From a virus (taxonomy: Duplodnaviria > Caudoviricetes), in IMG/VR virus record IMGVR_UViG_3300035208_006553, positions 1-64,000 of that record: a stretch of DNA of 64,000 nt; one strand, given 5' to 3'. The number at the start of each line of letters is the position of its first letter. Position 1 is the stretch's first letter. Both the position numbers and the translations under genes were made by a program. Shown piece after piece: positions 1-64,000 of the stretch. The notes beneath the pieces are model-generated. The model was not told where the DNA came from. It ran no database searches and saw only the letters and a program-made list of their open reading frames with translations.

Positions 1-93
1 ATGGAAGCATCAACATTAAGTGTTCATACAAAAGTAGAGCTTTTAGTAGAGAACGTAGTCGGTAATGATTTTGATTATTCAGTAACACCGTAA
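1..93 (+). CDS. Probable 3' end of an upstream baseplate-region gene (truncated by window)
   Basis: Open frame from base 1 to TAA at 91-93, followed by GGAG and the next start. Confidence 0.45.
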   Translation: MEASTLSVHTKVELLVENVVGNDFDYSVTP

Positions 94-106
94 ATGGAGA
101 TATAAA

Positions 107-1561
107 ATGAAACAGAATATTAGTATGCAAACAAAACATGTAAAAACAATTCATAAAGAATTATTACTAAACGGTGGTGATCTGGATTTATATCTTGATC
201 TTTTCCTTACTGATGAAAATGGTAAAACTGAAAAAGTATTAACCAAGAAAGCCGATTCATTATTAGCAAACTTTCTTAGGATATTATATATACAAATGTC
301 AAGAGATAGACGAGTTAATGTAATGGGAGGCACTTTTTATACTTTAAGAAATACTCTTACAGCTACTTCTATTACAAGTTTATCGGCAGGAGTCGGTAAT
401 AAAATAAGAATTACATTTTCAATTCCTGCAATTGATACTACAAATACAACAGGATTAATTACATTAGGTGGTTTTCAAGGTGTATCAATTGACGGACAAT
501 ATACTTTTACAAGAATTGATAATTATAGCGTCGATTTAGAAGGTACAACTTATTCTGCTGGTTGGACAACTGGAACCGGTGGAGTTGCTATATATCTTCC
601 AGTTACTACTATGTATGGTCCTTCACATAATTCTTTTCATTCACAAGGTATAATAGTAGGAAGCGGTAGTACGGCAGTAACAGTTGACGACCAATTATTA
701 GAGAAACAAATACCGAATATATCTACACAAGGAGGTTTGACATATAATACTTCTACTGTATCACAAGATACAAGTGATGCTACTTCAGCGCAGATAACAT
801 TTACAAGAACTTTTACGAATAATACACCAAATACTACACAGGTTAATGAAATCGGAATGTTAATGTATGGAGGTAGAAGTACCGGTACTTATTATACATT
901 CTTGACAATGAGAGATATTATTGCCGGAGGAGTTAATGTTGCAACAGGTAAAACTTTAACAGTCAATTATCGTATTAAAACTACTTTAGGAATCGGTACT
1001 GATCCCGGTGGATTTTTATCATCATTTATGAGACTTTTATATCGGATGTGCAGCGGTTTATCAAGAGCTGTTTTTGATATTACTAATACAAGTAGATCAT
1101 ACATAAATGATCCAGGTACTTTTAATGTACTAAGTTGTGGAGGAATAAATAAGACTAGATACTATGATGCTATAGAGGGTTATAAATGCGGTATAGTTAT
1201 TGGAACAGGTAATACAGCAGTATCAATGAGTGACTATTATTTGGAAACTCCAATAGTTCATGGTACTGGAAGCGGTGAAATGTTATATTATGGAGGATTT
1301 GCTGAAGGTTTTACCATTGGTGCAGGATATGCACAATTCAATATATCCAAGGCTATTGAAAATAATTCTGGTGGAACAATTACAGTAAAGGAGTATGTAC
1401 TAACGGGTTCTTCAGATTCTCAGACAAGTAGTCCTCAAGATTGGTATGATAATTTATATTACCAATATACTTTAACAAGAAACGTATTAACAACACCGGT
1501 AAATGTATTAGATCAAGAAATATTAAAAGTAGTATACACAATTAAAGTAATTGTTGTATAA
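107..1561 (+). CDS. Virion structural (baseplate/tail-associated) protein with internal domain duplication
   Basis: Thr/Gly-rich; two copies of F.R.LY..GI.(V/I)G(S/T)G.TAV...D..LE..I...AQ....NN...V.E...VNV..L.V.Y.IK; upstream of baseplate J. Confidence 0.65.
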   Translation: MKQNISMQTKHVKTIHKELLLNGGDLDLYLDLFLTDENGKTEKVLTKKADSLLANFLRILYIQMSRDRRVNVMGGTFYTLRNTLTATSITSLSAGVGNKIRITFSIPAIDTTNTTGLITLGGFQGVSIDGQYTFTRIDNYSVDLEGTTYSAGWTTGTGGVAIYLPVTTMYGPSHNSFHSQGIIVGSGSTAVTVDDQLLEKQIPNISTQGGLTYNTSTVSQDTSDATSAQITFTRTFTNNTPNTTQVNEIGMLMYGGRSTGTYYTFLTMRDIIAGGVNVATGKTLTVNYRIKTTLGIGTDPGGFLSSFMRLLYRMCSGLSRAVFDITNTSRSYINDPGTFNVLSCGGINKTRYYDAIEGYKCGIVIGTGNTAVSMSDYYLETPIVHGTGSGEMLYYGGFAEGFTIGAGYAQFNISKAIENNSGGTITVKEYVLTGSSDSQTSSPQDWYDNLYYQYTLTRNVLTTPVNVLDQEILKVVYTIKVIVV

Positions 1562-1586
1562 ACAGTTTTATTAAGAGTGAGAAAAG

Positions 1587-2984
1587 ATGAAAACGTTTCA
1601 AGAAATAAAAACTGCAATGCGATCTTTTATCAGAGGAAAGAATACTTTAATTGATTTAAGTGAAGGTTCGATAGTTGATGATATAGTCATTTCCGCCCCT
1701 AGTCAAGAAATAGCTAAGTTGTATGAAGAAAATAATATTACGTCTCAAGGTCAATCTCTTGAAACGTCTTCTGATTTAGCTACGGATAGTTTAGGTAAAA
1801 ACATAGGTATTTTAAGATTATCTTCAAGAAGTGCTTCTGGAACGGTTAAATTTTTTACCTTTAATGCTCCTACAAATGATATTACCATATCTGTAGGTAC
1901 AATTATTTCTACTTACGCAACTAACGGTGCTGAAAGTATTCAATTTGTGGTAACATCTACTGTTTATATGTATGCCCAATTGGCTGCTTCATATTTAAAT
2001 GTTACGAAAAATGTTTATGAAGTTTCTGCTTCAATTGAAGCTTTAAAATCAGGGTTAGATGGAATAGTAGGTCCTCAAGCTGTAACTCAATTAGTAACTG
2101 TTATACCCGGTATTGATGGAGTTTATAATGATGATTCAACAGCAGGAGGAGCTGATTCTGAAAGCACAAACGATTTAAAAATAAGAATTGCTGCTAAATG
2201 GAGAGGTAATTCAATTGGAGTTGCAGATGGTTACTTGAGTGAAACTTTAGCGTATCCAGGAGTTGAAGATGCTATAGTTGTAGGAGGTGCTGACACAGGA
2301 AGAGATGATTTAGGACCGGTAGATATATTTATAAGAGGTAAAAAAATAACCCCTGTACAAGATAGTTTTATAGCTTATACTGATTACCCTGATTTAATTT
2401 TATCAAGACAGCCTGTTATAGATTCTGAAACTATAAGTGTTATTACAAATTTAGGAGGTGTGTTATCACCTTCTTTATATACTTTAACAAAAGATACAGG
2501 AGTGTATGCAGGTTCTGTTAGAGGACAAGATAATGTACATTGGATTTACACCTTACCTACTAGTTCTGGATCTGTTGTAGTAAGTTATAGTTATAATAGT
2601 TTAATCTACGATTTACAAAATTATTTTTTAGATCCTTCACGCAATGTTCAAAATATTGATTTACTCGTAAAGTGGGCTACAGAAATTAAAATTGATATTA
2701 CCTGCAGTATAAGAATAACACCGGGTTATGATAGTAATAGTGTTATTTCAGAAATTAGTACTCAGCTTGCTTTATTTTTTAATGATTTAAGTATAGGATC
2801 TTTAATTCAACAATCAGAAGTGGCTGAAACAATTTTATTAGTAGCAGGAGTTGATGATTTACAATTACCCCTTACTCTTTTCCAGGGTGAGAACGGATCA
2901 GTAACTGTCGATAGTTTTGGTAATTTGCAGTTATTAAGTAAGTCATATGCGGTAATTGGTGATTTAATAATTAATGTAGTATAA
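1587..2984 (+). CDS. Baseplate J-like wedge protein
   Basis: ASGTVKF, ISVGTIIST, GGADSESTNDLKIRI, YPGVEDA, GPVDIFI, VAGVDD match the Baseplate_J pattern. Confidence 0.85.
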   Translation: MKTFQEIKTAMRSFIRGKNTLIDLSEGSIVDDIVISAPSQEIAKLYEENNITSQGQSLETSSDLATDSLGKNIGILRLSSRSASGTVKFFTFNAPTNDITISVGTIISTYATNGAESIQFVVTSTVYMYAQLAASYLNVTKNVYEVSASIEALKSGLDGIVGPQAVTQLVTVIPGIDGVYNDDSTAGGADSESTNDLKIRIAAKWRGNSIGVADGYLSETLAYPGVEDAIVVGGADTGRDDLGPVDIFIRGKKITPVQDSFIAYTDYPDLILSRQPVIDSETISVITNLGGVLSPSLYTLTKDTGVYAGSVRGQDNVHWIYTLPTSSGSVVVSYSYNSLIYDLQNYFLDPSRNVQNIDLLVKWATEIKIDITCSIRITPGYDSNSVISEISTQLALFFNDLSIGSLIQQSEVAETILLVAGVDDLQLPLTLFQGENGSVTVDSFGNLQLLSKSYAVIGDLIINVV

Positions 2985-2988
2985 GTTT

Positions 2989-3237
2989 ATGAAAAATTGG
3001 CGTAACGTATTTGGATGGATGAAAACAATACAAAAAGGTGATATTGTTGAAATACTAAAAGATATTAGTAGTGATTTTACCTATAATTTTTTAAGACCTT
3101 AAGGATATGTTACAAAAGTTAACGACCAATATGTGTTTATAGTAACTCAGTCTAGTAAAATGAAAATACCTTTAAAAGATTGGCAAAAATATTTAGTTAT
3201 TACTAAACCAGTTCCAATAATTTTCGAAAAGAGTTGA
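2989..3237 (+). pseudogene. 82-codon small ORF with one in-frame TAA (3100-3102)
   Basis: MKNWRNVFGWMKTIQKGDIVEIL..RP*GYVTKV..FEKS; fills the gap between baseplate genes and ends 1 nt before the next ATG. Confidence 0.55.
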
Positions 3238-3238
3238 A

Positions 3239-5305
3239 ATGGGTTTTTTATTACAGTGGAAGAACTATTCAGTAAGAAGTAAAGAGAGAATTTTAGCAGA
3301 CCTTTATTCTTATCTTTCTCACAAATGGTACTCTGTACGGATTGTAGGTTCGAATATTTATAATTTTTTTGATATGTATGCCGATCAACTTTCTTCTATG
3401 TCTGTAGAAGTACAACAAACATTTGATGATTTGAGTTTATTAACAGTCAGAAACACACCGATTTACAATCGTAGTACTTCAAAATTGTATGATAATTTCG
3501 GAAGCATTTTTGAGGTAAATAAACTTTGGAATCAAAATAATGATACTTATAGTTCAAGTTCTTTACTTTCTTCTTACAGACAACAATTAAGATTTTTATC
3601 TGAAGCTTATTTAGTTGGTTCAACAATTAACGCTCTTCAAAAAACTGGAGAAGGTTATACAGGAGCTTCACCTATTATATTACAACCTTACGTTGACCAT
3701 ATTGGATGGAGATTAATTTCTTTTTCAGCTTCTGTAATTGCTGAAGGTAAAAATGTTCAAGTTTTAGATACGTATTATCCAGGAATTGGAGATATTATAT
3801 ACACAAATTTAAGTTCAGGATCTACCGGACACATACTTAAATATTCACATTCAAGATTGGGTTACAATACAAGACCTGTTAGTAGACAACATTTTTACAG
3901 CGGGTTAAAAATATTCATATACGGCTCTACAAGTGTTAATAATAGTATTGCTCCTTACCTTACTAGAACTACTGGAAGTATGAATGGGTCTTTTGATTTA
4001 TCGATCGAAAATACTATAAAAAATCTCGTAAGAGCTGATATTGATCCACTTTTCTTTTATTCAAATAATTACGTATATGACAAGTATAACCTTGGAGATA
4101 CTATTTTAGGGGATTCTAATTTTACTTTCTCTAGTGGTGGGTTTGTTTATAACCGTACAAGTTACGGTAGTAATTTGAATTACATAGTAGTACCGGCTAC
4201 TTCTCCTTATAGTGGTAATATATTCAGTGGAGAAATTAATAAACCAACAGGTTCTTTATTAAGAAGTAGAATTGTTACTTTACCCTTAAATTATGCTAAT
4301 TATGTATGGTTTTACGACTGGTCTACTCTATTAAGGAATGACGCTTATTATAATGCTCAAGTTAGAAGCTATCCTTCTGCTTCTATACCTAATACTGTTT
4401 ATTATAAAGATGTTAAGTTTGTGACACCTAAAACTTTATTATTACAAATGCCTTCTGGAGCAACTGGAGCACATTGGTTGTTTCAAGATAAAAATTACGC
4501 TCAAGACATTACAGGAAATGGAAATAATTTAGCTATTAGTACTGCTTCTGTAAATAATATATCTTTAATGAGACCTCGACAAGGGTTGAGATTAGGTATA
4601 TACGGAGAAAAAGGATCTTATTTATATAGATACATTACTAGTGATAAATTAAATTTTTATAGTGCCGATTTTTTTCTTGAAGCTTGGATAACTGGTATAG
4701 ATAAATCTGCAGTAGGTAATTTTACATCTTTTACTGTAAAAAGGCAATCAACAATTAACGATACTTATAATTTAACAAGTAAAGGATACGCTCTTATAAT
4801 TACCAGTGCTTCTCAAAGCGTAGCTTTACAGATCAGAGATGATAGTGGTGAAATTTATACATTAAATGGTTCTATTGCTGATTTATTTACTGAAGAACCG
4901 GAAAGACCTCATTATTTTGCAGCTAGCTATAATAATGGAAAGTGTTTTGTATATTTAGATGGTAGACAAATAGCTACAGGTTCATCTACTGTAATTCCTT
5001 CCGATGTTATTCAAGGTTATACAATTGTTAAATGTGAAGGTACTGATATAGGGGTAGATGAAATTATAGCATCTACAGGTCAGTTATTACCTCCTTCTGC
5101 TTTAAGTAGATTTAATAATAGTAAACCTTATCAGTTTGGTTATAAAATTGATAATTTAGATTTAGAGAGATGTCACCAATTGCAATTAGAAGTGCATGCT
5201 TCCGGATCAGCAGATTTTGAATATCATCAATTCTCAATTAGAGGTATAGATGATTTATATTTACATTCACCTTCAATAACAGTTATCACAGGTAGTGTAA
5301 TTTAG
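3239..5305 (+). CDS. Baseplate/tail protein with C-terminal LamG (concanavalin A-like) domain
   Basis: Follows baseplate J; C-terminal FFLEAWI, HYFAASYNNGKCFVYLDG, GVDEI are LamG-like. Confidence 0.7.
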   Translation: MGFLLQWKNYSVRSKERILADLYSYLSHKWYSVRIVGSNIYNFFDMYADQLSSMSVEVQQTFDDLSLLTVRNTPIYNRSTSKLYDNFGSIFEVNKLWNQNNDTYSSSSLLSSYRQQLRFLSEAYLVGSTINALQKTGEGYTGASPIILQPYVDHIGWRLISFSASVIAEGKNVQVLDTYYPGIGDIIYTNLSSGSTGHILKYSHSRLGYNTRPVSRQHFYSGLKIFIYGSTSVNNSIAPYLTRTTGSMNGSFDLSIENTIKNLVRADIDPLFFYSNNYVYDKYNLGDTILGDSNFTFSSGGFVYNRTSYGSNLNYIVVPATSPYSGNIFSGEINKPTGSLLRSRIVTLPLNYANYVWFYDWSTLLRNDAYYNAQVRSYPSASIPNTVYYKDVKFVTPKTLLLQMPSGATGAHWLFQDKNYAQDITGNGNNLAISTASVNNISLMRPRQGLRLGIYGEKGSYLYRYITSDKLNFYSADFFLEAWITGIDKSAVGNFTSFTVKRQSTINDTYNLTSKGYALIITSASQSVALQIRDDSGEIYTLNGSIADLFTEEPERPHYFAASYNNGKCFVYLDGRQIATGSSTVIPSDVIQGYTIVKCEGTDIGVDEIIASTGQLLPPSALSRFNNSKPYQFGYKIDNLDLERCHQLQLEVHASGSADFEYHQFSIRGIDDLYLHSPSITVITGSVI

Positions 5306-5355
5306 AAAAAATAAATGAACATAAATATTTTATAAATTTTTAAAAGGTCGCAAGT

Positions 5356-7434
5356 ATGTTAAGCAAACCTCATTTTTACAATGATATTGATGTGTTATCT
5401 GATGACCTTAATCAAATAGGATCTCATTCATCAAATGAATTTAAAAGTACTCTTCTTGCATTTCTGGCTAATGCTGGAGGTTTTAATAATTCTCCTTTTG
5501 GTTCTCGTACAACTCCAAAAGGAGTTATAGGATCCCCTGCTGATTATGTATTAGCTAAAAATTTAAAAGTTAAAGGAGTTAAAGATGAACCTAATCAAAT
5601 AAACGTATGTCTAGGAAATGGGTTAGATGATTATGGAAATTTAATTACAATACCTAGCACTTTAACAATTACTTTTGGAGATAACACTTCGAATTACAAA
5701 TGGACAGATGCTATTTCAGGACTTACATATGTTGCTGTTCATTATCAAGAGTCTTCAAGTAGTCTTAAATCAGATCTTGTAGGAGCTTTATATCCTACTA
5801 GATATACTCCTGGTTATTTTGTAACAGTGGGCAATCTTCCTACAAGTAATTATATATTATTAGCTTCTTTCTATACAAGTCTATCTGGAAATATGATAGG
5901 AGGTGTTTCAGACTTACGAGAGTATGTAAGATTAAACGTTACAGCTAGTAGTGTTATTTTAAATCCAATTACACCTTTTAAAAAGTCACCTTCTACACAC
6001 GCTACAGTTGAAGATCACGTTAACGCTGTAGGTACGGGAGTTGTATCAATACAAAATCCGCATGGCCTTTCTTTAACAGATTTAGGTTATTCAGATACTA
6101 GTATATCTTTAATTAATTCTCATTTAACCAAAGATCACCTTAACGGTATATTAGTAATAAACCCTGGATCAGCATCTGCTTGGAATTCTTTTAAAGCTAC
6201 TGTAAACAATCCCACTAGTAATGCTTATTTAAGTTTTGCAGCTCCCGCAGGCGCTATATTAATAGTTAATGGAAGTATTATAAGTACTTCTTTAGGTACT
6301 CTTTATGCCTCCACAGCTCCAAGTGACGGCACTTACTGGGCTGTTTGCGATGCTTCAGGAAGTCTTTCATGGAAGAGTTCAACATTTTTCACAGATGAAG
6401 AATTACTTGTTGGAGCTATTACTAGAACTAACCATAAAGCTTCTCAATATTATATTTTAGGTCTAGCTACTATTGCAGATAGTATGAGTGATATTCCATC
6501 ATTTGTAGATCATAGAGGTTTTAATTCTTTTGCAACCAGAGATGTAGATTCAGATATTGAATCGCAATTAGATCCCTATTCTGTTGCAGGTACTCTATAT
6601 GGAAGTAGTTCTTTAACTACTAGTCTAGCTCGGTTAAGGTTTCAGGTAGCAAGAGCAATAGGAACTGTAGGTGGATCTTGGCTTACTAATACTTTTCCTT
6701 TAACAGATGGTCCTTTATCTAACGCAGATCTTTACCATGCGCATAACTTTGATGCTTTAACAGATGTATTAGCAAATCCCAATGTTACAATGAGTAACCT
6801 TGTAAGATCAACAGCAGGAACCAGTTCAGTCGTTGATGATTTACACACGCATAGTTTTGCTAGTTTAAGTGATATTGTAGCAGCAGGTATTACTTTTGAT
6901 GATTTACAAAGAGTTGCTTATGGTTATAATTATAGATTTTACAAAGCTAGTGATGTTTCTGCTACAGGTTCTGAAGACAGTGATAATTGGTATATTCCTT
7001 CAGATCTGAGTTACCGTATTCTCGGTTTTACAGAAGTTATGACTGGTGAAGTAGTCCCAATTGCAATTGCAGGGGGTATAACTTTTGAAAAAGCCGGCTA
7101 TTACGAAATAGAAGCGGCTGTTCAATTGACAGCTGCAGGTGTTACCGATGCAAATCAATCTGTTCTTTCACTTGTAGAGACTGGAGCTGGTAATACAGGT
7201 TCTGTTGTAGTTAACACAACAATTCTCAATGTAGATGGAGGTGTTAACAGAAATAAAATTTTGTATAAAGTTCTATATCCTTCAGGTAGTGTAAACCAAA
7301 ATAAAATACAGGTATATGCAATGGCTAATTTCTATTTATCAGCGTCTCCTGTTGATGCAGGTCTTCCAAAAAACACTACTGCTGCTTATTCATTTAATAA
7401 TTTTCTTTCAGTGAGAATGGTTAAAAGTTTATAG
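5356..7434 (+). CDS. Tail fibre / receptor-binding protein
   Basis: Last gene of the structural block; NPHGLSLTDLG and repeated HxH motifs (DLYHAHNF, DLHTHSF) typical of trimeric fibres. Confidence 0.7.
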   Translation: MLSKPHFYNDIDVLSDDLNQIGSHSSNEFKSTLLAFLANAGGFNNSPFGSRTTPKGVIGSPADYVLAKNLKVKGVKDEPNQINVCLGNGLDDYGNLITIPSTLTITFGDNTSNYKWTDAISGLTYVAVHYQESSSSLKSDLVGALYPTRYTPGYFVTVGNLPTSNYILLASFYTSLSGNMIGGVSDLREYVRLNVTASSVILNPITPFKKSPSTHATVEDHVNAVGTGVVSIQNPHGLSLTDLGYSDTSISLINSHLTKDHLNGILVINPGSASAWNSFKATVNNPTSNAYLSFAAPAGAILIVNGSIISTSLGTLYASTAPSDGTYWAVCDASGSLSWKSSTFFTDEELLVGAITRTNHKASQYYILGLATIADSMSDIPSFVDHRGFNSFATRDVDSDIESQLDPYSVAGTLYGSSSLTTSLARLRFQVARAIGTVGGSWLTNTFPLTDGPLSNADLYHAHNFDALTDVLANPNVTMSNLVRSTAGTSSVVDDLHTHSFASLSDIVAAGITFDDLQRVAYGYNYRFYKASDVSATGSEDSDNWYIPSDLSYRILGFTEVMTGEVVPIAIAGGITFEKAGYYEIEAAVQLTAAGVTDANQSVLSLVETGAGNTGSVVVNTTILNVDGGVNRNKILYKVLYPSGSVNQNKIQVYAMANFYLSASPVDAGLPKNTTAAYSFNNFLSVRMVKSL

Positions 7435-7448
7435 TATATGAGTTAAAT

Positions 7449-7811
7449 ATGTCGATATTTAAGTACCCTTTATTAGGAAACATTGTAGGAAATATTTTAG
7501 TTATTGTATATAAAGGTCAGAAAGTAAATGTAAAAATACAATCTACCTACCTAGTAAAGGTGTTTGTTGTTAACAAATTAATTCCTTCTTCAGCAGTAGC
7601 AATTACTTACGGCACAAAAATTCTTATAAAATCAAAGACATATAACGATATTACTCAAAGATGGTTAGTGTTAAGTCATGAGACTGTACATATAGATCAA
7701 TGGTGCAGATACGGTTTTTTTGGTGTAGGTTTTTTAGTAAAGTATATATTTCAGTATTGTAAATACGGATACAAAAATTCACCACTCGAAAAAGAAGCAG
7801 ATGAAAATTAA
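7449..7811 (+). CDS. Small zincin-like metallopeptidase (DUF4157-like)
   Basis: AITYG..I, HETVH (HExxH) followed by Q, and NSPLEKEA. Confidence 0.6.
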   Translation: MSIFKYPLLGNIVGNILVIVYKGQKVNVKIQSTYLVKVFVVNKLIPSSAVAITYGTKILIKSKTYNDITQRWLVLSHETVHIDQWCRYGFFGVGFLVKYIFQYCKYGYKNSPLEKEADEN

Positions 7812-7835
7812 AAATATTTTTTTTTTTAATAAAAA

Positions 7836-8039
7836 TTGAAAATATTTTCAATTTCTGGTTTTAAACTTAACTCTTCAATGTATTATATCGCACGTCGTGC
7901 GTTCAATTGGAAAAGATATGTGCTTATTAATCTATCAACAAAAAATTATAAGGGGATGGTGAGAACTCTAAAAATTTATACATTTACAATAAAAATACTG
8001 TTTGTAGTGTTTTTTAGTACCGGTAAGTGTATAATATAA
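7836..8039 (+). CDS. Hypothetical protein
   Basis: ORF track only; weak TTG start. Confidence 0.25.
   Translation: MKIFSISGFKLNSSMYYIARRAFNWKRYVLINLSTKNYKGMVRTLKIYTFTIKILFVVFFSTGKCII
8028..8035 (+). promoter_or_regulatory. Candidate promoter -10 (TGTATAAT) for the glycosyltransferase island
   Basis: Same core recurs in several other intergenic gaps. Confidence 0.45.
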
Positions 8040-8101
8040 ATTAAAAACCTTTTCTAAAAAAAAAAATACAGATTTATTACTAATCTTAAAGAGATACGTA
8101 A

Positions 8102-9391
8102 ATGGATAAAAAAATTAAAGTCGTAGCAATTGCGGACGATATTCGTATACCGTCAGGTGTAGGTATTCAATGCAAAAAGATTTTAACAGGTCTATTAAAA
8201 ACAAACAAATATGAAGTTGTAGAACTTGCAGGTTCTTTAGTGCGTGGAGATATGAATCCTGTAATGTATAAAGGTGTAAAACTCTATCCAACTGGAGGAG
8301 AAGCTTATGGAAATACTTATCAATTAAGATTACTTTTACAAATAGAAAAACCTGATATTTTATTAATTTTTTCTGATCCTCGATTTTTTCAGTATGTATT
8401 TAATATGGATGATGAAATACGTCAAAATTGTAAATTAGTATTTTACCATACCTGGGATAATGCACCTTTTCCTAGATTTAATCTTCCTTTTTATAGAGCA
8501 TGTGATGAAATTATTATGATATCTGAATTTTCTTACGAATTGATGAAAAGCGGAGAAGTTCACTGTTATCATATACCCCATATGCAAGATCCAACTGAAT
8601 TTTTTCCATTGCCAGCAGATAAGGTTCAAGAGGAGCGAAACCATTTTCAAAAATTGTTAAATTTACCTCGTCTTGATTTTATTATATTTTATAATAATAG
8701 AAATCTAGATAGAAAAAGACCTGGGGATGTTATTAATATTTTTGATAAGTTTAATAAAAAACACCCTAATTCAATACTGTTAATGAACACACATGCTATA
8801 GATCCAGAAGGTACTGATTTATTACAAATACAGAATGAATATGTAAGAAGACAAATACCTATACTTTACAATTTTAATAGAGTTGATAATGTAACATTAA
8901 ATTTGTTTTATAATGCAGCTGATATTACAATTAGTATACCTTATGCAGAAGGATTTGGATTGTGTGTAAGTGAGTCTTTACTTGCGAGTACACCTGTTGT
9001 TGCTACACGTACTGGAGGAATAACTGAACAAATGAGTTTTACAGAACACCATGAAGCTGTTTCTGATGCTGATGGAAAAGGTTATGATGCATATGATGAG
9101 GAAATTACGTTTGGTAAACTTATAGATCCAGCAGTTAGAAATTTATTTGGGACACCTGGATCAGCTTATATTTATAGAGATTATGTAAGAGATGAAGATG
9201 TATTAGATGCTTTAGAAGTAATGTATAATATGAAAGAAAATAATAAGTTAGATGATTTAGGAATAAAAGGAAGAGATTATGTATCTCGAAAATATAATGA
9301 AAATGATATAGTTCAAAAATGGGATACTATATTAACTAATATTTACAATAAATCTTCTGAATATAGAAGAATTAATTTAGTTGAGGTTTAA
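8102..9391 (+). CDS. Glycosyltransferase, GT-B fold (GT4-like)
   Basis: SGVG N-terminal loop, NRNLDRKR, AEGFGLCVSESLLASTPVV (E-x7-E). Confidence 0.9.
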   Translation: MDKKIKVVAIADDIRIPSGVGIQCKKILTGLLKTNKYEVVELAGSLVRGDMNPVMYKGVKLYPTGGEAYGNTYQLRLLLQIEKPDILLIFSDPRFFQYVFNMDDEIRQNCKLVFYHTWDNAPFPRFNLPFYRACDEIIMISEFSYELMKSGEVHCYHIPHMQDPTEFFPLPADKVQEERNHFQKLLNLPRLDFIIFYNNRNLDRKRPGDVINIFDKFNKKHPNSILLMNTHAIDPEGTDLLQIQNEYVRRQIPILYNFNRVDNVTLNLFYNAADITISIPYAEGFGLCVSESLLASTPVVATRTGGITEQMSFTEHHEAVSDADGKGYDAYDEEITFGKLIDPAVRNLFGTPGSAYIYRDYVRDEDVLDALEVMYNMKENNKLDDLGIKGRDYVSRKYNENDIVQKWDTILTNIYNKSSEYRRINLVEV

Positions 9392-9392
9392 A

Positions 9393-9542
9393 ATGTTAAC
9401 ATTTTTATACACAAAATATTTAAATAGAGGTTTTGAGATCTTTATACCTTCTGTTATAGTTTCACTTATTGTAGCATGTATAGTTTGTACTGATGTAGCT
9501 ATATTTGCAGGTTTATTATATCTTATTGGAGTAGGTAGATGA
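9393..9542 (+). CDS. Small membrane protein (49 aa)
   Basis: MLTFLYTKYLNRGFEIFIPSVIVSLIVACIVCTDVAIFAGLLYLIGVGR; fills the gap with an ATGA overlap to the next gene. Confidence 0.55.
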   Translation: MLTFLYTKYLNRGFEIFIPSVIVSLIVACIVCTDVAIFAGLLYLIGVGR

Positions 9543-10756
9543 GACAAACTATTGTAATTCAAGCACCTGTTTTTTCGTTAAGCGGATACGGAGCTCATAG
9601 TAGAGATATATTATTATCTCTTTGGGATACTCAACAATTTAATATCGCATGTGTGCCAACAGGGTGGGGAAGTACTTCTTTATCTTTTAATTTACCTCCT
9701 TCTCAGGTTGATATTTTAAATTTTACAACTCAAAATAAGATACATCCAGGGGTTGAATTTATTTGGTTACAAGTAGGTATACCTAACGAGTTTGATAGAA
9801 AAGGTAAAATTAATATAGGGGTTACTGCTGGTATTGAAGCTACTGCTTTACCTCCCGGTTGGAAAGATGGCTGTAATAAGATGGATGCAATAATTGTACC
9901 TTCTACTTTTATTCAACAGTTATTTATAAAAGAAGGAGTTACAGTACCTGTTTATATTGTTGGAGAAGGAGTTGATACATCTATTTTTAATGATCAATCT
10001 TGTAAGGAGAAAACAGAAGTTGATACTATTTTAGATTCTATTAGCACTGAGTTTAATTATTTAGGAGGAGGTCAATGGCTAGGTGGCAGTATTGGAGAAG
10101 ATAGAAAAGGTATAGGTTTATTAATTAAAACTTTTGTAGATACTTTTGCTGACGATAAAAGAGTTGGATTAGTGTTGAAAACATTTTGTAATAATAATTC
10201 TTCTGTTGATAGATTTGACACAGAAGAAAGATTAAAAGAAATAAAAGGAGGTAAAAAATTTCCAAAAGTTTATCTCTTATCTGGTGATTTTAAAAACGAT
10301 GAATTAGTTAGTTTATATCATCATTCAAAGATAAAAGGATTTGTCAGTTTAACGGCAGGTGAAGGTTTTGGAAGAATGGGTTTAGAAGCTATGGCTTGTG
10401 ATTTACCTGTTATAATGACAGGGTGGTCTGGACACATGGATTATATGTCAAAAAATCATTTTAGTTTAGTAGATTACGTATTGGATAAGGTTCCAAGAAA
10501 TGTAGTAATATCAAGTAGAGGTTTATTTCAACCAGATATGATGTGGGCTAAAGTGGATACTAAAGATGCAAAATATAAAATGAAAAAGTTATACGACGGT
10601 TATTCAATATCTAAAGAAAAAGCGAAAGAAGAAGGTATAAGAATAAGAAGAGATTGGAATAAAGAAGTATGTTATAAACAATTGATAAATGTAATTAATA
10701 CATTTGTTGCAAAAATACAAACTCCACAAATTTTAATGCCTGTAGATAAAGGTTAA
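9539..10756 (+). CDS. Glycosyltransferase, GT-B fold (GT4-like)
   Basis: SGYGAHSR, DRKGI, GEGFGRMGLEAMACDLPVI. Confidence 0.9.
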   Translation: MRQTIVIQAPVFSLSGYGAHSRDILLSLWDTQQFNIACVPTGWGSTSLSFNLPPSQVDILNFTTQNKIHPGVEFIWLQVGIPNEFDRKGKINIGVTAGIEATALPPGWKDGCNKMDAIIVPSTFIQQLFIKEGVTVPVYIVGEGVDTSIFNDQSCKEKTEVDTILDSISTEFNYLGGGQWLGGSIGEDRKGIGLLIKTFVDTFADDKRVGLVLKTFCNNNSSVDRFDTEERLKEIKGGKKFPKVYLLSGDFKNDELVSLYHHSKIKGFVSLTAGEGFGRMGLEAMACDLPVIMTGWSGHMDYMSKNHFSLVDYVLDKVPRNVVISSRGLFQPDMMWAKVDTKDAKYKMKKLYDGYSISKEKAKEEGIRIRRDWNKEVCYKQLINVINTFVAKIQTPQILMPVDKG

Positions 10757-10760
10757 TAAC

Positions 10761-11498
10761 ATGATAAGAAATATAGGTACAGTAGTGCCGGTATTTAATA
10801 ATTTATTTTACACTAAACAGTTATTACAGTCAATAAAAAGAGTAGCTGTTACATCTAAATTAGTTAGTAAATTTAAAATAGTTGTTGTTGATAATGGGTC
10901 TACTGACGGAACAAGAGATTTCTTACAAGAAGAAAAGTATTCAATTACAAATAGTTCTGAAAATGCTACAAATATTGAATTTGAATATATTTTAAATGAA
11001 ACTAATCAAGGGTATGGTGGAGGTTGTAATAGAGGAATAGAACTATTACAAAAAGATGAAATAGAGTATGATTATTTAATTGCAAATAACGACATGATTT
11101 TTTTAGATAATGTGTTTGATGAGTTAATAAAAGCGGCTTACTCAAAAGATAATATAGGTATTGTAGGAGGAAAATTATTATTTCCAGATAATACTATTCA
11201 ACATGCCGGGGCTTTTCTTAATGTTTTTGGATGGGGTCAGCATATTGGAGGAGGAGTGCCTGAAGACCAGTTACCATCTAGTAATGCAATAGAAGAAATG
11301 GAGTATTGTACAGGAGCTCTTCTTTATATTAAACAACAAGCTGCTAAATTATTAATAGAAAAAGAAGGGCATATATTTGATGAGAGGTTTTTTATGTACT
11401 TTGAGGAGGTTGATTTAGCTTACGTATTAAGAGAATATGGATATAAAACAGTTTACGCTCCCCTTTCTAGAGCTATACATTTCGAAGGTCTAAGTTGA
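10761..11498 (+). CDS. Glycosyltransferase GT2 (C-terminal helix apparently displaced by an endonuclease insertion)
   Basis: VVPVFN, VVDNGSTDGT, NQGYGGGCN.G, NND, FDERFFMYFEEVD; ends abruptly at HFEGLS. Confidence 0.88.
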   Translation: MIRNIGTVVPVFNNLFYTKQLLQSIKRVAVTSKLVSKFKIVVVDNGSTDGTRDFLQEEKYSITNSSENATNIEFEYILNETNQGYGGGCNRGIELLQKDEIEYDYLIANNDMIFLDNVFDELIKAAYSKDNIGIVGGKLLFPDNTIQHAGAFLNVFGWGQHIGGGVPEDQLPSSNAIEEMEYCTGALLYIKQQAAKLLIEKEGHIFDERFFMYFEEVDLAYVLREYGYKTVYAPLSRAIHFEGLS

Positions 11499-11959
11499 GT
11501 TTCGAAGGACATAAACTTAGTACTATAATGAAAGGGAAAACTTTAGGTTATAAAAGATCAGAAGAAACTAAAATTAAAATAGGAAAAGCAAGTAAAGGCA
11601 GATTATTGGGGAGAAAGCAGTCTCCAGAACATATCAAAAGACGTATAGGGAGAAATAGAAATTCTTCAAAATCAGAAAGATTATGGGGTAAAAAAGTAGA
11701 AGAAACTTTTGGAGTTGTATTATTATCTTTTGTATGGTTAGAAGGTAAATGCTATGGTTATGGTAAGTATTTGTTTGAAATAGATTGTAAATATTGGCAT
11801 TCTTCTGAAAATGCTATAAAAAGAGATATTGAGAAGAATGAAATTGCTAAAAGACAGGGGTATATATTACTACGTTTTGATGTTAATACTATTTCGGAAG
11901 TTGAAAAAGCTATTAAACGTGATTTTAATAAATTAAAAGAGATATTTAGTAATGGCTAA
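11495..11959 (+). mobile_element. Free-standing homing endonuclease-like gene (NUMOD3 + Vsr/DUF559-like nuclease)
   Basis: RSEETKIKIGKASKG and KQSPEHIKRR NUMOD3-like repeats; FEIDCKYWH..RD..KN..A..GY.LLRF. True start may be ATG 11528. Confidence 0.75.
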
Positions 11960-13148
11960 AGAAGAACAGAAAGGATTATCAGACCTAAGTCAAATAAAAT
12001 TTTACTTAAAACGTGATGAAGAAAAACGACATTTAAAAGAAAGTGACAACCCTAACAAACTTCTTCTTACATCTCAAATTTACGGAGATTGGTCATTCTG
12101 CGGTGTCATGCGAAATCTTGCAAAAGGTTTAAATAGAAATGGGGTTGATGTTTCAATAGCTCCAGTTGAGTATCATTACGATAAGTTAGACATGACCGAT
12201 TGGGAAGTGAAAGAGATGATTAACAAACCAAATGATTATTGGAATAGAACAGTATTAAGATCGTGTGAAGGAGATCATATGTATTTAATGCCTCCAGGGA
12301 AACAACGTATAGCTCACACTACTGGAGAAAGTAATAGAATTAATCAAGATTGGGTATTTCAATTAAATAATGTTGATAAAGTATTAACTACTTCTAATTT
12401 TTTTAAAAAAGTAATGATTGATGGAGGAGTTAAAAAACCTGTCTTTGTATTACCTAATTCTGTGAATTTAGATTTATTTACGCCGAAAGGTCCGAAATTA
12501 CATATTGATGGATTAAGAGGTTTTAATTTTTTATCTATGTTTCATTTCGGTTCACGCAAAGCGCCTGATATATTAATTAAAGCTTTTCATAAAGCTTTTC
12601 AGAATCATGAAGATACCACTTTAACTATTCATTCACTTTCAATGACACAAAATATAGGAAGAATAGGTAAGACTATACCGCAATATATAGCAGATTTAGT
12701 AGGTGAAAGAAAAGATAATAATATTTTAATTACATCATCTTATATTAATGATGCTTTAGTACCTATGTTAATGAGAAATTACGACGTATTTGTATTACCA
12801 ACAAGAGCAGAGGGGTTTGGCCTCCCTCTTATAGAAACTGCTGCTCTCGAAATACCTTCTATAGTTACAGGATATAGTGGATGTTTAGATATAGTAGATA
12901 ATACTAATGGATGGTTAATTGATTATGATTTAGAAGATATACCTCTTCAATATTTACCTTATTTTCAAAATTATATTGGAGGTAAATGGGCTAAACCTAA
13001 AGAAGAGCATTTAATTGAATTATTTAGATATACTTACGAACATAGAGACGAAATAAAAGAAAAAGGAAAAGTAGCTAAAGAAAGAGCTCAAGCCTATGGA
13101 ATTAACAACATTGGAAAATTAGCTAGGTCAATAATTTTTGAAGATTAA
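11952..13148 (+). CDS. Glycosyltransferase GT4-like with an N-terminal GT2-tail-like segment
   Basis: RKAPDILIKAF, RAEGFGLPLIETAAL; N-terminal LSDLSQIKFYLKR resembles the terminal helix of GT2 domains. Confidence 0.88.
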   Translation: MAKEEQKGLSDLSQIKFYLKRDEEKRHLKESDNPNKLLLTSQIYGDWSFCGVMRNLAKGLNRNGVDVSIAPVEYHYDKLDMTDWEVKEMINKPNDYWNRTVLRSCEGDHMYLMPPGKQRIAHTTGESNRINQDWVFQLNNVDKVLTTSNFFKKVMIDGGVKKPVFVLPNSVNLDLFTPKGPKLHIDGLRGFNFLSMFHFGSRKAPDILIKAFHKAFQNHEDTTLTIHSLSMTQNIGRIGKTIPQYIADLVGERKDNNILITSSYINDALVPMLMRNYDVFVLPTRAEGFGLPLIETAALEIPSIVTGYSGCLDIVDNTNGWLIDYDLEDIPLQYLPYFQNYIGGKWAKPKEEHLIELFRYTYEHRDEIKEKGKVAKERAQAYGINNIGKLARSIIFED

Positions 13149-13153
13149 ATAAA

Positions 13154-13381
13154 TTGTGCGATTGTGAAATTATCTATAAAGAGTTTAGAACAGGTCTAAG
13201 CTTTAAAGATATAAGAAAAGATTTAAAGGTTGAACAAGAAAGAAAATATAGAGATTATAATGAGTATATGTTTGTAACAAGACATACTGTATTAGGAAGG
13301 TGGAGAGAGATTAAATTAAAAATGTTTTCTCAGTTTCAAAAGGATTTAGAAAAATATGGGTGTACTTGTAAAAACAGATAA
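13154..13381 (+). CDS. Hypothetical protein
   Basis: ORF coupled to neighbours. Confidence 0.55.
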   Translation: MCDCEIIYKEFRTGLSFKDIRKDLKVEQERKYRDYNEYMFVTRHTVLGRWREIKLKMFSQFQKDLEKYGCTCKNR

Positions 13382-13808
13382 CAGTAATCATGCTGAATTT
13401 TATGAATGTGATTGTCATAGTAGAGATCATTTGATTATTGTGCATAAAGATACATTTAATTATTCTACTAAGGATGGGGAATCTTTTTTTGATATAAATC
13501 TTTTTTTAGAGTTTGTAATAACTAAAAGTAGTTATGAAGCAAATAAATTTAAAGGTTTTAAAATTACAAATTTCTTTAGAAGAGGTTGGTGGATACTTAA
13601 AGAAGCAATTATAATTTTAGTAAAAGGAAGCTATAGAGTTGAAGATTGTTGGATGCCTTTAAGAATGGATGATGAAATACATCAGCTTGTTGGAGTTTCG
13701 GAAACGAGAAGGTTAGGGGAAATGTTAATTAAATTTGCTGATGATGCTCAAAAATTTTATAATAAAAACAGTATTTGCGCAACAAAAATTGATCAAATCA
13801 AGAGTTAA
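13356..13808 (+). CDS. Hypothetical protein (CxC/His N-terminal motif)
   Basis: ECDCHSRDH; operon spacing. Confidence 0.55.
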   Translation: MGVLVKTDNSNHAEFYECDCHSRDHLIIVHKDTFNYSTKDGESFFDINLFLEFVITKSSYEANKFKGFKITNFFRRGWWILKEAIIILVKGSYRVEDCWMPLRMDDEIHQLVGVSETRRLGEMLIKFADDAQKFYNKNSICATKIDQIKS

Positions 13809-13816
13809 AAGATAAC

Positions 13817-14137
13817 ATGGCTTTACAGACTTGTAAATGTATAAATTCTTCTTGTTCTGAATACAACATACAAAAAGAAATGGTTTTAAAGAGTGGTGAA
13901 ATTCCATATTGCAAAGTTTGTCAAAGTCCTTTAAGTATATTATTTCCTTGTTTTTTACATGTTAAAACTAACAACAAAGAAGTTGATGGAAGAGATAGAG
14001 GAAAAGTAACTCAAGAAAAAAATGAAGCTTTAAAGAAAAAGCATAGTGGTTATTCTTATGAAGAACAAAATTTACGAACTAAAATGACTAAAATGGCTGA
14101 TAAAATTATAAAGGATAAGGAAGCAAAAGGTCTATGA
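13817..14137 (+). CDS. Zinc-ribbon protein
   Basis: CINSSC...CKVC cysteine pairs. Confidence 0.55.
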   Translation: MALQTCKCINSSCSEYNIQKEMVLKSGEIPYCKVCQSPLSILFPCFLHVKTNNKEVDGRDRGKVTQEKNEALKKKHSGYSYEEQNLRTKMTKMADKIIKDKEAKGL

Positions 14138-14358
14138 AAAACTTAAAAAGTGATAATAAACAAATGCTAGAATACTTAAAAATGGATTATCAAGATTTTA
14201 AAATAATTAAAAAAGTTACAAAGAATATTTTAAAGAAATTACATTTGTCAGAAAGTACAGATAACACAGCAATAAAACTAAATTTATATTCTTTTTTAAT
14301 TTTAACCGATGCAGCTTTACAAACTTTGAAACCTTATAATAGAAGAAAAAATAAATGA
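14134..14358 (+). CDS. Hypothetical protein
   Basis: ATGA overlaps on both sides. Confidence 0.55.
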   Translation: MKNLKSDNKQMLEYLKMDYQDFKIIKKVTKNILKKLHLSESTDNTAIKLNLYSFLILTDAALQTLKPYNRRKNK

Positions 14359-15188
14359 AGAAACCTACTCTTGGTATTTATCAATTTATTAGAAATGGAA
14401 TAAAGTATGATTATCCTTTTCAAGAATCTCTTCGTTCAGCTCTTGAAATTGCAGATGAAGTAGTTGTGTGTGAATGTGAGAGTGATGATAAAACTTTAGA
14501 AGTTTTATTAGATTTACAAAAAGAAAGTAATAACAAACTTAAAATAGTTAGTCAACCATGGGTGTTGCATTATACTGATTTATGTATATTAGGCAATTAT
14601 GCAGCTACTTTTCTATCTACTGATTGGAAGTGGCAGCTTCAAGGGGATGAAATATTGCACGAGAGTGATTATAGTTTAATTAAAAGTAAAATAGAAGAAG
14701 CTGCTGCTAATTCACGTATAAATGCTTTAACTACTAAGTATTATCATTTTCTTGCGAATTATAATACTCTTTTTCCATTTATGTATAACGAAATTATTCG
14801 TATATATCGAAGCGGAAGTAATTGGAGACTAGTAGATGATGCTTGCAGATTAGATGGAGGCAGTGCTGACGAAGTTTTATTTACCGATATTAAAGTATAT
14901 CATTATGGAAAAGTAAAAGAAGGTCATATAGGTTTTCAAAAAGAAATAGATTTTCAAAATTTATATACTGAGATTGGTTTTCCTGATCCGAAAATGGCTA
15001 TTATGAAAGATAAGTTAGGGGAGGAGTTTTGCGATTACCTTTTTTTATTTGAGAAAGCTATTAAAGAGGGTAAAATAAGTAAATTTGAAAGAACCCACCC
15101 GAAAGTTATGAAAGATAGAATTAAAAAGTTTGAGGATGAAGGGTGGGAGCAATTTCTATCCAAAATAATAGAAGGTTTAAAGATATGA
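14355..15188 (+). CDS. Glycosyltransferase GT-A fold (GT2-like)
   Basis: IRNGIKYDYPF.ES..S..DEVVV..S.D.T, LQGDE, VYHYG. Confidence 0.8.
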   Translation: MKKPTLGIYQFIRNGIKYDYPFQESLRSALEIADEVVVCECESDDKTLEVLLDLQKESNNKLKIVSQPWVLHYTDLCILGNYAATFLSTDWKWQLQGDEILHESDYSLIKSKIEEAAANSRINALTTKYYHFLANYNTLFPFMYNEIIRIYRSGSNWRLVDDACRLDGGSADEVLFTDIKVYHYGKVKEGHIGFQKEIDFQNLYTEIGFPDPKMAIMKDKLGEEFCDYLFLFEKAIKEGKISKFERTHPKVMKDRIKKFEDEGWEQFLSKIIEGLKI

Positions 15189-15231
15189 AATATAATGCTC
15201 AAGATATTAAAATACTAAATTTTGTAATTTT

Positions 15232-15531
15232 ATGATAAAAGAAGACGATTTTACTATTCCAAAACATACTCTTTTTATCTTTCATCAAATGTGTAGAGAA
15301 ATAAGAGTGTCCTGTAAGAAAATTGATTTTAACAAAACAGAATGGTACCTGAAACACTCTTGGACTAATTATAAACAAAATAAGTTTATTAATTGGCTAA
15401 CTAATTATTTATTTAACAATAAAGAAGCGAGACAGGAGATTGTAGCTTCTCCTTCTCGTAAATCTAAAAAGTTTTTAAGAAAAGTTGCTACAGAATTTAT
15501 CTTAGTATACGGGTGGAAGATTAAAAAATGA
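15232..15531 (+). CDS. Hypothetical protein
   Basis: ORF track; coupled to the next gene. Confidence 0.55.
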   Translation: MIKEDDFTIPKHTLFIFHQMCREIRVSCKKIDFNKTEWYLKHSWTNYKQNKFINWLTNYLFNNKEARQEIVASPSRKSKKFLRKVATEFILVYGWKIKK

Positions 15532-15830
15532 GAATTACAGTTTCTGATGATTTACTTGACCACTTTTTTAAAGAACCGCAAGAAGGAGATTCTGAATTTT
15601 GGGCCTTTATTTGGCCTGTAAGAGCTAAAGTAGGAGATCCAATATATTTTTATAATAACAAAAAATTAATAGCAAGTGCTGTAGTAAATCGAGTAGAGAA
15701 ACCTGGAGAAAGTAGTTGTTTAAGTACTGGGCAATTTAAGAATAAATGGAAAGTTCATTGGTTAAATTCTTCATTCAAAGATGAGAGAAAGAGGTTGAGT
15801 TTTTCTGATTTACAGAAGAGATATAAATGA
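15528..15830 (+). CDS. PUA-like (ASCH/EVE-like) domain protein
   Basis: W..KVGDPIYFY...LIASAVV pattern. Confidence 0.4.
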   Translation: MRITVSDDLLDHFFKEPQEGDSEFWAFIWPVRAKVGDPIYFYNNKKLIASAVVNRVEKPGESSCLSTGQFKNKWKVHWLNSSFKDERKRLSFSDLQKRYK

Positions 15831-16048
15831 AGATTACAAAAAAGAAAACGATTAAATTGTTATATGAGAAATATAAAGATACAAATCAATCTTTTGAAGA
15901 TTTTACGCGAGCGAACTGTAACTACTTTTTTGAAGATGTTTATGAATACCTAAAAACAGGATTAATTTGTCTTTCTAATAGTTTTCAATATCAAGCAATC
16001 GTTCAGAAAGCAGGATGTTACATTAAGAGATCAAATGAAATGGACTAA
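15827..16048 (+). CDS. Hypothetical protein
   Basis: ORF with coupled overlaps. Confidence 0.5.
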   Translation: MKITKKKTIKLLYEKYKDTNQSFEDFTRANCNYFFEDVYEYLKTGLICLSNSFQYQAIVQKAGCYIKRSNEMD

Positions 16049-16487
16049 AGGAGATATCTGGATTTATCACAAGCTTGGAAAAACTATTGTTATTCCAACT
16101 AACGCTGGATGGAAAAGCGACGGAAGTAATGTAATGGGAAGAGGATTAGCTAAACAAGCTTCTGAGAAATTTAATTGGCTTTCTCAAGATTACGGGCAAT
16201 ATTGTAAAAATGAAAATCCTTATTGTTATTATTCAAATGTTAATTTAATTTTAGTTCCTTCAAAAGCACTTAATAAAGAGAAACCGTTTTTAAGTTGGCA
16301 ACATGAAGCGGATAAAGATACAATTACTTCCTCTTTAAATTGGTTACAAGATAATTCAATTAGTTTTCCTGATAAGATTTATGTACCTATTCTAGGTTCA
16401 GGAAATGGAAAGATGCAAAAAGGTTTAGTAAAAGAATTAATGGATAGGATTTTAATCAGTGGAAAATTTATAGGAGTAGAAAATTGA
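16035..16487 (+). CDS. Macro-domain (ADP-ribose binding/processing) protein
   Basis: GDIW, IPTN, VMGRGLAKQ, PILGSGNG. Confidence 0.8.
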   Translation: MKWTKGDIWIYHKLGKTIVIPTNAGWKSDGSNVMGRGLAKQASEKFNWLSQDYGQYCKNENPYCYYSNVNLILVPSKALNKEKPFLSWQHEADKDTITSSLNWLQDNSISFPDKIYVPILGSGNGKMQKGLVKELMDRILISGKFIGVEN

Positions 16488-16633
16488 AATTTGTATGGTT
16501 TCAATCTTTAAAAGGTTCTAAATCTTTAAAAGAAACATATATTAATGCTTTTCACGATCCTTTTTATCTTTTGTTATGTATAGGACCTATTTTACTGTTC
16601 TTTTCATTTAAGTATTTAGGAGTGATAAAATGA
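16484..16633 (+). CDS. Small membrane protein (49 aa)
   Basis: TTG start, hydrophobic FYLLLCIGPILLFFSF, 4-nt overlaps on both sides. Confidence 0.45.
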   Translation: MKFVWFQSLKGSKSLKETYINAFHDPFYLLLCIGPILLFFSFKYLGVIK

Positions 16634-17001
16634 ATTTTAAAGTTTGGAAGATAAGTACAGAATCGTTTTTAGATGAAGTTATTTCTGAATACAATTGTAT
16701 ATGTAATTCTCATTTGGAAAAAGATTTATTATTTTTTGAAGAAATAAGTATAGAAGGAAAGAAATTTTATAATGATTCAGATATACTTAAATTTAAGTAT
16801 TTAGAAGAGTTAAATAAAGAAATAGATTTAATAGGGAGTTTTCATTTTAATAGGGATGATTTAAGTTATGAAATAGATATTTACAATAATGAAAGATATA
16901 TTTGTCTTAATTATGTAGGAAACGGAATATTTCGTGATTTTGAAAAAATAGGAACAATACAAGAAAATCCAGAATTGACAAGAGGAGAAACTTTTGAATA
17001 G
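16630..17001 (+). CDS. YopX-like protein
   Basis: FKVW N-terminus, GKKFY..DI, EKIGTIQENPEL C-terminus. Confidence 0.7.
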   Translation: MNFKVWKISTESFLDEVISEYNCICNSHLEKDLLFFEEISIEGKKFYNDSDILKFKYLEELNKEIDLIGSFHFNRDDLSYEIDIYNNERYICLNYVGNGIFRDFEKIGTIQENPELTRGETFE

Positions 17002-17830
17002 TATTTCAGTTGTGTTACCGCTATATTCAAACAGCCAAAAATATGTAAGTAGAATGTCTATTATTCGAAGAACTTTAATATCTCTTAAAAATCAAATAGA
17101 TATAAGTTTTGAGGTTATAGCTGTTGATAATGGAAGTTTTGATGATACTTATACTTTATTTAGGCAATATTTTCCTAAATCTTTATATTTATCTTTTCCG
17201 GAATCGCGTCAAAGAGCAAAAGCTAGAAATTTAGGAGTAAGTTTAGCTCGTAATGATAATATTTTATTTTTAGACAATGATTGTTTTACTTATCCAACAT
17301 GCATTAAGAATTACAAAAAACTGATTAATTTATTTCCAGATACTGTAATTCAAGGTATGTTTTTGCAAAGTCAAGGACTTTACCTTTCAGGGGATGAATA
17401 TATAAAAGTAATAGATAACAAAGAAACTATTGATTATGCAAAATACGAAAGTGAAATTCCATTAGAACGATCGTACAGGCAAGAAGATTTAAATTCTCAT
17501 ACAGTAGAATATTACAATTCAGTAGAGTTAAGTTACAAAGATGCATATTGGGATCCTGCATTACATTTAGGCAATTTACTCTACCCTCGTCATTTAATAA
17601 ACAAATTAAAAGGAATAGATGAAGATTTTATTGGGTGGGGTCATGAAGATTCGATGTTAGGTTACGTTACACACTATTCTAAAATTCCTGTAAAGCTAGC
17701 TCTTAACACAATTGTTATTCACCAATTACACAGAACAGGAAATGATTTATCTCATACTGAAGACTGTGCTTCTGAATTAATTAATAGAGAATTATTGTTT
17801 AAAAAAGTTGCAGCATTACGGCAAACGTAG
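16994..17830 (+). CDS. Glycosyltransferase GT2
   Basis: ISVVLP, VDNGSFD, ARNLG, FLDND, GIDEDFIGWGHED, HQLH. Confidence 0.88.
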   Translation: MNSISVVLPLYSNSQKYVSRMSIIRRTLISLKNQIDISFEVIAVDNGSFDDTYTLFRQYFPKSLYLSFPESRQRAKARNLGVSLARNDNILFLDNDCFTYPTCIKNYKKLINLFPDTVIQGMFLQSQGLYLSGDEYIKVIDNKETIDYAKYESEIPLERSYRQEDLNSHTVEYYNSVELSYKDAYWDPALHLGNLLYPRHLINKLKGIDEDFIGWGHEDSMLGYVTHYSKIPVKLALNTIVIHQLHRTGNDLSHTEDCASELINRELLFKKVAALRQT

Positions 17831-17839
17831 GAAATATTA

Positions 17840-18532
17840 ATGATTAAAATTTCCGTATTACACCCCTCTCGACAAAGACCTATTTTAGCAAAAACTGCAT
17901 TTTTAGAATGGTTAAACACTTGTGAAAAACCCTTAGAAGTAGAATATTTACTTGGATTAGATAGTGATGATCCAGTTTTAGATGAATATAAAAATTTATT
18001 TACTCAAGAAGATATAGATAAGCAAGTAGGAAGATTTGTAATGTTTATAAGTAACACTACAAACATACCTGCAGTTGTTAATGAATTAGGTAAAATAGTT
18101 TCTTCGACATCTGAATTATTAGTAGTAATAGCTGATGATATGGGTAGTGTAAAGAAATGGGATATAATTTTATTAGATTCTTTAAAAGATGTAGATAATT
18201 TTAAAGAGCCTAAATACATAGGTGTATGTGACGGTATTCACCCTTACGGAGAGGTTTTATTATATACTATAATAAACAAGGCATTTTATAATAAATTTAA
18301 TTATGTCTTATACCCCGAATACACAGGTTGTTTTGTAGATCTAGATATGTTCGAAGTAGTAAAGAGAATGAATTGCCTTATTGATTTACCTTTTGTAGTT
18401 TTTCAACATCATCATTACAGCATAGGTCAAGCTTCTTTTGATACAGTGTATGCTAGACACAATAATCCAGTCACAAATGTTTACAATGAACAAGTATATT
18501 TAAGACGAAAATTACAAAATTTTGGATTTTAA
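17840..18532 (+). CDS. Glycosyltransferase GT-A fold
   Basis: ISVLHPSR.RP, DSDD, IADD (DxD-like), FQHHH. Confidence 0.7.
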   Translation: MIKISVLHPSRQRPILAKTAFLEWLNTCEKPLEVEYLLGLDSDDPVLDEYKNLFTQEDIDKQVGRFVMFISNTTNIPAVVNELGKIVSSTSELLVVIADDMGSVKKWDIILLDSLKDVDNFKEPKYIGVCDGIHPYGEVLLYTIINKAFYNKFNYVLYPEYTGCFVDLDMFEVVKRMNCLIDLPFVVFQHHHYSIGQASFDTVYARHNNPVTNVYNEQVYLRRKLQNFGF

Positions 18533-19562
18533 TATGAATATATTAATAACAGGTATTAGCGGTTTTGTTGGTTCTAATTTTACAGATTACATATTAAAAA
18601 ATGTTCCAGAAGCTAACATATTTGCTATTAGAAGGTGGAAAAGCTCGGATGAAAATATAAAACACCTATACACTAATGAAAAAGTTAGATTTATTGAAGC
18701 CGATTTATTAGATAGAGGAAGTTTAGAAAATATTATTAGAATAGCAATTCCTAGTTATGTTTTTCATTTTGCAGCTCAGAGTTACCCTATGAGCAGTTTT
18801 AATACCCCTATTCATACACTTAATACGAATGTTATAGGTACTGTTAACTTATTAGATGAACTAAGAATTGCTAGAGATAGAAAAATATGTGATCCTATTA
18901 TTGTAAGCGTTTCATCGAGCGAGGTTTACGGAAATCCTTTACCTGAAGAAATTCCAATTAAAGAAAGTAATCCAATTAGAGCAGCAAATCCATATAGTAT
19001 ATCAAAAGTAGCACATGATCTAATGTCACAGTTTTATTATCAAGCTTATGGGCTAAAAGTAATTATAACAAGAATGTTTTCTCATGAAGGTTCTCGTAGA
19101 GGTAAATTATTTGCTCTTTCTAGTTTTGCTTACCAGATAGTACAAGCAGAAAAATTATATCGAGAAAGGTTAGTTAAGAATTGTAATGAGTGTTTTGATT
19201 TAAAATATAAAGTTAAAGTAGGTAACCTTAATTCAATCCGCACTTACAGTCATGTTGATGATGCAGTTAATGCTTATTGGTTGGCTGCTACAAAAGGAAA
19301 GATAGGAAATGTGTATAATATAGGAGGTACAGATACTTGCACAGTAGGGGATGCATTGAATAAGTTACTTTTATATAGCTTAGTTCCAATAAACGAATTT
19401 AATATTGTAGTAGATCCGAATAAAATTAGATTAACAGATATTACATTACAGGTACCTTGTGCAGATAAATTTAAGCAAGATACAGGGTGGGAGCCAAAAA
19501 AACATTTGGATGATATTTGTAATGACTTGCTTCAGTTTTGGCGAAAGAATATTAAGGAATGA
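18522..19562 (+). CDS. gmd: GDP-mannose 4,6-dehydratase-like extended SDR (GMD/RMD family)
   Basis: GISGFVG, HFAAQS, SSSEVYG, PYSISK (YxxxK), HEG.RRG, VGNL.S.R. Confidence 0.75.
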   Translation: MDFNMNILITGISGFVGSNFTDYILKNVPEANIFAIRRWKSSDENIKHLYTNEKVRFIEADLLDRGSLENIIRIAIPSYVFHFAAQSYPMSSFNTPIHTLNTNVIGTVNLLDELRIARDRKICDPIIVSVSSSEVYGNPLPEEIPIKESNPIRAANPYSISKVAHDLMSQFYYQAYGLKVIITRMFSHEGSRRGKLFALSSFAYQIVQAEKLYRERLVKNCNECFDLKYKVKVGNLNSIRTYSHVDDAVNAYWLAATKGKIGNVYNIGGTDTCTVGDALNKLLLYSLVPINEFNIVVDPNKIRLTDITLQVPCADKFKQDTGWEPKKHLDDICNDLLQFWRKNIKE

Positions 19563-19604
19563 AGATTGTATAAATAAAATTTTAGGTGTAATTAGGAGTA
19601 ACTT

Positions 19605-20573
19605 ATGAAAATTTTAGTATGCGGATGTACAGGTTTTATGGGTAGAAATATTGCAGAATACTTTGTAAAAAAGGGACATGAAGTATATGGAGTTGCAAAT
19701 TTATTATCAAGTAATAAGATTTTTCCTGAAAGTGTTCCAGTTACAAGAGCTGACTTAACTTCTAAAACAGGTGTTAATTATGTTTTTGAAGGTTCTAAAT
19801 ACGATATTGTAATACAAGCTGCTGCAGTCACATCAGGTTCAAAAGATATCACAGAAAGACCCTATATACATGTTACAGACAATGCAATAATGAATAGTTT
19901 AATTTTAAGAGCTTGTTATGATTATAATGTAAAACATTTTGTATTTTTGAGTTGCGGGGTTATGTATCAGCCAGGAGAAGAACCTAGAAAGGAAGAAGAT
20001 TTTAACGAACATGATTCTATTCACCCATCTTATTTTGGAGTAGGTTGGACGAAGGTCTATATAGAGAAGATGTGCGAATTTTATTCGTTATTAGGTAAAA
20101 CTAAGCATACCGTTATCAGACATTCAAATACCTATGGCCCTTATGACAAATATGATTTAGAACATAGTCATATGTTTGGAGCTACTGTTAGAAAAGTTAT
20201 GGATGCAAAAGACGGCGATACTATTAATATATGGGGTACTGGAGAGGAAACGGAAAGAGATTTAATTTATGTAACTGATGTTATTGATTTAATCAACTTA
20301 ATTATATACAAACAGAGCGAGAGGTTTGATCTAATAAATGCTGGGTATGAATGTGCTTGTAGTGTTAAATCAATTGTTGATATGGTTATTGAAAAATCAG
20401 GAAAAAAATTAAACAGGTTTTATGATATTTCAAAACCAGTAATATCTACTTCTTTAACTTTAGATTGTAGTAAAGCAAAGGAAAAGTATAAGTGGAGAGC
20501 AAGTACTCATATTCAAACAGGTATTGAAAAAACATTAGAATGGTACAAGGAATATTACAATGTTAATACTTAG
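19605..20573 (+). CDS. NDP-sugar epimerase/reductase (GDP-fucose synthase-like)
   Basis: GCTGFMG, YGPYD, IWGTG..RDLIYV.D; GWTK where YxxxK is expected. Confidence 0.8.
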   Translation: MKILVCGCTGFMGRNIAEYFVKKGHEVYGVANLLSSNKIFPESVPVTRADLTSKTGVNYVFEGSKYDIVIQAAAVTSGSKDITERPYIHVTDNAIMNSLILRACYDYNVKHFVFLSCGVMYQPGEEPRKEEDFNEHDSIHPSYFGVGWTKVYIEKMCEFYSLLGKTKHTVIRHSNTYGPYDKYDLEHSHMFGATVRKVMDAKDGDTINIWGTGEETERDLIYVTDVIDLINLIIYKQSERFDLINAGYECACSVKSIVDMVIEKSGKKLNRFYDISKPVISTSLTLDCSKAKEKYKWRASTHIQTGIEKTLEWYKEYYNVNT

Positions 20574-21204
20574 AGGGAAGCAAAGAGAAATTACTCTTAC
20601 AGAGCAGGACCTTATTGATTTTGAAAGTGAAGTAGTTAATCAATTTGAACAAGGTAAAATTAGAGGAGCTGTTCATTTGTCTAATAATAATGAAAAGCAA
20701 TTAATTGATATTTTTCAATATATTAATTCTGACGACTGGGTTTTTTCCACCTGGCGAAATCATTATCATGCACTATTACATGGAGTTTCGAAAGAAGAAT
20801 TAATGAGAGAAATACTTAACTCTCATAGTATATCTTTTCAAAGTCCTAAACATCATTTTTATACATCTGCAATTGTAAATGGTATTTTGCCAATTGCAGT
20901 AGGAACAGCAATGGGCTTAAAATGGAATAACAGTGAGAGAGTAGTATTTTGTTTTGTAGGAGATATGACTTCAGAAAGCGGAGTATTTTACGAATGTTTA
21001 AAGTATTCTATTAGAAATAATTTACCTATTCATTTTGTAATTGAAGATAATGGGTTATCTACTAATACACCTACACAAGAAGCTTGGGGTACTGAAGGAA
21101 ATTTAGTTATCTGGGATAAAAATTATGAAAAATATATAACTAAATATTCTTATGTTAGAGGCAAGTATCCGCATGTCGGAGCGGGTAAGTTTATACATTT
21201 TTAA
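20560..21204 (+). CDS. TPP-dependent enzyme, E1-alpha-like subunit (short)
   Basis: GKIRGAVHLS, STWRNHYHAL, SAIV.G..PIA.G, VGD...EDN TPP/Mg motif. Confidence 0.85.
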   Translation: MLILRGKQREITLTEQDLIDFESEVVNQFEQGKIRGAVHLSNNNEKQLIDIFQYINSDDWVFSTWRNHYHALLHGVSKEELMREILNSHSISFQSPKHHFYTSAIVNGILPIAVGTAMGLKWNNSERVVFCFVGDMTSESGVFYECLKYSIRNNLPIHFVIEDNGLSTNTPTQEAWGTEGNLVIWDKNYEKYITKYSYVRGKYPHVGAGKFIHF

Positions 21205-21216
21205 AGGAAAAATAGT

Positions 21217-21780
21217 ATGAGTAACTATTTTGATGAATTAACAAGAACGATGGCAGAGTTATCAAAACACGATAAAGTAAAATTTATAGGTCAATCTGTT
21301 GTATGGGATGGACATGCTTTGTTTAAAACTTTAAAAGACGTACCTATAGAAAAAAGAGTGGAGTTACCTGTATCGGAAGATTTTCAGTTAGGTTTAAGTA
21401 CAGGTCTCGCTTTAGAAGGATGGATTCCAATTAGTATTTATCCTAGAATGGATTTTTTAATATTAGCTGCAAACCAGTTGACGAACCATTTAGTTAATAT
21501 TGCAACTGTATCTAAAGGAGGTTATAAGCCTCGTGTAATAATAAGAACATCTATGGGAGCTACAGGACCTTTATATTCTGGTTTACAACATTGTCAAGAT
21601 CATTCAGCGGTATTTAGATTATTATGTAGAAATGGAGTAGAAGTTGCTGAGTTGAGAAGAAAAGATCAAATATTTTCTTCTTATATGAATGCTCTTACAA
21701 GAGAAGATTGTAAACCTACATTGTTAATTGAATATGGCGATTTATATAATTTACAAGAGGAAGTAAATGTCCTGGACTGA
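21217..21780 (+). CDS. TPP-dependent enzyme, E1-beta-like pyrimidine-binding subunit (short)
   Basis: ELPVSE..GL..GLAL.G..P, RMDF...A.NQ, GLQH.QD, PTLLIE. Confidence 0.82.
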   Translation: MSNYFDELTRTMAELSKHDKVKFIGQSVVWDGHALFKTLKDVPIEKRVELPVSEDFQLGLSTGLALEGWIPISIYPRMDFLILAANQLTNHLVNIATVSKGGYKPRVIIRTSMGATGPLYSGLQHCQDHSAVFRLLCRNGVEVAELRRKDQIFSSYMNALTREDCKPTLLIEYGDLYNLQEEVNVLD

Positions 21781-22489
21781 TAAAAAAGCTATACAAACTA
21801 TTTTAAAATTAAGAGATGAATTTAAAGTTACTGATTTTATAGAGACGGGAACTTTTAAAGGTACAAATGCTAAATTATATTCTCAATATTTTCAAAATGT
21901 TTTTTCTTGTGAAATTAATGAGAATTATTACAAAGAGGCTAAAGAAAAGTGTAAGGATTATGAAAATATAAAGATTTATAATATTGATAGCCCTTCTTTT
22001 TTAACTTTATTAAAATACAAAGGTTACGGTGAACGTTTATTAACATCATCTACATCAATATGGTATCTTGATGCACATTTTTATGATTCTACTCTTTCAA
22101 AAGAAAAAAGATTTGTAATTTTAGATGAGTTAAAAGCCCTTTCTGATTTTGTGAATTGTATAATAGTTATACATGATTTTGATTGTGGTTGTGAAAATTT
22201 AGGCCATATAGTATATGATGGAATACCTCTTAATTTTGATTTACTTGAAGAAAGACTTGCAAAAGTAAATCCGAATTTTAAATATTATACTAATAGTAAA
22301 GAATTTTGTGATATAGTTAAGTTAGAAGATGTACTAGAAAATAAAATACAAGGAATTGAATCAACAGAAGACGTATTAGATAATTTAAAATATGTATGGA
22401 GCAGCCCTGAAAAAACTTACAGAGGTATTTTATATTGCCTTCCGAGAGGCTTAGATCTTTCAAAGTATGATTTAAAAGAGTTAATATGA
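21767..22489 (+). CDS. Class I SAM-dependent methyltransferase-like protein
   Basis: FIETGTFKG, SCEIN, IDS, YLDAH, IHDF. Confidence 0.65.
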   Translation: MSWTDKKAIQTILKLRDEFKVTDFIETGTFKGTNAKLYSQYFQNVFSCEINENYYKEAKEKCKDYENIKIYNIDSPSFLTLLKYKGYGERLLTSSTSIWYLDAHFYDSTLSKEKRFVILDELKALSDFVNCIIVIHDFDCGCENLGHIVYDGIPLNFDLLEERLAKVNPNFKYYTNSKEFCDIVKLEDVLENKIQGIESTEDVLDNLKYVWSSPEKTYRGILYCLPRGLDLSKYDLKELI

Positions 22490-23088
22490 AAAGTGTATTG
22501 GTATTAGGGAACAGTAGAGGTATTGGCTTAGCAATTTCAGAAAGTTTAAGAAATGAAGGATTAATAGTTTTAAATATTAGTAGATCTTCTGGTTATGATT
22601 TAATGACTAAAGAAGGAAGAAATAAGTTATTTAATGATGTAGAAGAAACAGATATTTTAATAGGTAATGTTGGAGGAATGGGTACTTGCTCTATTGATGA
22701 TTATGAAGAGGTGATGAGAAAGAATTATTTTATTAATGTAGAAATACTATTGCATTATTTACCTTATATGGTAAGGAAAAAATGGGGAAGGGTGGTATTT
22801 ATAAGTTCTATTTTTGGAAAAGAAAAAGGAGATAATCCTGCATTTACTGCTGCGAAAGCTGCTCAAATTGCATTTATAAAAAGTATAGCAGGAAAGTATA
22901 AAGGAATTACATTTAATGTAATTTGTCCTGGTTATATTGATGTAGGTAAAGATTTTAAGAGTGACTCTAAAGTAGTTGGAATACCTGAAGATGTAGCTGT
23001 TTTAACTTCTTTTTTATGTAATGAAAAAACTTCCCATATTAATGGAGTTGCTATTGCGTGCGATGGAGGATCATCTTATTCGTTTTAA
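22486..23088 (+). CDS. Classical short-chain dehydrogenase/reductase
   Basis: GNSRGIG, ISSI, FTAAK (F replaces the catalytic Y), NVICPG, DGG. Confidence 0.8.
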   Translation: MKSVLVLGNSRGIGLAISESLRNEGLIVLNISRSSGYDLMTKEGRNKLFNDVEETDILIGNVGGMGTCSIDDYEEVMRKNYFINVEILLHYLPYMVRKKWGRVVFISSIFGKEKGDNPAFTAAKAAQIAFIKSIAGKYKGITFNVICPGYIDVGKDFKSDSKVVGIPEDVAVLTSFLCNEKTSHINGVAIACDGGSSYSF

Positions 23089-23125
23089 ATTTAAATTAAG
23101 TAATGAAAATATGGAGTTATTATAA

Positions 23126-23983
23126 ATGTTTAAAGGTAAAAAAATAGCGGTTCTCGGCGGAGAAGGAATGATAGGTAAGGAACTAGTAAAACAATTACAG
23201 TTAATAGGCGGTAATGTTTTTTCTTACGATATTAAGAACGGGTATGATTTAAGTTGTTATTCTGCATGTTACCAGATTTTTAAAGATACAGATTTTGTAT
23301 TTAGTCTAGTAGGAGTAAAAGGAAGTCCTAGGATGACTAATGCTAAACCTCTAGATTTTATGTTTCCTATGTTAAGATGCGACACAAACATTATTAAAGC
23401 TGCTATAGATTGTAAAGTTGAAAAGTTTTTATATACTTCTTCTATAGCTGTGTTAAATCCTAAAACGGATAGATTTCCTGCTTGGGCTAAAATGACAGGA
23501 GAATTGCTTTTAGAAGCTGCAAGAATACAATACCCAGATTTTAAATTTGTGATTACAAGACCTGCTAATGTATACGGTAAATATGATAATTTTGATAATA
23601 TGAATGCGATGGTAGTAACTAGTTTAGTAAGAAAAGCTATTCTTTGTAACGCGATAGAAGTACGGGGCGATGGGTCAGAGATGCGAGAGTTTATCAGTGC
23701 AAAAGATGTAGCTAAAGGAATGATACTAACAATGTTAAAGTCCCCTGAAAAACCTGTTAATTTAGGATCGGGAGAGACTCATTCTATAAAAGAACTTGCA
23801 GAGATATTAAGTAAAATATCTAATAAACCTATTGTTTATAAACTTCTTGAAAAAGAAGGTGATAGAGAAAGAGTAGTATTTAAAGATGAAAATCGAGCAG
23901 ATATAGGGTTTAAAGCAGAAGATAATTTTAAAGAAAGTATTATAGAAGTATATAATTATGCTAGAAACAAATGTGTAGAGTAG
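23126..23983 (+). CDS. NDP-sugar epimerase/reductase (extended SDR)
   Basis: GGEGMIG, YTSS, AWAK, RPANVYG, GDGS..REFI...DVA. Confidence 0.8.
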   Translation: MFKGKKIAVLGGEGMIGKELVKQLQLIGGNVFSYDIKNGYDLSCYSACYQIFKDTDFVFSLVGVKGSPRMTNAKPLDFMFPMLRCDTNIIKAAIDCKVEKFLYTSSIAVLNPKTDRFPAWAKMTGELLLEAARIQYPDFKFVITRPANVYGKYDNFDNMNAMVVTSLVRKAILCNAIEVRGDGSEMREFISAKDVAKGMILTMLKSPEKPVNLGSGETHSIKELAEILSKISNKPIVYKLLEKEGDRERVVFKDENRADIGFKAEDNFKESIIEVYNYARNKCVE

Positions 23984-23990
23984 GTGATAT

Positions 23991-24497
23991 ATGTTAGTAA
24001 AAGACACGCAATTAGTAGGAGTAAAACTTATTGAAAGTATTCCTGTTTTTGAAGATTTTAGAGGAAGATATAAAGAAACTTTTAATAAAGCAGAATATAA
24101 AAAAATTATTGATATAGAATTTGTACAAGATGATATTTCTGTATCTCGTAGAAATGTTTTACGAGGGATTCATGGAGACAAAGGTACCTGGAAGTTGATT
24201 TCTTGTTTGAAAGGAGCTTTTTATTTAGTAGTGGTTAATAACGATGAAAAAAGTGCACAATATAAATTTTGGGAAAGTTTTACATTATCTGATAGTAATA
24301 ATTTACAAGTTTTGATTCCTCCCAAGTTTGGAAACGGTCATTTAGTGTTAACTGATGAAACGATTTTTCATTATAAGCAATCTACGTATTACGGAGAGTT
24401 TAAACAGTTTACTATTCTATGGAATGATCCTGAGATTAATATAGCATGGCCTTCTCTATGTGGTAATAATCCAATTCTATCTTTAAGAGATAGTTAA
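23991..24497 (+). CDS. rmlC: dTDP-4-dehydrorhamnose 3,5-epimerase family (cupin)
   Basis: FEDFRG, FVQDDIS.S..VLRGIH, LIPP.FGNGH, WNDP.INI.WP. Confidence 0.88.
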   Translation: MLVKDTQLVGVKLIESIPVFEDFRGRYKETFNKAEYKKIIDIEFVQDDISVSRRNVLRGIHGDKGTWKLISCLKGAFYLVVVNNDEKSAQYKFWESFTLSDSNNLQVLIPPKFGNGHLVLTDETIFHYKQSTYYGEFKQFTILWNDPEINIAWPSLCGNNPILSLRDS

Positions 24498-24519
24498 CTT
24501 ATTTTAATACAGGATATTA

Positions 24520-25164
24520 ATGTATTTTACCCGTTCCTTTATTCAATATACAAAAGAACTTTCTAATTCAATGTATATTCCTTTAACAAGAGAAGAAGAG
24601 AAACAAACTTTAATTGAGTTAGGTTCTGGTTCAACTTCTGCTTTAAATAAGTTAATAAATGCACATTTACGATTTGTAGTTTATTCTTTGAGAGATTTTA
24701 AAACACCTTCATATATTGATCCAATGGATTTAGTACAAGAAGGTAATTTAGGGTTAATTGATGCTCTTTCAAGATTTGACATTTCAATGTATAATTGCAG
24801 GGTAGCAACTTATGCCCAATATTATATTAGATGGTATATTCGTACAGCGCTTGGGTTATACGATAAGGATGTTGTTATTCATAATTCATCTGAAAATTTT
24901 AATTTAGATGAAGTTGAAAGTTTAACACCAAAAGAAGAAGAAGCAATTTATCAAGATATTTTAAAGTATGTAAAAACATTTTTAACTGAAAGAGAGTCTA
25001 AAATTATAAGTTTATTGTTTGGATTAGAATATCCGTTTACAGCTTTAACTTTAAGAGAAGTAGGTTCGTTGGTTCATTTAGATCCAGAAAGAGTAAGACA
25101 AATAAAAAAAGAAGCTTTAGAACAAATTAAATTAAGGAAATCAGAAATTGAAATATTAAAATAA
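24520..25164 (+). CDS. Sigma-70 family RNA polymerase sigma factor (phage)
   Basis: LINAHLRFV, DLVQEGNLGLI.A..RFD, TYA..YIR, TLREVG...ERVRQI...AL. Confidence 0.92.
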   Translation: MYFTRSFIQYTKELSNSMYIPLTREEEKQTLIELGSGSTSALNKLINAHLRFVVYSLRDFKTPSYIDPMDLVQEGNLGLIDALSRFDISMYNCRVATYAQYYIRWYIRTALGLYDKDVVIHNSSENFNLDEVESLTPKEEEAIYQDILKYVKTFLTERESKIISLLFGLEYPFTALTLREVGSLVHLDPERVRQIKKEALEQIKLRKSEIEILK

Positions 25165-25181
25165 GGAAGGATTTATAATAC

Positions 25182-27923
25182 ATGATCGCCGATACAAAAG
25201 GATTGGGTTTTAAAAGACATTTCACTGAAGAGGGTATGCACCCTTTTGATAAGATAAAATGGATTACAACTACAGCACAAGTCAAAGATAAAAATGGAGA
25301 AATTAAATTTCAACAAGAAGGTGTTGAGTTTCCAGATTTTTGGGAACAAACAGCTATTGATGTTACAGTTGAAAAATTTTTTGCAGGAGCTTTAGGAAGT
25401 AAGAACAGAGAAATATCTTTAAAACAAGTAATATCTGGAATTGTAGATTGGTATAAAGAAAAAGGTAGAATTGACGGTTATTTTGCATCTAGTAAAGATG
25501 CAAATATATTTGCTGATGAATTAACTTTTCTTTTAGTTAATCAATATGGAATTTTTAATAGTCCTGTATGGTTTAATGTACGTGTCCAAAAAGAACCTCA
25601 AGTATCCGCATGCTATATTCTTTCTGCAGACGATACGATGGAATCTATATCTGAAAATATGAAGATTGAAATGGATATCTTTCGGAAAGGGTCCGGAGCA
25701 GGTACAAATCATAGTAATTTAAGATCTTCTTTTGAAGAAGTAAGTGCCGGGGGTACTGCAATGGGACCTCTTTTACCTATTGCAATTTCAGATAAGATTG
25801 CTAAAGCTACAAAAAGCGGTGGTAAAACGCGTAGAAGTGCTTTAATGAAATTATTAGATATTGATCATGGAGACATTGAAACTTTTATAACCCAAAAAAG
25901 AGATGTGGAAGAAGCTGCCAAAATACTTGTAAAGTACGGAAGTGGTAAATGGGATGCTGAATTTAATGGATCTAAAAGTGTGTATGATTTATTACCTTTT
26001 CAGAATTTTAATGAATCTGTTAGTGTATTTAATTCTTTTAAAGAGGCTCTTGACAAAGATGAAGAATGGGCTTTGTTAGAGAGAAAGGAAGTGTCTGAAA
26101 TAGGTTATCACGAAGCTTTACAGGAAGAACACAAACAAACTGCACAAGGGTTATTTGTTAGTCCCGATTTAGGTAAAAATTGGTTTTATAGAGTAAATGA
26201 TTTAATATCCAGTAGATATAAAAAAGTTATTAAGTGGGTAAAAGCGAAAGATTTATGGAATAGTATATGTGAAGGATCCTGGTATTGTGGAGATCCTGCA
26301 TTACAGTTTATAGATACCATAAATCGGTGGCATACATGTAAAGCCGATGGAAAAATAAGATCAAGTAACCCTTGCAGTGAATATATGTTTTTAGATGATA
26401 CTTCCTGTAATTTGGCATCTCACAATTTATTAAAGTTTTTAAAGAAAGATAATACTTTTGATGTAGAAGGATTTGTAAGTGCAACGCGAATCTTTATTAC
26501 GGGAATGGATATCTCAGTTTCAAATGCTTCTTATCCTACTAAAAAAATAGCTACAAAAACTAAACAGTACAGAACACTAGGATTAGGTTATGCTAATTTA
26601 GGAGCATTATTAGTAGCTACAGGATTATCTTATGATAGTGAAGAAGGCAGAAATTGTGCAGCAGCTATTACTGCTCTTTTGTTAGCTGCAAGTTATAATC
26701 AATCTGCAAGAATTGCTAAAGAGCTAGGAGCTTTTGAAAGGTATGAAGTTAATAAAGAATCAGTGAAAGAGGTATTTGATTTACACCAGAAAGAAATAGA
26801 TAAACTTTTTCATAAAATATCACTTGATCCAAAGTCACCTAGGTTTTTAAAAATTGTAAAAGAAGCTCAAAGTCTTTTTCCAACTTCAAATACAACTGTA
26901 AGAAATGCACAAGTTACAGTAATAGCTCCAACCGGAACTACAGGGTTAGTTCTAGGTTGTGATACAACCGGTCTTGAACCGTTAGCGGGTTTGGTAATTT
27001 ATAAAAAAATGGTAGGTGGGGGTTTATTGAAATTAGTACCTTTATGTATTGAAAAGGGATTAAAAACATTAGGTTATGGAGATTCAAGAATATCTCGAAT
27101 ATTAGATAGTATTGAAAAAGGAGAGACATTTACATGGAATTCTCATGAAGATGAAAAAGTTTTTCAAACAGCTTTTGGAAATCATAATCTTATATCTTCA
27201 GAAGCTCATATAGATATGTTAGCTGCAATACAGCCTTTTTTAAGCGGAGGAGCGAGTAAAACTGCAAATTTACCTGAAAATGCAACTGTGGAGGATTTTT
27301 CTAACATTTTTATAAGAGCATGGGAAAAAGGAGTTAAATGTGTAGCTCCTTACAGAAGTAACAGTAAAGGAAGTCAACCTCTTAATGTTAGTAAAGATGC
27401 AGTTAATCAAAATTTAAGTATTAACATATCACATCCTGTAAAGAGAAAATTACCAGATGACAGGCCTGGACACCATCATAAATTTCGTTTAGGAGGTCAA
27501 AGCGGGTTTTTAAATTTTGGATTTTATCCAGATAGTGGCGAATTAGGAGAAATGTTTGCTGAGATTAGCAAAGGAGGAAGTACCTTAAATGGATTAATGA
27601 ACACTGTAGCTATATCCGTCAGTATGATGTTACAATACGGTATACCCCCACATGTAATCAGTGATGCTTATAAAGAATTAAAATTCGAACCTAGTGGAAT
27701 AACATCTAATCCGGATATTCGGTTTGCTTCTTCAATCCCTGACTACATTGGAAAATTTATAGATTTTTTATTAGTTAGTAAAGGTCAAGAAAAAGTACAA
27801 GAAGAAAAATCAAATAAAATAGATCTTTCAGGACCTCCATGTACTATTTGCCATTGTTTAACAGTTAGAAATGGAACTTGTTATTACTGTCCGAACTGCG
27901 GCGAAACAACAGGTTGTAGTTAA
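25182..27923 (+). CDS. nrdJ: Class II (B12-dependent) ribonucleotide reductase with C-terminal TSCPD-like and Zn-finger region
   Basis: FNSPVWFN, SACYI, GGKTRR, SNPCSEY, SCNLAS, IAPTGT, SKTANLP; no NrdB or NrdG partner in the window. Confidence 0.93.
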   Translation: MIADTKGLGFKRHFTEEGMHPFDKIKWITTTAQVKDKNGEIKFQQEGVEFPDFWEQTAIDVTVEKFFAGALGSKNREISLKQVISGIVDWYKEKGRIDGYFASSKDANIFADELTFLLVNQYGIFNSPVWFNVRVQKEPQVSACYILSADDTMESISENMKIEMDIFRKGSGAGTNHSNLRSSFEEVSAGGTAMGPLLPIAISDKIAKATKSGGKTRRSALMKLLDIDHGDIETFITQKRDVEEAAKILVKYGSGKWDAEFNGSKSVYDLLPFQNFNESVSVFNSFKEALDKDEEWALLERKEVSEIGYHEALQEEHKQTAQGLFVSPDLGKNWFYRVNDLISSRYKKVIKWVKAKDLWNSICEGSWYCGDPALQFIDTINRWHTCKADGKIRSSNPCSEYMFLDDTSCNLASHNLLKFLKKDNTFDVEGFVSATRIFITGMDISVSNASYPTKKIATKTKQYRTLGLGYANLGALLVATGLSYDSEEGRNCAAAITALLLAASYNQSARIAKELGAFERYEVNKESVKEVFDLHQKEIDKLFHKISLDPKSPRFLKIVKEAQSLFPTSNTTVRNAQVTVIAPTGTTGLVLGCDTTGLEPLAGLVIYKKMVGGGLLKLVPLCIEKGLKTLGYGDSRISRILDSIEKGETFTWNSHEDEKVFQTAFGNHNLISSEAHIDMLAAIQPFLSGGASKTANLPENATVEDFSNIFIRAWEKGVKCVAPYRSNSKGSQPLNVSKDAVNQNLSINISHPVKRKLPDDRPGHHHKFRLGGQSGFLNFGFYPDSGELGEMFAEISKGGSTLNGLMNTVAISVSMMLQYGIPPHVISDAYKELKFEPSGITSNPDIRFASSIPDYIGKFIDFLLVSKGQEKVQEEKSNKIDLSGPPCTICHCLTVRNGTCYYCPNCGETTGCS

Positions 27924-27928
27924 CTAAT

Positions 27929-28624
27929 TTGCGGAGTTTAAGAATGGGTTATACAGGTCTTTCAGATTTAAAAATTTTCTTTTTAATTCCAAGAAGAAGA
28001 GGACATAATGAAGTAATAAGTTCTGTTCAGATTGGTACTACTACAGATACTGTAGAATCAGAAGATTTTATTAAGTATTTTTTACCTTTTCAAAAGAAAG
28101 TATTAACAAAAGATATTTTATTTGAAATAGGAGAAAAGATAATCAATCAATTTCGATTATCAGATCTCAATATTAGTATAAATTTTAACTTACCAATAGA
28201 TAAGTTAAATGTGAATTTAGAAGATTCAATTTGTTTTATTTTAAATTGTACATACTCTTTTGCATTTAACAATAATATATCCAATACACGTCTTAGTATA
28301 ATGTGTCCAGTTAGAGTTAATTATTTATCTACTATTGAAGGGAGTTTAAGTATTGAAGTAATAAATCCGTCGTCTAATTTATATTTTGAAGATATATTAG
28401 ATTTAGTTATAAAGTACGGTAAGGTAATTATATACCCACTTACTCAATATTCTGAAAAAGGTTTACTTGAAATTGAAATTGATAAAGGAAAAACAGTTAA
28501 AGATTACTTAAATATTTTTAGAATTATTTTAATTAAGAGAAAAATGGCAGAGCAAGGTAGTGTAGCAATAGAATTTTATGATATTTATAAATCTTATAAA
28601 ATTAAAAAAGGAATTGAGTGGTGA
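27929..28624 (+). CDS. Degenerate FolE2 (GTP cyclohydrolase IB)-like T-fold protein lacking catalytic motifs
   Basis: Colinear by eye with 35281..36174 over its full length but lacks CPCS, AHNQR and EESIH. Confidence 0.6.
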   Translation: MRSLRMGYTGLSDLKIFFLIPRRRGHNEVISSVQIGTTTDTVESEDFIKYFLPFQKKVLTKDILFEIGEKIINQFRLSDLNISINFNLPIDKLNVNLEDSICFILNCTYSFAFNNNISNTRLSIMCPVRVNYLSTIEGSLSIEVINPSSNLYFEDILDLVIKYGKVIIYPLTQYSEKGLLEIEIDKGKTVKDYLNIFRIILIKRKMAEQGSVAIEFYDIYKSYKIKKGIEW

Positions 28625-29424
28625 AAGAGGATAAAAAAGTAGCCGTATTGGAATGTTACCCGTGCGTGCAAGGAGAAGGTCGATATGCAGGAGTACCTCA
28701 TATTTTAATAAGAACTACCGGATGTAAATTGAGGTGTATGTTTAAAAATTCAGTTTGTGACACACTTTTTGCATCTTGGTTCCCCGAAAAGGGTTTATTT
28801 ACTATTGAGGATATTAAAAAAGTTTATGAAGTAAATCCTCAAATTAGTTATACCTTAATTTCAGGAGGAGGCCCCACTCTTCATCCAGAACTATTGTCTG
28901 AATTAGTACGAGTAGCTAAAGAGTATGATCATTTTGTGACTATAGAAACAGAAGGGTCTGAGTATGTAGAAACAGAAGCAGATTTTATTTCATTATCTCC
29001 TAAATTAAAAAGTTCAGTGCCTATTGAAGGGTATAAAGTTGAATATTTAAATAGAAAAAGAATAATTACAAAAGAAGAAGTTCAAAGACACGAAGAAGGA
29101 AGAACAAATTATGAAGCTATGAAAAAATTTATAAAAGCATTTACTGTTAGGGATAGTACGACGTATACTGGTTATCAAGTTGATTATCAATTTAATTATC
29201 AATTTAAATTTGTTATTACAGATCTAGAAGATATAAAAGAGATATTACATATACAAAGATTACTAAGTTTCTCTGATGAAGCAATTTATTTAATGCCTGA
29301 AGGTATTGTAAATAGTCAGTTACAATTGCAACGAAAAGATATTATTGAAGAATGTATAAAAAGAGGGTGGAATTACAGCGACCGCTTGCACATTATCGCA
29401 TACGGGAATAAACGCGGTGTGTAA
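28618..29424 (+). CDS. queE: 7-carboxy-7-deazaguanine synthase (radical SAM)
   Basis: VQGEG..G.P..IR.TGC..RC....CDT, SGG.P, TIET.G, SLSPK, RLH. Confidence 0.92.
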   Translation: MVKEDKKVAVLECYPCVQGEGRYAGVPHILIRTTGCKLRCMFKNSVCDTLFASWFPEKGLFTIEDIKKVYEVNPQISYTLISGGGPTLHPELLSELVRVAKEYDHFVTIETEGSEYVETEADFISLSPKLKSSVPIEGYKVEYLNRKRIITKEEVQRHEEGRTNYEAMKKFIKAFTVRDSTTYTGYQVDYQFNYQFKFVITDLEDIKEILHIQRLLSFSDEAIYLMPEGIVNSQLQLQRKDIIEECIKRGWNYSDRLHIIAYGNKRGV

Positions 29425-29463
29425 TTTATATTAGTATATAATTACAATATTAATAAGGTTGTT

Positions 29464-29781
29464 ATGGTTAACGAAGAAATACCTAGAGAAATAATTCAAA
29501 AACTTCAAGACAAATATTCTACTTCAGAGTCTAGGCAGAATCTTAGATTAAATGAGAGTTTGATTAAAGAGATATTAGATATTGTAGAAGAGAGCGGGTT
29601 TGATATTGTATCTCGATCGGAATTTACTACAGCTAATTTTTCAGCTACCGCTCTTGATATGTTTTCAGAACCTATAAAACAATGGGCACAGAGCGGTATT
29701 GATTATTATATTCCTGCAGAACAGATTTTAAGAGATTTAATGAACCAAGGTTGGGTAGTTCAACCTCCAAAAGGTGTGTAA
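29464..29781 (+). CDS. Hypothetical protein
   Basis: ORF with upstream AAGG. Confidence 0.6.
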   Translation: MVNEEIPREIIQKLQDKYSTSESRQNLRLNESLIKEILDIVEESGFDIVSRSEFTTANFSATALDMFSEPIKQWAQSGIDYYIPAEQILRDLMNQGWVVQPPKGV

Positions 29782-30176
29782 TGAAAGATGAGAGATTAGA
29801 GTTATTTCGTGAATGGAAAGCTTTGTCGTTAAAGATTCAGACACTTTCTTGCATTGTACAGAACCAAGGAACTATTCTAGAGGAGCAGATAAAAGATTGG
29901 AGAAATTTAGCTTTTAGTAATTGGAATCAATTAAAAGAGTTAACAGGAAAAACATTAAATTTTTTAAGAAATTATAAAAATATTATGAAATTTGATGTGT
30001 ATACTCATGCAGAATCATGTTCTGTTTGGATGAGAGAAGCTACAGAAGAAGAAAGAGAGGAAAATTTAATTACAAGAAATGATGGGTGTGTTAATCTTTT
30101 TAAGCAAAATTTAAGTGAAGAAGAAGCAAAAGAAGTTATAAAAGGATTAGTAAATGATCAAGGATTTTCTAATTGA
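29781..30176 (+). CDS. Hypothetical protein
   Basis: ORF 29751..30176; likely start at the TAATG-coupled ATG 29781. Confidence 0.55.
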   Translation: MKDERLELFREWKALSLKIQTLSCIVQNQGTILEEQIKDWRNLAFSNWNQLKELTGKTLNFLRNYKNIMKFDVYTHAESCSVWMREATEEEREENLITRNDGCVNLFKQNLSEEEAKEVIKGLVNDQGFSN

Positions 30177-31681
30177 ACGTTTCAGAAGTTCAACATACAG
30201 ATAAAATTCCTTTATTAAAAGAAAAAGTAGTAATAAACTTTTCTCCAGTCTGGTGCACTATAGAAACAGATAATAGCCAAGAATTGCACGCTTTATTATA
30301 TGATAAGTTAGCTTATAAAGTTGAAGGGTTTTTTTATTCTGCTAAATATCAATGTGGAACATGGGATGGGTATAGTCGGTTATACAAACCAACAACACAT
30401 AAATTTAGAATAGGGATGTTACCTCGGGTTGTTGATCTATTACAACAAGCTCAATGTTATATTGAGCTTGAAAATTTTCCTAACATACAAAATAACAAGT
30501 TAGAAAGGTTTGTTTATAAGAATGCTGAAAACATAGATATAATATTACGAGATTATCAAATAAATGCTGCAAATGAAGCATTAAAAGTAAAGTATGGAAT
30601 TATACAAGCACCTCCTAGGAGCGGTAAGACAGTCATCACAGCTGCTATTATTGAGCATAACGGAGAATATCCAGTTAATTTCTTTATAAGAAGTAAGGAT
30701 TTAGCTTATCAAACTAAAAAGGTGTTTGACAATAATTTTAAGAGTGTTGGATTTATATGTGATGGTATTTGTGAAATAGGAGATGTGAATATTATAACTA
30801 TTCAAAGTGCTTATTCTGCTTTTAATAAGAAATACATAGATAAGACTATTCCAGAAGAACAGGAAGTTACTAAAAAGTTAGAGGTTAGAAATCTAATTAA
30901 GATTGCTAAAGGCGTCTTTGGAGACGAAATTCACCATATTGGAAGTGCTACAGGTCGTTTTATTTTTGATCGTTGTTTATCAGCAAATATGAAAATTGGA
31001 TTATCTGCTACACCTTTTTCAGATAAGGCTGAATCAATTTTGGTAGAGGAAACTGTAGGACCTGTAATTTTTCAGATTTCATATTCTGAATTGATAAAAG
31101 CAGGTTATTTAATGAAACCTTACATTTATCTTTACAAACTTCCTAAAAAGAATTTAGAAGGTGTATATAGATCAATTTACAAACAAGCTGTTATAGAAGA
31201 TGAATTTATAAATAAGTTAATTAAAGGATTAGTAAATATTTTAAATAGTAAAAATAAATCTATTGTAATACAAACAGAGTATGTACAACATAGTAAAGAT
31301 TTAGCAAAATATTTAGGTTGTGATTATTTAACCGGTAATGATAGTACAGAAAGAAGAAATGAAATAAAAACTAAATTAAACAATAAAGAAATTTTATGTT
31401 TAGTATCTACTTTGTATGAAGAAGGAATTGATTCACCAAGTCTTGATTACACGATGAATTTAGTAGGAGGTCTAGATAGTATAGGGGTGTTTCAAAAAAT
31501 GCGTTCTATAACAGCTCACGAGTCTAAAACTACAGTAGGTATTATTGATTTTATACATCAGTGTAAGTATTTAAAAAGACACTCTAAAAGGAGACTAGAT
31601 TTATATAATTCAGAACCTGAGTTTGTTGTTACTATAAGAGATGTTAGTAAAAAATCAATTGAAGAAATTTTTAATAAATAA
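30173..31681 (+). CDS. Superfamily 2 DNA helicase (UvsW/XPB-like)
   Basis: LRDYQ, APPRSGKT, DEIHH, GLSATP, EGID.P. Confidence 0.9.
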   Translation: MNVSEVQHTDKIPLLKEKVVINFSPVWCTIETDNSQELHALLYDKLAYKVEGFFYSAKYQCGTWDGYSRLYKPTTHKFRIGMLPRVVDLLQQAQCYIELENFPNIQNNKLERFVYKNAENIDIILRDYQINAANEALKVKYGIIQAPPRSGKTVITAAIIEHNGEYPVNFFIRSKDLAYQTKKVFDNNFKSVGFICDGICEIGDVNIITIQSAYSAFNKKYIDKTIPEEQEVTKKLEVRNLIKIAKGVFGDEIHHIGSATGRFIFDRCLSANMKIGLSATPFSDKAESILVEETVGPVIFQISYSELIKAGYLMKPYIYLYKLPKKNLEGVYRSIYKQAVIEDEFINKLIKGLVNILNSKNKSIVIQTEYVQHSKDLAKYLGCDYLTGNDSTERRNEIKTKLNNKEILCLVSTLYEEGIDSPSLDYTMNLVGGLDSIGVFQKMRSITAHESKTTVGIIDFIHQCKYLKRHSKRRLDLYNSEPEFVVTIRDVSKKSIEEIFNK

Positions 31682-31734
31682 TTTGATTAAACAAAAACGT
31701 AATGCTATAAATTAGTTCAATTTTAATATAGTTT

Positions 31735-31938
31735 TTGATGTATTATATGCTTATGAATGATAAAAAAGAATTATACAGAGGATTAGTAAATAAAGAATTA
31801 CGTTACACTCACGCGTCAAGCACACAACAAGCCTTATTACACATAAAACAGAAATGTAAGAAAGTATTCGGTATTTATAAAATTTCGGACCTAGAAAGAC
31901 AATTGGTAAATAAAAGTTGGACTAGAGTACCATTTTAG
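31735..31938 (+). CDS. Hypothetical protein
   Basis: ORF after promoter-like AATGCTATAA at 31701. Confidence 0.5.
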   Translation: MMYYMLMNDKKELYRGLVNKELRYTHASSTQQALLHIKQKCKKVFGIYKISDLERQLVNKSWTRVPF

Positions 31939-31944
31939 GTTAAA

Positions 31945-32367
31945 ATGCTAATCAGAATTAATAGTTTTTCTACTTTTAGAGATAATTTACAGAAGCAAAA
32001 TAAACCTGTTGAACAATGGTCTAATAAAGATTTTCTTCTTTATTTCTCTCAAAGATATAGATTGCTTACAGGTCAATCATTTAAGATACCAAGCGAAGCT
32101 TGGGTAGGCATGATGCATCGAATAAAGAGTATAAAAATTAAATTAAAGTTAAATAACAAAGACTATAAAGAATTTATTGATAAAGTTTTTGATAATTTTT
32201 TTAGTCGAATAAATTATGCACCTAATTTTGGTTCTATTGTAAGTGAGAAGGTGTTTTTCATTACAACAAAAATGAAAAAAGATATTAATTATTCTAATAA
32301 TGAATTTATACGTTTAAGAGATGAATTGTATACTAACAGTGAACTATTTAAAAATTTATTGTTATAA
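31945..32367 (+). CDS. Hypothetical helical protein, possible replication-initiation partner
   Basis: Position directly upstream of the DnaC-like gene; function is inference only. Confidence 0.4.
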   Translation: MLIRINSFSTFRDNLQKQNKPVEQWSNKDFLLYFSQRYRLLTGQSFKIPSEAWVGMMHRIKSIKIKLKLNNKDYKEFIDKVFDNFFSRINYAPNFGSIVSEKVFFITTKMKKDINYSNNEFIRLRDELYTNSELFKNLLL

Positions 32368-32370
32368 CAA

Positions 32371-33138
32371 ATGACCATTGATCGACAATCATTTTTAGTA
32401 ACTTGTGAAGAAGTAGAATCTCTTAAATTATCAACAATAGGTAAAGTATGTAATAACAAATGTGGTGGAAGAGGTGCTTTACTAATAAATTCAAATTTTT
32501 TAAATTGCGACTGTGTTGATGAGTTTGAAAGACAATTAAGATTATTACAATCTAATATTCCAAAGAAATATTGGGATTTCAATTTAGAAAATTTAACTAA
32601 AGAATATTCAGATAATAATAATATACCTTTAACTATTATAAAAAGTTACATTAGTAAAATTAAAGAAATGGCCGAAAAGGGTGTAGGGTTATACATACAA
32701 GGATCTTACGGGCTGGCTAAAAGTGCGTTGAGTTTTTATATACTAAAAGAAGCTATAAAAGAAAAAATAGTGTGTTATAGTATTAATATGTCACAGTTAA
32801 CGAACTTGTTTTATGATTTTAAAGATAGTAAGAACACAGATAGAATTGAATGGATTAAAGAGTATGTTCAGTTACTGGTTGTAGAGGAAATTGAAAAAGA
32901 TTACAATATAGAAAAATCTAATACTTATGCAGGGTCTTTAGTGAATGATTTTTTTAGAGTAATTTACGATAACAAAAAATCTTTAATTTTAACATCTAAT
33001 CTTCCAAAAAAGAAATTAAGAGAAGACAAAATTCATGCAGATAATGTTATAGATAGGTTTGAAGAGTTAGTAGATATTATTTTAGTAGGTAATTCGTTTC
33101 GTAAGCAAGATGAAAATTTGAAACAGATAATAGGTTAA
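32371..33138 (+). CDS. DnaC/IstB-like AAA+ helicase loader
   Basis: N-terminal Cys cluster (C..C.G.G..CDC), SNIP..Y, GSYGLAKS Walker A, LLVVEE Walker B, ILTSN, DRF, G.SFR. Confidence 0.8.
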   Translation: MTIDRQSFLVTCEEVESLKLSTIGKVCNNKCGGRGALLINSNFLNCDCVDEFERQLRLLQSNIPKKYWDFNLENLTKEYSDNNNIPLTIIKSYISKIKEMAEKGVGLYIQGSYGLAKSALSFYILKEAIKEKIVCYSINMSQLTNLFYDFKDSKNTDRIEWIKEYVQLLVVEEIEKDYNIEKSNTYAGSLVNDFFRVIYDNKKSLILTSNLPKKKLREDKIHADNVIDRFEELVDIILVGNSFRKQDENLKQIIG

Positions 33139-33142
33139 TAAA

Positions 33143-33382
33143 ATGGAAAGAAGAAATTGGGTTTCTAACGAAATGACAGAATTAAAAAGAAGATCTGGAA
33201 ATGTTCAAAGTGATGATAAATTTGTATCTTTTATTTATCAATTATTAAGAGACTATATAAATGTAGGTGATGTAGAACAATGTGTGCTCGATTCTACTGG
33301 ACCCGGCACTGAAAATGTTGTATTTACTAATGGTTATTTAGCAGAGTATGCTAAAGATATAGTTAAGAGATTAAATTTATAA
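33143..33382 (+). CDS. Hypothetical protein
   Basis: ORF between loader and helicase. Confidence 0.6.
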   Translation: MERRNWVSNEMTELKRRSGNVQSDDKFVSFIYQLLRDYINVGDVEQCVLDSTGPGTENVVFTNGYLAEYAKDIVKRLNL

Positions 33383-33383
33383 T

Positions 33384-34724
33384 ATGTCAATAGCTAAATT
33401 TCAAGATTCTCAAATAGAAAAATATTTGCTTGCTGCATGTCTTAAAGGACCTGAGTTTTGGAAAGACATTCCAGAAGCGTGGTTTGATGAAGATCTTCAT
33501 AAGAAAGCTTATGTAGAATTTAAATACTTTCTTAAACCTCCCTATTCTACTTACCCTACTCCAGATTTAGTTGTAGAAAAAACAGAAAATAATGATATTA
33601 AATTATTAGTTAAAGAATTGGAAGCAATTAATGTAACTCTAGGTGAAGTTAATATAAGAGCGCAAGATATGTTTAGTATGTTCTGCTCACGAAAAGTTTA
33701 TGACATTGCTAAAAGTTTACCTGGTGAGTTAACAAATAAAAAAATAAGTGACATAGTTAAAGATAAAATATCAATGTTGTCTGAATTAATGAACCCTTTT
33801 ACATTAGGTGCAACTGAAAGAGGATTTATTTATGATTCAGCTGTAGAAAGGTGGCTGAAATATAAAGGTATAGAACACGGAGATATAAAAAACACTGCAA
33901 TACCTTTTCATATAAATGATTTAGATAAACTCACTAATGGAGGTCTTCGTAAGTCTCATATGATGTTAATAGTAGCTGGCACAGGTGATTTTAAAACGGT
34001 TTCTAAAGTCAATTTAGCTTACAATTTTGCATTTTTAGAGAGAGTTGACACAATGGTATTAACTCTCGAAGTTCCAGGATCAGGGGATCAAAAAGATTAT
34101 CAAACAATGATCGATGCAAGACATTCTCTTCTTGAATTTTCTGATATAATTAACGGAAAATTAAATGTTAACAGGTCAATTTATAGAGAAAAATTAATAG
34201 ATATAGCTCAACAAAAATATCCATTATTTATTGTAGATATACCCGATCAGGCTACTTCAGCTGATGTAATAAAAGAATTAGAAATGTATTATGCTAAACA
34301 TTCAAAATATCCTGAAGTAGTAATTATAGATTACTTAAATGAAATGTTACCAGTGGGAAGTTATGATGGATCTACATCTGCTAAATTTAAACAACTCGGT
34401 TCAGAGTTAAGAGTAATTGCTAGAATGTACAATATACGAATTATTACCAGTATGCAACTAAATAGAGAAGGAAAGAAGATTAAAGAAGGAGAGAAAAGAG
34501 ATTTAGAAAATATAGGTGAATCACATTATGTATCTAATTCATTTCAAGTAATAGTTTTTTTACACAGAGATTCTAATGGAATAGATGAAGCTACCAATCA
34601 ATTACACTGGACAGTGCGTAAGAATAGGTATGGAAAGAAAAATGAAACGTTTACTACATTTGCTAATCCAGCTTTTTGCTATGTGGGAGATAGAAAAGTG
34701 ATATATGCCGGATTTGAACAATAA
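33384..34724 (+). CDS. dnaB: Replicative DnaB-like helicase
   Basis: LDKLTNGGL, AGTGDFKT, TLEV, IIDYL, QLNR, KNRYG. Confidence 0.88.
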   Translation: MSIAKFQDSQIEKYLLAACLKGPEFWKDIPEAWFDEDLHKKAYVEFKYFLKPPYSTYPTPDLVVEKTENNDIKLLVKELEAINVTLGEVNIRAQDMFSMFCSRKVYDIAKSLPGELTNKKISDIVKDKISMLSELMNPFTLGATERGFIYDSAVERWLKYKGIEHGDIKNTAIPFHINDLDKLTNGGLRKSHMMLIVAGTGDFKTVSKVNLAYNFAFLERVDTMVLTLEVPGSGDQKDYQTMIDARHSLLEFSDIINGKLNVNRSIYREKLIDIAQQKYPLFIVDIPDQATSADVIKELEMYYAKHSKYPEVVIIDYLNEMLPVGSYDGSTSAKFKQLGSELRVIARMYNIRIITSMQLNREGKKIKEGEKRDLENIGESHYVSNSFQVIVFLHRDSNGIDEATNQLHWTVRKNRYGKKNETFTTFANPAFCYVGDRKVIYAGFEQ

Positions 34725-34759
34725 CGAACAAAAAAGGTTTATAGATTTTTAGGAAAAGT

Positions 34760-35284
34760 ATGTTAGATTTTGATGTAAGAGAAATATTAGATAGGTATGG
34801 AATTAGTTATAAAACAATTCACGGAAGTACAGATTTATTTTATTATTGTCCATTTCATGTACACAGTGATGAAAATATGGGTAGTTCAAGAATTAACGAA
34901 GAAACAGGTATTTATAATTGTTTTGCTTGTAAAGAAGGAGGTAGTATATATAGATTAGTAAGCTTACTAGAAAAAGTATCGATTAATGAGGCATATCGTT
35001 TAATTAAGAATAATTTTAATATTCAGTCAGATTATAATTTAGATAAATTACAGCAAAAAACTGTTAAAGTAGTAAGTTTAAAAGCCTCACAAGTTAAGCT
35101 AGTAAATAGTATTGTCAATAAAATTTTAGAAAATTTAATTAATGTAGGAAAAAGAGATTTTATACATAAGTGGTTAATTATTTGTACTTATATAAAATCA
35201 ATTGTAGTTAGTGATTTAGAGAAAAAACAAAATGATATACTAAACATATACAGTGAATTTAACAAGGAGTTAAAAACGTTATGA
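34760..35284 (+). CDS. Stand-alone CHC2 primase zinc-binding domain protein
   Basis: CPFH...YNCFAC..GG followed by a helical tail; no TOPRIM domain. Confidence 0.82.
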   Translation: MLDFDVREILDRYGISYKTIHGSTDLFYYCPFHVHSDENMGSSRINEETGIYNCFACKEGGSIYRLVSLLEKVSINEAYRLIKNNFNIQSDYNLDKLQQKTVKVVSLKASQVKLVNSIVNKILENLINVGKRDFIHKWLIICTYIKSIVVSDLEKKQNDILNIYSEFNKELKTL

Positions 35285-36174
35285 CTCAAACATTGCCGGA
35301 TGTACAGAACAGAGAAGATCATAGAGGAATAGAACTTGACAGAGTAGGAGTTACAAATGTAAAGTTTCCTATAACTGTTTTACGTAAAGATGGAACTACT
35401 TCACCGGTTTCAGCAAAAGTAAAATTATTTGCTAACTTGCCAAAACTGGCTAAAGGGCATAATTTAAGTAGATTTTCAGAAGTATTAGTAGAGTTTGGAC
35501 CTAATCATAATTTATCTTCTAGTACAATGCTTCCATTCCTTGAAAGAATGCAAAATCATTTAGGTAGTAGAGATGTATATGCAAGATTTGAGTTTGACTA
35601 TTATATTGAAAAAACCGCTCCTGTAAGTAAGAAAAAAGCGCCTATGGCTTACGCATGTGCTTTTATAGGTATTAAAAAGAATGGAAGTTATTCTTTTATA
35701 TTAGAAGTAAATGTTACTGCAGCAAGTGTTTGTCCGTGTTCTAGAGAAATGAGTTTGTTAGAAAATCTTTCAGAAAAAGGCTTAAATGAAAAATATTCTA
35801 ATCTTACTTCTCCAGAAATTAAGTTGATTACGAATAAAGTAGGTATGGGTGCACATAATCAACGTTCCCAAATTAAAGTGGAAGTTTTAATTGATTTAAA
35901 TAGTACATTTTGGATAGAAGATTTAGTAGCAATGATTGAAGCACAAGCATCTGCTCCTACCTACCCTATTTTAAAAAGACCTGATGAGAAGAGTGTTACT
36001 GAAACCGGCTATAAGAATGCTAAATTTTCAGAAGATATAGCTCGCGATGTACAATTAGTTATTCAAAGTAGAAAAGAAGTATTAGCATGGGCTTTGAAAG
36101 TACAAAATGAAGAAAGCATACATCCTTTTGATGTGGTATCAAGTTCTAAATCTGATAATTGGAAATTTTATTAA
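35281..36174 (+). CDS. folE2: GTP cyclohydrolase IB
   Basis: LPDVQ, RVGV, KG..SRF, CPCS, GAHNQR, LKRPDE, F.ED..R, EESIH. Confidence 0.93.
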   Translation: MTQTLPDVQNREDHRGIELDRVGVTNVKFPITVLRKDGTTSPVSAKVKLFANLPKLAKGHNLSRFSEVLVEFGPNHNLSSSTMLPFLERMQNHLGSRDVYARFEFDYYIEKTAPVSKKKAPMAYACAFIGIKKNGSYSFILEVNVTAASVCPCSREMSLLENLSEKGLNEKYSNLTSPEIKLITNKVGMGAHNQRSQIKVEVLIDLNSTFWIEDLVAMIEAQASAPTYPILKRPDEKSVTETGYKNAKFSEDIARDVQLVIQSRKEVLAWALKVQNEESIHPFDVVSSSKSDNWKFY

Positions 36175-36341
36175 TAGTATATGTTTTATAAATGTAAAAG
36201 AAAGTAGTTAAAAGTTAACTTAAATACTGTAATTTTATGTTGAAAATAAAAGAATTTCATAGAAGATACTTCTTGATTTATTGTATCCTTTATTACATAT
36301 TGTAGTTGTAAGAATTATAAAAATAATCAGGAGAAAAAAAA

Positions 36342-36557
36342 ATGGATGCATCAACGCCCGCAATAAGCATAACAGAAAAATTAAATATTCTAGAACAAGA
36401 AGTAAAACAATTATTACAATGCACAGATAAGGCTGCAAAGAAAATTGTAAAAGTAATGGATTTGTATATTAGTCCTGATTTTTCAGAATCGGATGATGCT
36501 GAATTGACAAAAGAATATTTATGCGTTGCAAAACTGGCACATATAAAGTTAAATTAA
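36342..36557 (+). CDS. Hypothetical protein
   Basis: AGGAG ribosome-binding site upstream. Confidence 0.6.
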   Translation: MDASTPAISITEKLNILEQEVKQLLQCTDKAAKKIVKVMDLYISPDFSESDDAELTKEYLCVAKLAHIKLN

Positions 36558-36592
36558 TGTACAAATTATAAAAATTATTTAGGAGTATTCAA

Positions 36593-36898
36593 ATGAAATT
36601 CACTTACAAAAAAGACATTCCAACTGGCAGATTTAGAAGTTTTGAGTTAGAACATCATGACATTAAACTTAAAAAGAAAGTAATTGGACACATTTACGAA
36701 GATAGAGAATGTCATAAATTTCATATTCAAATAGCTGTTAATAAAAAGGACATAATTACATCTACTAATCCAAACTGTACCTGGAAATGGGTATTTTTGA
36801 AAAAGGAGTTTTCTTCTGCAAACGAAGCAAGAGAGTTTTTAGATAATAAGTGTGAAAGCATATGTTCTACATTTGATTTATATTATTTTGAAGAATAA
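36593..36898 (+). CDS. Hypothetical protein
   Basis: AGGAG ribosome-binding site upstream. Confidence 0.65.
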   Translation: MKFTYKKDIPTGRFRSFELEHHDIKLKKKVIGHIYEDRECHKFHIQIAVNKKDIITSTNPNCTWKWVFLKKEFSSANEAREFLDNKCESICSTFDLYYFEE

Positions 36899-36929
36899 AT
36901 ATTATATAAATAATTTCAGGAGAAACATA

Positions 36930-37574
36930 GTGAAAGATTATATTCTTATCTCAAAACAAATTGATCAATTTGCAACACAAGCATGTCGAATAATGACAAA
37001 AACAGAACGTGAAAAGTTTTTCAAAGATACCGATCAAAGAAGAACTTACCTCCACGGAAAAAATGCAGGAAAAGAACGTAAATTATATATTGTAGACGGG
37101 GTGTGGTTTAATGAGGTGTGGAAATTAGTTTACCCGTATGTTTTGACATCTTGTGCAAGATCAGTATATTATAACCCTGATGAGATTGCAGATGTGGTAT
37201 CTGAAATTAAATATTGGATGTTTAAAGGGTTGCAATTATACGGACCTGTATTTCACAGTAAAACGTTTTCTCAAAGAATGGGTGTAATTGTCAACATGAT
37301 ATTAACTAATGAACATAAAAAGAAATTGAAAAGACTTCAAATTCGTTCATTAGAAAGCATTAATGAAGATGGTGAAGTTGAACAAATAGAAATAAGAGAC
37401 AATCAAAGCAATATGGATCATATAGATTTCTGGTTAAGTATTCCTCAAAAGTTTGAAGTTATTGTGAAGCAATTAATTTCTGGTAACACACTGACAGAGA
37501 CAAGTAGAAATTGTAATATACCTCTTTCAGAGCTTAAAAATGAATTAAAATTTGTAGTTAGTAATGTTGAATGA
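36930..37574 (+). CDS. Divergent sigma-factor-like / HTH protein
   Basis: Likely GTG start at 36930 after AGGAGA; region-2-like helices, IRSLESINEDGE linker, C-terminal HTH (GNTLTETSRNCNIPLS). Confidence 0.5.
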   Translation: MKDYILISKQIDQFATQACRIMTKTEREKFFKDTDQRRTYLHGKNAGKERKLYIVDGVWFNEVWKLVYPYVLTSCARSVYYNPDEIADVVSEIKYWMFKGLQLYGPVFHSKTFSQRMGVIVNMILTNEHKKKLKRLQIRSLESINEDGEVEQIEIRDNQSNMDHIDFWLSIPQKFEVIVKQLISGNTLTETSRNCNIPLSELKNELKFVVSNVE

Positions 37575-37599
37575 AATACAGCAGTTCTACTCTAAACGT

Positions 37600-37609
37600 A
37601 ATGTATTAT
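37600..37609 (+). promoter_or_regulatory. Candidate promoter (AATGTATTAT)
   Basis: Intergenic variant of the recurrent AATGTATWAT motif; heads the run ending in GNAT-kinase-queF. Confidence 0.45.
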
Positions 37610-37629
37610 ATAATAAAAGGATACAATAA

Positions 37630-38172
37630 ATGGCAGATATTGATATAATTCACGCACGTGATTGTGAAATAGGAAAAACATATTTACTTGTTTTAGGCCC
37701 TTCGTCTGTTTACAAAATAACAATTAAAAGCATAGGTGAAATGGGAGTAGGTGTTGATGATGAAAGATATCCAGGTCAAACTAATACAGTTATATCAGGA
37801 GATACTAGTCTTATAGAATATGATGAAGTTTTTTACAGCGAAGCTAAAGGTAAACGAATTGTTAAAGCACCTAAAAATAAAGATGAAGAAAATAGTATTA
37901 AAAAGGAAGATAAAGTAATTTTGGTAAAGGTTAAAGGAGAAAAAATGTCACAAAACAAAAATCCGCGAAGTAAGACTATTGATAAAATGTTATCTGAAGT
38001 TCCAGAAAATACAGTACCTGACTGGAATTTAATAGTTGACGCAGTATTGAAAGAAAGTAAAGGTGATGAAAAAGATCGATCAAATATTATTTTTCAAGCT
38101 AAGATGAGACATAAATGGTACACTAAACAAGGAAAAGTTAACCCTTATTCAACTTTAAGTAAAGTCGAATAA
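37630..38172 (+). CDS. Hypothetical protein (possible internal start at 37945)
   Basis: AAGGA upstream; in-frame AAGGAG-N6-ATG at 37945. Confidence 0.6.
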   Translation: MADIDIIHARDCEIGKTYLLVLGPSSVYKITIKSIGEMGVGVDDERYPGQTNTVISGDTSLIEYDEVFYSEAKGKRIVKAPKNKDEENSIKKEDKVILVKVKGEKMSQNKNPRSKTIDKMLSEVPENTVPDWNLIVDAVLKESKGDEKDRSNIIFQAKMRHKWYTKQGKVNPYSTLSKVE

Positions 38173-38178
38173 GTAATT

Positions 38179-38649
38179 ATGTCTAAAATTAGATTAGCAA
38201 CTTTAGAAGATCTTTTAAGTTTAAGACAACTTATTCAAGAATCTTTTAAAGAAAGTATTCAAGTAACAGGTGAAGAACCTCTCGGATATGACGATGTTAT
38301 TAAACTTCAAAATCACATTTTAGATAGTCATTGTTATTTACTTGAAAATGAAGTTTCTAAAAAGAAAATAATTGTAGCTGGTTATATCTTTTATCCAACT
38401 TATCCAAAAAGTAAGAGAGTATACTATCTTTCACGAATTTTTGTACACCCTAGTTTTCAAAGTAGAGGTTTTGGTAAAGAGTTAGTAGAACATATGTTAA
38501 GTAATAAAAACGTAAAAGTATGGAAATTACATGCTGTCAGTTCTAATATTAATCTTAAAAAGTTCTACGAAAGTTTTGGATTTAAAAAAGTAAGTGAAGA
38601 AAAACCTCGGAATGTTGTATTATCTGTCTATCAAAAAGAGATGAAATGA
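38179..38649 (+). CDS. GNAT-family N-acetyltransferase
   Basis: IRLAT.ED, IFVHPSFQSRGFGKELV (acetyl-CoA motif A), N..KFYESFGF. Confidence 0.9.
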   Translation: MSKIRLATLEDLLSLRQLIQESFKESIQVTGEEPLGYDDVIKLQNHILDSHCYLLENEVSKKKIIVAGYIFYPTYPKSKRVYYLSRIFVHPSFQSRGFGKELVEHMLSNKNVKVWKLHAVSSNINLKKFYESFGFKKVSEEKPRNVVLSVYQKEMK

Positions 38650-39245
38650 AACCTATTTTAATTCAATTTACAGGTGCTCAGAGTACTGGTAAAACAACGT
38701 TAGTGAAAGAGTTGCAAAAATTGTATGGAGGAAAAGCGAGTTTTATAGGCGAGGCTTCTCGTACATTAAAAGCTAAAAAGGGAATAGCCGAGGTTGACGT
38801 GCAAGCCAATTCCGATATACAGATTATTCTTAATAGTGAGTTAATGTTACAATATATTGAGAAATTAGATAGTCATCCTAAATCAATAATAATAGCTGAA
38901 CGTACGCCTATATGCTGTCTAGCTTATGGTAGATATGTCAAGACAACAGATTCTCACATGTATATGTTAGAACAAACAGAGCGTTTAATTGTAGCACAGC
39001 AATTAAGATCCGATATTAAAACGTTAACTTTTTACTGTCCTCTTTTAGATTCTTTTGAAGAGGACGGGTTTCGTTATAAAGAATCTCAAGAAATGATTGA
39101 TCACATGATTAAGTCAATTTTAAATGAGTTCAATATTGTGCATTACATTTTACCTTTAACTTCAGTTAAACATAGAATTAAATTTGTTCAGAAAATAATA
39201 GAGGAAAATTTTTCATGGGTGATATTACAAGTCAAGAAGTTATAA
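38646..39245 (+). CDS. P-loop nucleotide/nucleoside kinase-like protein (AAA_28/NadR-like)
   Basis: FTGAQSTGKTT, GE.SR, ERTPI...AY, EEDGFR. Confidence 0.8.
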   Translation: MKPILIQFTGAQSTGKTTLVKELQKLYGGKASFIGEASRTLKAKKGIAEVDVQANSDIQIILNSELMLQYIEKLDSHPKSIIIAERTPICCLAYGRYVKTTDSHMYMLEQTERLIVAQQLRSDIKTLTFYCPLLDSFEEDGFRYKESQEMIDHMIKSILNEFNIVHYILPLTSVKHRIKFVQKIIEENFSWVILQVKKL

Positions 39246-39694
39246 AAGACTTAAAGAAATTAGGCAATCAAAATACAGAATACCCAATTGAACCTAATAT
39301 AAATATCTTAGAAACATTTAAGGCACCTTCTTTAAAACTCTTTACAGTGAAGTTTGTTCAAGAGCATAACGAATTTTCATCAATATGTCCGAAAAGTCAC
39401 CAACCAGATTTTGCGACAATCAAAATTTTATATTCACCAAGTAATGTTTGTATCGAAAGTAAATCATTGAAGTTATATTTATTTTCTTATCGAAATAGTA
39501 AAGGGTTTGGAGAACATATTACAAACAAGATAGCGGATGATTTACAAGCGGTATTAAATAGTCGCTGGTTAGTAGTTATAGGAGATTTCTCACCGAGAGG
39601 TGGATTGAGATGGGTTTCTAAGGTGATTAGAAATTCAGTAGATGTATGTGATTTATTTGATTACGAGAAATTAATGATTGCAGAATTTAATTAA
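39215..39694 (+). CDS. queF: NADPH-dependent preQ0 reductase (unimodular)
   Basis: EFSSICPKSHQPDFA (catalytic Cys), QueF motif ESKSLKLY, F.PRGG. Confidence 0.9.
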   Translation: MGDITSQEVIKDLKKLGNQNTEYPIEPNINILETFKAPSLKLFTVKFVQEHNEFSSICPKSHQPDFATIKILYSPSNVCIESKSLKLYLFSYRNSKGFGEHITNKIADDLQAVLNSRWLVVIGDFSPRGGLRWVSKVIRNSVDVCDLFDYEKLMIAEFN

Positions 39695-39725
39695 TCTAGA
39701 TTTTCTCCTGAGTCTAGGTTGATTT

Positions 39726-39776
39726 CCTGAGCGGGATTGATAAGAGTAAAATCAAGTCTTTTCCGCAAAGGTTTTT
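39726..39776 (+). terminator. Long hairpin plus T5 after queF (terminator or structured RNA)
   Basis: CCT-GA-GCGGGA...TTCCGC-AA-AGG with inner TTGAT/ATCAA, then TTTTT. Confidence 0.5.
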
Positions 39777-39777
39777 A

Positions 39778-39787
39778 AATGTATTAT
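39778..39787 (+). promoter_or_regulatory. Candidate promoter (AATGTATTAT) for the queC operon
   Basis: Recurrent intergenic motif. Confidence 0.45.
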
Positions 39788-39814
39788 AAGTAAAAAAAAA
39801 AATGAAAATAGTTT

Positions 39815-40024
39815 ATGAGCAGATACGATTCTGAATTATTACTAAAAGGAAAAGTAATTAATAAATGCAGTTGTGGAGAGAAAGCTCAACCAGGAAAGAC
39901 CGTAGATGCTACTTTTTACAAAACTAAAAGTTTTCATATGTGGTGTTTTTGTGGAAAGCGTACAAAAGATACACTGACATTAGACGAAGCAATAAAAAAA
40001 TGGAATGAAGGAGATTTTGAATGA
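39815..40024 (+). CDS. Small Zn-ribbon protein (Lar-like)
   Basis: CSCG...CFCG...EAIKKWN. Confidence 0.55.
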   Translation: MSRYDSELLLKGKVINKCSCGEKAQPGKTVDATFYKTKSFHMWCFCGKRTKDTLTLDEAIKKWNEGDFE

Positions 40025-40752
40025 AAAAAGCGATTGTGATACTTTCAGGAGGTCTTGATTCGAGTACATGTCTATACATAGCAAAAGACCAGGGATATGA
40101 TTTATATGCTGTTACTTTTGCTTATCATCAACGCCATTTTATAGAAATTGAGTGTGCAAAGAAAATAGCAATAGCAGCCGGTGTTAAAGAGCATCGAATT
40201 ATTGAATTACCTACTCCTAAAGGTACAGCTTTAACTGAAAATAGTAATATAAAAGTACCTAAAGGTAGAAATTTAGAAGAGTTATCTATTGAAGTACCTC
40301 CCACTTATGTACCCGCTCGTAATACACTTTTTATTGCTTATGCTCTTCAGTATGCAGAAGAGGTAGAAGCAGAGGTTATTTTTACAGGTATAACCGCGGT
40401 AGATTCCAGTCCATATCCCGACACAAGACCAGAGTATATTGATGCTTGGCAAAAATTAATTAATAAAGCAACCAAACAGACAGTTACAGGTCATAGTATT
40501 AGATTAGAAACTCCTCTTCTTCATTTATATAAATCTGAAACTATAGAAATTGGAATGAACTTAGGTGTTCCTTACGAACTTACCTGGTCGTGTTACTCTC
40601 CGATTTATAATAGCGAAACTGAAAAGGATGAATATTGTTTGTCTTGTGATACATGCACATTACGAAATAAATCTTTTATAGAAGCTGGATATAGAGATCC
40701 TGGAGTAAGTGAAGAGAGATGGGGCGAAGTTGTAAAAAATTGGAATCATTAA
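40021..40752 (+). CDS. queC: 7-cyano-7-deazaguanine synthase
   Basis: SGGLDS PP-loop, Y.QRH, TYVPARN, YPDTR, TWSCY, C..CDTC. Confidence 0.95.
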   Translation: MKKAIVILSGGLDSSTCLYIAKDQGYDLYAVTFAYHQRHFIEIECAKKIAIAAGVKEHRIIELPTPKGTALTENSNIKVPKGRNLEELSIEVPPTYVPARNTLFIAYALQYAEEVEAEVIFTGITAVDSSPYPDTRPEYIDAWQKLINKATKQTVTGHSIRLETPLLHLYKSETIEIGMNLGVPYELTWSCYSPIYNSETEKDEYCLSCDTCTLRNKSFIEAGYRDPGVSEERWGEVVKNWNH

Positions 40753-40753
40753 T

Positions 40754-41398
40754 ATGTGCGGGATAACCGGGTGTATAGTTCGAGATAACAAAGAATATGC
40801 TTCTATAGTATACTCAAAACTTGTAAGGAATTCAGATATAAGAGGACAAGATGGAACTGGTATAACTCTTTTAAGAAATGGAGAATTTAAAACTTTAAAG
40901 TGGTGCGAAAGAGCCAAGGACATACCTTTTTTTATTTCTTTAGATATTGGAGATAAGATTGTAGGACAGAATAGATATGCAATTTTTGGATTAGATCATA
41001 CAGATGACCAGCCCCTTATAAATGACTATTTTGCATTAGTACATAACGGTGTTTTGTATAATTATGAGGAACAGTTCAAAGAGTCAGGTTTTAGAAGAGA
41101 GTTAAAAGTTGATACTGAATTAATTTTAAGGTATTTAGAACATTATTTTCTTCCCTATGATCCTATTAACAGTATTAAGAAAGTAATGGAAGGTTTTGAA
41201 GGAGAGGGAGCTTGTTTAGTATTGACTACAACTACAGTTCCTTTTTTGGCTTTTATGAAGAATAAAATTTTGTATTCAGGACAAGATATGTATGGCAATA
41301 CTTATTTCTTTTCTACAATGTATATTAAAAATAAAATACCTGAAATTTGTGAAAATATAAGAGAATTTGAAAACGGTGATGTTGAAGTAATTTATTAG
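40754..41398 (+). CDS. Class II (Ntn) glutamine amidotransferase, stand-alone
   Basis: N-terminal MCGI, RG.DGTG, GQNRYA, QP, VHNG, VDTE. Confidence 0.88.
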   Translation: MCGITGCIVRDNKEYASIVYSKLVRNSDIRGQDGTGITLLRNGEFKTLKWCERAKDIPFFISLDIGDKIVGQNRYAIFGLDHTDDQPLINDYFALVHNGVLYNYEEQFKESGFRRELKVDTELILRYLEHYFLPYDPINSIKKVMEGFEGEGACLVLTTTTVPFLAFMKNKILYSGQDMYGNTYFFSTMYIKNKIPEICENIREFENGDVEVIY

Positions 41399-41588
41399 AG
41401 GTACAAATGTTAAGTACAATACTATGTAAATTTGGTTTGCATAAATGGGAGATTGATACAAATTTACAATATCTTGTTGATTCTAAAGTATTGAAACTAG
41501 CTGAACATTGTAGTAGAAAAAATTGTACTTATTCTAGATTTAAATGAATAGAAACACCAAAGCATATTAAAGTTTTTAAGGAAAATTG

Positions 41589-41903
41589 ATGATTAATTTA
41601 TTTTTTTTTTCAAAAAGAGAAAACTATATTTGCTATTTATGATTGTATTATTGCAATACCTGAAATAGACAGACTTGATTCTATTCTTGTTTCAAGCATC
41701 CCTAATATAAATTTTTTTGATGGAAATAGATTGATTGATAATTTAGATAATTATAGAGATCTTCCAGAAGAATCAGGAATTTATAAATGTAAAATAACAG
41801 GAAATAGTTTTCAATGTAATCACTCTGAAGATCCCACGGAGTGGGATATGTCAATTATTGCATCTGATTTTGTTAAAATAGAGTTATTAAATAAGGAGAA
41901 TTA
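41589..41903 (+). pseudogene. ~104-codon ORF frameshifted in a T10 tract
   Basis: AAGGA + ATG 41589; removing one T at 41601-41610 gives MINLFFFQKEKTIFAIYDC...DPTEWDMS...NKEN, stopping immediately before ATG 41904. Confidence 0.6.
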
Positions 41904-42716
41904 ATGTTCCATAGTATATTATGTCCAGCTGCGTGTCTTGATCAATTTGCAATCCGTTCAAAGTTTCATTTAATATTACCTCATCTCTTAGACAAATTAC
42001 CTCAGTATAAAGAGTTTTATAAAGAGAGAGCAAAACAAGGAGATCATATACTTCTTGATAATTCTATATTTGAACATGGTTACAGTTTCGATTACAAGAA
42101 AATGATTAAGTATGCTGAAGAAATGGAATTAACTGAAATTTCAGCTCCCGAGGTGCTTAAAGATAGAGAAGCATCTTTAGTGTTGAGAGAAGAGTTTTTG
42201 AATTATTATGTTAAAAGTGGAAGTAAAGTTAAAATTTTAGCTGTAGCTCAAGGTAAAAATCTTGAAGAGGTTGAAGAAAGTTATTTTGAGTTGTTAAGAA
42301 TACCGGAAATTACTACTCTTGGATTACCTTTTGATCTTGATGATCAGGGAGATTCTGCATATAGCGGTGGAGAGAGAATTAGAAGTTTGACTTTACGAAG
42401 AGTTGTAAATAGATGGGGTTTAGTTGATCGTATTAATGCAATATCATATTCTAAAGGTATTGAATTAAAGCCAACTCATTTAATGGGTTTAAGTGATGCT
42501 GTTGAATTGCAGAAATATAAAGATTTTCCTTGGATTAGATCTAATGATTCTTCAACAGCTTTTGTGCATGGTGTTAATCTTATTAAATATACTGATAGAG
42601 GGTTACCATGTGAAAAAATAAGTCAAAAATTAGATTTTGCAGGATGGAAGATTTTACATCCTCAACAAGTTGAATTTATAAATTATAATATAGATAAAAT
42701 ATTAAGCTGGATTTAA
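41904..42716 (+). CDS. tRNA-guanine transglycosylase-fold protein (DpdA-like base-exchange candidate)
   Basis: TIM-barrel motif order LLDNS.FE, APEV, AVAQG, LGLP, HLMGL, IRSNDSS parallels TGT (DSGG, D, QG, YLMG, FD); located in the que context. Confidence 0.65.
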   Translation: MFHSILCPAACLDQFAIRSKFHLILPHLLDKLPQYKEFYKERAKQGDHILLDNSIFEHGYSFDYKKMIKYAEEMELTEISAPEVLKDREASLVLREEFLNYYVKSGSKVKILAVAQGKNLEEVEESYFELLRIPEITTLGLPFDLDDQGDSAYSGGERIRSLTLRRVVNRWGLVDRINAISYSKGIELKPTHLMGLSDAVELQKYKDFPWIRSNDSSTAFVHGVNLIKYTDRGLPCEKISQKLDFAGWKILHPQQVEFINYNIDKILSWI

Positions 42717-42734
42717 TTATTTTATAAAGGAATT

Positions 42735-45362
42735 ATGTCTGAAATTAATTTCTTACCAAGTTTGCACGGCCAAAATTGTAATAAATGTAAATTATGTGAA
42801 GTACGAAAAAATATAGTACCTTCTTATTTACCATCTACTGCTCAAATACTTTTTTTAGCGGAGGCTCCGGGAGAATGTGAAGATGAAAAAGGTACAATGC
42901 CATTAATTGGAAATGCTGGTAAATTTTTAGATGAATGTATTCATATTGCAGGTTATGATAGAAACGATCCTGGATTTGCTTTTGCGAATGTCGTGCGTTG
43001 TAGGCCAGTATCTAACGAAGAAGGAAAAAAGAATAGACAGCCAAAAGATGGTGAAATTAAAGCATGTTCTGATTATTTAGATCGAGAAATAGCTTCTTTG
43101 AAAGATTTAAAAGTAATTATATGTTTAGGTAACGTTGCAAGTAATAGAGTATTAGGAAAACTAGGTGTTGGAATTACTCATTTAAGAGATCATATATGCT
43201 ATCATTCAAAATACAATGTCAATGTTGTTGTAACCTACCACCCTGCAGCACCTCTTCATGTCAACACTGTCCAAGAAAAGATAGGAATGAGGACAGCTAT
43301 TGTAGAAGATATTCAAAAAGTTGTAAAGTTATTAAGAGAAGAAAAAATACCTCTTCAGCATAAATCGTACGTATGTAACAATATGAGAAGGGTGAGATGG
43401 TTATTTGAACAACTTAATAAACAAGAAATAATTTCATGGGATACAGAAACAGATGCTCTAGACTACTTAGAAGCTAACATATTGTGTCATTCTTTTTCAT
43501 GGCAAGTTGGAACAGGTGTTGTTTTACCTCTTTTACAACAATACAGCAAACCATTTTGGAGTCCGGGAGAGTATGATGAAATTCAAAAATTAGTAAAAAG
43601 TGTTTTAGAGAATCCTAATATTAAAAAGATTGCTCAGAATGGTAAATTTGATATTCAGCAAGCGAGACATGCAGGAATCAATGTTCAGAATTTTTACGCA
43701 GACACTATGTTGCAACACTATTGTATAAATGAAAATATTGACCATGGGTTAAAAATGCTTGCATGGCTATATACTGATTACGGAGGTTACGAAGAGGAGT
43801 TAGATACAATAAGAGAAAAGTATGCAAAAGAAGCAGGTATTTCAAAGAAAGAAGCTTCTTTTAACATTATACCAAATGAAATTCTATGGAAATATTCAGG
43901 AATGGATCCCGATGTTACGCTTCAAATATATTATAAACTTTTACCTATTTTAGAAGCTGAAGGGACGATTAAAATATTTCAAGAATTGTATATGCCTTTT
44001 ACGAGATTTGTTGCTGATATGGAGTATGAAGGTATGAATGTGGATAAAGAATATTTAATTGAGACTCAGCAGAAGTTTAAAGAACGTATTAAAGGTCTAG
44101 AAGAACAAATTTATAGAAACAGAGACGTTAGAATTTATGTTGAAAGTAGAAAAAAGAAACATCGAGAGGAAAGAGCTGCTAAGTGGGATAAGTCCAAAAA
44201 TTTACAATCTAGATATAAGAATAGAGAAGAGTATTGCGAATTAAAAATTGAAGAAATTGCAGATTTTAATTATGGATCTGATAAGCAATTAAAAGAGTTA
44301 TTTATTGACCAATTGCAATTAAAAATAGGTAAGAGAACAAACGGAGGAGGCGCTTCTTTTGATAAAGAAGCTATGGAAGTTTATGCTAGAAAAGTACCTA
44401 TAGCTAAATTAATTGCCGATGCTAATAAGACTGCTAATTTATTAACAATTTTTTTGGACGGCATTTTAGATAGAATACGTACAGATGGAAGAGTTCATAC
44501 TTCTTTAAATTTACAAATTGCAGAGTCGGGAAGACTTTCAAGCAGCGGGCCCAATCTTCAAAATATTCCCAACCGTACAAATAACCCTACCGATGCAAAA
44601 CTGATAAGAGATATTTATATTGCTGATTCTCCAAATCATGTTATTATAGAATTTGACCAAAAGCAGTGCGAGTTTCGGACATGGTGCCAAATGTCTCAAG
44701 ATCCTGTTATGATTCAGGATTTAGCAAATGGGTTAGATATACATACTGATATAGCTTCTGAAGGGTTTAAAATACCAAAAGATCAAGTTACGAAAGAGAA
44801 GAGAGACGGAGCTAAAGGTGTCGTTTTTGGTAAAATGTATGGAAGAGGAAATAGATCAGTTGCTGATCAATTAGGTATTTCTATTAAAGAAGCTGAGAAA
44901 ATAGAAACTGCTTTATTTAGTAAATATAAAGTAGCATCAGCTTGGTTAAGACAGGTAGTTATTAAAGCAAGACATGATAAATATGTTGATAATTTATTTG
45001 GATTTAGAAGACATTTAAAGGGTTTAATAGATAGTTCTGATTCTGCTTTACGTTCAGCAGCTGAAAGGTTAGCCGTGAACGCTCCCATTCAAGGAGGAGC
45101 TTCTCAAATGGTATGTTATGCTATGTTAAAAGCAGATAAACTTTTTAAAGAAAATAATATTAGAGGACGTTTATTATTTCCTATTCACGATGCTATTTTA
45201 TTTAGCGTACATAAAGATGATATAAGAAGAGCAATACCTTTAATTGAAGAGAGTATGATACATCCTCACCCGCTTATAAATGTACCTTTGGGGATTGATG
45301 GGAAAATTGGGTATAGGTGGGGGTCAACTCAAACTGTTGAAGAGTATTTACAAACAAATTAA
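42735..45362 (+). CDS. polA: Family A DNA polymerase with N-terminal family-4 uracil-DNA-glycosylase domain and 3'-5' exonuclease
   Basis: CxxCxLC, AEAPG..ED, N.VRCRP..NR.P, TYHPAA (UDG4); DTET, NGKFD, Y...D (exo); SGRLSS..PNLQN, D..Q.E.R, R..AK...FG..YG, NAPIQG, IHDA. Confidence 0.95.
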   Translation: MSEINFLPSLHGQNCNKCKLCEVRKNIVPSYLPSTAQILFLAEAPGECEDEKGTMPLIGNAGKFLDECIHIAGYDRNDPGFAFANVVRCRPVSNEEGKKNRQPKDGEIKACSDYLDREIASLKDLKVIICLGNVASNRVLGKLGVGITHLRDHICYHSKYNVNVVVTYHPAAPLHVNTVQEKIGMRTAIVEDIQKVVKLLREEKIPLQHKSYVCNNMRRVRWLFEQLNKQEIISWDTETDALDYLEANILCHSFSWQVGTGVVLPLLQQYSKPFWSPGEYDEIQKLVKSVLENPNIKKIAQNGKFDIQQARHAGINVQNFYADTMLQHYCINENIDHGLKMLAWLYTDYGGYEEELDTIREKYAKEAGISKKEASFNIIPNEILWKYSGMDPDVTLQIYYKLLPILEAEGTIKIFQELYMPFTRFVADMEYEGMNVDKEYLIETQQKFKERIKGLEEQIYRNRDVRIYVESRKKKHREERAAKWDKSKNLQSRYKNREEYCELKIEEIADFNYGSDKQLKELFIDQLQLKIGKRTNGGGASFDKEAMEVYARKVPIAKLIADANKTANLLTIFLDGILDRIRTDGRVHTSLNLQIAESGRLSSSGPNLQNIPNRTNNPTDAKLIRDIYIADSPNHVIIEFDQKQCEFRTWCQMSQDPVMIQDLANGLDIHTDIASEGFKIPKDQVTKEKRDGAKGVVFGKMYGRGNRSVADQLGISIKEAEKIETALFSKYKVASAWLRQVVIKARHDKYVDNLFGFRRHLKGLIDSSDSALRSAAERLAVNAPIQGGASQMVCYAMLKADKLFKENNIRGRLLFPIHDAILFSVHKDDIRRAIPLIEESMIHPHPLINVPLGIDGKIGYRWGSTQTVEEYLQTN

Positions 45363-45383
45363 AATAAAAGAAGGAGATGTAAA

Positions 45384-45842
45384 ATGACAAAAATTGGTGA
45401 GTTCGACGAACAAAGTATAATTCCTGGAATTAGCATAACCGGAAAAGATCAGAAACTTCCGTCTTTAGAGGGAGAGCTTACAGAAGAACAAAAAGTTATA
45501 AGAAAAAAGTTAATAGACAGCATACCTTATCCAGAAGAGTCTGCTGAGATTAAAAAAGAAGAAGAAATTCCAGAAGACATGTCTGAAGATGCTCTAGATC
45601 CTTTTAAAAAGATAAATATTACAGATTTAGGTAATAAAATAGTTAAAGCTGAAAACAAAGAAGAAGAAGTACATTACAATCAGGAAGAGTTAATTGAACT
45701 TGTTAAAATTAATGCTGGATTTTTTTACAGTTGCTATATTCAACATAAACCACGGGTAGACACCAGAATTGAAGATGAAGCAATAAAATATTTAATTAGT
45801 TTTTACAAAAAATTACTAACTAAGATAAATCAAGGAATATAG
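45384..45842 (+). CDS. Hypothetical acidic protein
   Basis: AAGGAG ribosome-binding site. Confidence 0.65.
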   Translation: MTKIGEFDEQSIIPGISITGKDQKLPSLEGELTEEQKVIRKKLIDSIPYPEESAEIKKEEEIPEDMSEDALDPFKKINITDLGNKIVKAENKEEEVHYNQEELIELVKINAGFFYSCYIQHKPRVDTRIEDEAIKYLISFYKKLLTKINQGI

Positions 45843-45843
45843 T

Positions 45844-47478
45844 ATGCGATCAAGGACTCTTTTATATGATTTAGAAGCAAGAACTAAATTAAAAGTCGGC
45901 ATGGATGCTTTATCTGAAATGGTAAAAGTAACTCTAGGTCCAAAAGGTAATAATGTAATTATAGAAAAAATATCAGGTTTTCCTCTTATTACCAAAGATG
46001 GTGTAACTGTGGCTAGAGAAATTTACCTCAGTGATCCTATTGAAAATATGGGAGCTCAAGTGTTAAAAGAAGTAGCTATGAAGACTAATGAAACTGCTGG
46101 AGATGGAACAACAACAGCAACAGTTCTTGCACACGCTTTTATTACAGAAGGTATTAAAAATTTAACTGCTGGTTCTAATCCTATGGATTTAAAGAGAGGT
46201 ATTGATATTGCAGTTAAACATGTTACAGATAGGTTAAAAGAGTTAAGTCGTCCAGTTACAGGTAAGGAAGATATAATAAGTGTAGCTTCCATTTCTGCAA
46301 ATAATGATAATCAAATAGGGAATGATATAGCTAATTCTATTGAAAAAGCAGGTAACGAAGGAATAGTTATCGTTGAAGATTCTAAAGATTCAGATACAAT
46401 TATTGAGGTATCTGAAGGAATGCAAATTGATAGAGGATATCAGCATCCTTATTTTATTAATAAAACTGTTACAATGGAAGTTGAGTTAAAAGGGACTTAT
46501 ATATTATTTTATAATGGAAAGTTACATCAAATGCACGATCTAGCAAGAATAGCTGAAGCTGTTATTCAAAAAGAAGCTGCATCTTTTTTAGTTATTGCTG
46601 ATGAATTTAGTCAAGAAGTTTTGCAATTGTTAGTAATGAATAAAATGAAAATGGGTAGACAATTTTGTGCTGTTATTTCACCCGGTTTTGGAGATCGTAA
46701 AGTAGACTTATTGAATGATATGGCTGCTTTAACTGGAGGTACTGTGTTTGGTGGGGATTTATCTTTACCCCTTGCTCGAGCAGATATATCTCAATTAGGT
46801 TACGCTGACAAAGTATTAGTTGATAAGAATAAAACAGTTATAGTTGGCGGCAAAGGTAAGTCTGAGAAAGTGAAAGAAAGAGTTGATCAAATAAGGATGT
46901 TACTTGACAATACTATCGTTGACTTCGATAAACAGAGATTACAAGAAAGGTTAGGTAAGTTAACCGGTGGTATAGTTGTCTTGCGAGTAGGCGCAATTAC
47001 AGAAACAGAGCTAAAAGAAAAGAAAATGAGAATAGAAGATGCTCTTCATGCTACACGAGCTGCTCTCGATGAAGGTATAGTACCTGGAGGAGGCGTAGCT
47101 TTAGTAAGAGCAAAAGAAATTATAAATAAGATTGATACTTCAAATTTAAGAGAGGATCAAAAAACCGGTATTAATATAGTAAAAAAAGCTTTAGATATTC
47201 CATTTTTAAGTATTTGCTCTAATGCAGGATTAACAGGAGAGGTAATTTTACAGGAAGTTATACAAGAAAATTTAGAATATGGATATGATTCCTTGAACGA
47301 TAAATATGGGAATATGTTTGAAATGGGAGTTATTGATCCAACTAAAGTTGTTAGGTTGGCTTTAGAAAATGCTGCTTCAATTGCTGGATTATTTCTTACT
47401 ACTAAAGGTGTTATTGCAGAATCAAAAGAAGAGAAGGAGTATATTGATAAATTAATGTCTCAAAGTCCTGCAAATTAG
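45844..47478 (+). CDS. groEL: Group I chaperonin
   Basis: VTLGPKG, ITKDGVTVA, GDGTTTAT, PGFGD, GIVPGGG, GVIDP. Confidence 0.97.
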   Translation: MRSRTLLYDLEARTKLKVGMDALSEMVKVTLGPKGNNVIIEKISGFPLITKDGVTVAREIYLSDPIENMGAQVLKEVAMKTNETAGDGTTTATVLAHAFITEGIKNLTAGSNPMDLKRGIDIAVKHVTDRLKELSRPVTGKEDIISVASISANNDNQIGNDIANSIEKAGNEGIVIVEDSKDSDTIIEVSEGMQIDRGYQHPYFINKTVTMEVELKGTYILFYNGKLHQMHDLARIAEAVIQKEAASFLVIADEFSQEVLQLLVMNKMKMGRQFCAVISPGFGDRKVDLLNDMAALTGGTVFGGDLSLPLARADISQLGYADKVLVDKNKTVIVGGKGKSEKVKERVDQIRMLLDNTIVDFDKQRLQERLGKLTGGIVVLRVGAITETELKEKKMRIEDALHATRAALDEGIVPGGGVALVRAKEIINKIDTSNLREDQKTGINIVKKALDIPFLSICSNAGLTGEVILQEVIQENLEYGYDSLNDKYGNMFEMGVIDPTKVVRLALENAASIAGLFLTTKGVIAESKEEKEYIDKLMSQSPAN

Positions 47479-47487
47479 AAAAAAGAA

Positions 47488-48282
47488 ATGGTACATGAAA
47501 TTATACAAACTTATTATAGAAATACTCAAATTTTAGATAAGTTAGCAATTTTTTTTAATAATAATTTATTGCAGCATACTGATTCTTTAAATTATCTTTT
47601 ACAAAGAGGTATAAGTAAAAAAGCAATTGAAGAGTTTAGAATAGGTTATGATATCAATGCTTTATCATTACAGACTTTTATTGAAAAGGAAAATATTTCT
47701 TTAGAAAGCTTATCGGAAATAGGTGTATTAACTAAAAACGAAGATAATTCTTATTATGATAGATTTGCAGACCGTATTATATTTCCAATTTTAGATATTA
47801 AAGGATTAGTTGCAAGTTTTAGTGGAAGGGTATGGCAGGAAAGTGACGAAAGAGCTAAGTATATCAATGGTAGTTTATCAAGTACTTATCAGAAATCTCT
47901 AACGTTATTTGGACTGTTTCAAGCTCTTTACGATATTCAAAAAAACAATTTAGTATTAGTAACAGAGGGAAACGTAGATGTGATAACTTGCCATGTAAAA
48001 GATATTAAAATAGCAGTAGCTACATGTGGGTCTGCCTTTACGAAAGAGCATTTTCAATTGCTTAAAATGTTTGTAAACAGGTTTATTTTTTGTTTTGATA
48101 ATGATGAAAGTGGTCGAAAATCTACAGAAAAAGTTAAGGGATTATTAAAAGATGAGAAAACTATAAAAGTAGGATATTTAAATATTGAAGGGGTAAAGGA
48201 TTTAGATTTATTTATTCAAGTTAATGGAGCAGCTAAATTAAAAGAGATTATTAAAGAATTCAGTAATGAGTTAGTGTTTTAA
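47488..48282 (+). CDS. dnaG: DNA primase catalytic core + TOPRIM, lacking the Zn domain
   Basis: YL..RG, YDRF..RIIFPI, FSGR, KYIN, EG..DV, FDND..G, KD.D. Confidence 0.9.
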   Translation: MVHEIIQTYYRNTQILDKLAIFFNNNLLQHTDSLNYLLQRGISKKAIEEFRIGYDINALSLQTFIEKENISLESLSEIGVLTKNEDNSYYDRFADRIIFPILDIKGLVASFSGRVWQESDERAKYINGSLSSTYQKSLTLFGLFQALYDIQKNNLVLVTEGNVDVITCHVKDIKIAVATCGSAFTKEHFQLLKMFVNRFIFCFDNDESGRKSTEKVKGLLKDEKTIKVGYLNIEGVKDLDLFIQVNGAAKLKEIIKEFSNELVF

Positions 48283-48291
48283 ATGTATAAT
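48282..48291 (+). promoter_or_regulatory. Candidate promoter (AATGTATAAT)
   Basis: Recurrent intergenic motif. Confidence 0.5.
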
Positions 48292-48307
48292 ACAACAAAA
48301 AAAAAGT

Positions 48308-48691
48308 ATGAGAATATTAATTTGTGGTGACAGAAATTGGAGTAATTTAAGTTTTCTTAAAAAGTTTATTGATTCAATACCTTTTGATAGTGTTGTAATT
48401 GAAGGAGAAGCTAGGGGTGTAGATCTTTTATCTAAAGCATATGCTAGAAAAAGAAATTTAGATGTAATACAGTTTCCTGCAAATTGGATGAAGTACGGTG
48501 CGGCTGCAGGACCTATTCGAAATTCGCAAATGCTAGAAGAAGGGTTACCTGATATTGTAACGGCTTTTCACTTTAATATTGCAGAATCAAAAAGTACAAA
48601 AAATATGTTAATTCAAGCTAAAAATAAAGGTGTTAAGACATATTTAAATCCTTCTTCATTTCAAGAATTAGAAAATTTTAAGTATGATTAA
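48308..48691 (+). CDS. SLOG-family (YspA/DUF2493-like) protein
   Basis: ILICGDRNW, EGEARGVD, FPANW..YG.AAGPIRN..M. Confidence 0.85.
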   Translation: MRILICGDRNWSNLSFLKKFIDSIPFDSVVIEGEARGVDLLSKAYARKRNLDVIQFPANWMKYGAAAGPIRNSQMLEEGLPDIVTAFHFNIAESKSTKNMLIQAKNKGVKTYLNPSSFQELENFKYD

Positions 48692-49517
48692 ACAAAAAAC
48701 AAGACATACTGATAAAAGCTTAATTAACTTTCCAGTAGTTTTTACACCTCTTATGATAACTAATCCTTTATATAGAGATGTTAAAGGTAATGCAGGTCAG
48801 GCTATTGTAAGAGTTGATACTAAGCGTATAATAACAATAGCTTCTGAGTATTATGAACCATTAACTCATATTGATAAAATTAATAATATGGAACAGGTTT
48901 TAAGAGATTTAGGTATAAATTTTGAATTGTTTGATATTAATATTGGAGGTGTATCTGGTAATAGAGTATTCCTTAATTACATACTTCCTACTTATAAGTT
49001 TGATGTTGAGGGTGACATTTTTGTACCATTTATACAAATTTACAGTGCTTATGATAGATACCTTTCAACTGGGTATTATTCAGGTTTATACAACACTTCG
49101 ACAACAAGTGCAGTTATTGTTAGAAAAGGTTTAAATTTAGTAAAACGTAAAGCATTATGGGGAAATGTGAAATTTAATGATAGTATGATAGATATTGGAG
49201 GATGGATTACTGAATTAGGAGCGGTGAGAAGAAAATTAAAGAAATTAAAACTTGACAAGAACGTCGATAATTCATCAAATATAGTAACTGCAATAATAGA
49301 AAAAAAGAAGCATCAATTGAATTTTTATAAAGCAAAAATCTTAGAAAGTTATATAGAAATATGTGATTTTTCAGAATATTCATTGTTAAATTCTTTGATG
49401 GATTACGTCACACACTATATGAATGATGAAAAAAAGAAACGTTCTTATGATAGAATACGACATGCTCAAATTTTAATTGGTGATAAATTTTTAAATTTAA
49501 AAGGGGGTTTAATGTGA
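48684..49517 (+). CDS. DUF932-like protein (divergent)
   Basis: AIVR.DT...S..Y....H, I.SAYD..S...GLY, YSL.N.L..Y.TH. Confidence 0.55.
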   Translation: MIKQKTRHTDKSLINFPVVFTPLMITNPLYRDVKGNAGQAIVRVDTKRIITIASEYYEPLTHIDKINNMEQVLRDLGINFELFDINIGGVSGNRVFLNYILPTYKFDVEGDIFVPFIQIYSAYDRYLSTGYYSGLYNTSTTSAVIVRKGLNLVKRKALWGNVKFNDSMIDIGGWITELGAVRRKLKKLKLDKNVDNSSNIVTAIIEKKKHQLNFYKAKILESYIEICDFSEYSLLNSLMDYVTHYMNDEKKKRSYDRIRHAQILIGDKFLNLKGGLM

Positions 49518-50101
49518 ATGATTGGAGATATGCATTGGATAATGATAATAATAAGCAGCTTGATAATATAAGAAATTTATTTAGTGCGTTAAAAATTCAA
49601 TCTACTTTTACAGAAGCTTTCAAAATTTTATCTTTAAGTTTCGAACCTTTTGTTTTAGTAGGAGGGTTATCTCGAAGTTTTTATACATCTCCAAGAAATA
49701 CAGGGGATATTGATTTATTATTTGATACTGAGTACGATTTAAAAAACTTTTTACACAGGCAAAAAGGTAATTACAAACAAATTAGACCCCATTCTATTAT
49801 AATGAAAGGCTCAGAAGTAGATCTTTTAACTTCAGAATTTTTAGGAATATCTAGCGATATTCGTAATTACGTTTTTGAAACTGCAAAACTTAGTGATTTA
49901 GGTGTAATGGTTGCAAGTAAAGAAGCTATTATTTTATTAAAGTTACAAAGATTGTCTCCAACAGATGACAATGATATAAGAGCTTTAATTGAAGCTGGAG
50001 GTAAAGATTTAAAAGTTAATGATATTTTAAGACTAGCAAAAACCAATAAAGAAAAAATTGAAGAAATTTTGGAACAAAGTAAAATGTTTTTGAAGGAGTG
50101 A
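49514..50101 (+). CDS. Pol-beta superfamily nucleotidyltransferase
   Basis: LVGGL....Y..PR.T.DIDL, VDLL, II.LKL, D..DI. Confidence 0.8.
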   Translation: MNDWRYALDNDNNKQLDNIRNLFSALKIQSTFTEAFKILSLSFEPFVLVGGLSRSFYTSPRNTGDIDLLFDTEYDLKNFLHRQKGNYKQIRPHSIIMKGSEVDLLTSEFLGISSDIRNYVFETAKLSDLGVMVASKEAIILLKLQRLSPTDDNDIRALIEAGGKDLKVNDILRLAKTNKEKIEEILEQSKMFLKE

Positions 50102-50104
50102 TAA

Positions 50105-51157
50105 ATGGCAAAAGGTCAAGAAGTAGAACATACAAAATTCAAAGTTATTGAGGATGCTATTTCAAGTATTGAAAAACAATACGGAAAAGGTACTATAATG
50201 AGATTAGGAGATAAACCTAATCACGATATAAAAGTAATATCTACTGGATGTTTATCTCTTGATTTTGCATTAGGTGTTGGAGGAGTTCCAAGAGGAAGAA
50301 TAATTGAGATATATGGCCCCGAAAGCGGGGGAAAAACGAGTATGAGCCTTCATATTGTTGCTGAATGTCAAAAAAGAGGAGGTACTGCTGCGTTTATTGA
50401 TGTGGAGCACGCGCTAGACAAAAAATATGCAAAGAAACTAGGAGTAGATACTGACAATTTATTACTATCTCAACCCGATTTTGCAGAACAAGCATTAGAG
50501 GTAGTTGAAACACTTGTAAGAACTAATGCAATTGATATTATTGTTGTTGATTCTGTGTCTGCATTAGTACCTCGTTCGGAAGTTGAAGGAAATATGGGAG
50601 ATCCTCAAATGGCTTCTCAAGCACGCTTAATGTCTCAAGCTCTCAGAAAATTAACACCTGTTGTTGCAAAAGCTAATTGTGTTGTAATTTTTATTAATCA
50701 AATTCGTATGAAAGTGGGAATGATATTCGGGAGTCCCGAAACTACTTCCGGCGGCAATGCTCTTAAATTTTATGCTTCAGTTAGATTAGATGTAAGGAAG
50801 GTGTCTGCAATAAAGGTTGGAGATTTAATAATTGGTAATAAAACTAAAATTAAGGTTGTTAAAAACAAATGCGCTCCTCCCTTCCGTGAGGTTCAAGTTG
50901 ATATTATTTTTGGACAAGGAATTGATACAGTAGGAGACATAATTGACTTAGCTATTCAATTTGGATTAATTAAAAAGTCTGGGTCTTGGTTTACGTACGG
51001 AGAGGATAGGTTTCAAGGAAAAGAAGGTATATCAAAAGCTTTAAAGAGTAATTCTATTTTTGTAGAGAATTTGAGAACTCAATTAGTTAATATACTAAAC
51101 AATCCTGAAATTACAGAAATTATACCTTCAACAGAAAATACTGAATTGCCGGAGTAA
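50105..51157 (+). CDS. recA: Recombinase
   Basis: [47 protein letters not shown]. Confidence 0.97.
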
Positions 51158-51162
51158 AAATT

Positions 51163-51750
51163 ATGGTGATTACAATTTTAGGAAATATATTTCATCCTCT
51201 TGAAGATTGTTTACCTATGCTTCAAATTTTAGTAGCTGAAATTCAAGAAAGGCAAGAAATAATGTACAAAGTACCTTTTGAAGAATTAAATTCTATTAAG
51301 TTTACTTTAGATAGTACACCTGAGGAAGATATACCGGGATTTAATGAAAAGTATGCTTCTATTCAATCCCATATTAGTAGAGTTTCTTCTATTTTAATAG
51401 AAGCTAAAAGAGAAATAAAATATTGGAATGAATATAAAAGTCGTTTAAAATCTTTATACGTAAGAGCTAAAAATAATTTATTAATTAACACTTCTGAAAT
51501 TAAAGAGTTAAGAAATAAGGAAATGCAAGAATCAGCTATACAAGAAAGGATACCAGATTTAGTTCGTTTACTTGAAGGATTAGATATTATTATTGACAGC
51601 TTAGAAAGTGATATTGACATTATTAGAATTAAAAAGGAAGAAATAGATAGTGCTAATGTTAATCTTAATCGTCAACAGAAAGTTATAGAAGATATGATTG
51701 GTCTTAATATAATACCTACGGGTGGTGGGTTGTTAAGAATGAGAAGATGA
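51163..51750 (+). CDS. Coiled-coil protein (possible UvsY-like recombination mediator)
   Basis: All-helical; between recA and the SSB-like gene; function inferred from context only. Confidence 0.35.
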   Translation: MVITILGNIFHPLEDCLPMLQILVAEIQERQEIMYKVPFEELNSIKFTLDSTPEEDIPGFNEKYASIQSHISRVSSILIEAKREIKYWNEYKSRLKSLYVRAKNNLLINTSEIKELRNKEMQESAIQERIPDLVRLLEGLDIIIDSLESDIDIIRIKKEEIDSANVNLNRQQKVIEDMIGLNIIPTGGGLLRMRR

Positions 51751-51777
51751 GATAAATAATACTGTTTTGAAAATGTT

Positions 51778-51787
51778 AATGTATAAT
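51778..51787 (+). promoter_or_regulatory. Candidate promoter (AATGTATAAT)
   Basis: Recurrent motif upstream of AAGGAG and the SSB-like gene. Confidence 0.5.
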
Positions 51788-51830
51788 AAATAGCAATTAT
51801 AATTTTTTTTAATTTAAAGGAGTAATACTA

Positions 51831-52511
51831 ATGCCAAAGGTAACAGTTAGAGATAGTATTGTCGAATTATATCCAGATGAGATTTATGTAATGGAAGTAC
51901 GTAAATCGGATATAGGAAATAATAAAGATAATGGTAATCAATTTTTGATTTGGGAGTGTGAAATTATTGAACCTGCAGAATATGCTGGTAAAATATATAA
52001 ACATTTAACACCTATAGAAATAGGTCCAAAATCAAAGAGTTTTAAGTTTTTACTTTCTATCGGAGTTCCCGCACCTAAAGAAGGAGAGGTGTTTGATTTT
52101 AATTCTGATGATTATAATGGAAAAGAGTTTGTTGCACAGCTTACAACAGTTAAAATAAAAAAAGGACAAAATGCAGGTAAAGATAGAAATGAATTTAAAG
52201 ATGTATGGTCTCCTCAAGAATTTTTAGATTTACAAAACAAATCTGCAGCGAGAGCTAATATTGTTCATAATATTGTTAATAAAAATACAGTTTTAAATGC
52301 TCAACCTACTGCATTCGAAGTAATACCGAATACCGCAAGTGTAACAGACTCTGCAGTAGTTCAATCTGAAGTAACTAAAGTATTAAAATCAGTAACACAA
52401 CCTGCTACGGTTAATACTAACACACTTCAGCGTACTTCTATATTGCAAAATACAAGTGGTGTTACAAAGCCAGTTACAACTAACAAGTCTGTTACAGATT
52501 TTCCTGATTAA
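51831..52511 (+). CDS. Single-stranded DNA-binding protein-like (DUF669-like OB fold)
   Basis: P...Y...V, GN..L.W..EI, low-complexity linker, acidic-aromatic DFPD tip. Confidence 0.6.
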   Translation: MPKVTVRDSIVELYPDEIYVMEVRKSDIGNNKDNGNQFLIWECEIIEPAEYAGKIYKHLTPIEIGPKSKSFKFLLSIGVPAPKEGEVFDFNSDDYNGKEFVAQLTTVKIKKGQNAGKDRNEFKDVWSPQEFLDLQNKSAARANIVHNIVNKNTVLNAQPTAFEVIPNTASVTDSAVVQSEVTKVLKSVTQPATVNTNTLQRTSILQNTSGVTKPVTTNKSVTDFPD

Positions 52512-52522
52512 GGAGGTATTGA

Positions 52523-52921
52523 TTGGCAAGCATAAAAGCAAAGAAAGGAAACCCTTTTGAGAGAAGAGTGGCTTATAATTTAATGCAAGCAAATTATAAA
52601 GTAGAGCGATTAGATGATAATACTAAAGGGATTGATTTGATTGCTAAAGATTCTGATGAGTCGGTTCTTCCTTATGCTATTGAATGTAAATTTCACAAAA
52701 AATTTAGTTGGAATGAATTAGTTAAAATTTATATCAAGACAGAAAAGACTAGCGAAAAGCATTTACTCAATCATCATTCGATTGTAGTATTAAAAGCTAA
52801 TCAACAACCTCCTCTTGTTATGTATAAAGTAAGTCTCACGTATTTTGTACAAGAATTTACATCTTATTTTAATTGTCAATTTGTAGATATTCCAAAAGGT
52901 TATAAAGTATGGAAGCAATAA
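52523..52921 (+). CDS. PD-(D/E)xK nuclease, Holliday-junction-resolvase-like
   Basis: KG..FER.VA, DLI, IECK. Confidence 0.75.
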   Translation: MASIKAKKGNPFERRVAYNLMQANYKVERLDDNTKGIDLIAKDSDESVLPYAIECKFHKKFSWNELVKIYIKTEKTSEKHLLNHHSIVVLKANQQPPLVMYKVSLTYFVQEFTSYFNCQFVDIPKGYKVWKQ

Positions 52922-52943
52922 TGAAAATTAAGGAAATTTAAGT

Positions 52944-53570
52944 ATGAGCGGTATAATAGTTTTTGATATTGAAACATTACCTAATGAATTAGATGAAATT
53001 ACTTCTAAGTTGTTAGATCATAAAGTAAGAAATGTTGTTGAAGAGAAGAAAGAACAAGAAATGTTACAGTATAGATTTCACGAACCAGCATATACAAAGG
53101 TCTGTTGCATTGGGGCCTTATATGATAAAGGAGATGGATCTGAAATTAAACAAAAGACTTTCTTTTCAAGAGATAATGAAAAAGAGGTAATTGAAAATTT
53201 TATTAATTATATTTCTCAATTTACAGGGAAGTTTGTATCTTTTAATGGACTTGATTTTGATGCACCTTTTATTCTTTACAAGTGTTGTCAGTATGGAATT
53301 GAACCTCCCCAAAGATTTTGTAATCTTGTACGCTTTCGAGTAACCCCTCATTTTGATTTAATGCAGATACTTACAGTTTGGGGAAAATTTAGAATCTCTT
53401 TAGCTGAAGCTTGTTATAGCTTTGGTATAACAGTAAAAGAAAATCTACATGGATTAGACATTCTAACTTTTCTTCAACAAGCTTCTGATGAAGACATTCA
53501 GCTATATTGTCAAGAAGATGTTCAAAGTACTTATATGTTATATAAAAAAGTAAGTTTAATTTATCAATAG
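52944..53570 (+). CDS. DEDDy 3'-5' exonuclease (PolB-exo-like)
   Basis: FDIET, FNG..FD, HFDL, YC..DV. Confidence 0.85.
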   Translation: MSGIIVFDIETLPNELDEITSKLLDHKVRNVVEEKKEQEMLQYRFHEPAYTKVCCIGALYDKGDGSEIKQKTFFSRDNEKEVIENFINYISQFTGKFVSFNGLDFDAPFILYKCCQYGIEPPQRFCNLVRFRVTPHFDLMQILTVWGKFRISLAEACYSFGITVKENLHGLDILTFLQQASDEDIQLYCQEDVQSTYMLYKKVSLIYQ

Positions 53571-53581
53571 TAGGAATTAAA

Positions 53582-53825
53582 ATGAACCACACTTCTCCTT
53601 CTCTTGAGACTAGAAAGAAGCAGTCTGATGCAAAAAAGGGATATAAACATACCGAAGAAGCTAAAAGGAAAATGAGTGCTGCCCGCAAAGGCAGACCTAG
53701 TACGAGAAAAGGAATATCCCGTACAGAAGAAGTTAAACGAAAATTATCTATTTTTTAATACTGGCAAAAAGCACACACAGGAATCAATACAAAAAATGTC
53801 TACTTCTCATAAAGGACAAATATGA
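53582..53825 (+). pseudogene. NUMOD3-repeat-only ORF frameshifted in a T6 tract
   Basis: ETRKKQSDAKKG, HTEEAKRKMS, RTEEVKRKLS; TAA at 53756; removing one T continues KHTQESIQKMS..KG to TGA 53825; no nuclease domain. Confidence 0.7.
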
Positions 53826-54352
53826 ATTACATTTTAATCATATTAGGAATATGGGTTTACTTTCGATATTTCGGACCCTTACTAATTACATTCAAAAAGA
53901 CATCTACTAATGCTATTACTCCAACTCGAGCTTACGGAAAAGCTGCTTGTTGGGATGTATATGCTCTTGAGAATAAGTCAATACCTACAGGACAGTGGAG
54001 AGAGGTAAAAGTTGGTATATCATTTGCGCCATGGCCTCATATTTATATGCCTTTTTTAAATCTATCTTTGACACCTTTTGGAAATGTAGCTTACAAAATA
54101 CACACACGAAGTGGGTTAGCTATAAAAAAAGGATTAAGAAATCATTTAGGCATTATTGATAATGATTATAGAAATGAGATAACTGTTATCATGTATAATC
54201 ATAGTAATGTAGGGTATGCTTATCCAGTTAAGAAAGGAGATAAAATAGCTCAAATAGAATTTTATAGAGTTCCTTCAGTTTGGATGTTTCAAGTTAATAA
54301 ATTGAGTAAATCTCAAAGAGGTGAAAACGGTTTTGGGAGTAGTGGAAAGTAA
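53822..54352 (+). CDS. dut: Trimeric dUTPase with N-terminal hydrophobic segment
   Basis: Motifs 1-5: AACWD, RSGLA, GIIDNDYR, GDKIAQ, RGENGFGSSG. Confidence 0.9.
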   Translation: MNYILIILGIWVYFRYFGPLLITFKKTSTNAITPTRAYGKAACWDVYALENKSIPTGQWREVKVGISFAPWPHIYMPFLNLSLTPFGNVAYKIHTRSGLAIKKGLRNHLGIIDNDYRNEITVIMYNHSNVGYAYPVKKGDKIAQIEFYRVPSVWMFQVNKLSKSQRGENGFGSSGK

Positions 54353-54386
54353 TATGTATAATTTTCTAGTTAAAATGTACACAGTT

Positions 54387-54479
54387 TTTGAATTAGCAGA
54401 AAGCAGTTGCAAATTCAAATTAGTTACAACTAAATTTCAAAGAATGCAAATACTACTAAGGTGTATTTATGTAGTATTT
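54387..54479. repeat. Three adjacent inverted repeats in an AT-rich intergenic region
   Basis: TTTGAATT/AATTCAAA, TTAGT/ACTAA, AAATACTAC/GTAGTATTT. Confidence 0.6.
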
Positions 54480-54512
54480 AGATTTTGTAAATATTAAAAC
54501 AAAGGTGAATAG

Positions 54513-55577
54513 ATGTACAAGGATTTTAAATTCGCAGAACATGCAAAAGTAGAAGTATTTACAGATGCTAAAGAGGCTTTACAAAGATCTTTTGATATTA
54601 CAGTAAATCCCGTTCCGGCAGTTGTTGAAGAAATTCAAGTAACTGCAGACGGTAAAATAGTATTTAGAGGAGAACAAAAATCAATCTCATTAAATGGTAT
54701 GGAATCATTTTTAAAAATTCTAAGTATACCGCCTTTATTTGCACGTAAATTACCTACAGATTTGTTATTATATAACATTGATAAGTTAATTAAAGACAGT
54801 CCTGCAAAACCTATTTTTGTATTAGAACGTCCTAATAATAACATTGCAAGTATTGTACAAGATCCATATACAGAAATACCATATAATGAAGTAATAGGAC
54901 GATTTATAGAACGACCTGTTAAAAACATTGAATTATCTGAATCTTTGTTAAAGATGACTTTTGTATTTGATACCTTAAAAGTACCTGATCTAGATGACAG
55001 TCAAGATACTTTATATATAGGAGAGTATTTAGTCAGCTCATTAACTAAGTTGACCAGTTTGCAAGCAATAGCTGGATTATACAGAACTCAATGTTCAAAT
55101 TCCTTTATCATGCCGATTCTTGGTAAATTAAAAGCTAATTATATGAAAAAAGAAGATGTTAGATTATTGCGATTTGCAGATGCTTTTGAGTGTTATGATC
55201 AAAATTTGGTAGCAACAGTTTTTCGTAATTTTGTTCAGAAAAAGCAAGGTTTATTATATGAACACCAAGTAAAACAAATTTGGGAAAGGATTGCAAAGGT
55301 ATTTTCAAAATCGGATGCAGATCAATTATTTAGTTTTGATGATGATTCTAGAAATGCAATTTTATCCAATGCTAGAGGTTACTTATCAGAAGTTAAAAAA
55401 GCAAAAAATTTAAATTTAGTACCTCCAGAAGCTACTACTACACCTTTTCAAGCTTATAAAATCGCAAATGATGTGACAACCTCAGCCCACACTCGTATGT
55501 ATGATATTGTAGATCAAGTACATGCAGAAACAGTTGGAGGAACAATATTGCAATGGATGCTTTTTAGTAACAATTAA
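54513..55577 (+). CDS. DUF932-like protein
   Basis: IP..F..K.P..L..N, S....SL....GLYR..CSN. Confidence 0.55.
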   Translation: MYKDFKFAEHAKVEVFTDAKEALQRSFDITVNPVPAVVEEIQVTADGKIVFRGEQKSISLNGMESFLKILSIPPLFARKLPTDLLLYNIDKLIKDSPAKPIFVLERPNNNIASIVQDPYTEIPYNEVIGRFIERPVKNIELSESLLKMTFVFDTLKVPDLDDSQDTLYIGEYLVSSLTKLTSLQAIAGLYRTQCSNSFIMPILGKLKANYMKKEDVRLLRFADAFECYDQNLVATVFRNFVQKKQGLLYEHQVKQIWERIAKVFSKSDADQLFSFDDDSRNAILSNARGYLSEVKKAKNLNLVPPEATTTPFQAYKIANDVTTSAHTRMYDIVDQVHAETVGGTILQWMLFSNN

Positions 55578-55590
55578 TAATTAATTTTTT

Positions 55591-56424
55591 ATGTTAAAAA
55601 TTTATCAAAATTTTAAATGCAATAAAGAATTTTCTACAGATAAATTAAAACGAAGGTTTTGTAGTAGGCGTTGTTCAGGAGTATATTCAGCCGAAAAGAA
55701 AAAAGAATCTGGAAAGAAATACTATCATTCTATAGAAACGAAGCGAAAAATAAGTAAAGGTAACAGAGGTAAGCGAAAGCCTTCTCCATTTAAAGGGATG
55801 ACAGCTGCAAAGAGGTATGGAAGTGAAGAGAGGGCTCAAGAAATTCAAAATAGAAGAAGATTGAAATTAATAGGAAAGAAACACACAGAAGAGCACAAAC
55901 AAAAAATAGGGAATGCAGGGAGGGGCAGGAAAAAGACAGTAGCAACTCGTTTAAGAATGAGTGAATCTCGTAAAGGAATGAAACAGCCAGAGTATGTTAA
56001 AAAGAAAATTTCTAAAACTGTTCGTTTAAATAAAATACAGCAATTAGAGAAGAATAGCCAAATATCAAAACCTAGTTATAATATTAGATCTTGTGAATTT
56101 TTTAAATATTTAGATATTTTATATAAAACAGAAGGAAGATATGCTATTTACGGAGGAGGAGAATATTTTATTAAAGAACTAGGTTATTTTCCTGATTATA
56201 TAAATTTTGATAAAAAATGGATTATTGAATGGGATGAACCTATGCATTTTACTAAGGAAGGTAATTTAAGAGAAAAAGATAAAGTTAGACAACAAGAGAT
56301 TCAAAAGATGTTTCCTGATTATAAATTTATAAGAATCAGGGCTACGTTGAATTTATATAGACTATTACAAAGGAATATGAAAAAATTAAAATTAGTTAAA
56401 CTTTCAAAAACAGGGTTTAATTAA
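55591..56424 (+). mobile_element. Homing endonuclease-like gene (NUMOD3 repeats + DUF559-like nuclease)
   Basis: RFCSRRC, HSIETKRKIS, HTEEHKQKIG, GYFPD, IIEWDE..H, D..RQ..I, FIRI. Confidence 0.8.
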
Positions 56425-57759
56425 TTGTATAAATCTCTACATATTAAAAATTTTCAGTCTCACGAAGATTCTCTGATTGAATTTGATCCTCAAGTTACTG
56501 CAATAGTCGGATTAAATAACTTTGGGAAAAGTGCAATATTAAAAGCTCTTCAAAAACTTGTAAGAAATGATCCTGAAGGAGTCAGTTTTATTAACGAGAA
56601 TGCAAATGAAACGTTTCTTACTCTCGAAACTGATTTAGGTAATATAAAAAGAGAGATTTATAGAAGTAAACCCAGTGGAAAATATGTTATTATAAATAAA
56701 GAAAATCCAGCTCAAGATTTAGAATTTGTTAATTTTTCTAAAACAGGCATTCCTCAAGAGGTGTTAAATATATTAGATGTTTCTTCAATTCAGCAATTTG
56801 GTACTGATGAGTTTGATCTAAACTTCCATGTTCAAAAAGACAATGATTTTTTAATCAGAGGTAAAGGGTTATCTTCTACTAGAAGTAAAGTATTAAGTAA
56901 AATTACTGGAGTAGACATTGTTCAAAAAGCTATTCAACTAGGTAGATTAAAAGAAAAAAGGTACGAACAAGAAATTGATAATATAAAAAAAGATCAGCAA
57001 AAGATTAAATTAGATTTAGAAAAATATAATAATGTTAATGAACTAGATGAGATTATAAAAAATAAGTTACAGCAAATTCAAAAATTGCAACAATTAGAAA
57101 CTGATAAAGTTTTTTATAGTGGATCCTTAAGTTCATTACAAAGTATTGTTGAAAAAGCGACTAAATTAAAGAATTTATTAAAAGATTCAATTTTACAATT
57201 TGCTATTAATGATTTATTAGTTTTACGAAACAAAATAGATAATCTTATAAAGTTACAAAAAGTAAGGTATAGAATTAACAAGTTGAATCAATTTTTAATA
57301 ATGTCAGCTGTAGAGTTTAATGTTGATAGATTACAAATTTTACAAACGTTATTTAATAAAGTTGTAAAGATACAAACATTAAATAATAAAATTTTACAGT
57401 TGGATAAAGTAATTAAAATAAGCACTATTAATTATGATATAAGTACTTTTCAGCATCTTAAATATGCTAAAGAAAAATTACAGCAATTTAAAATATGTAC
57501 TCAGAAAATTTCTAAATTAAACAATGTTACTAAAATTGAATTACCTAATTTAGGAAGTGTTCAAGAGTGTAAAAAGACACTACAAAATTATAAAAATATA
57601 CAACAACAAATGTTATTACTTACTACTTTTTTGTATAATAAAGAACAAGAGGTACAGCAATTATGTGAGATTTTTAATGAACAAGAGCAAGAATTAATTA
57701 GTTATAAAAAAGAACTTAAAATATGCCCTACTTGCGGCGAATTTTTTAAGGAGAATTAA
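56425..57759 (+). CDS. sbcC: SbcC/Rad50 (gp46-like) N-terminal half ending at the zinc hook
   Basis: IKNFQSH, GLNNFGKS Walker A, Q-loop region, coiled coil, terminal CPTCG; no Walker B. Confidence 0.85.
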   Translation: MYKSLHIKNFQSHEDSLIEFDPQVTAIVGLNNFGKSAILKALQKLVRNDPEGVSFINENANETFLTLETDLGNIKREIYRSKPSGKYVIINKENPAQDLEFVNFSKTGIPQEVLNILDVSSIQQFGTDEFDLNFHVQKDNDFLIRGKGLSSTRSKVLSKITGVDIVQKAIQLGRLKEKRYEQEIDNIKKDQQKIKLDLEKYNNVNELDEIIKNKLQQIQKLQQLETDKVFYSGSLSSLQSIVEKATKLKNLLKDSILQFAINDLLVLRNKIDNLIKLQKVRYRINKLNQFLIMSAVEFNVDRLQILQTLFNKVVKIQTLNNKILQLDKVIKISTINYDISTFQHLKYAKEKLQQFKICTQKISKLNNVTKIELPNLGSVQECKKTLQNYKNIQQQMLLLTTFLYNKEQEVQQLCEIFNEQEQELISYKKELKICPTCGEFFKEN

Positions 57760-57760
57760 A

Positions 57761-58399
57761 ATGGTTTTATATAAGAAAACAGAAAACAATGAATATATTA
57801 CAATTGACGTACAAACTTTAGGTATAGTAAATAACAAAAATTCAGTAGTTGTATTTACTGTAGGAAATGAAGATTATTACCCATCCCAGAAAGATATGGA
57901 AGAAATTAAAAGTTTTGTAGATCAAGAGTCTGTTTTTAAGAGTAGTGAAGTATTAATATTACCTTTCTATGTTAAAATAACAGATATAACCTTGGATAGT
58001 GACAAAAATTATTTATTAGTAGTAAATATACCTTTTCATTTTAGTAAAGCTGATGAGGTAAAGGTAGAGAAAGAAATTACAGAAAGTTTACAAAGTCACT
58101 CTAATATTAAAGTTAAAGTACTTCGTGAAGATCTTAACATTACAGTTCAAGAAGCTAGTCTTAAAAGTAAGTTTCCTCCTTTAACTCAGCAAATGGTTGA
58201 ACATATTGATGGAACACCTACTTTGGATTACGCTATTCGTATTTTGAAAGTGTATAGAGAGAATTGTAATTGTAAGTGGTCTGATTCTTTAAATGAAGAA
58301 AACAAAAGTAGATTATTTGATATTATGAACGAGGCGCAAGATAAGAGAGCTGAGTTATTAGATAAAGCAATATCTGCATTAGAAGAACATTTAAAGTAG
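57761..58399 (+). CDS. Hypothetical protein
   Basis: AAGGAG ribosome-binding site. Confidence 0.65.
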   Translation: MVLYKKTENNEYITIDVQTLGIVNNKNSVVVFTVGNEDYYPSQKDMEEIKSFVDQESVFKSSEVLILPFYVKITDITLDSDKNYLLVVNIPFHFSKADEVKVEKEITESLQSHSNIKVKVLREDLNITVQEASLKSKFPPLTQQMVEHIDGTPTLDYAIRILKVYRENCNCKWSDSLNEENKSRLFDIMNEAQDKRAELLDKAISALEEHLK

Positions 58400-58401
58400 A
58401 A

Positions 58402-58617
58402 ATGACAATGGAAGAGAAAAAGAAAGAGTATGTGAAATATTTGGAAAGGTTAATTAAATTATTACAATCAAATAAGATTGAATCAATAAGTTGTGATTCA
58501 CAACATTTTTACTTTCCTGAATTAGGAAGTATTGCGCACATGGCAGGAAAACCTTTTATATTTCATAAAGAAGAAATAATTCTTACAATTCATTACAATA
58601 CAGAAGAATTAAATTAA
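58402..58617 (+). CDS. Hypothetical protein
   Basis: Coupled ORF. Confidence 0.55.
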   Translation: MTMEEKKKEYVKYLERLIKLLQSNKIESISCDSQHFYFPELGSIAHMAGKPFIFHKEEIILTIHYNTEELN

Positions 58618-59555
58618 TGATAATAGGATATGTAACAGATACCCATCTTCGATCAGAAACACCGGAAGGCAGAATAGATAATTTTAATAACTCTATTCTT
58701 ACTAAAATGGAAGAGGTGGGTCAGATTTTTAGAGAAGAAAAATGTGATATAATTCTTCATGGAGGTGATTGGGGTGATAGACCTGATATTCCTTACAGTG
58801 TTTATAATGAATTAGTAGGAGCTTTAAAAGCATGGAATAAACCCATTTACGGAATAATAGGAAGTCATGATTATTATGGGTATCAGATTAAAAGTTTGAA
58901 AAGGACTGCAGTAGGAGCTTTATACAAATCAGGTATAATTGAATTAGTTGGCAGCGAAGGTATGAAAGAATATATCGAATTAGATGATATTTGCATTTGT
59001 GGAACTCCTCATACGTACTGGTTAGATGAAGATTCTAAAAATTATTACAAAGAAAACTATTCTAGTAAAATTCAAATACAACTAACTCATGGAATGCTTC
59101 TAGAAAAGCCTGCAATCTTTCAACACACTTTACTTACTAATATAGAAACAAAATCTCAATATCTTTTAGGAGCTCATTACCATCCTGGCTGGAGTCAATT
59201 GTTTTTTAATTTAAAAGGAACAACATTTATTCATCCAGGAGGGTTAGCTAGATTAGACAATACAGGAAAAGTGAGAATTCCAAAAGCGGTAATTATTAAT
59301 TCAGTTACTCAAGAAGTCTATAGTAAAGAATTGCAAACAGCTATAGTACACCCATTTAAAGAAAAGGTAACAGATTCTAAAGAAGAAATAACAATGAATT
59401 TAGTAAAAAGAGCACTAGATTATCTTAAAGATACTCAAGTAAGTGTGATAGATATTAAACAACAACTTCCACTTATTGCAAATAAATTTAAGTATAATTC
59501 AGAAATCGTAGATTTAGCTTTTAATTTAATTGAAGAAGCAGAAAAGGAGAAATAA
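58617..59555 (+). CDS. sbcD: SbcD/Mre11 (gp47-like) metallophosphoesterase nuclease
   Basis: DTH, GGDWGD, GSHD, TH, GAHYH, PG.L.R. Confidence 0.85.
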   Translation: MIIGYVTDTHLRSETPEGRIDNFNNSILTKMEEVGQIFREEKCDIILHGGDWGDRPDIPYSVYNELVGALKAWNKPIYGIIGSHDYYGYQIKSLKRTAVGALYKSGIIELVGSEGMKEYIELDDICICGTPHTYWLDEDSKNYYKENYSSKIQIQLTHGMLLEKPAIFQHTLLTNIETKSQYLLGAHYHPGWSQLFFNLKGTTFIHPGGLARLDNTGKVRIPKAVIINSVTQEVYSKELQTAIVHPFKEKVTDSKEEITMNLVKRALDYLKDTQVSVIDIKQQLPLIANKFKYNSEIVDLAFNLIEEAEKEK

Positions 59556-59558
59556 TAA

Positions 59559-60131
59559 ATGAGGAAGTGGGAAATATCAAAACAGTTTGAATTTTCATAC
59601 GGGCATAGAGTTTGGAGTCAGGAATTAAATAAAGAATTTAGTTTAGATAATAGCTGCTTTTGCCGGTTCATACACGGTCATAATTCAGTTCTTGTAGTTT
59701 ATCTTGAAGCAAGTAGTTTAATAAATGGAATGGTAACAGATTTTAAAAATTTAAATTGGTTAAAGAAATGGATTGACAATACTATTGATCACAAGTTTAT
59801 TATGGACATTAACGATCCGCTATTACCTCACGAAGTATCTGAACCTATAAATCGTTTTATAGGAAATTTTGGAATGAGTTTTGAAAAAGATGGTCTAATT
59901 AAACATGCAGAAGGATATGCTACAATCAATCCTAAATGTTACGAGGATTTTATTTTTCCCGTACGGGAGAAATTTGAAGGTATGGTATTTGTTTCTTTTG
60001 TACCCACTTCAGAAAATTTAAGTAAATGGATATTTGAAATAATTCAAGAAAAAATGTTAAAAATAGGTATAAAAGTATCTAAAGTAGATTTCTACGAGAC
60101 ACCTAAATCGAAATCTAGTTATTCAATTTAA
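59559..60131 (+). CDS. queD: 6-carboxytetrahydropterin synthase
   Basis: F.F..GHR, CRFIHGHN, GMVTDF, DH, PTSEN, ETP. Confidence 0.92.
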   Translation: MRKWEISKQFEFSYGHRVWSQELNKEFSLDNSCFCRFIHGHNSVLVVYLEASSLINGMVTDFKNLNWLKKWIDNTIDHKFIMDINDPLLPHEVSEPINRFIGNFGMSFEKDGLIKHAEGYATINPKCYEDFIFPVREKFEGMVFVSFVPTSENLSKWIFEIIQEKMLKIGIKVSKVDFYETPKSKSSYSI

Positions 60132-60161
60132 CTACAAATTAACAGTGAAAAGGTGTAAGAA

Positions 60162-60371
60162 TTGAAAGATTTATTAAGTCAAAATAATTTTAAGTTTGAT
60201 AAAATAGAATTTAAGAAGTTTGTTTGCAATGATTGTGGTGCTATATTTCAATCAGATGAATATACAACAAGAGAAAGCAAGAAAGATATTAATATGTCAT
60301 ATTTTATTGATACATGTATTACTTGTAAAAGTGAATGTATAATTAGTGAATTGAAAAATGCCAGTAATTAG
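60162..60371 (+). CDS. Small Zn-finger protein
   Basis: CNDC...CITC. Confidence 0.55.
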   Translation: MKDLLSQNNFKFDKIEFKKFVCNDCGAIFQSDEYTTRESKKDINMSYFIDTCITCKSECIISELKNASN

Positions 60372-60612
60372 AATTTATAATAACGGGTATATTTTTGATA
60401 GTGCTCGAGTGGCAAATTTTGTTCAACAAATTGATGAACTTATATGTAAAATAGAATCTCTAGATTTAGAAGTAGATGTTGAAATAATAAATTTTAAAGG
60501 AAAAGTGTTAAAAGAAAAGAATTATTGTAATAAAGATGTATTTTTTATTGAAGATTTGTATGATAAGTTATATAAATGTATAAATACATACAGTAACGAT
60601 TTACCTTTTTAA
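60358..60612 (+). CDS. Hypothetical protein
   Basis: ORF track. Confidence 0.5.
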   Translation: MPVIRIYNNGYIFDSARVANFVQQIDELICKIESLDLEVDVEIINFKGKVLKEKNYCNKDVFFIEDLYDKLYKCINTYSNDLPF

Positions 60613-60632
60613 GTGCAGGAGGTGTATTTATT

Positions 60633-60923
60633 ATGGATAAAAAATTATTTTCAGATTATGCTACTGTAATAGTAGGTGGACAGACATATTATTGGAATAT
60701 TAATAAGAGATATACTTATGTATATAGTGAAAGTGAGGAGTTAATGTTTATGTTACTTGCAACAGTAGACGAACTTCAAATAAAAGCAGGAATAATTGGC
60801 TTTAATAATGGTCACATGCACATTAAAGATAAAGTAAAGAAAAGTATTGCAGAATTACGTAGTTTAATAGGCATACCAATTACTCTTGAAATGATTGAAA
60901 AGTTAGAAAAGGAATTAAAATGA
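60633..60923 (+). CDS. Hypothetical protein
   Basis: AGGAGG ribosome-binding site. Confidence 0.65.
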   Translation: MDKKLFSDYATVIVGGQTYYWNINKRYTYVYSESEELMFMLLATVDELQIKAGIIGFNNGHMHIKDKVKKSIAELRSLIGIPITLEMIEKLEKELK

Positions 60924-61198
60924 GTAACGTACAAGAACAGACACCCGCTGACAAATTGACTTCTCTTCAAGCTAAAATTAAAGAGATTGAAAATAAAAGA
61001 ATAGGTGCAAATAAAGAGATTGAATTATTGAAAGAGCAATATACAGAGTTAAAGAAGACTCTAGAAGAATTAGGAATATCAAATTTAGATGATTTACCTA
61101 ATTTAATTGTTCAATTAGAAGATGAGTTTAATCAGCAACTTGCATGTGCTGAAAAAGATGTTGAAAGAATTGAACAAGTCCTTTCTGCAAATGTCTAA
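60920..61198 (+). CDS. Coiled-coil protein (possible middle segment of the split Rad50)
   Basis: Heptad-rich 92 aa just upstream of the SbcC C-half. Confidence 0.5.
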   Translation: MSNVQEQTPADKLTSLQAKIKEIENKRIGANKEIELLKEQYTELKKTLEELGISNLDDLPNLIVQLEDEFNQQLACAEKDVERIEQVLSANV

Positions 61199-61463
61199 TC
61201 AAAAAAAAGAAATAGATCTTAATATACTTGAAGGTAAATACTATCACACAAGAGGTGGCTGGATAGCTAAAGTAGTACATGTAAGTACATCTCAGAAAAT
61301 TTGTTATGTTATTCATAATCCTGGAGATGCAACAGAATCAGCCCCAATTTTACATGATAAAAAGAACGGATTTGCTCTTTATCCTAGTATATTAGCTTTT
61401 TTAGTACCTCCTGCCTATGGAGGACATCCTGCAGATTTAATAGAGGAAGTTACTACAAATTGA
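61191..61463 (+). CDS. Hypothetical protein
   Basis: ORF 61122..61463; likely start ATG 61191; GKYYHTRGG..A.V...HPADLIEE. Confidence 0.6.
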   Translation: MSNQKKEIDLNILEGKYYHTRGGWIAKVVHVSTSQKICYVIHNPGDATESAPILHDKKNGFALYPSILAFLVPPAYGGHPADLIEEVTTN

Positions 61464-62164
61464 TTGATCTATTAATTAGTTACAACGAACATCTTAATAA
61501 AGTCAATCAAACATTACAACGCCAAATAGGACAGAGAGATGTTTTGTTGCAAAATCAAAAAGAGAGTGAGAAAAAAGAAGCAAATGTTATAAACTTGCTT
61601 GGTAACATTTCAAAAGCTAAATTGTTATTAGAAATGGTAGTAAGGAGTACTGAAATAAGGGTAAAATCTTATATTGAACCTTTCGTAACTGAAGCACTAG
61701 ATTTCATTTTTAATCAAAATTTAAAATTTCATATAGTATTTATTGATAGAAGAGGACAAATAGAAGTAGATTTTATTGTACTTCCTTCTAATAAGGTAGA
61801 AGAAGATTACCAAACTTACTTAAATGATGTAGTAACTTACGAACAAGAATTTGATCAGTTAGTAAAAATATACAGAAATATTAATTACTTTTATGGAGGA
61901 GCTGTTCAGGAAATATTAGGTGTAGTATTGAGATTAGTAATGATAGAATTATTACAAATAAAAGGACCTGTGTGTTTAGATGAACCTACATCTAGTTTTC
62001 ACGAGCAGTATGCAGCACGTGTTGGTGTATTTATTAAATCATTAAGTGAAAGGTTTAATAGACAAATTATATATGTTACACACAGTCATGCTTTAGCTGC
62101 TGCTGCTAATAAAGTATACGAAGTGAAAAAAGACAGGGGTATCAGTAGAGTAGAGGAAATTTAA
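61460..62164 (+). CDS. sbcC: SbcC/Rad50 C-terminal half
   Basis: Coiled coil, signature-like YGGA.QE, Walker B/D-loop CLDEPTS, H-loop IYVTHS. Confidence 0.85.
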   Translation: MIDLLISYNEHLNKVNQTLQRQIGQRDVLLQNQKESEKKEANVINLLGNISKAKLLLEMVVRSTEIRVKSYIEPFVTEALDFIFNQNLKFHIVFIDRRGQIEVDFIVLPSNKVEEDYQTYLNDVVTYEQEFDQLVKIYRNINYFYGGAVQEILGVVLRLVMIELLQIKGPVCLDEPTSSFHEQYAARVGVFIKSLSERFNRQIIYVTHSHALAAAANKVYEVKKDRGISRVEEI

Positions 62165-62169
62165 AATAA

Positions 62170-62691
62170 ATGAAAGTTAACTTAAAAATTAAAAATAGAG
62201 GGCCTTTTATAGTTGCTCCTATTCATTGTCCTTATAAAGTTCAAGAACAAGATATTAAGTTTGATAGTTATCAGAATGAACAAGCAGACACAGATAAAGA
62301 AATTTTTACAGTTCATTCTTCTATTTGTCCTCTTTGTAAGTTATGTGAATTTATTCCTGAAATAAACGATACACAATTAGTTTTAAATACCGAAGGTTTT
62401 ACAAAATATTTAACATTGTTGAATGAAGAAGTGTCAAAATCGATTAGAGGTCAAGTTCTTTATCTTCAAAAAGAAAATAGATTACCAATTGCAATACTTA
62501 TAAGCCCGGTAATTTTTGATAGTATGTTAAAATTAACTTATAAAGATAGTCAAGATCAGTATTATTTAGCTTATTCTTATTTTATTAATAATGAAGTTCC
62601 TATTTGTTATATAACTGGTTGTCCTGTTTACCTTTCTCGAAAATTAACTAAATCTCTTATTCAAGTAGTTGGCGAGGTTGAATGGCGTTAA
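62170..62691 (+). CDS. Hypothetical protein
   Basis: HCP...CPLCKLC cysteine cluster. Confidence 0.6.
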   Translation: MKVNLKIKNRGPFIVAPIHCPYKVQEQDIKFDSYQNEQADTDKEIFTVHSSICPLCKLCEFIPEINDTQLVLNTEGFTKYLTLLNEEVSKSIRGQVLYLQKENRLPIAILISPVIFDSMLKLTYKDSQDQYYLAYSYFINNEVPICYITGCPVYLSRKLTKSLIQVVGEVEWR

Positions 62692-62768
62692 AACCTTTGA
62701 TTTTGAATTAAAAACCTACTATTTTCCATTTCTTTTTTGTCTCTTTCTTTATAAATTCCATAAACTTT

Positions 62769-62778
62769 AATGTATAAT
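62769..62778 (+). promoter_or_regulatory. Candidate promoter (AATGTATAAT)
   Basis: Recurrent motif upstream of the transglycosylase. Confidence 0.5.
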
Positions 62779-62829
62779 AAAATAGTAACAATGTTTAATA
62801 GTATTATTTGATTAATAAAAAGAGGTAGT

Positions 62830-63501
62830 ATGAAAAAAGTAATAATTTTTACAGGGTTTGGAAGTTTTTTATTTGGATGTATTGTAGTTTTTTTATTTCA
62901 TTATTATTTACTAAAGGAACCACAACATACTAAAATAACTGAAACTATTTATAATAGTAATTTTGAAATAGGGATAGTTAAAGAAGATTTAGCTACTTAT
63001 GGTAGATCTTCAATTTTTATAAAAATTGTTACACCTGCTATTGAAAATGCTGCTGAAAAGTATAAAATACCTATAGGTTTGTTACATGCTATTTTTAGAG
63101 TTGAAAGTGATTATAGACCGCAGATTGACCATAACAAAGTAACTGTTCCCGTGCATGGAAATAATATTATTACAAATGCCATAGGAATGGGAGGTGTGTT
63201 ATGGGTGTATTGGGGTGATAGTTTGAAAGCACGGGGAATTGCAGAAACTGAAATGGATTTGTATTTTCCACAAATTGCAATAGAAGCAACAGCTTATATA
63301 TTAAAACAAATGATTGATACAGAAACAAAAGTCAATGGTAATTTAAACTCGTTTAATGTATTGTCTAATATAATTAAAAGATATTTTGGAGCTTACAGTC
63401 TAATGTATTTAGCAAAAATGGAAAAGTATACGAGTGATCTTTGGATGAAACGAATAGCGAAAGAAGTATTAGATTTAACAAAACAAAAATACAAAGAATG
63501 A
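62830..63501 (+). CDS. Lytic transglycosylase (SLT-like) with N-terminal membrane anchor
   Basis: N-terminal hydrophobic helix; A.KY.IP..LL.AI..VES, AIGMG, Y.L. Confidence 0.8.
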   Translation: MKKVIIFTGFGSFLFGCIVVFLFHYYLLKEPQHTKITETIYNSNFEIGIVKEDLATYGRSSIFIKIVTPAIENAAEKYKIPIGLLHAIFRVESDYRPQIDHNKVTVPVHGNNIITNAIGMGGVLWVYWGDSLKARGIAETEMDLYFPQIAIEATAYILKQMIDTETKVNGNLNSFNVLSNIIKRYFGAYSLMYLAKMEKYTSDLWMKRIAKEVLDLTKQKYKE

Positions 63502-63526
63502 TTGGCTAATTTTATTTGATAGTAAA

Positions 63527-63712
63527 ATGTATCAGTCTGATAATATAAAAAATAAATTTAGATTAAAAATATTTTTATTGTTGAAGAAAAATACAGATCA
63601 ATTTTTAGAAACAAAAAATGAATTAATAAAGAAAAATGTATTAAGACGGATAAACAAATTATTAGACTGTATTTATTTATTTATTAAATCTAAAAGAATT
63701 AGTTTAAGCTAA
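63527..63712 (+). CDS. Hypothetical basic protein
   Basis: ORF track. Confidence 0.4.
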   Translation: MYQSDNIKNKFRLKIFLLLKKNTDQFLETKNELIKKNVLRRINKLLDCIYLFIKSKRISLS

Positions 63713-63724
63713 TTTGAGGATACA

Positions 63725-64000
63725 ATGAACCAAGAACTAAACAAAATAATAAGCGATTTAGAATATGCTGCTTATAATTTATGTAACGGCAAAAAAGATA
63801 CAGATTTACCGCCGGGAATAATTAACTCTACTGGCGCAGAGGATTCTCTTTTAATTGCTATACGTGATTTGAAAGAGATAACCAATCGCCACGAACCGCT
63901 AGTTAGCGGGAAACTTGCGGACTTTACAGTTTCTGAGCTAATGATAAAAATGAATGAAATTATCGGACAATATCCAGTGCAAGGTAATTATGCAGATGAT
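63725..64000 (+). CDS. Hypothetical protein (partial, runs off window)
   Basis: GAGGA + ATG 63725; open to the window end. Confidence 0.6.
   Translation, partial: MNQELNKIISDLEYAAYNLCNGKKDTDLPPGIINSTGAEDSLLIAIRDLKEITNRHEPLVSGKLADFTVSELMIKMNEIIGQYPVQGNYADD

What the first reader, a model, noticed from the sequence alone, without database searches (positions are those of the whole stretch)
18522..24497. Candidate branched-chain sugar pathway with a minimal TPP enzyme pair
Seen: E1-alpha-like (214 aa) and E1-beta-like (187 aa, no C-terminal domain) sit among sugar SDRs, with no E2/E3 in the window. Three of the four SDRs lack the canonical YxxxK tyrosine (VGWTK, FTAAK, PAWAK). Established: the TPP enzyme YerE adds a pyruvate-derived C2 unit to an NDP-4-keto sugar and a reductase finishes yersiniose. 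Inference: the phage makes a C-branched, possibly methylated deoxysugar; this is not a pyruvate dehydrogenase.
Basis: partly seen in the sequence, partly recalled or inferred. Interest (0 to 1): 0.7.

Follow-up and report, generated by a model that had tools for sequence, protein, structure and literature searches.

The report
Minimal thiamine enzyme in phage sugar operon
An uncultured landfill/groundwater phage carries a stripped-down two-subunit thiamine enzyme inside a GDP-sugar operon; it most likely adds a carbon branch to a keto-sugar and is not a pyruvate dehydrogenase, and it belongs to a large, unstudied family common in phages and SAR11-type bacteria.

Summary
Window 18522-24497 is one co-oriented, overlapping gene string:
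- a GDP-heptose/mannose-type 4,6-dehydratase;
- a fucose-synthase-like SDR (VGWTK);
- a 214-aa E1-alpha-like and a 187-aa E1-beta-like ThDP pair;
- a methyltransferase-like gene;
- a short classical SDR (FTAAK);
- a second fucose-synthase-like SDR (PAWAK);
- an RmlC-like epimerase.

No E2 or lipoyl gene occurs in the 108-kb record, and no E2 homologue occurs in 4 Mb of related loci.

The pair is not decayed. It belongs to a conserved family of about 200 + 180 aa subunits, or a 400-aa fusion. Both forms keep the cofactor motifs. The family sits almost always beside RmlC-like and Tyr-less SDR genes, in over 540 viral contigs and in SAR11, candidate-phyla (CPR) bacteria, Chloroflexi and archaea.

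All three tyrosine losses are conserved family traits.

The best reading (about 0.5) is a ThDP carboligase that adds a pyruvate-derived C2 unit to a GDP-4-keto-6-deoxy sugar. The closest analogue is not YerE but the E1-type sugar-branching enzymes (AviB1/B2, Pau11/12, KbDH). Those are full length. I could not obtain their sequences for a tree, and no activity was shown here.

This scan found the same family before on other DNA, and two earlier follow-ups reached the same reading.

The parts
18522..19562 (+). Extended SDR, GDP-sugar 4,6-dehydratase type (SSSEVYG, YSISK). It is the likely source of the 4-keto-6-deoxy acceptor.
   Evidence: Pfam GDP_Man_Dehyd 1.5e-62. Best solved relative is 7us5, GDP-D-glycero-D-manno-heptose 4,6-dehydratase, E 5.6e-56 over the full length; next is 2pk3, Rmd.
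19605..20573 (+). GDP-fucose-synthase-like extended SDR, type A. The motif is Y-F-G-V-G-W-T-K-V-Y, with Val at the canonical Tyr position. The Rossmann motif is kept.
   Evidence: The motif Y..[VY]G[WNG].[KR].[YF] occurs in 77 of 102 homologues next to the ThDP pair.
20560..21204 (+). Minimal E1-alpha-like subunit (diphosphate-binding PP domain). It carries GDM-x26-DN (ThDP/Mg motif), the HL..NE and WRNHYH motifs, and an invariant C-terminal YPH.G.G.W..F tail.
   Evidence: phrog_34187 positions 5-200 of 405.
21217..21780 (+). Minimal E1-beta-like subunit (pyrimidine-binding domain only). It has the invariant Glu of PV.E (cofactor activation) and the His of G.QH. There is no Transketolase_C domain.
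   Evidence: phrog_34187 positions 238-401 of 405. It accompanies alpha in 148 of 155 loci.
21767..22489 (+). Class I SAM-methyltransferase-like protein, an accessory gene.
   Evidence: Weak RrnaAD/Erm hits. ESM Atlas feature score 0.96 and TM 0.73 to class I methyltransferase clusters. Found in only 3 of 155 related loci.
22486..23088 (+). Shortened classical SDR (200 aa) with F-T-A-A-K, Tyr replaced by Phe. It is a candidate side-chain ketoreductase or a non-redox partner.
   Evidence: It is 36% identical to a 262-aa SDR family found beside the pair, about half of whose members share W-F-[NT]-x-x-K.
23126..23983 (+). GDP-fucose-synthase-like extended SDR, type B. The motif is F-P-A-W-A-K, with Pro at the Tyr position. 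It lacks a 15-aa insertion that its relatives have.
   Evidence: The motif [FY][AP]GW[AT]K occurs in 89 of 112 homologues. 72 of 79 viral loci fetched through this protein carry E1-alpha within 10 kb.
23991..24497 (+). RmlC-fold cupin, a 3- or 3,5-epimerase of a GDP-4-keto sugar.
   Evidence: Pfam dTDP_sugar_isom 5.6e-42. The best solved relatives are C. jejuni GDP-4-keto-heptose epimerases 7ang, 7an4, 8dco and 7m14.
8102..18532 (+). Upstream part of the same island: glycosyltransferases at 8102, 9539, 10761, 11952, 16994 and 17840, plus small unknown ORFs. They are the presumed users of the modified sugar.
   Evidence: A baseplate wedge gene lies at 1587-2984.

Best explanation
The eight genes form one operon that remodels a host-supplied GDP-sugar (GDP-D-glycero-D-manno-heptose or GDP-mannose).

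Proposed steps:
1. The dehydratase makes the GDP-6-deoxy-4-keto sugar.
2. The cupin epimerises it at C3, or at C3 and C5.
3. The minimal alpha/beta ThDP enzyme decarboxylates pyruvate and adds the resulting hydroxyethyl-ThDP carbanion to the sugar's keto carbon. This gives a C-acetyl branched sugar with a tertiary alcohol.
4. One or more of the atypical SDRs then reduces the exocyclic ketone to a 1-hydroxyethyl branch.
5. The methyltransferase-like protein may add a methyl group.
6. The upstream glycosyltransferases build the sugar into a glycan, on the virion or on the infected cell.

Shown here: gene identities, the domain losses, retention of the cofactor motifs, and the tight, reciprocal synteny of the pair with GDP-sugar enzymes.

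Inferred: the donor (pyruvate), the acceptor, the position of the branch, the roles of the Tyr-less SDRs, and the target of the glycan.
For: Cofactor chemistry is intact:
- GDM-x26-DN, the HL..NE and RNH motifs in alpha, and the invariant Glu and His in beta are conserved across 137 alpha and 130 beta sequences.

The parts that tie E1 to a dehydrogenase complex are missing:
- The beta C-terminal domain is absent.
- No E2 or lipoyl gene occurs in the record.
- No E2 homologue occurs in 4.07 Mb of 234 related loci.

Context:
- Beta accompanies alpha in 148 of 155 loci.
- The recurrent order is RmlC > E1a > E1b > SDR-B > SDR-A > dehydratase.
- In viral loci with 8 kb on both sides, RmlC is present in 54 of 55, SDR-B in 52 of 55 and SDR-A in 50 of 55.
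- Fetching by SDR-B returns E1a in 72 of 79 loci.

The dehydratase and epimerase are closest to enzymes that make and epimerise GDP-6-deoxy-4-keto-heptose, so a ketone acceptor is produced in the operon.

No canonical Ser-Tyr-Lys 4-ketoreductase is present in the operon to consume that ketone.

Precedent: E1-alpha/beta-type ThDP enzymes add an acetyl branch from pyruvate to keto-sugars. This rests on knock-outs and feeding for aldgamycin, avilamycin and paulomycin, and on in-vitro ketone carboligation for KbDH-alpha/beta (PMC12247030 section 2.2; PMC4425429; PMC4753412).

Other reductase families sit beside the pair in other loci: aldo-keto reductase as for Pau7, Zn-ADH and classical SDR.
Against: - No biochemical datum exists for any member of this minimal family.
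- The characterised branching enzymes are full length (Pau11 325 aa, Pau12 345 aa). I could not obtain their sequences, so I could not test whether the minimal family is their relative or an independent offshoot of E1.
- The Tyr-less SDRs may still reduce the 4-keto group, which would leave no acceptor.
- In cellular loci the link to extended SDRs is looser (27 of 36).
- Close relatives of this phage also carry a YerE-like enzyme and a split transketolase, either of which could be the real branching enzyme there.
- The phage record is only 61% complete and encodes no nucleotidyltransferase, so the substrate is assumed to come from the host.
Confidence: 0.5

Rival explanations
1. The chemistry is the same but the donor differs. 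The pair works like a transketolase or a split-transketolase brancher. It transfers a glycolaldehyde (hydroxyacetyl) unit, or a longer acyl unit from another 2-oxo acid, to the GDP-keto-sugar.
For: The model of the fused form superposes best on whole transketolases (TM 0.61-0.67) and on DXP synthase. Split transketolases are proposed branchers in miharamycin and amipurimycin (PMC12247030 section 2.3). Relatives' loci hold a PanB-like 2-oxo-acid-forming enzyme.
Against: Sequence profiles match E1_dh and PDH E1-alpha, not Transketolase_N. The loci that need a transketolase carry a separate split one. E1-type branchers studied so far use only pyruvate (PMC12247030).
Confidence: 0.15
2. The pair acts upstream of nucleotide activation, on sugar phosphates. 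For example, it could make or trim a heptulose or deoxy-ketose precursor, DXP-synthase-like. It would not act on the GDP-keto-sugar.
For: Many cellular loci and the cyanophage loci add SIS isomerase, PfkB or GHMP kinases and nucleotidyltransferases. One homologue is fused to an APH-type kinase. There is fold similarity to DXP synthase.
Against: This phage record has no isomerase, kinase or nucleotidyltransferase, yet it keeps the pair. The most constant neighbours are enzymes that act on nucleotide-4-keto sugars.
Confidence: 0.12
3. The pair is an auxiliary metabolic gene for central carbon metabolism: a true pyruvate or acetoin dehydrogenase E1 that uses the host's E2 and E3.
For: Automatic names in public sources call homologues 'pyruvate dehydrogenase E1 alpha'. 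The best family-model hits are PDH E1-alpha and E1-beta.
Against: The E2-docking domain is absent, scores are a quarter of the cut-offs, and no E2 occurs in any of 234 loci. The pair falls in a clade with SH-aLRT support of 100, apart from PdhA and AcoA, and always has sugar-gene neighbours.
Confidence: 0.03
4. The truncated E1 genes and the Tyr-less SDRs are decaying remnants without function.
For: Shortened proteins and lost catalytic residues are what decay looks like in a single genome.
Against: The lengths (median 209 and 181 aa) and the motif changes are conserved at 45-80% identity across phages, bacteria and archaea. Reading frames are intact and translationally coupled.
Confidence: 0.02

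Closest known systems
E1-alpha/beta-type (alphaKADH2) sugar acetyl-branching enzymes: AviB1/AviB2 (avilamycin), Pau11/Pau12 (paulomycin), the aldgamycin pair, KbDH-alpha/beta (kibdelomycin)
   Same: A two-subunit E1-like ThDP enzyme without E2 or E3, encoded inside a deoxysugar pathway next to a 4,6-dehydratase. A reductase, aminotransferase or methyltransferase follows in the pathway (PMC12247030, PMC4425429, PMC4753412).
   Different: Those subunits are full length (325 and 345 aa). They come from actinomycete antibiotic clusters and use dTDP-type sugars or act after glycosyl transfer. Here alpha is 214 aa, beta is 187 aa with no C-terminal domain, the context is GDP-heptose/hexose, and the hosts are phages and uncultured bacteria and archaea. 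Kinship with them was not tested.
YerE / ErwE (yersiniose, erwiniose)
   Same: The proposed reaction is the same: ThDP-dependent addition of an acyl anion equivalent to a nucleotide-4-keto sugar, followed by NAD(P)H reduction (PMC9306805).
   Different: YerE is a single-chain enzyme of the decarboxylase superfamily (TPP_enzyme_N/M/C) with the opposite domain order. A protein of that kind is a separate gene in some relatives' loci and is absent from this window.
Campylobacter jejuni GDP-6-deoxy-heptose pathway (DmhA dehydratase, DdahB/MlghB/Cj1430 epimerases, DdahC/MlghC/Cj1428 C4-reductases)
   Same: The dehydratase and the cupin of the window are closest to these solved enzymes. The two long SDRs are of the same GDP-fucose-synthase-like kind.
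   Different: That pathway ends with a canonical Ser-Tyr-Lys C4 reduction and has no ThDP enzyme. Here both reductase-like proteins lack the Tyr and a ThDP pair is added.
phrog_34187; 'transketolase central region-containing protein' of cyanophages S-SM2 (SSM2_198) and P-TIM68 (gp190)
   Same: These are the same family in a fused 400-aa form, 37-39% identical, inside heptose clusters of cultured phages.
   Different: They are fused, and their neighbours are a Zn-alcohol dehydrogenase and a PfkB-like kinase rather than RmlC and the two Tyr-less SDRs. Their function is unknown.
Split transketolase (e.g. PDB 6yak) and pyruvate dehydrogenase / acetoin dehydrogenase E1
   Same: The fold has the same diphosphate-binding (PP) plus pyrimidine-binding (Pyr) domains and the same cofactor motifs.
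   Different: There is no third (TKC) domain, and alpha is shortened by about 110 residues. The pair lies on a separate long branch in the tree.

Membership tests
2-oxoacid dehydrogenase E1 (alpha2beta2 type: PDH, acetoin DH) | ThDP/Mg motif in alpha (GDG-x24-27-NN) and cofactor-activating Glu in beta | tested here: met
   GDM-x26-DN is invariant. The Glu of PV.E is invariant.
2-oxoacid dehydrogenase E1 (alpha2beta2 type: PDH, acetoin DH) | Beta subunit with a C-terminal Transketolase_C domain that docks E2 | tested here: not met
   The beta subunit ends at the position matching residue 178 of a 326-aa AcoB. There is no Pfam Transketolase_C hit.
2-oxoacid dehydrogenase E1 (alpha2beta2 type: PDH, acetoin DH) | Score above the curated family cut-off | tested here: not met
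   TIGR03182 scores 97.8 bits against 393.85. NF006667 scores 33 against 321.
2-oxoacid dehydrogenase E1 (alpha2beta2 type: PDH, acetoin DH) | E2 (lipoyl acyltransferase) partner encoded nearby | tested here: not met
   PF00198 and PF00364 are absent from the record. There is no E2 homologue in 234 related loci.
2-oxoacid dehydrogenase E1 (alpha2beta2 type: PDH, acetoin DH) | Groups with PdhA/AcoA in a tree | tested here: not met
   The minimal and fused forms make one clade (SH-aLRT 100) on a long branch apart from 5 outgroups. This is a quick tree with few outgroups.
alphaKADH2 sugar-branching enzymes (AviB1/B2 type) | E1-like alpha/beta pair without E2/E3 inside a keto-sugar pathway | tested here: met
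alphaKADH2 sugar-branching enzymes (AviB1/B2 type) | Full-length E1 subunits (about 325 and 345 aa) | tested here: not met
   214 and 187 aa in the window; family medians are 209 and 181 aa, against Pau11 and Pau12 in PMC4425429.
alphaKADH2 sugar-branching enzymes (AviB1/B2 type) | Shared ancestry with AviB1/Pau11/KbDH to the exclusion of PDH | not tested
   No tool gave me those sequences. The Streptomyces plasmid hits examined were not in sugar clusters.
alphaKADH2 sugar-branching enzymes (AviB1/B2 type) | Pyruvate-dependent acetyl transfer to a ketone | not testable with these tools
   Needs an enzyme assay.
YerE-like ThDP lyases | Single chain with TPP_enzyme_N, M and C domains | tested here: not met
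   The pair matches E1_dh and Transket_pyr-type domains in the PP-then-Pyr order.
Canonical extended/classical SDR reductases | Ser-Tyr-Lys triad with Y-x-x-x-K | tested here: not met
   Not met for 19605 (V), 22486 (F) and 23126 (P). Met for 18522.

The most novel reading that the evidence does not exclude
The minimal ThDP pair and three independently Tyr-less SDR lineages form a co-evolved enzyme set. It would carry out nucleotide-sugar chemistry not yet described: a C-C bond formed on GDP-6-deoxy-4-keto-heptose, giving a branched nonose or octose, followed by reduction with a relocated catalytic residue. The product would be widespread on the surfaces of SAR11-type bacteria, candidate-phyla (CPR) bacteria and archaea, or on the virions of their phages. 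In relatives it would be combined with two further ThDP enzymes to build multiply branched sugars.
Probability: 0.3. Interest if true: 0.8.

Novelty: new variant of a known kind. Interest (0 to 1): 0.62.

Why it matters
ThDP-dependent branching of sugars is known from a handful of antibiotic and O-antigen pathways. This family would extend it in three ways:
- to a much smaller enzyme (about 400 residues per active unit);
- to GDP-heptose/hexose substrates;
- to some of the most abundant marine bacteria, to candidate-phyla (CPR) bacteria and DPANN archaea, and to hundreds of phages.

Public annotation calls these genes 'pyruvate dehydrogenase E1', which would wrongly count them as energy-metabolism auxiliary genes in viromes.

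A minimal ketone-accepting carboligase is also of interest for biocatalysis of tertiary alcohols.

The conserved loss of the catalytic Tyr in three SDR lineages of one pathway is an open mechanistic question that can be tested directly.

Tried and rejected
Genomic context came from the search for related loci instead.
- Megablast of the operon against GenBank phages found nothing.
- I looked for actinomycete sugar-branching pairs in the plasmid collection to use in a tree. The two Streptomyces hits inspected were a fused enzyme in a catabolic context and an unannotated stretch. They were used only as outgroup or dropped.
- The careful maximum-likelihood search did not finish in time. The tree cited is the quick one, with only five outgroups and long branches.
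- A global MAFFT alignment suggested that alpha simply ends early. Inspection showed instead that its invariant tail (Y.Y...YPH) probably matches the TYRFxGH catalytic-His motif of canonical E1-alpha, after an internal deletion. I therefore do not claim that this His is lost.
- The promoter/terminator scan found no more sites than the shuffled controls.
- No RNA holder was listed among the sequencing runs.
- Literature searches for the family in phage, cyanophage or heptose contexts gave nothing specific.
- A recollection that the Coxiella O-antigen region holds E1-like genes could not be checked and is not used.
- Pfam found nothing in the small ORFs at 13356-17001.

Full report
**What is there.** The window is the first 64 kb of a 108-kb IMG/VR virus record, estimated 61% complete. 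It has about 30% G+C, and all genes are on one strand. Near-identical DNA occurs in landfill and groundwater metagenomes.

Upstream lie a baseplate wedge gene (1587-2984) and two 690-aa proteins with no family match. Six glycosyltransferase genes follow (8102, 9539, 10761, 11952, 16994, 17840).

The stretch in question, 18522-24497, holds eight ORFs that abut or overlap by 4-14 bases. No terminator-like site lies inside the stretch. A sigma factor gene and a class II ribonucleotide reductase gene follow.

**The eight genes.**
- *18522-19562.* An extended SDR with an intact YSISK and a GMD-like SSSEVYG motif. Its best solved relative is the C. jejuni GDP-D-glycero-D-manno-heptose 4,6-dehydratase (7us5, E 5.6e-56, full length), followed by the GDP-sugar reductase Rmd.
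- *23991-24497.* An RmlC-fold cupin. Its best solved relatives are the C. jejuni GDP-4-keto-heptose 3- and 3,5-epimerases.
- *19605-20573 and 23126-23983.* Both are GDP-fucose-synthase-like SDRs.
- *22486-23088.* A FabG-like classical SDR of only 200 aa.
- *21767-22489.* Only weak profile hits, but the ESM Atlas places it among class I SAM methyltransferases (feature score 0.96; TM 0.73). I treat this as a lead.
- *20560-21204 and 21217-21780.* The E1-alpha-like and E1-beta-like proteins.

The record encodes no nucleotidyltransferase, sugar kinase, isomerase, aminotransferase, transketolase or YerE-like enzyme. The starting GDP-sugar would therefore have to come from the host or from the missing part of the genome.

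**The ThDP pair.**
- Alpha aligns with residues 16-198 of a 324-aa AcoA. Beta aligns with residues 6-178 of a 326-aa AcoB. Beta therefore lacks the whole C-terminal domain.
- Alpha keeps GDM-x26-DN, the HL..NE motif and the RNH motif. Beta keeps the Glu of PV.E and the His of G.QH. All are invariant or nearly so in the family.
- Alpha's tail, Y.Y...YPH.G.G.W..F, is invariant. By position and motif (EDN at 162, YPH at 203-205, against ENN at 167 and TYRFKGH at 231-237 in AcoA) it probably corresponds to the catalytic-His motif of E1-alpha after an internal deletion of about 25-30 residues. This is an inference, and I do not claim that His is lost.
- No E2 or lipoyl domain is in the record. No E2 homologue is found in 4.07 Mb of related loci.

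**The family.**
- A search of 5.8 billion proteins gave 3566 hits. The best 120 are all 200-240 aa and 50-80% identical (one is a 136-aa fragment).
- An exhaustive HMMER search of 1.84 billion representatives gave 93 clusters at E <= 1e-30 and 760 at E <= 1e-10.
- Relatives occur in 75 loci of species-representative genomes. These include many Pelagibacteraceae, Patescibacteria, Chloroflexota, Woese- and Pacearchaeota, Omnitrophota and, in a fused form, Prochlorococcus.
- Relatives also occur in at least 540 viral contigs.
- A fused 400-aa form (phrog_34187) is present in the cultured cyanophages S-SM2 and P-TIM68, inside heptose clusters.
- An AlphaFold model of a fused member (pLDDT 78, pTM 0.85) superposes on transketolase (TM 0.61-0.67) and DXP synthase without a third domain.
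- In a quick maximum-likelihood tree, the minimal and fused forms make one clade (SH-aLRT 100) apart from PdhA, AcoA, RenH and a fused Streptomyces enzyme. The caveats are few outgroups, long branches and no actinomycete sugar-branching sequences.

**Context.**
- tblastn of the window's proteins against 155 loci finds beta in 148. The recurrent order is RmlC > E1a > E1b > SDR-B > SDR-A > dehydratase.
- Among the 55 viral loci with at least 8 kb on both sides, beta is in 55, RmlC in 54, SDR-B in 52 and SDR-A in 50. Among the 36 cellular loci with the same flanks, 27 have an extended SDR.
- The reverse test also holds. Of 79 viral loci fetched through SDR-B, 72 carry E1a within 10 kb, and most of the other seven are cut short.
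- Other frequent neighbours are a DegT aminotransferase, an RmlD-like SDR, PfkB-like and GHMP kinases, a SIS isomerase, a nucleotidyltransferase, an aldo-keto reductase, a Zn-alcohol dehydrogenase and a split transketolase.
- The phage's closest relatives (L077, L078 and the Omnitrophota-binned L002, which shares the downstream sigma-factor gene and is probably a phage contig) and several SAR11 loci go further. They add a YerE/AHAS-type enzyme, a split transketolase, a PanB-like enzyme and an aldo-keto reductase, giving up to three ThDP enzymes per locus.

**The SDRs.**
- *Type A.* The motif Y..[VY]G[WNG].[KR].[YF] occurs in 77 of 102 homologues. The canonical Tyr position holds Val or Tyr. 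A conserved Tyr lies three residues upstream of the canonical position.
- *Type B.* The motif [FY][AP]GW[AT]K occurs in 89 of 112 homologues. Ala or Pro sits at the Tyr position, and an invariant Asp lies 7 residues before the Lys.
- *Classical SDR.* It belongs to a 262-aa family, about half of whose members beside the pair have W-F-[NT]-x-x-K.
- All three keep the nucleotide-binding glycines, the Ser and the Lys. These are specialised proteins, not broken ones.
- Apart from the dehydratase, the operon therefore contains no canonical Ser-Tyr-Lys reductase.

**Mechanism.** The most economical reading has four steps:
1. The dehydratase and the cupin produce an epimerised GDP-6-deoxy-4-keto sugar.
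2. The ThDP pair consumes the ketone by acyloin-type addition of a pyruvate-derived C2 unit.
3. One or more atypical SDRs act on the new exocyclic ketone, which sits one bond away from where a C4-reductase expects its carbonyl. This could explain a relocated catalytic residue, though that is speculation.
4. The glycosyltransferases use the product.

The precedent is the E1-type (alphaKADH2) class. It is supported genetically for the aldgamycin, avilamycin and paulomycin sugars, and in vitro for KbDH-alpha/beta with pyruvate and ketones including sugar analogues (PMC12247030 section 2.2; PMC4425429; PMC4753412).

Against this reading:
- There is no biochemistry for the minimal family.
- Its kinship to the actinomycete enzymes is untested.
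- The Tyr-less SDRs might still reduce C4.
- Other ThDP enzymes in relatives' loci might be the real branching enzymes there.

I put this reading at about 0.5. The rivals are:
- a different donor (0.15);
- action on sugar phosphates (0.12);
- a true dehydrogenase E1 (0.03);
- gene decay (0.02).

**Novelty.**
- I found no paper on this family in the held library.
- Pelagimyophage and cyanomyophage glycosylation islands next to tail genes are known in general terms (PMC7029224).
- The scan itself has met the family before on other DNA. Two earlier follow-ups reached the same reading. These are unchecked AI notes and I do not count them as evidence.
- I class this as a new variant of a known kind of enzyme, and this window as one more member of a large uncharacterised family.

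Noticed in passing
L002, L078, L058, L132 (relatives' loci); SAR11 loci L031, L038, L047: Up to three different ThDP enzymes sit in one sugar locus: the minimal E1 pair, a 554-aa YerE/AHAS-type enzyme and a split transketolase. With them are a PanB-like ketopantoate hydroxymethyltransferase and aldo-keto reductases. This may point to long-branched or multiply branched sugars.
   Followed up: partly
P0147, P0167 (homologues of the alpha subunit): Some alpha subunits are interrupted by an intein splicing domain (P0147, just before the GDM cofactor motif) or preceded by a LAGLIDADG endonuclease domain (P0167, N-terminal to the E1 part).
   Followed up: no
P0231: A 552-aa protein fuses an APH-type phosphotransferase domain to the minimal alpha subunit. 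This is a possible link to sugar phosphorylation.
   Followed up: no
L146, L082 and 21 loci with the order RmlC>E1a>SDR-B>SDR-A>E1b: In many viral loci the alpha and beta genes are not adjacent. They are separated by the two Tyr-less SDR genes or by further genes.
   Followed up: partly
L059 (contig labelled Bifidobacterium breve MAG): Its fused 400-aa enzyme is 74% identical to the Prochlorococcus one. The contig may be mis-binned or viral.
   Followed up: no
window 22486-23088 and 23126-23983: Both SDRs are shortened versions of their families. The classical SDR is 200 aa against about 262, and type B lacks a 15-aa insertion (AEVF.EDDVW.TFPS) present in its relatives.
   Followed up: partly
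L024, L010, L034 and six other loci: A B12-binding radical SAM protein (503 aa) recurs beside the pair in 9 loci. It is a candidate C-methyltransferase.
   Followed up: no
window 16035-16487: A 150-aa ORF matches a phage 'phosphatase' family (phrog_335, E 2.8e-10) but no Pfam model. Homologues follow the sigma-factor gene in two related loci.
   Followed up: no
window 18522: The TTG start overlaps the upstream glycosyltransferase by 11 bases. An ATG at 18534 (MNILITG...) fits the alignment to solved dehydratases better.
   Followed up: no

What the first reader, a model, noticed from the sequence alone, without database searches (positions are those of the whole stretch)
38179..39694. GNAT-kinase-QueF overlapping genes: candidate for a new base, N-acetyl-preQ1
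Seen: a GNAT acetyltransferase, a P-loop kinase-like gene and a QueF with the intact ESKSLKLY motif overlap in series and end at a hairpin. Established: QueF yields the primary amine preQ1, and phages are known to methylate (DpdM) or formylate (DpdN) that amine in DNA. Inference: the GNAT acetylates the aminomethyl group to give 7-(acetamidomethyl)-7-deazaguanine, which I do not know as a described DNA base. Adjacency is the only link, and the GNAT could have an unrelated protein substrate.
Basis: partly seen in the sequence, partly recalled or inferred. Interest (0 to 1): 0.85.

Follow-up and report, generated by a model that had tools for sequence, protein, structure and literature searches.

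The report
Predicted acetyl-preQ1 DNA base module
An uncultured phage that replaces guanine in its DNA with a 7-deazaguanine carries an acetyltransferase exactly where related phages carry the formyltransferase that makes formyl-preQ1, so it probably makes an undescribed acetylated DNA base.

Summary
GNAT (38179-38649), an AAA_28 nucleotide-kinase-like gene (38646-39245) and a unimodular QueF (39215-39694) overlap in series and end at a strong hairpin. They sit in a full DpdA3-type 7-deazaguanine cluster (FolE2, QueD, QueE, QueC, GATase, DpdA3, PolA).

There are now four more:
- The GNAT-kinase-QueF order recurs in nine metagenomic lineages, down to 28% GNAT identity and with two QueF types.
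- GNAT and kinase are fused into one protein in three lineages, from at least two origins.
- In two lineages nested in the same clade, in 46 of 68 untruncated IMG/VR DpdA3 loci, and in Flavobacterium phage immuto_2-6A (DNA shown to hold formyl-preQ1), a PF00551 formyltransferase (DpdN) stands beside the same kinase-QueF pair. GNAT and formyltransferase never co-occur.
- A sister lineage without QueF has neither.

Best reading, confidence 0.6: the GNAT is a non-homologous analogue of DpdN that N-acylates, probably acetylates, preQ1.

Caveats:
- There is no biochemistry.
- All GNAT loci belong to one phage clade.
- This clade's QueF lacks the catalytic histidine.

The kinase is a widespread partner of DpdA3 that the one DpdA3 paper found never mentions. 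An earlier scan note on another genome reported a different GNAT fusion in a DpdN island.

The parts
38179..38649 (+). GNAT N-acyltransferase (156 aa), the proposed preQ1 N-acetyltransferase and a functional analogue of DpdN
   Evidence: Pfam GNAT families score above their cut-offs. The motif QSRGFG and the invariant Tyr130 are conserved across 8 relatives. The AF2 model has pLDDT 92.6 and its top Foldseek hit is PaiA (1tiq).
38646..39245 (+). AAA_28 P-loop kinase-like protein ('KIN', 199 aa), with a nucleoside/nucleotide-kinase fold; a conserved partner of DpdA3
   Evidence: AAA_28 scores 54.7 bits and phrog_2107 6.7e-17. The AF2 model has pLDDT 90.9; Foldseek finds thymidylate kinases and the NadR RNK domain 6gyf_B at TMq 0.69. 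It is homologous to immuto gp203 and CP220 gp057 and is fused to the GNAT in P0004, P0006 and P0044.
39215..39694 (+). Unimodular QueF (preQ0 reductase, 159 aa), with the catalytic His replaced by Gly99
   Evidence: TIGR03139 scores 119 bits, above its cut-off. The alignment to 4F8B is, and the clade alignment.
39690..39771 (+). Two stem-loops followed by a U-run after queF, probably the end of the operon
   Evidence: strand folding gives -30.9 kcal/mol, z = -4.94.
41904..42716 (+). DpdA3-type transglycosylase-like protein (270 aa)
   Evidence: tblastn matches immuto DpdA3 (2e-15, 96% coverage), the Campylobacter CP220 group and phiST.
40021..40752 (+). QueC (preQ0 synthase)
   Evidence: PF06508 scores 220 bits; TIGR00364 scores 190.5 bits, above its cut-off.
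40754..41398 (+). Class II glutamine amidotransferase next to QueC (a split Gat-QueC arrangement)
   Evidence: GATase_6 and GATase_7. Its presence in relatives does not depend on QueF or the GNAT.
35281..36174 (+). GTP cyclohydrolase FolE2
   Evidence: PF02649 scores 245 bits; NF010200 scores 224 bits, above its cut-off.
28618..29424 (+). QueE-like radical SAM enzyme
   Evidence: phrog_2076 scores 5.9e-39; there is also a weak PF04055 hit.
59559..60131 (+). QueD (PTPS family)
   Evidence: PF01242 scores 93.6 bits, above its cut-off.
36852..38172 (+). Two conserved upstream genes: orf240 (sigma-70 region 4-like in a relative) and orf180 (unknown, weak HARE-HTH lead). They always precede the module and are probably regulators, not pathway enzymes.
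   Evidence: Synteny is shown. L013's homologue gives weak Sigma70_r4_2 hits, and the atlas lead scores below 0.9.

Best explanation
The window comes from an uncultured, low-GC tailed phage with a DpdA3-type system that replaces guanine in its DNA with a 7-deazaguanine.

**Inferred pathway**
- FolE2, QueD, QueE and QueC, with a glutamine amidotransferase probably supplying ammonia, make preQ0.
- QueF reduces preQ0 to preQ1 (7-aminomethyl-7-deazaguanine).
- The GNAT then transfers an acyl group, most likely acetyl from acetyl-CoA, to the aminomethyl nitrogen. This is the step that the unrelated formyltransferase DpdN performs in Flavobacterium phage immuto_2-6A.
- The predicted DNA base is 7-(acetamidomethyl)-7-deazaguanine, N-acetyl-preQ1.

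**The kinase**
The AAA_28 kinase-like protein between GNAT and QueF is not specific to the acylation step. It is a general partner of DpdA3 with a nucleoside/nucleotide-kinase fold. Its fusion to the GNAT suggests that both act on the same small molecule or in one complex.

**Shown and inferred**
- Shown: the gene identities, the conserved linkage, the fusions, the mutually exclusive replacement of GNAT by formyltransferase, and the absence of both when QueF is absent.
- Inferred: the substrate, the acyl donor, the level at which acylation occurs (free base, nucleotide or DNA), and the presence of the product in virion DNA.
For: 1. **Domain identities.**
2. **Conserved order.** orf180-GNAT-KIN-QueF is found in nine GNAT lineages: window/L016, L004-6, L007, L008, L009, L012, L013-15, L019 and L108.
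   - GNAT identity falls to 28%.
   - Surrounding genes move while the order holds. QueC lies upstream or downstream. Dam, a 94-aa ORF or an HNH domain is inserted.
   - QueF is unimodular or bimodular.
3. **Fusions.** P0004 (three contigs from three samples), P0006 and P0044 are GNAT-KIN fusion proteins. On the KIN tree they need at least two origins.
4. **Replacement in the clade.** L018 and L021 lack the GNAT and carry a PF00551 formyltransferase (87.9 and 96.3 bits) between KIN and QueF. Their KINs nest inside the GNAT-bearing clade, with support of 100/100 and 95/81.
5. **The experimentally characterised phage.** In immuto_2-6A the order is DpdA3-x-DpdN-'thymidylate kinase'-QueF. Its DNA holds fdPreQ1 with all G replaced (PMC10516641). 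That kinase is a homologue of the window's KIN (BLASTP 3e-6; hhalign 96.7%, 163 columns).
6. **IMG/VR tally.** Of 68 untruncated DpdA3 loci, 42 have FT+KIN+QueF, 4 have FT+QueF and 14 have KIN+QueF. FT occurs with QueF in 46 of 48 FT-bearing loci. GNAT and FT never co-occur.
7. **Absence without QueF.** The sister lineage L026/L027 (DpdA3 47% identical, records of 129 and 133 kb) has no QueF and no GNAT. It has KIN, plus a DUF5591 (ArcS-core) protein and a class III aminotransferase in the variable slot.
8. **No DpdN here.** There is no PF00551 gene in the window's 108-kb record.
9. **The GNAT looks active.** Motif A (Q-x-x-G-x-G) and Tyr130 are conserved. Its nearest solved relatives include small-molecule primary-amine acetyltransferases: NATA1 and diamine acetyltransferase by sequence, and PaiA by fold.
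10. **Family boundary.** The next GNAT outside the family (P0012, E = 3e-8) sits in a bacterial aromatic amino-acid operon.
Against: - **No biochemistry.** There is no biochemical or mass-spectrometric evidence, and a GNAT's acceptor and acyl donor cannot be read from sequence or fold.
- **One clade.** All GNAT-bearing loci belong to one phage clade whose whole replication module is syntenic. The nine lineages are therefore not independent samples of co-occurrence.
- **Acylation is optional.** 14 of 68 DpdA3-KIN-QueF loci carry no acyltransferase nearby.
- **QueF lacks a catalytic residue.** The unimodular QueFs of this clade have Gly in place of the catalytic His96 of B. subtilis QueF, so preQ1 formation is not certain here. 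Three GNAT lineages, however, have a bimodular QueF; in L009, whose QueF domain is visible, the His is kept, while in L004 and L007 the contig ends before that position.
- **A possible rival fate for preQ0.** A glutamine amidotransferase beside QueC could in principle divert preQ0 towards archaeosine.
- **Incomplete record.** The record is only about 61% complete, so a DpdN or DpdM elsewhere cannot be fully excluded.
Confidence: 0.6

Rival explanations
1. The GNAT does acylate the preQ1 amine, but with a group other than acetyl, such as another acyl-CoA or an aminoacyl group. The DNA base would then be a different N-acyl-preQ1.
For: GNAT-fold enzymes use many acyl donors, and nothing or 95 fixes the donor. 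A sister lineage carries quite different tailoring enzymes in the same slot, so side-chain chemistry in this clade is diverse.
Against: A minimal 150-170 aa GNAT with the canonical Q-x-x-G-x-G motif most often uses acetyl-CoA. Its best structural matches are acetyl-CoA enzymes.
Confidence: 0.15
2. The GNAT belongs to the module but has another acceptor. It might acetylate a protein (the kinase, DpdA3 or a host factor) or another amine of a nucleotide intermediate. The preQ1 side chain would stay free.
For: Fusion to KIN shows a link to the kinase, not directly to preQ1. There are weak sequence hits to RimI-type protein acetyltransferases, and N-terminal acetyltransferases appear among the fold matches.
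Against: This does not explain why a PurN-type formyltransferase, a small-molecule amine formylase tied to fdPreQ1, replaces the GNAT one-for-one in nested relatives. It also does not explain why the GNAT is absent exactly where QueF is absent. The RimI score is 34.9 bits against a cut-off of 86.4.
Confidence: 0.15
3. The GNAT is an unrelated accessory gene, such as an anti-defence or host-takeover acetyltransferase, that sits beside queF only through inherited synteny.
For: All occurrences lie in one phage clade with a conserved gene order. GNATs are common accessory genes in phages (PHROGs acetyltransferase families).
Against: The GNAT is fused to the pathway-linked kinase at least twice. 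It is mutually exclusive with DpdN-type formyltransferases. It is lost together with QueF in L026/L027 while the neighbouring genes stay. Its position is kept although QueC, Dam, HNH and the QueF type all vary around it.
Confidence: 0.07

Closest known systems
[quoted passage not shown] 2023, PMC10516641)
   Same: Both have a DpdA3-type transglycosylase and the full FolE-QueD-QueE-QueC-QueF pathway. Both have an N-acyltransferase gene beside a homologous AAA_28 kinase and QueF. The expected chemistry is the same: acylation of the preQ1 aminomethyl nitrogen.
   Different: The acyltransferase here has the GNAT fold, not the PF00551 PurN-like fold, and no PF00551 gene is in the record. The donor would be an acyl-CoA rather than a formyl-folate, so the product would be acetyl rather than formyl. 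QueF is unimodular and lacks the catalytic His, whereas immuto's is bimodular and keeps it. FolE is type 2.
[quoted passage not shown]
   Same: It is a tailoring enzyme acting on the preQ1 amine after QueF in a phage DNA-modification cluster.
   Different: It methylates rather than acylates, has an unrelated fold, and works with DpdA1/DpdA2 and partial replacement. No KIN homologue was found in those phages.
Small-molecule amine N-acetyltransferases of the GNAT superfamily (PaiA/SSAT/SpeG, NATA1)
   Same: The fold, the acetyl-CoA motif and the conserved Tyr are shared. These are the best solved relatives by sequence and by structure, and they acetylate primary amines.
   Different: Identity is only 15-23% and no equivalog model is met. 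The family-specific PPGYDS motif in the alpha1-alpha2 region is not theirs.
Pre-replicative hypermodification pathways with a dedicated dNMP kinase (T4 hm-dCMP with gp1; Z-genome phages with MazZ/DatZ); recalled from memory, not tested here
   Same: A phage nucleotide-kinase-fold gene is tightly linked to base-modification genes and to the phage's own polymerase. DpdA3 phages reach complete replacement of the base (PMC10516641).
   Different: Cui et al. propose that DpdA3 acts after replication. No dGTP-depleting enzyme (HD, MazG, PRA-PH) was found in this record.
TmcA/NAT10 (ac4C in RNA); recalled from memory, not tested here
   Same: A GNAT domain works with a P-loop NTPase domain in one protein to N-acetylate a nucleobase.
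   Different: The P-loop domain there is helicase-like. Here it has a thymidylate-kinase / NadR-RNK fold. The substrate there is RNA cytidine.

Membership tests
GNAT superfamily (PF00583/PF13508/PF13673) | Profile match above the curated cut-off | tested here: met
   49.7, 46.9 and 46.7 bits against cut-offs of 27, 20.7 and 23.6.
GNAT superfamily (PF00583/PF13508/PF13673) | Acetyl-CoA pyrophosphate-binding motif A (Q/R-x-x-G-x-G/A) and a conserved catalytic Tyr | tested here: met
   QSRGFG at residues 92-97. G97 and Y130 are invariant in 8 relatives.
GNAT superfamily (PF00583/PF13508/PF13673) | GNAT fold | tested here: met
   The AF2 model has pLDDT 92.6. Foldseek finds PaiA 1tiq_A at E = 1.7e-11 and TMq 0.81, plus hundreds of other GNATs.
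GNAT superfamily (PF00583/PF13508/PF13673) | Acyl-CoA-dependent N-acyl transfer, and the identity of the acceptor | not testable with these tools
   This needs an enzyme assay.
DpdN (preQ1/dPreQ1 formyltransferase, PF00551) | Homology to PurN-like formyltransferases | tested here: not met
   The GNAT has no PF00551 match and the whole record has none. It is an analogue of DpdN, not a member.
DpdN (preQ1/dPreQ1 formyltransferase, PF00551) | Encoded with DpdA and the FolE-to-QueF pathway, beside KIN and QueF | tested here: met
   The GNAT stands beside the same kinase-QueF pair as DpdN-type genes do in immuto and in L018/L021, and is mutually exclusive with them.
Ribosomal-protein S18 acetyltransferase RimI (TIGR01575) | Equivalog score above the cut-off | tested here: not met
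   34.9 bits against a cut-off of 86.4.
QueF, unimodular (TIGR03139 / PF14489) | Equivalog score above the cut-off | tested here: met
   119 bits against 86.9.
QueF, unimodular (TIGR03139 / PF14489) | NADPH motif E(S/L)K(S/A)hK(L/Y)(Y/F/W), as given in PMC10516641 | tested here: met
   ESKSLKLY.
QueF, unimodular (TIGR03139 / PF14489) | Catalytic Cys nucleophile and Asp (B. subtilis C55, D62) | tested here: met
   C58 and D65 align with 4F8B and are invariant in the clade.
QueF, unimodular (TIGR03139 / PF14489) | Catalytic His (B. subtilis H96, in the 'FHE' motif) | tested here: not met
   It is Gly99 ('FGE') in all six unimodular QueFs of the clade. The His is kept in Dp-1, immuto and the L009 bimodular QueF. 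What this means for activity is unknown.
AAA_28 / NadR ribosylnicotinamide-kinase-like P-loop kinases | Profile match, Walker A motif, and nucleoside/nucleotide-kinase fold | tested here: met
   AAA_28 scores 54.7 bits. The Walker A is GAQSTGKT, and R39, Q59, R86, Y94, D140 and R143 are invariant in 38 sequences. Foldseek finds thymidylate kinases and NadR 6gyf_B at TMq 0.69.
AAA_28 / NadR ribosylnicotinamide-kinase-like P-loop kinases | NadR equivalog (TIGR01526), or true thymidylate kinase | tested here: not met
   TIGR01526 scores 22.3 bits against a cut-off of 341. There is no Pfam thymidylate-kinase hit, and identity to solved TMPKs is 12-18%.
DpdA3 (Cui et al. 2023) | Sequence similarity to the founding members (phiST CGPG_00065, CP220, immuto) | tested here: met
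   tblastn gives 2e-15 (immuto, 96% coverage), 2e-14 (CP220) and 3e-9 (phiST). D52, N53, S54, H192 and D215 are invariant.
DpdA3 (Cui et al. 2023) | Inserts a 7-deazaguanine with complete replacement of G | not testable with these tools
   This needs analysis of virion DNA.

The most novel reading that the evidence does not exclude
In DpdA3 phages the 7-deazaguanine would enter DNA through the nucleotide pool, not by exchange on finished DNA.

- The conserved kinase would phosphorylate a 7-deaza-(deoxy)guanosine nucleoside or monophosphate.
- The GNAT here, or the PurN-like DpdN elsewhere (PurN's normal substrate is the amine of a ribonucleotide), would acylate the preQ1 side chain on that nucleotide.
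- The phage's own polymerase would then incorporate the product.

This would explain the complete replacement of G and the GNAT-kinase fusions. N-acetyl-dPreQ1 would then be both a new DNA base and a new nucleotide metabolite.
Probability: 0.22. Interest if true: 0.9.

Novelty: new variant of a known kind. Interest (0 to 1): 0.72.

Why it matters
Eight 7-deazaguanine derivatives are known in phage DNA (PMC10516641), and an acetylated preQ1 would be a ninth. It would be made by an enzyme unrelated to the known formyltransferase. That would show that phages reach N-acylated preQ1 by non-homologous routes, and that one slot in the cluster is swapped between tailoring enzymes: GNAT, DpdN, or ArcS-like plus aminotransferase.

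Such bases block restriction enzymes and are of practical use in DNA chemistry.

The analysis also brings out a kinase that accompanies DpdA3 in 62 of 68 IMG/VR loci, in Campylobacter phage CP220 and in immuto. The one paper on DpdA3 found in the library never mentions a kinase. This makes the open question of how DpdA3 phages replace all their guanines directly testable.

Tried and rejected
- **Searches for close relatives found none.**
  - Single-protein searches with GNAT, KIN, QueF and DpdA3 in IMG/VR found nothing.
  - megablast and tblastn of the GNAT against INPHARED found nothing.
  - The word-based protein search found only the query itself.
  - Relatives came only from the exhaustive HMMER search and from alignment-based locus searches.
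- **KIN alignment searches.** They found nothing in IMG/VR or in bacterial and archaeal genomes.
- **GNAT alignment.** It was too divergent to make search patterns.
- **Complex prediction of KIN with GNAT.** It returned no verdict (score 0.00). This counts neither for nor against binding.
- **CP220 gp055 (HD + AAA_33) and BSTP12_039.** Neither is a detectable homologue of KIN.
- **RimI or NadR membership.** Rejected on scores far below the cut-offs.
- **A dGTP-depleting or salvage enzyme in the window's record.** HD, MazG, PRA-PH and PRTase were all sought and not found, but the record is incomplete.
- **Whole-record search of L018's contig.** It was not possible because the record is not held.
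- **Literature.** Searches for any acetyl-preQ1 name gave zero papers. The only paper on DpdA3 found was Cui et al. 2023. The Campylobacter dADG paper (Crippen et al.) is not in the library.
Full report
**What is in the window**

The window is the first 64 kb of a 108-kb IMG/VR virus record estimated to be 61% complete. GC content is about 30% and nearly all genes lie on the + strand.

At the reported coordinates there are three serially overlapping ORFs:
- **GNAT, 38179-38649.** Three Pfam GNAT families score above their cut-offs.
- **Kinase-like gene ('KIN'), 38646-39245.** It is an AAA_28 P-loop protein (54.7 bits). PHROGs calls it 'thymidylate kinase' (6.7e-17).
- **QueF, 39215-39694.** It is unimodular. 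TIGR03139 scores 119 bits against a cut-off of 86.9.

A 14-bp hairpin covers the queF stop codon, followed by a second stem-loop and a U-run (z = -4.9).

One qualification applies to QueF. It has the ESKSLKLY motif, the Cys nucleophile, the Asp and the Glu. The catalytic His of B. subtilis QueF, however, is Gly99, here and in all six unimodular QueFs of this clade. The His is kept in phage Dp-1, in immuto and in the bimodular QueF of relative L009.

**The surrounding pathway**

The record encodes a complete route to a 7-deazaguanine:
- FolE2 (35281-36174)
- QueD (59559-60131)
- QueE-like (28618-29424)
- QueC (40021-40752), with a class II glutamine amidotransferase directly after it (40754-41398)
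- a 270-aa protein (41904-42716), followed by a family A polymerase

These rest.

The best phage matches of the 270-aa protein are the three founding members of the DpdA3 subfamily: Flavobacterium phage immuto_2-6A, the Campylobacter CP220 group and Cellulophaga phiST. In those phages G is completely replaced (PMC10516641). No PF00551 formyltransferase (DpdN) is present in the record.

**Is the GNAT linked to QueF by more than adjacency?**

Close relatives were absent from IMG/VR and INPHARED. An exhaustive HMMER search of 1.8 billion representatives then found a small family. Looking up the contigs and a metagenome scan gave nine GNAT lineages. Four results follow.

1. **The order holds while its surroundings change.** Everywhere the downstream DNA is visible, the order is orf180-GNAT-KIN-QueF.
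   - This holds although GNAT identity falls to 28%.
   - QueC lies upstream in some lineages and downstream in others.
   - Dam, a 94-aa ORF or an HNH domain is inserted in some.
   - QueF is unimodular in some lineages. In L009 it is a bimodular, HNH-fused form. In L004 and L007 the contigs end inside the homologous HNH extension.
2. **Fusion to the kinase.** In three lineages GNAT and KIN are a single fusion protein: P0004, P0006 and P0044. P0004 was seen on three contigs from three samples. On the KIN tree the fusions need at least two origins.
3. **Replacement by a formyltransferase.** L018 and L021 have the same orf240-orf180-KIN-QueF frame but no GNAT. A PF00551 formyltransferase instead lies between KIN and QueF. 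Their KINs nest inside the GNAT-bearing clade, with support of 100/100 for the clade and 95/81 for the inner set. This is a swap within the clade.
4. **Loss together with QueF.** The sister lineage L026/L027 keeps FolE2, orf240, KIN, QueC, GATase, DpdA3 and PolA. It has no QueF and no GNAT anywhere in records of 129 and 133 kb. In the variable slot it has a DUF5591 (ArcS-core) protein and a class III aminotransferase.

**The link to a characterised system**

Flavobacterium phage immuto_2-6A DNA contains 7-(formylamino)methyl-7-deazaguanine in place of all G. DpdN (YP_010114479.1, PF00551) was proposed as the formyltransferase (PMC10516641).

Its annotated cluster reads DpdA3, a hypothetical gene, DpdN, 'thymidylate kinase', then QueF. 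That kinase is a full-length homologue of the window's KIN (BLASTP 3e-6; hhalign 96.7% over 163 columns). The window's GNAT-KIN-QueF therefore corresponds gene for gene to immuto's DpdN-KIN-QueF, with an unrelated acyltransferase in the first position.

I scanned the 80 best IMG/VR DpdA3 loci with profiles built here. Among 68 untruncated loci:

| Genes seen with DpdA3 | Loci |
|---|---|
| formyltransferase + KIN + QueF | 42 |
| formyltransferase + QueF | 4 |
| KIN + QueF, no acyltransferase | 14 |
| KIN only | 5 |
| other combinations | 3 |

Formyltransferase occurs with QueF in 46 of 48 loci that carry it. GNAT and formyltransferase never occur together.

**What the proteins look like**

- **GNAT.** It keeps motif A (QSRGFG) and the invariant Tyr130. 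Its model is confident (pLDDT 92.6). The nearest solved relatives include primary-amine acetyltransferases: NATA1 and diamine acetyltransferase by sequence, and PaiA by fold. This fits a small-molecule amine acceptor but cannot identify it.
- **KIN.** Its model (pLDDT 90.9) matches thymidylate kinases and the ribosylnicotinamide-kinase domain of NadR (TMq 0.69). Across 38 sequences the Walker A residues and R39, Q59, R86, Y94, D140 and R143 are invariant. From memory, this pattern resembles nucleoside and nucleotide kinases.

**The kinase as a partner of DpdA3**

- KIN homologues lie next to DpdA3 in CP220 (gp057; hhalign 96%), which has neither QueF nor an acyltransferase.
- They also occur in 62 of 68 IMG/VR loci.
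- In INPHARED they are found in the immuto and Campylobacter DpdA3 phages and in Streptomyces and Rhodococcus phages with no deazaguanine context. None was found in DpdA1/DpdA2 phages.
- Other DpdA3 phages also carry nucleotide-metabolism genes in the cluster: phiST has an AAA_18 P-loop protein and MazG, immuto has a PRA-PH hydrolase and a phosphoribosyltransferase, and CP220 has an HD-AAA_33 protein.
- The word 'kinase' does not occur in Cui et al. 2023.

This suggests a nucleotide-level step in DpdA3 systems, but does not show one. In this record I found no HD, MazG, PRA-PH or PRTase gene.

**Conclusion**

The most likely reading is that the GNAT is a tailoring enzyme for the preQ1 side chain. 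It would be a non-homologous analogue of DpdN, giving N-acetyl-preQ1 in DNA.

Confidence that it N-acylates preQ1 is about 0.6. Of the remainder, 0.15 goes to a different acyl group, 0.15 to a different acceptor within the module, and about 0.07 to an unrelated passenger gene.

The main weaknesses are these:
- There is no chemistry.
- All GNAT loci belong to a single clade.
- Acylation is optional in related modules.
- The unimodular QueF lacks the catalytic His.

No paper in the library names such a base. I did not test that note, but it points the same way.

Noticed in passing
window 38646-39245; L023:13460-13984; L025:6798-7340; L026-L105: An AAA_28 kinase family is linked to DpdA3 in immuto, in CP220 and in 62 of 68 IMG/VR DpdA3 loci, usually between the formyltransferase and QueF. 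The word 'kinase' does not occur in the paper that defined DpdA3.
   Followed up: partly
L026:4386-6370 (also L027): A sister phage lineage has a DUF5591 (ArcS-core) protein and a class III aminotransferase where the window has GNAT/QueF. It also has an MT-A70 methylase between QueC and the GATase. This may be a different, possibly undescribed, 7-deazaguanine side chain.
   Followed up: partly
window 39215-39694 (residue 99): All six unimodular QueFs of this clade have Gly in place of the catalytic His ('FGE' instead of 'FHE'). All other catalytic and NADPH-motif residues are kept. The effect on nitrile reduction is unknown.
   Followed up: partly
window 40754-41398: A stand-alone class II glutamine amidotransferase follows QueC. 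In relatives it is present or absent independently of QueF, GNAT and the formyltransferase. That fits ammonia supply to QueC better than a competing archaeosine route.
   Followed up: partly
L012:11596-13839; L009:2453-4165; L004:5055-6050 and 8555-9505; L007:1765-2082: Selfish elements invade the pathway genes of relatives. There is an intein with a LAGLIDADG domain inside QueC. An HNH-like domain is fused to the N-terminus of bimodular QueF. A NUMOD3/PvuRts1I-like endonuclease follows FolE2.
   Followed up: partly
window 36852-37574 and 37630-38172: Two genes always precede the module. One has a sigma-70 region 4-like C-terminus (weak hits in L013's homologue). The other is a 180-aa protein with only a weak HARE-HTH lead (atlas score 0.81-0.84). 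They are probably transcription or DNA-binding factors.
   Followed up: partly
L023:9822-10217 and 11261-11785; L113:2558-3939; L025:4847-5878: Characterised DpdA3 phages carry nucleotide-pool enzymes inside their deazaguanine clusters. Immuto has a phosphoribosyltransferase and a PRA-PH hydrolase. phiST has MazG and an AAA_18 kinase-like protein. CP220 has an HD-AAA_33 protein.
   Followed up: partly
L016 (Ga0172381_10002418): A second metagenome contig carries the same module at 99-100% protein identity. Its PolA match is split into two overlapping pieces (residues 1-329 at 94.5% identity and 311-875), which suggests an indel or frameshift there.
   Followed up: no
L008:12331-14991; L013:13319-16357; window 42735-45362: The family A polymerase directly after DpdA3 carries an N-terminal UDG-family domain in relatives, according to precomputed Pfam. 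The window's polymerase is 41-43% identical to these over its full length.
   Followed up: no
window 27929-28624 and 8102-24497: Other first-stage notes on this window report a FolE2-like paralogue overlapping queE and a large glycosyltransferase island after the tail genes. I examined neither.
   Followed up: no
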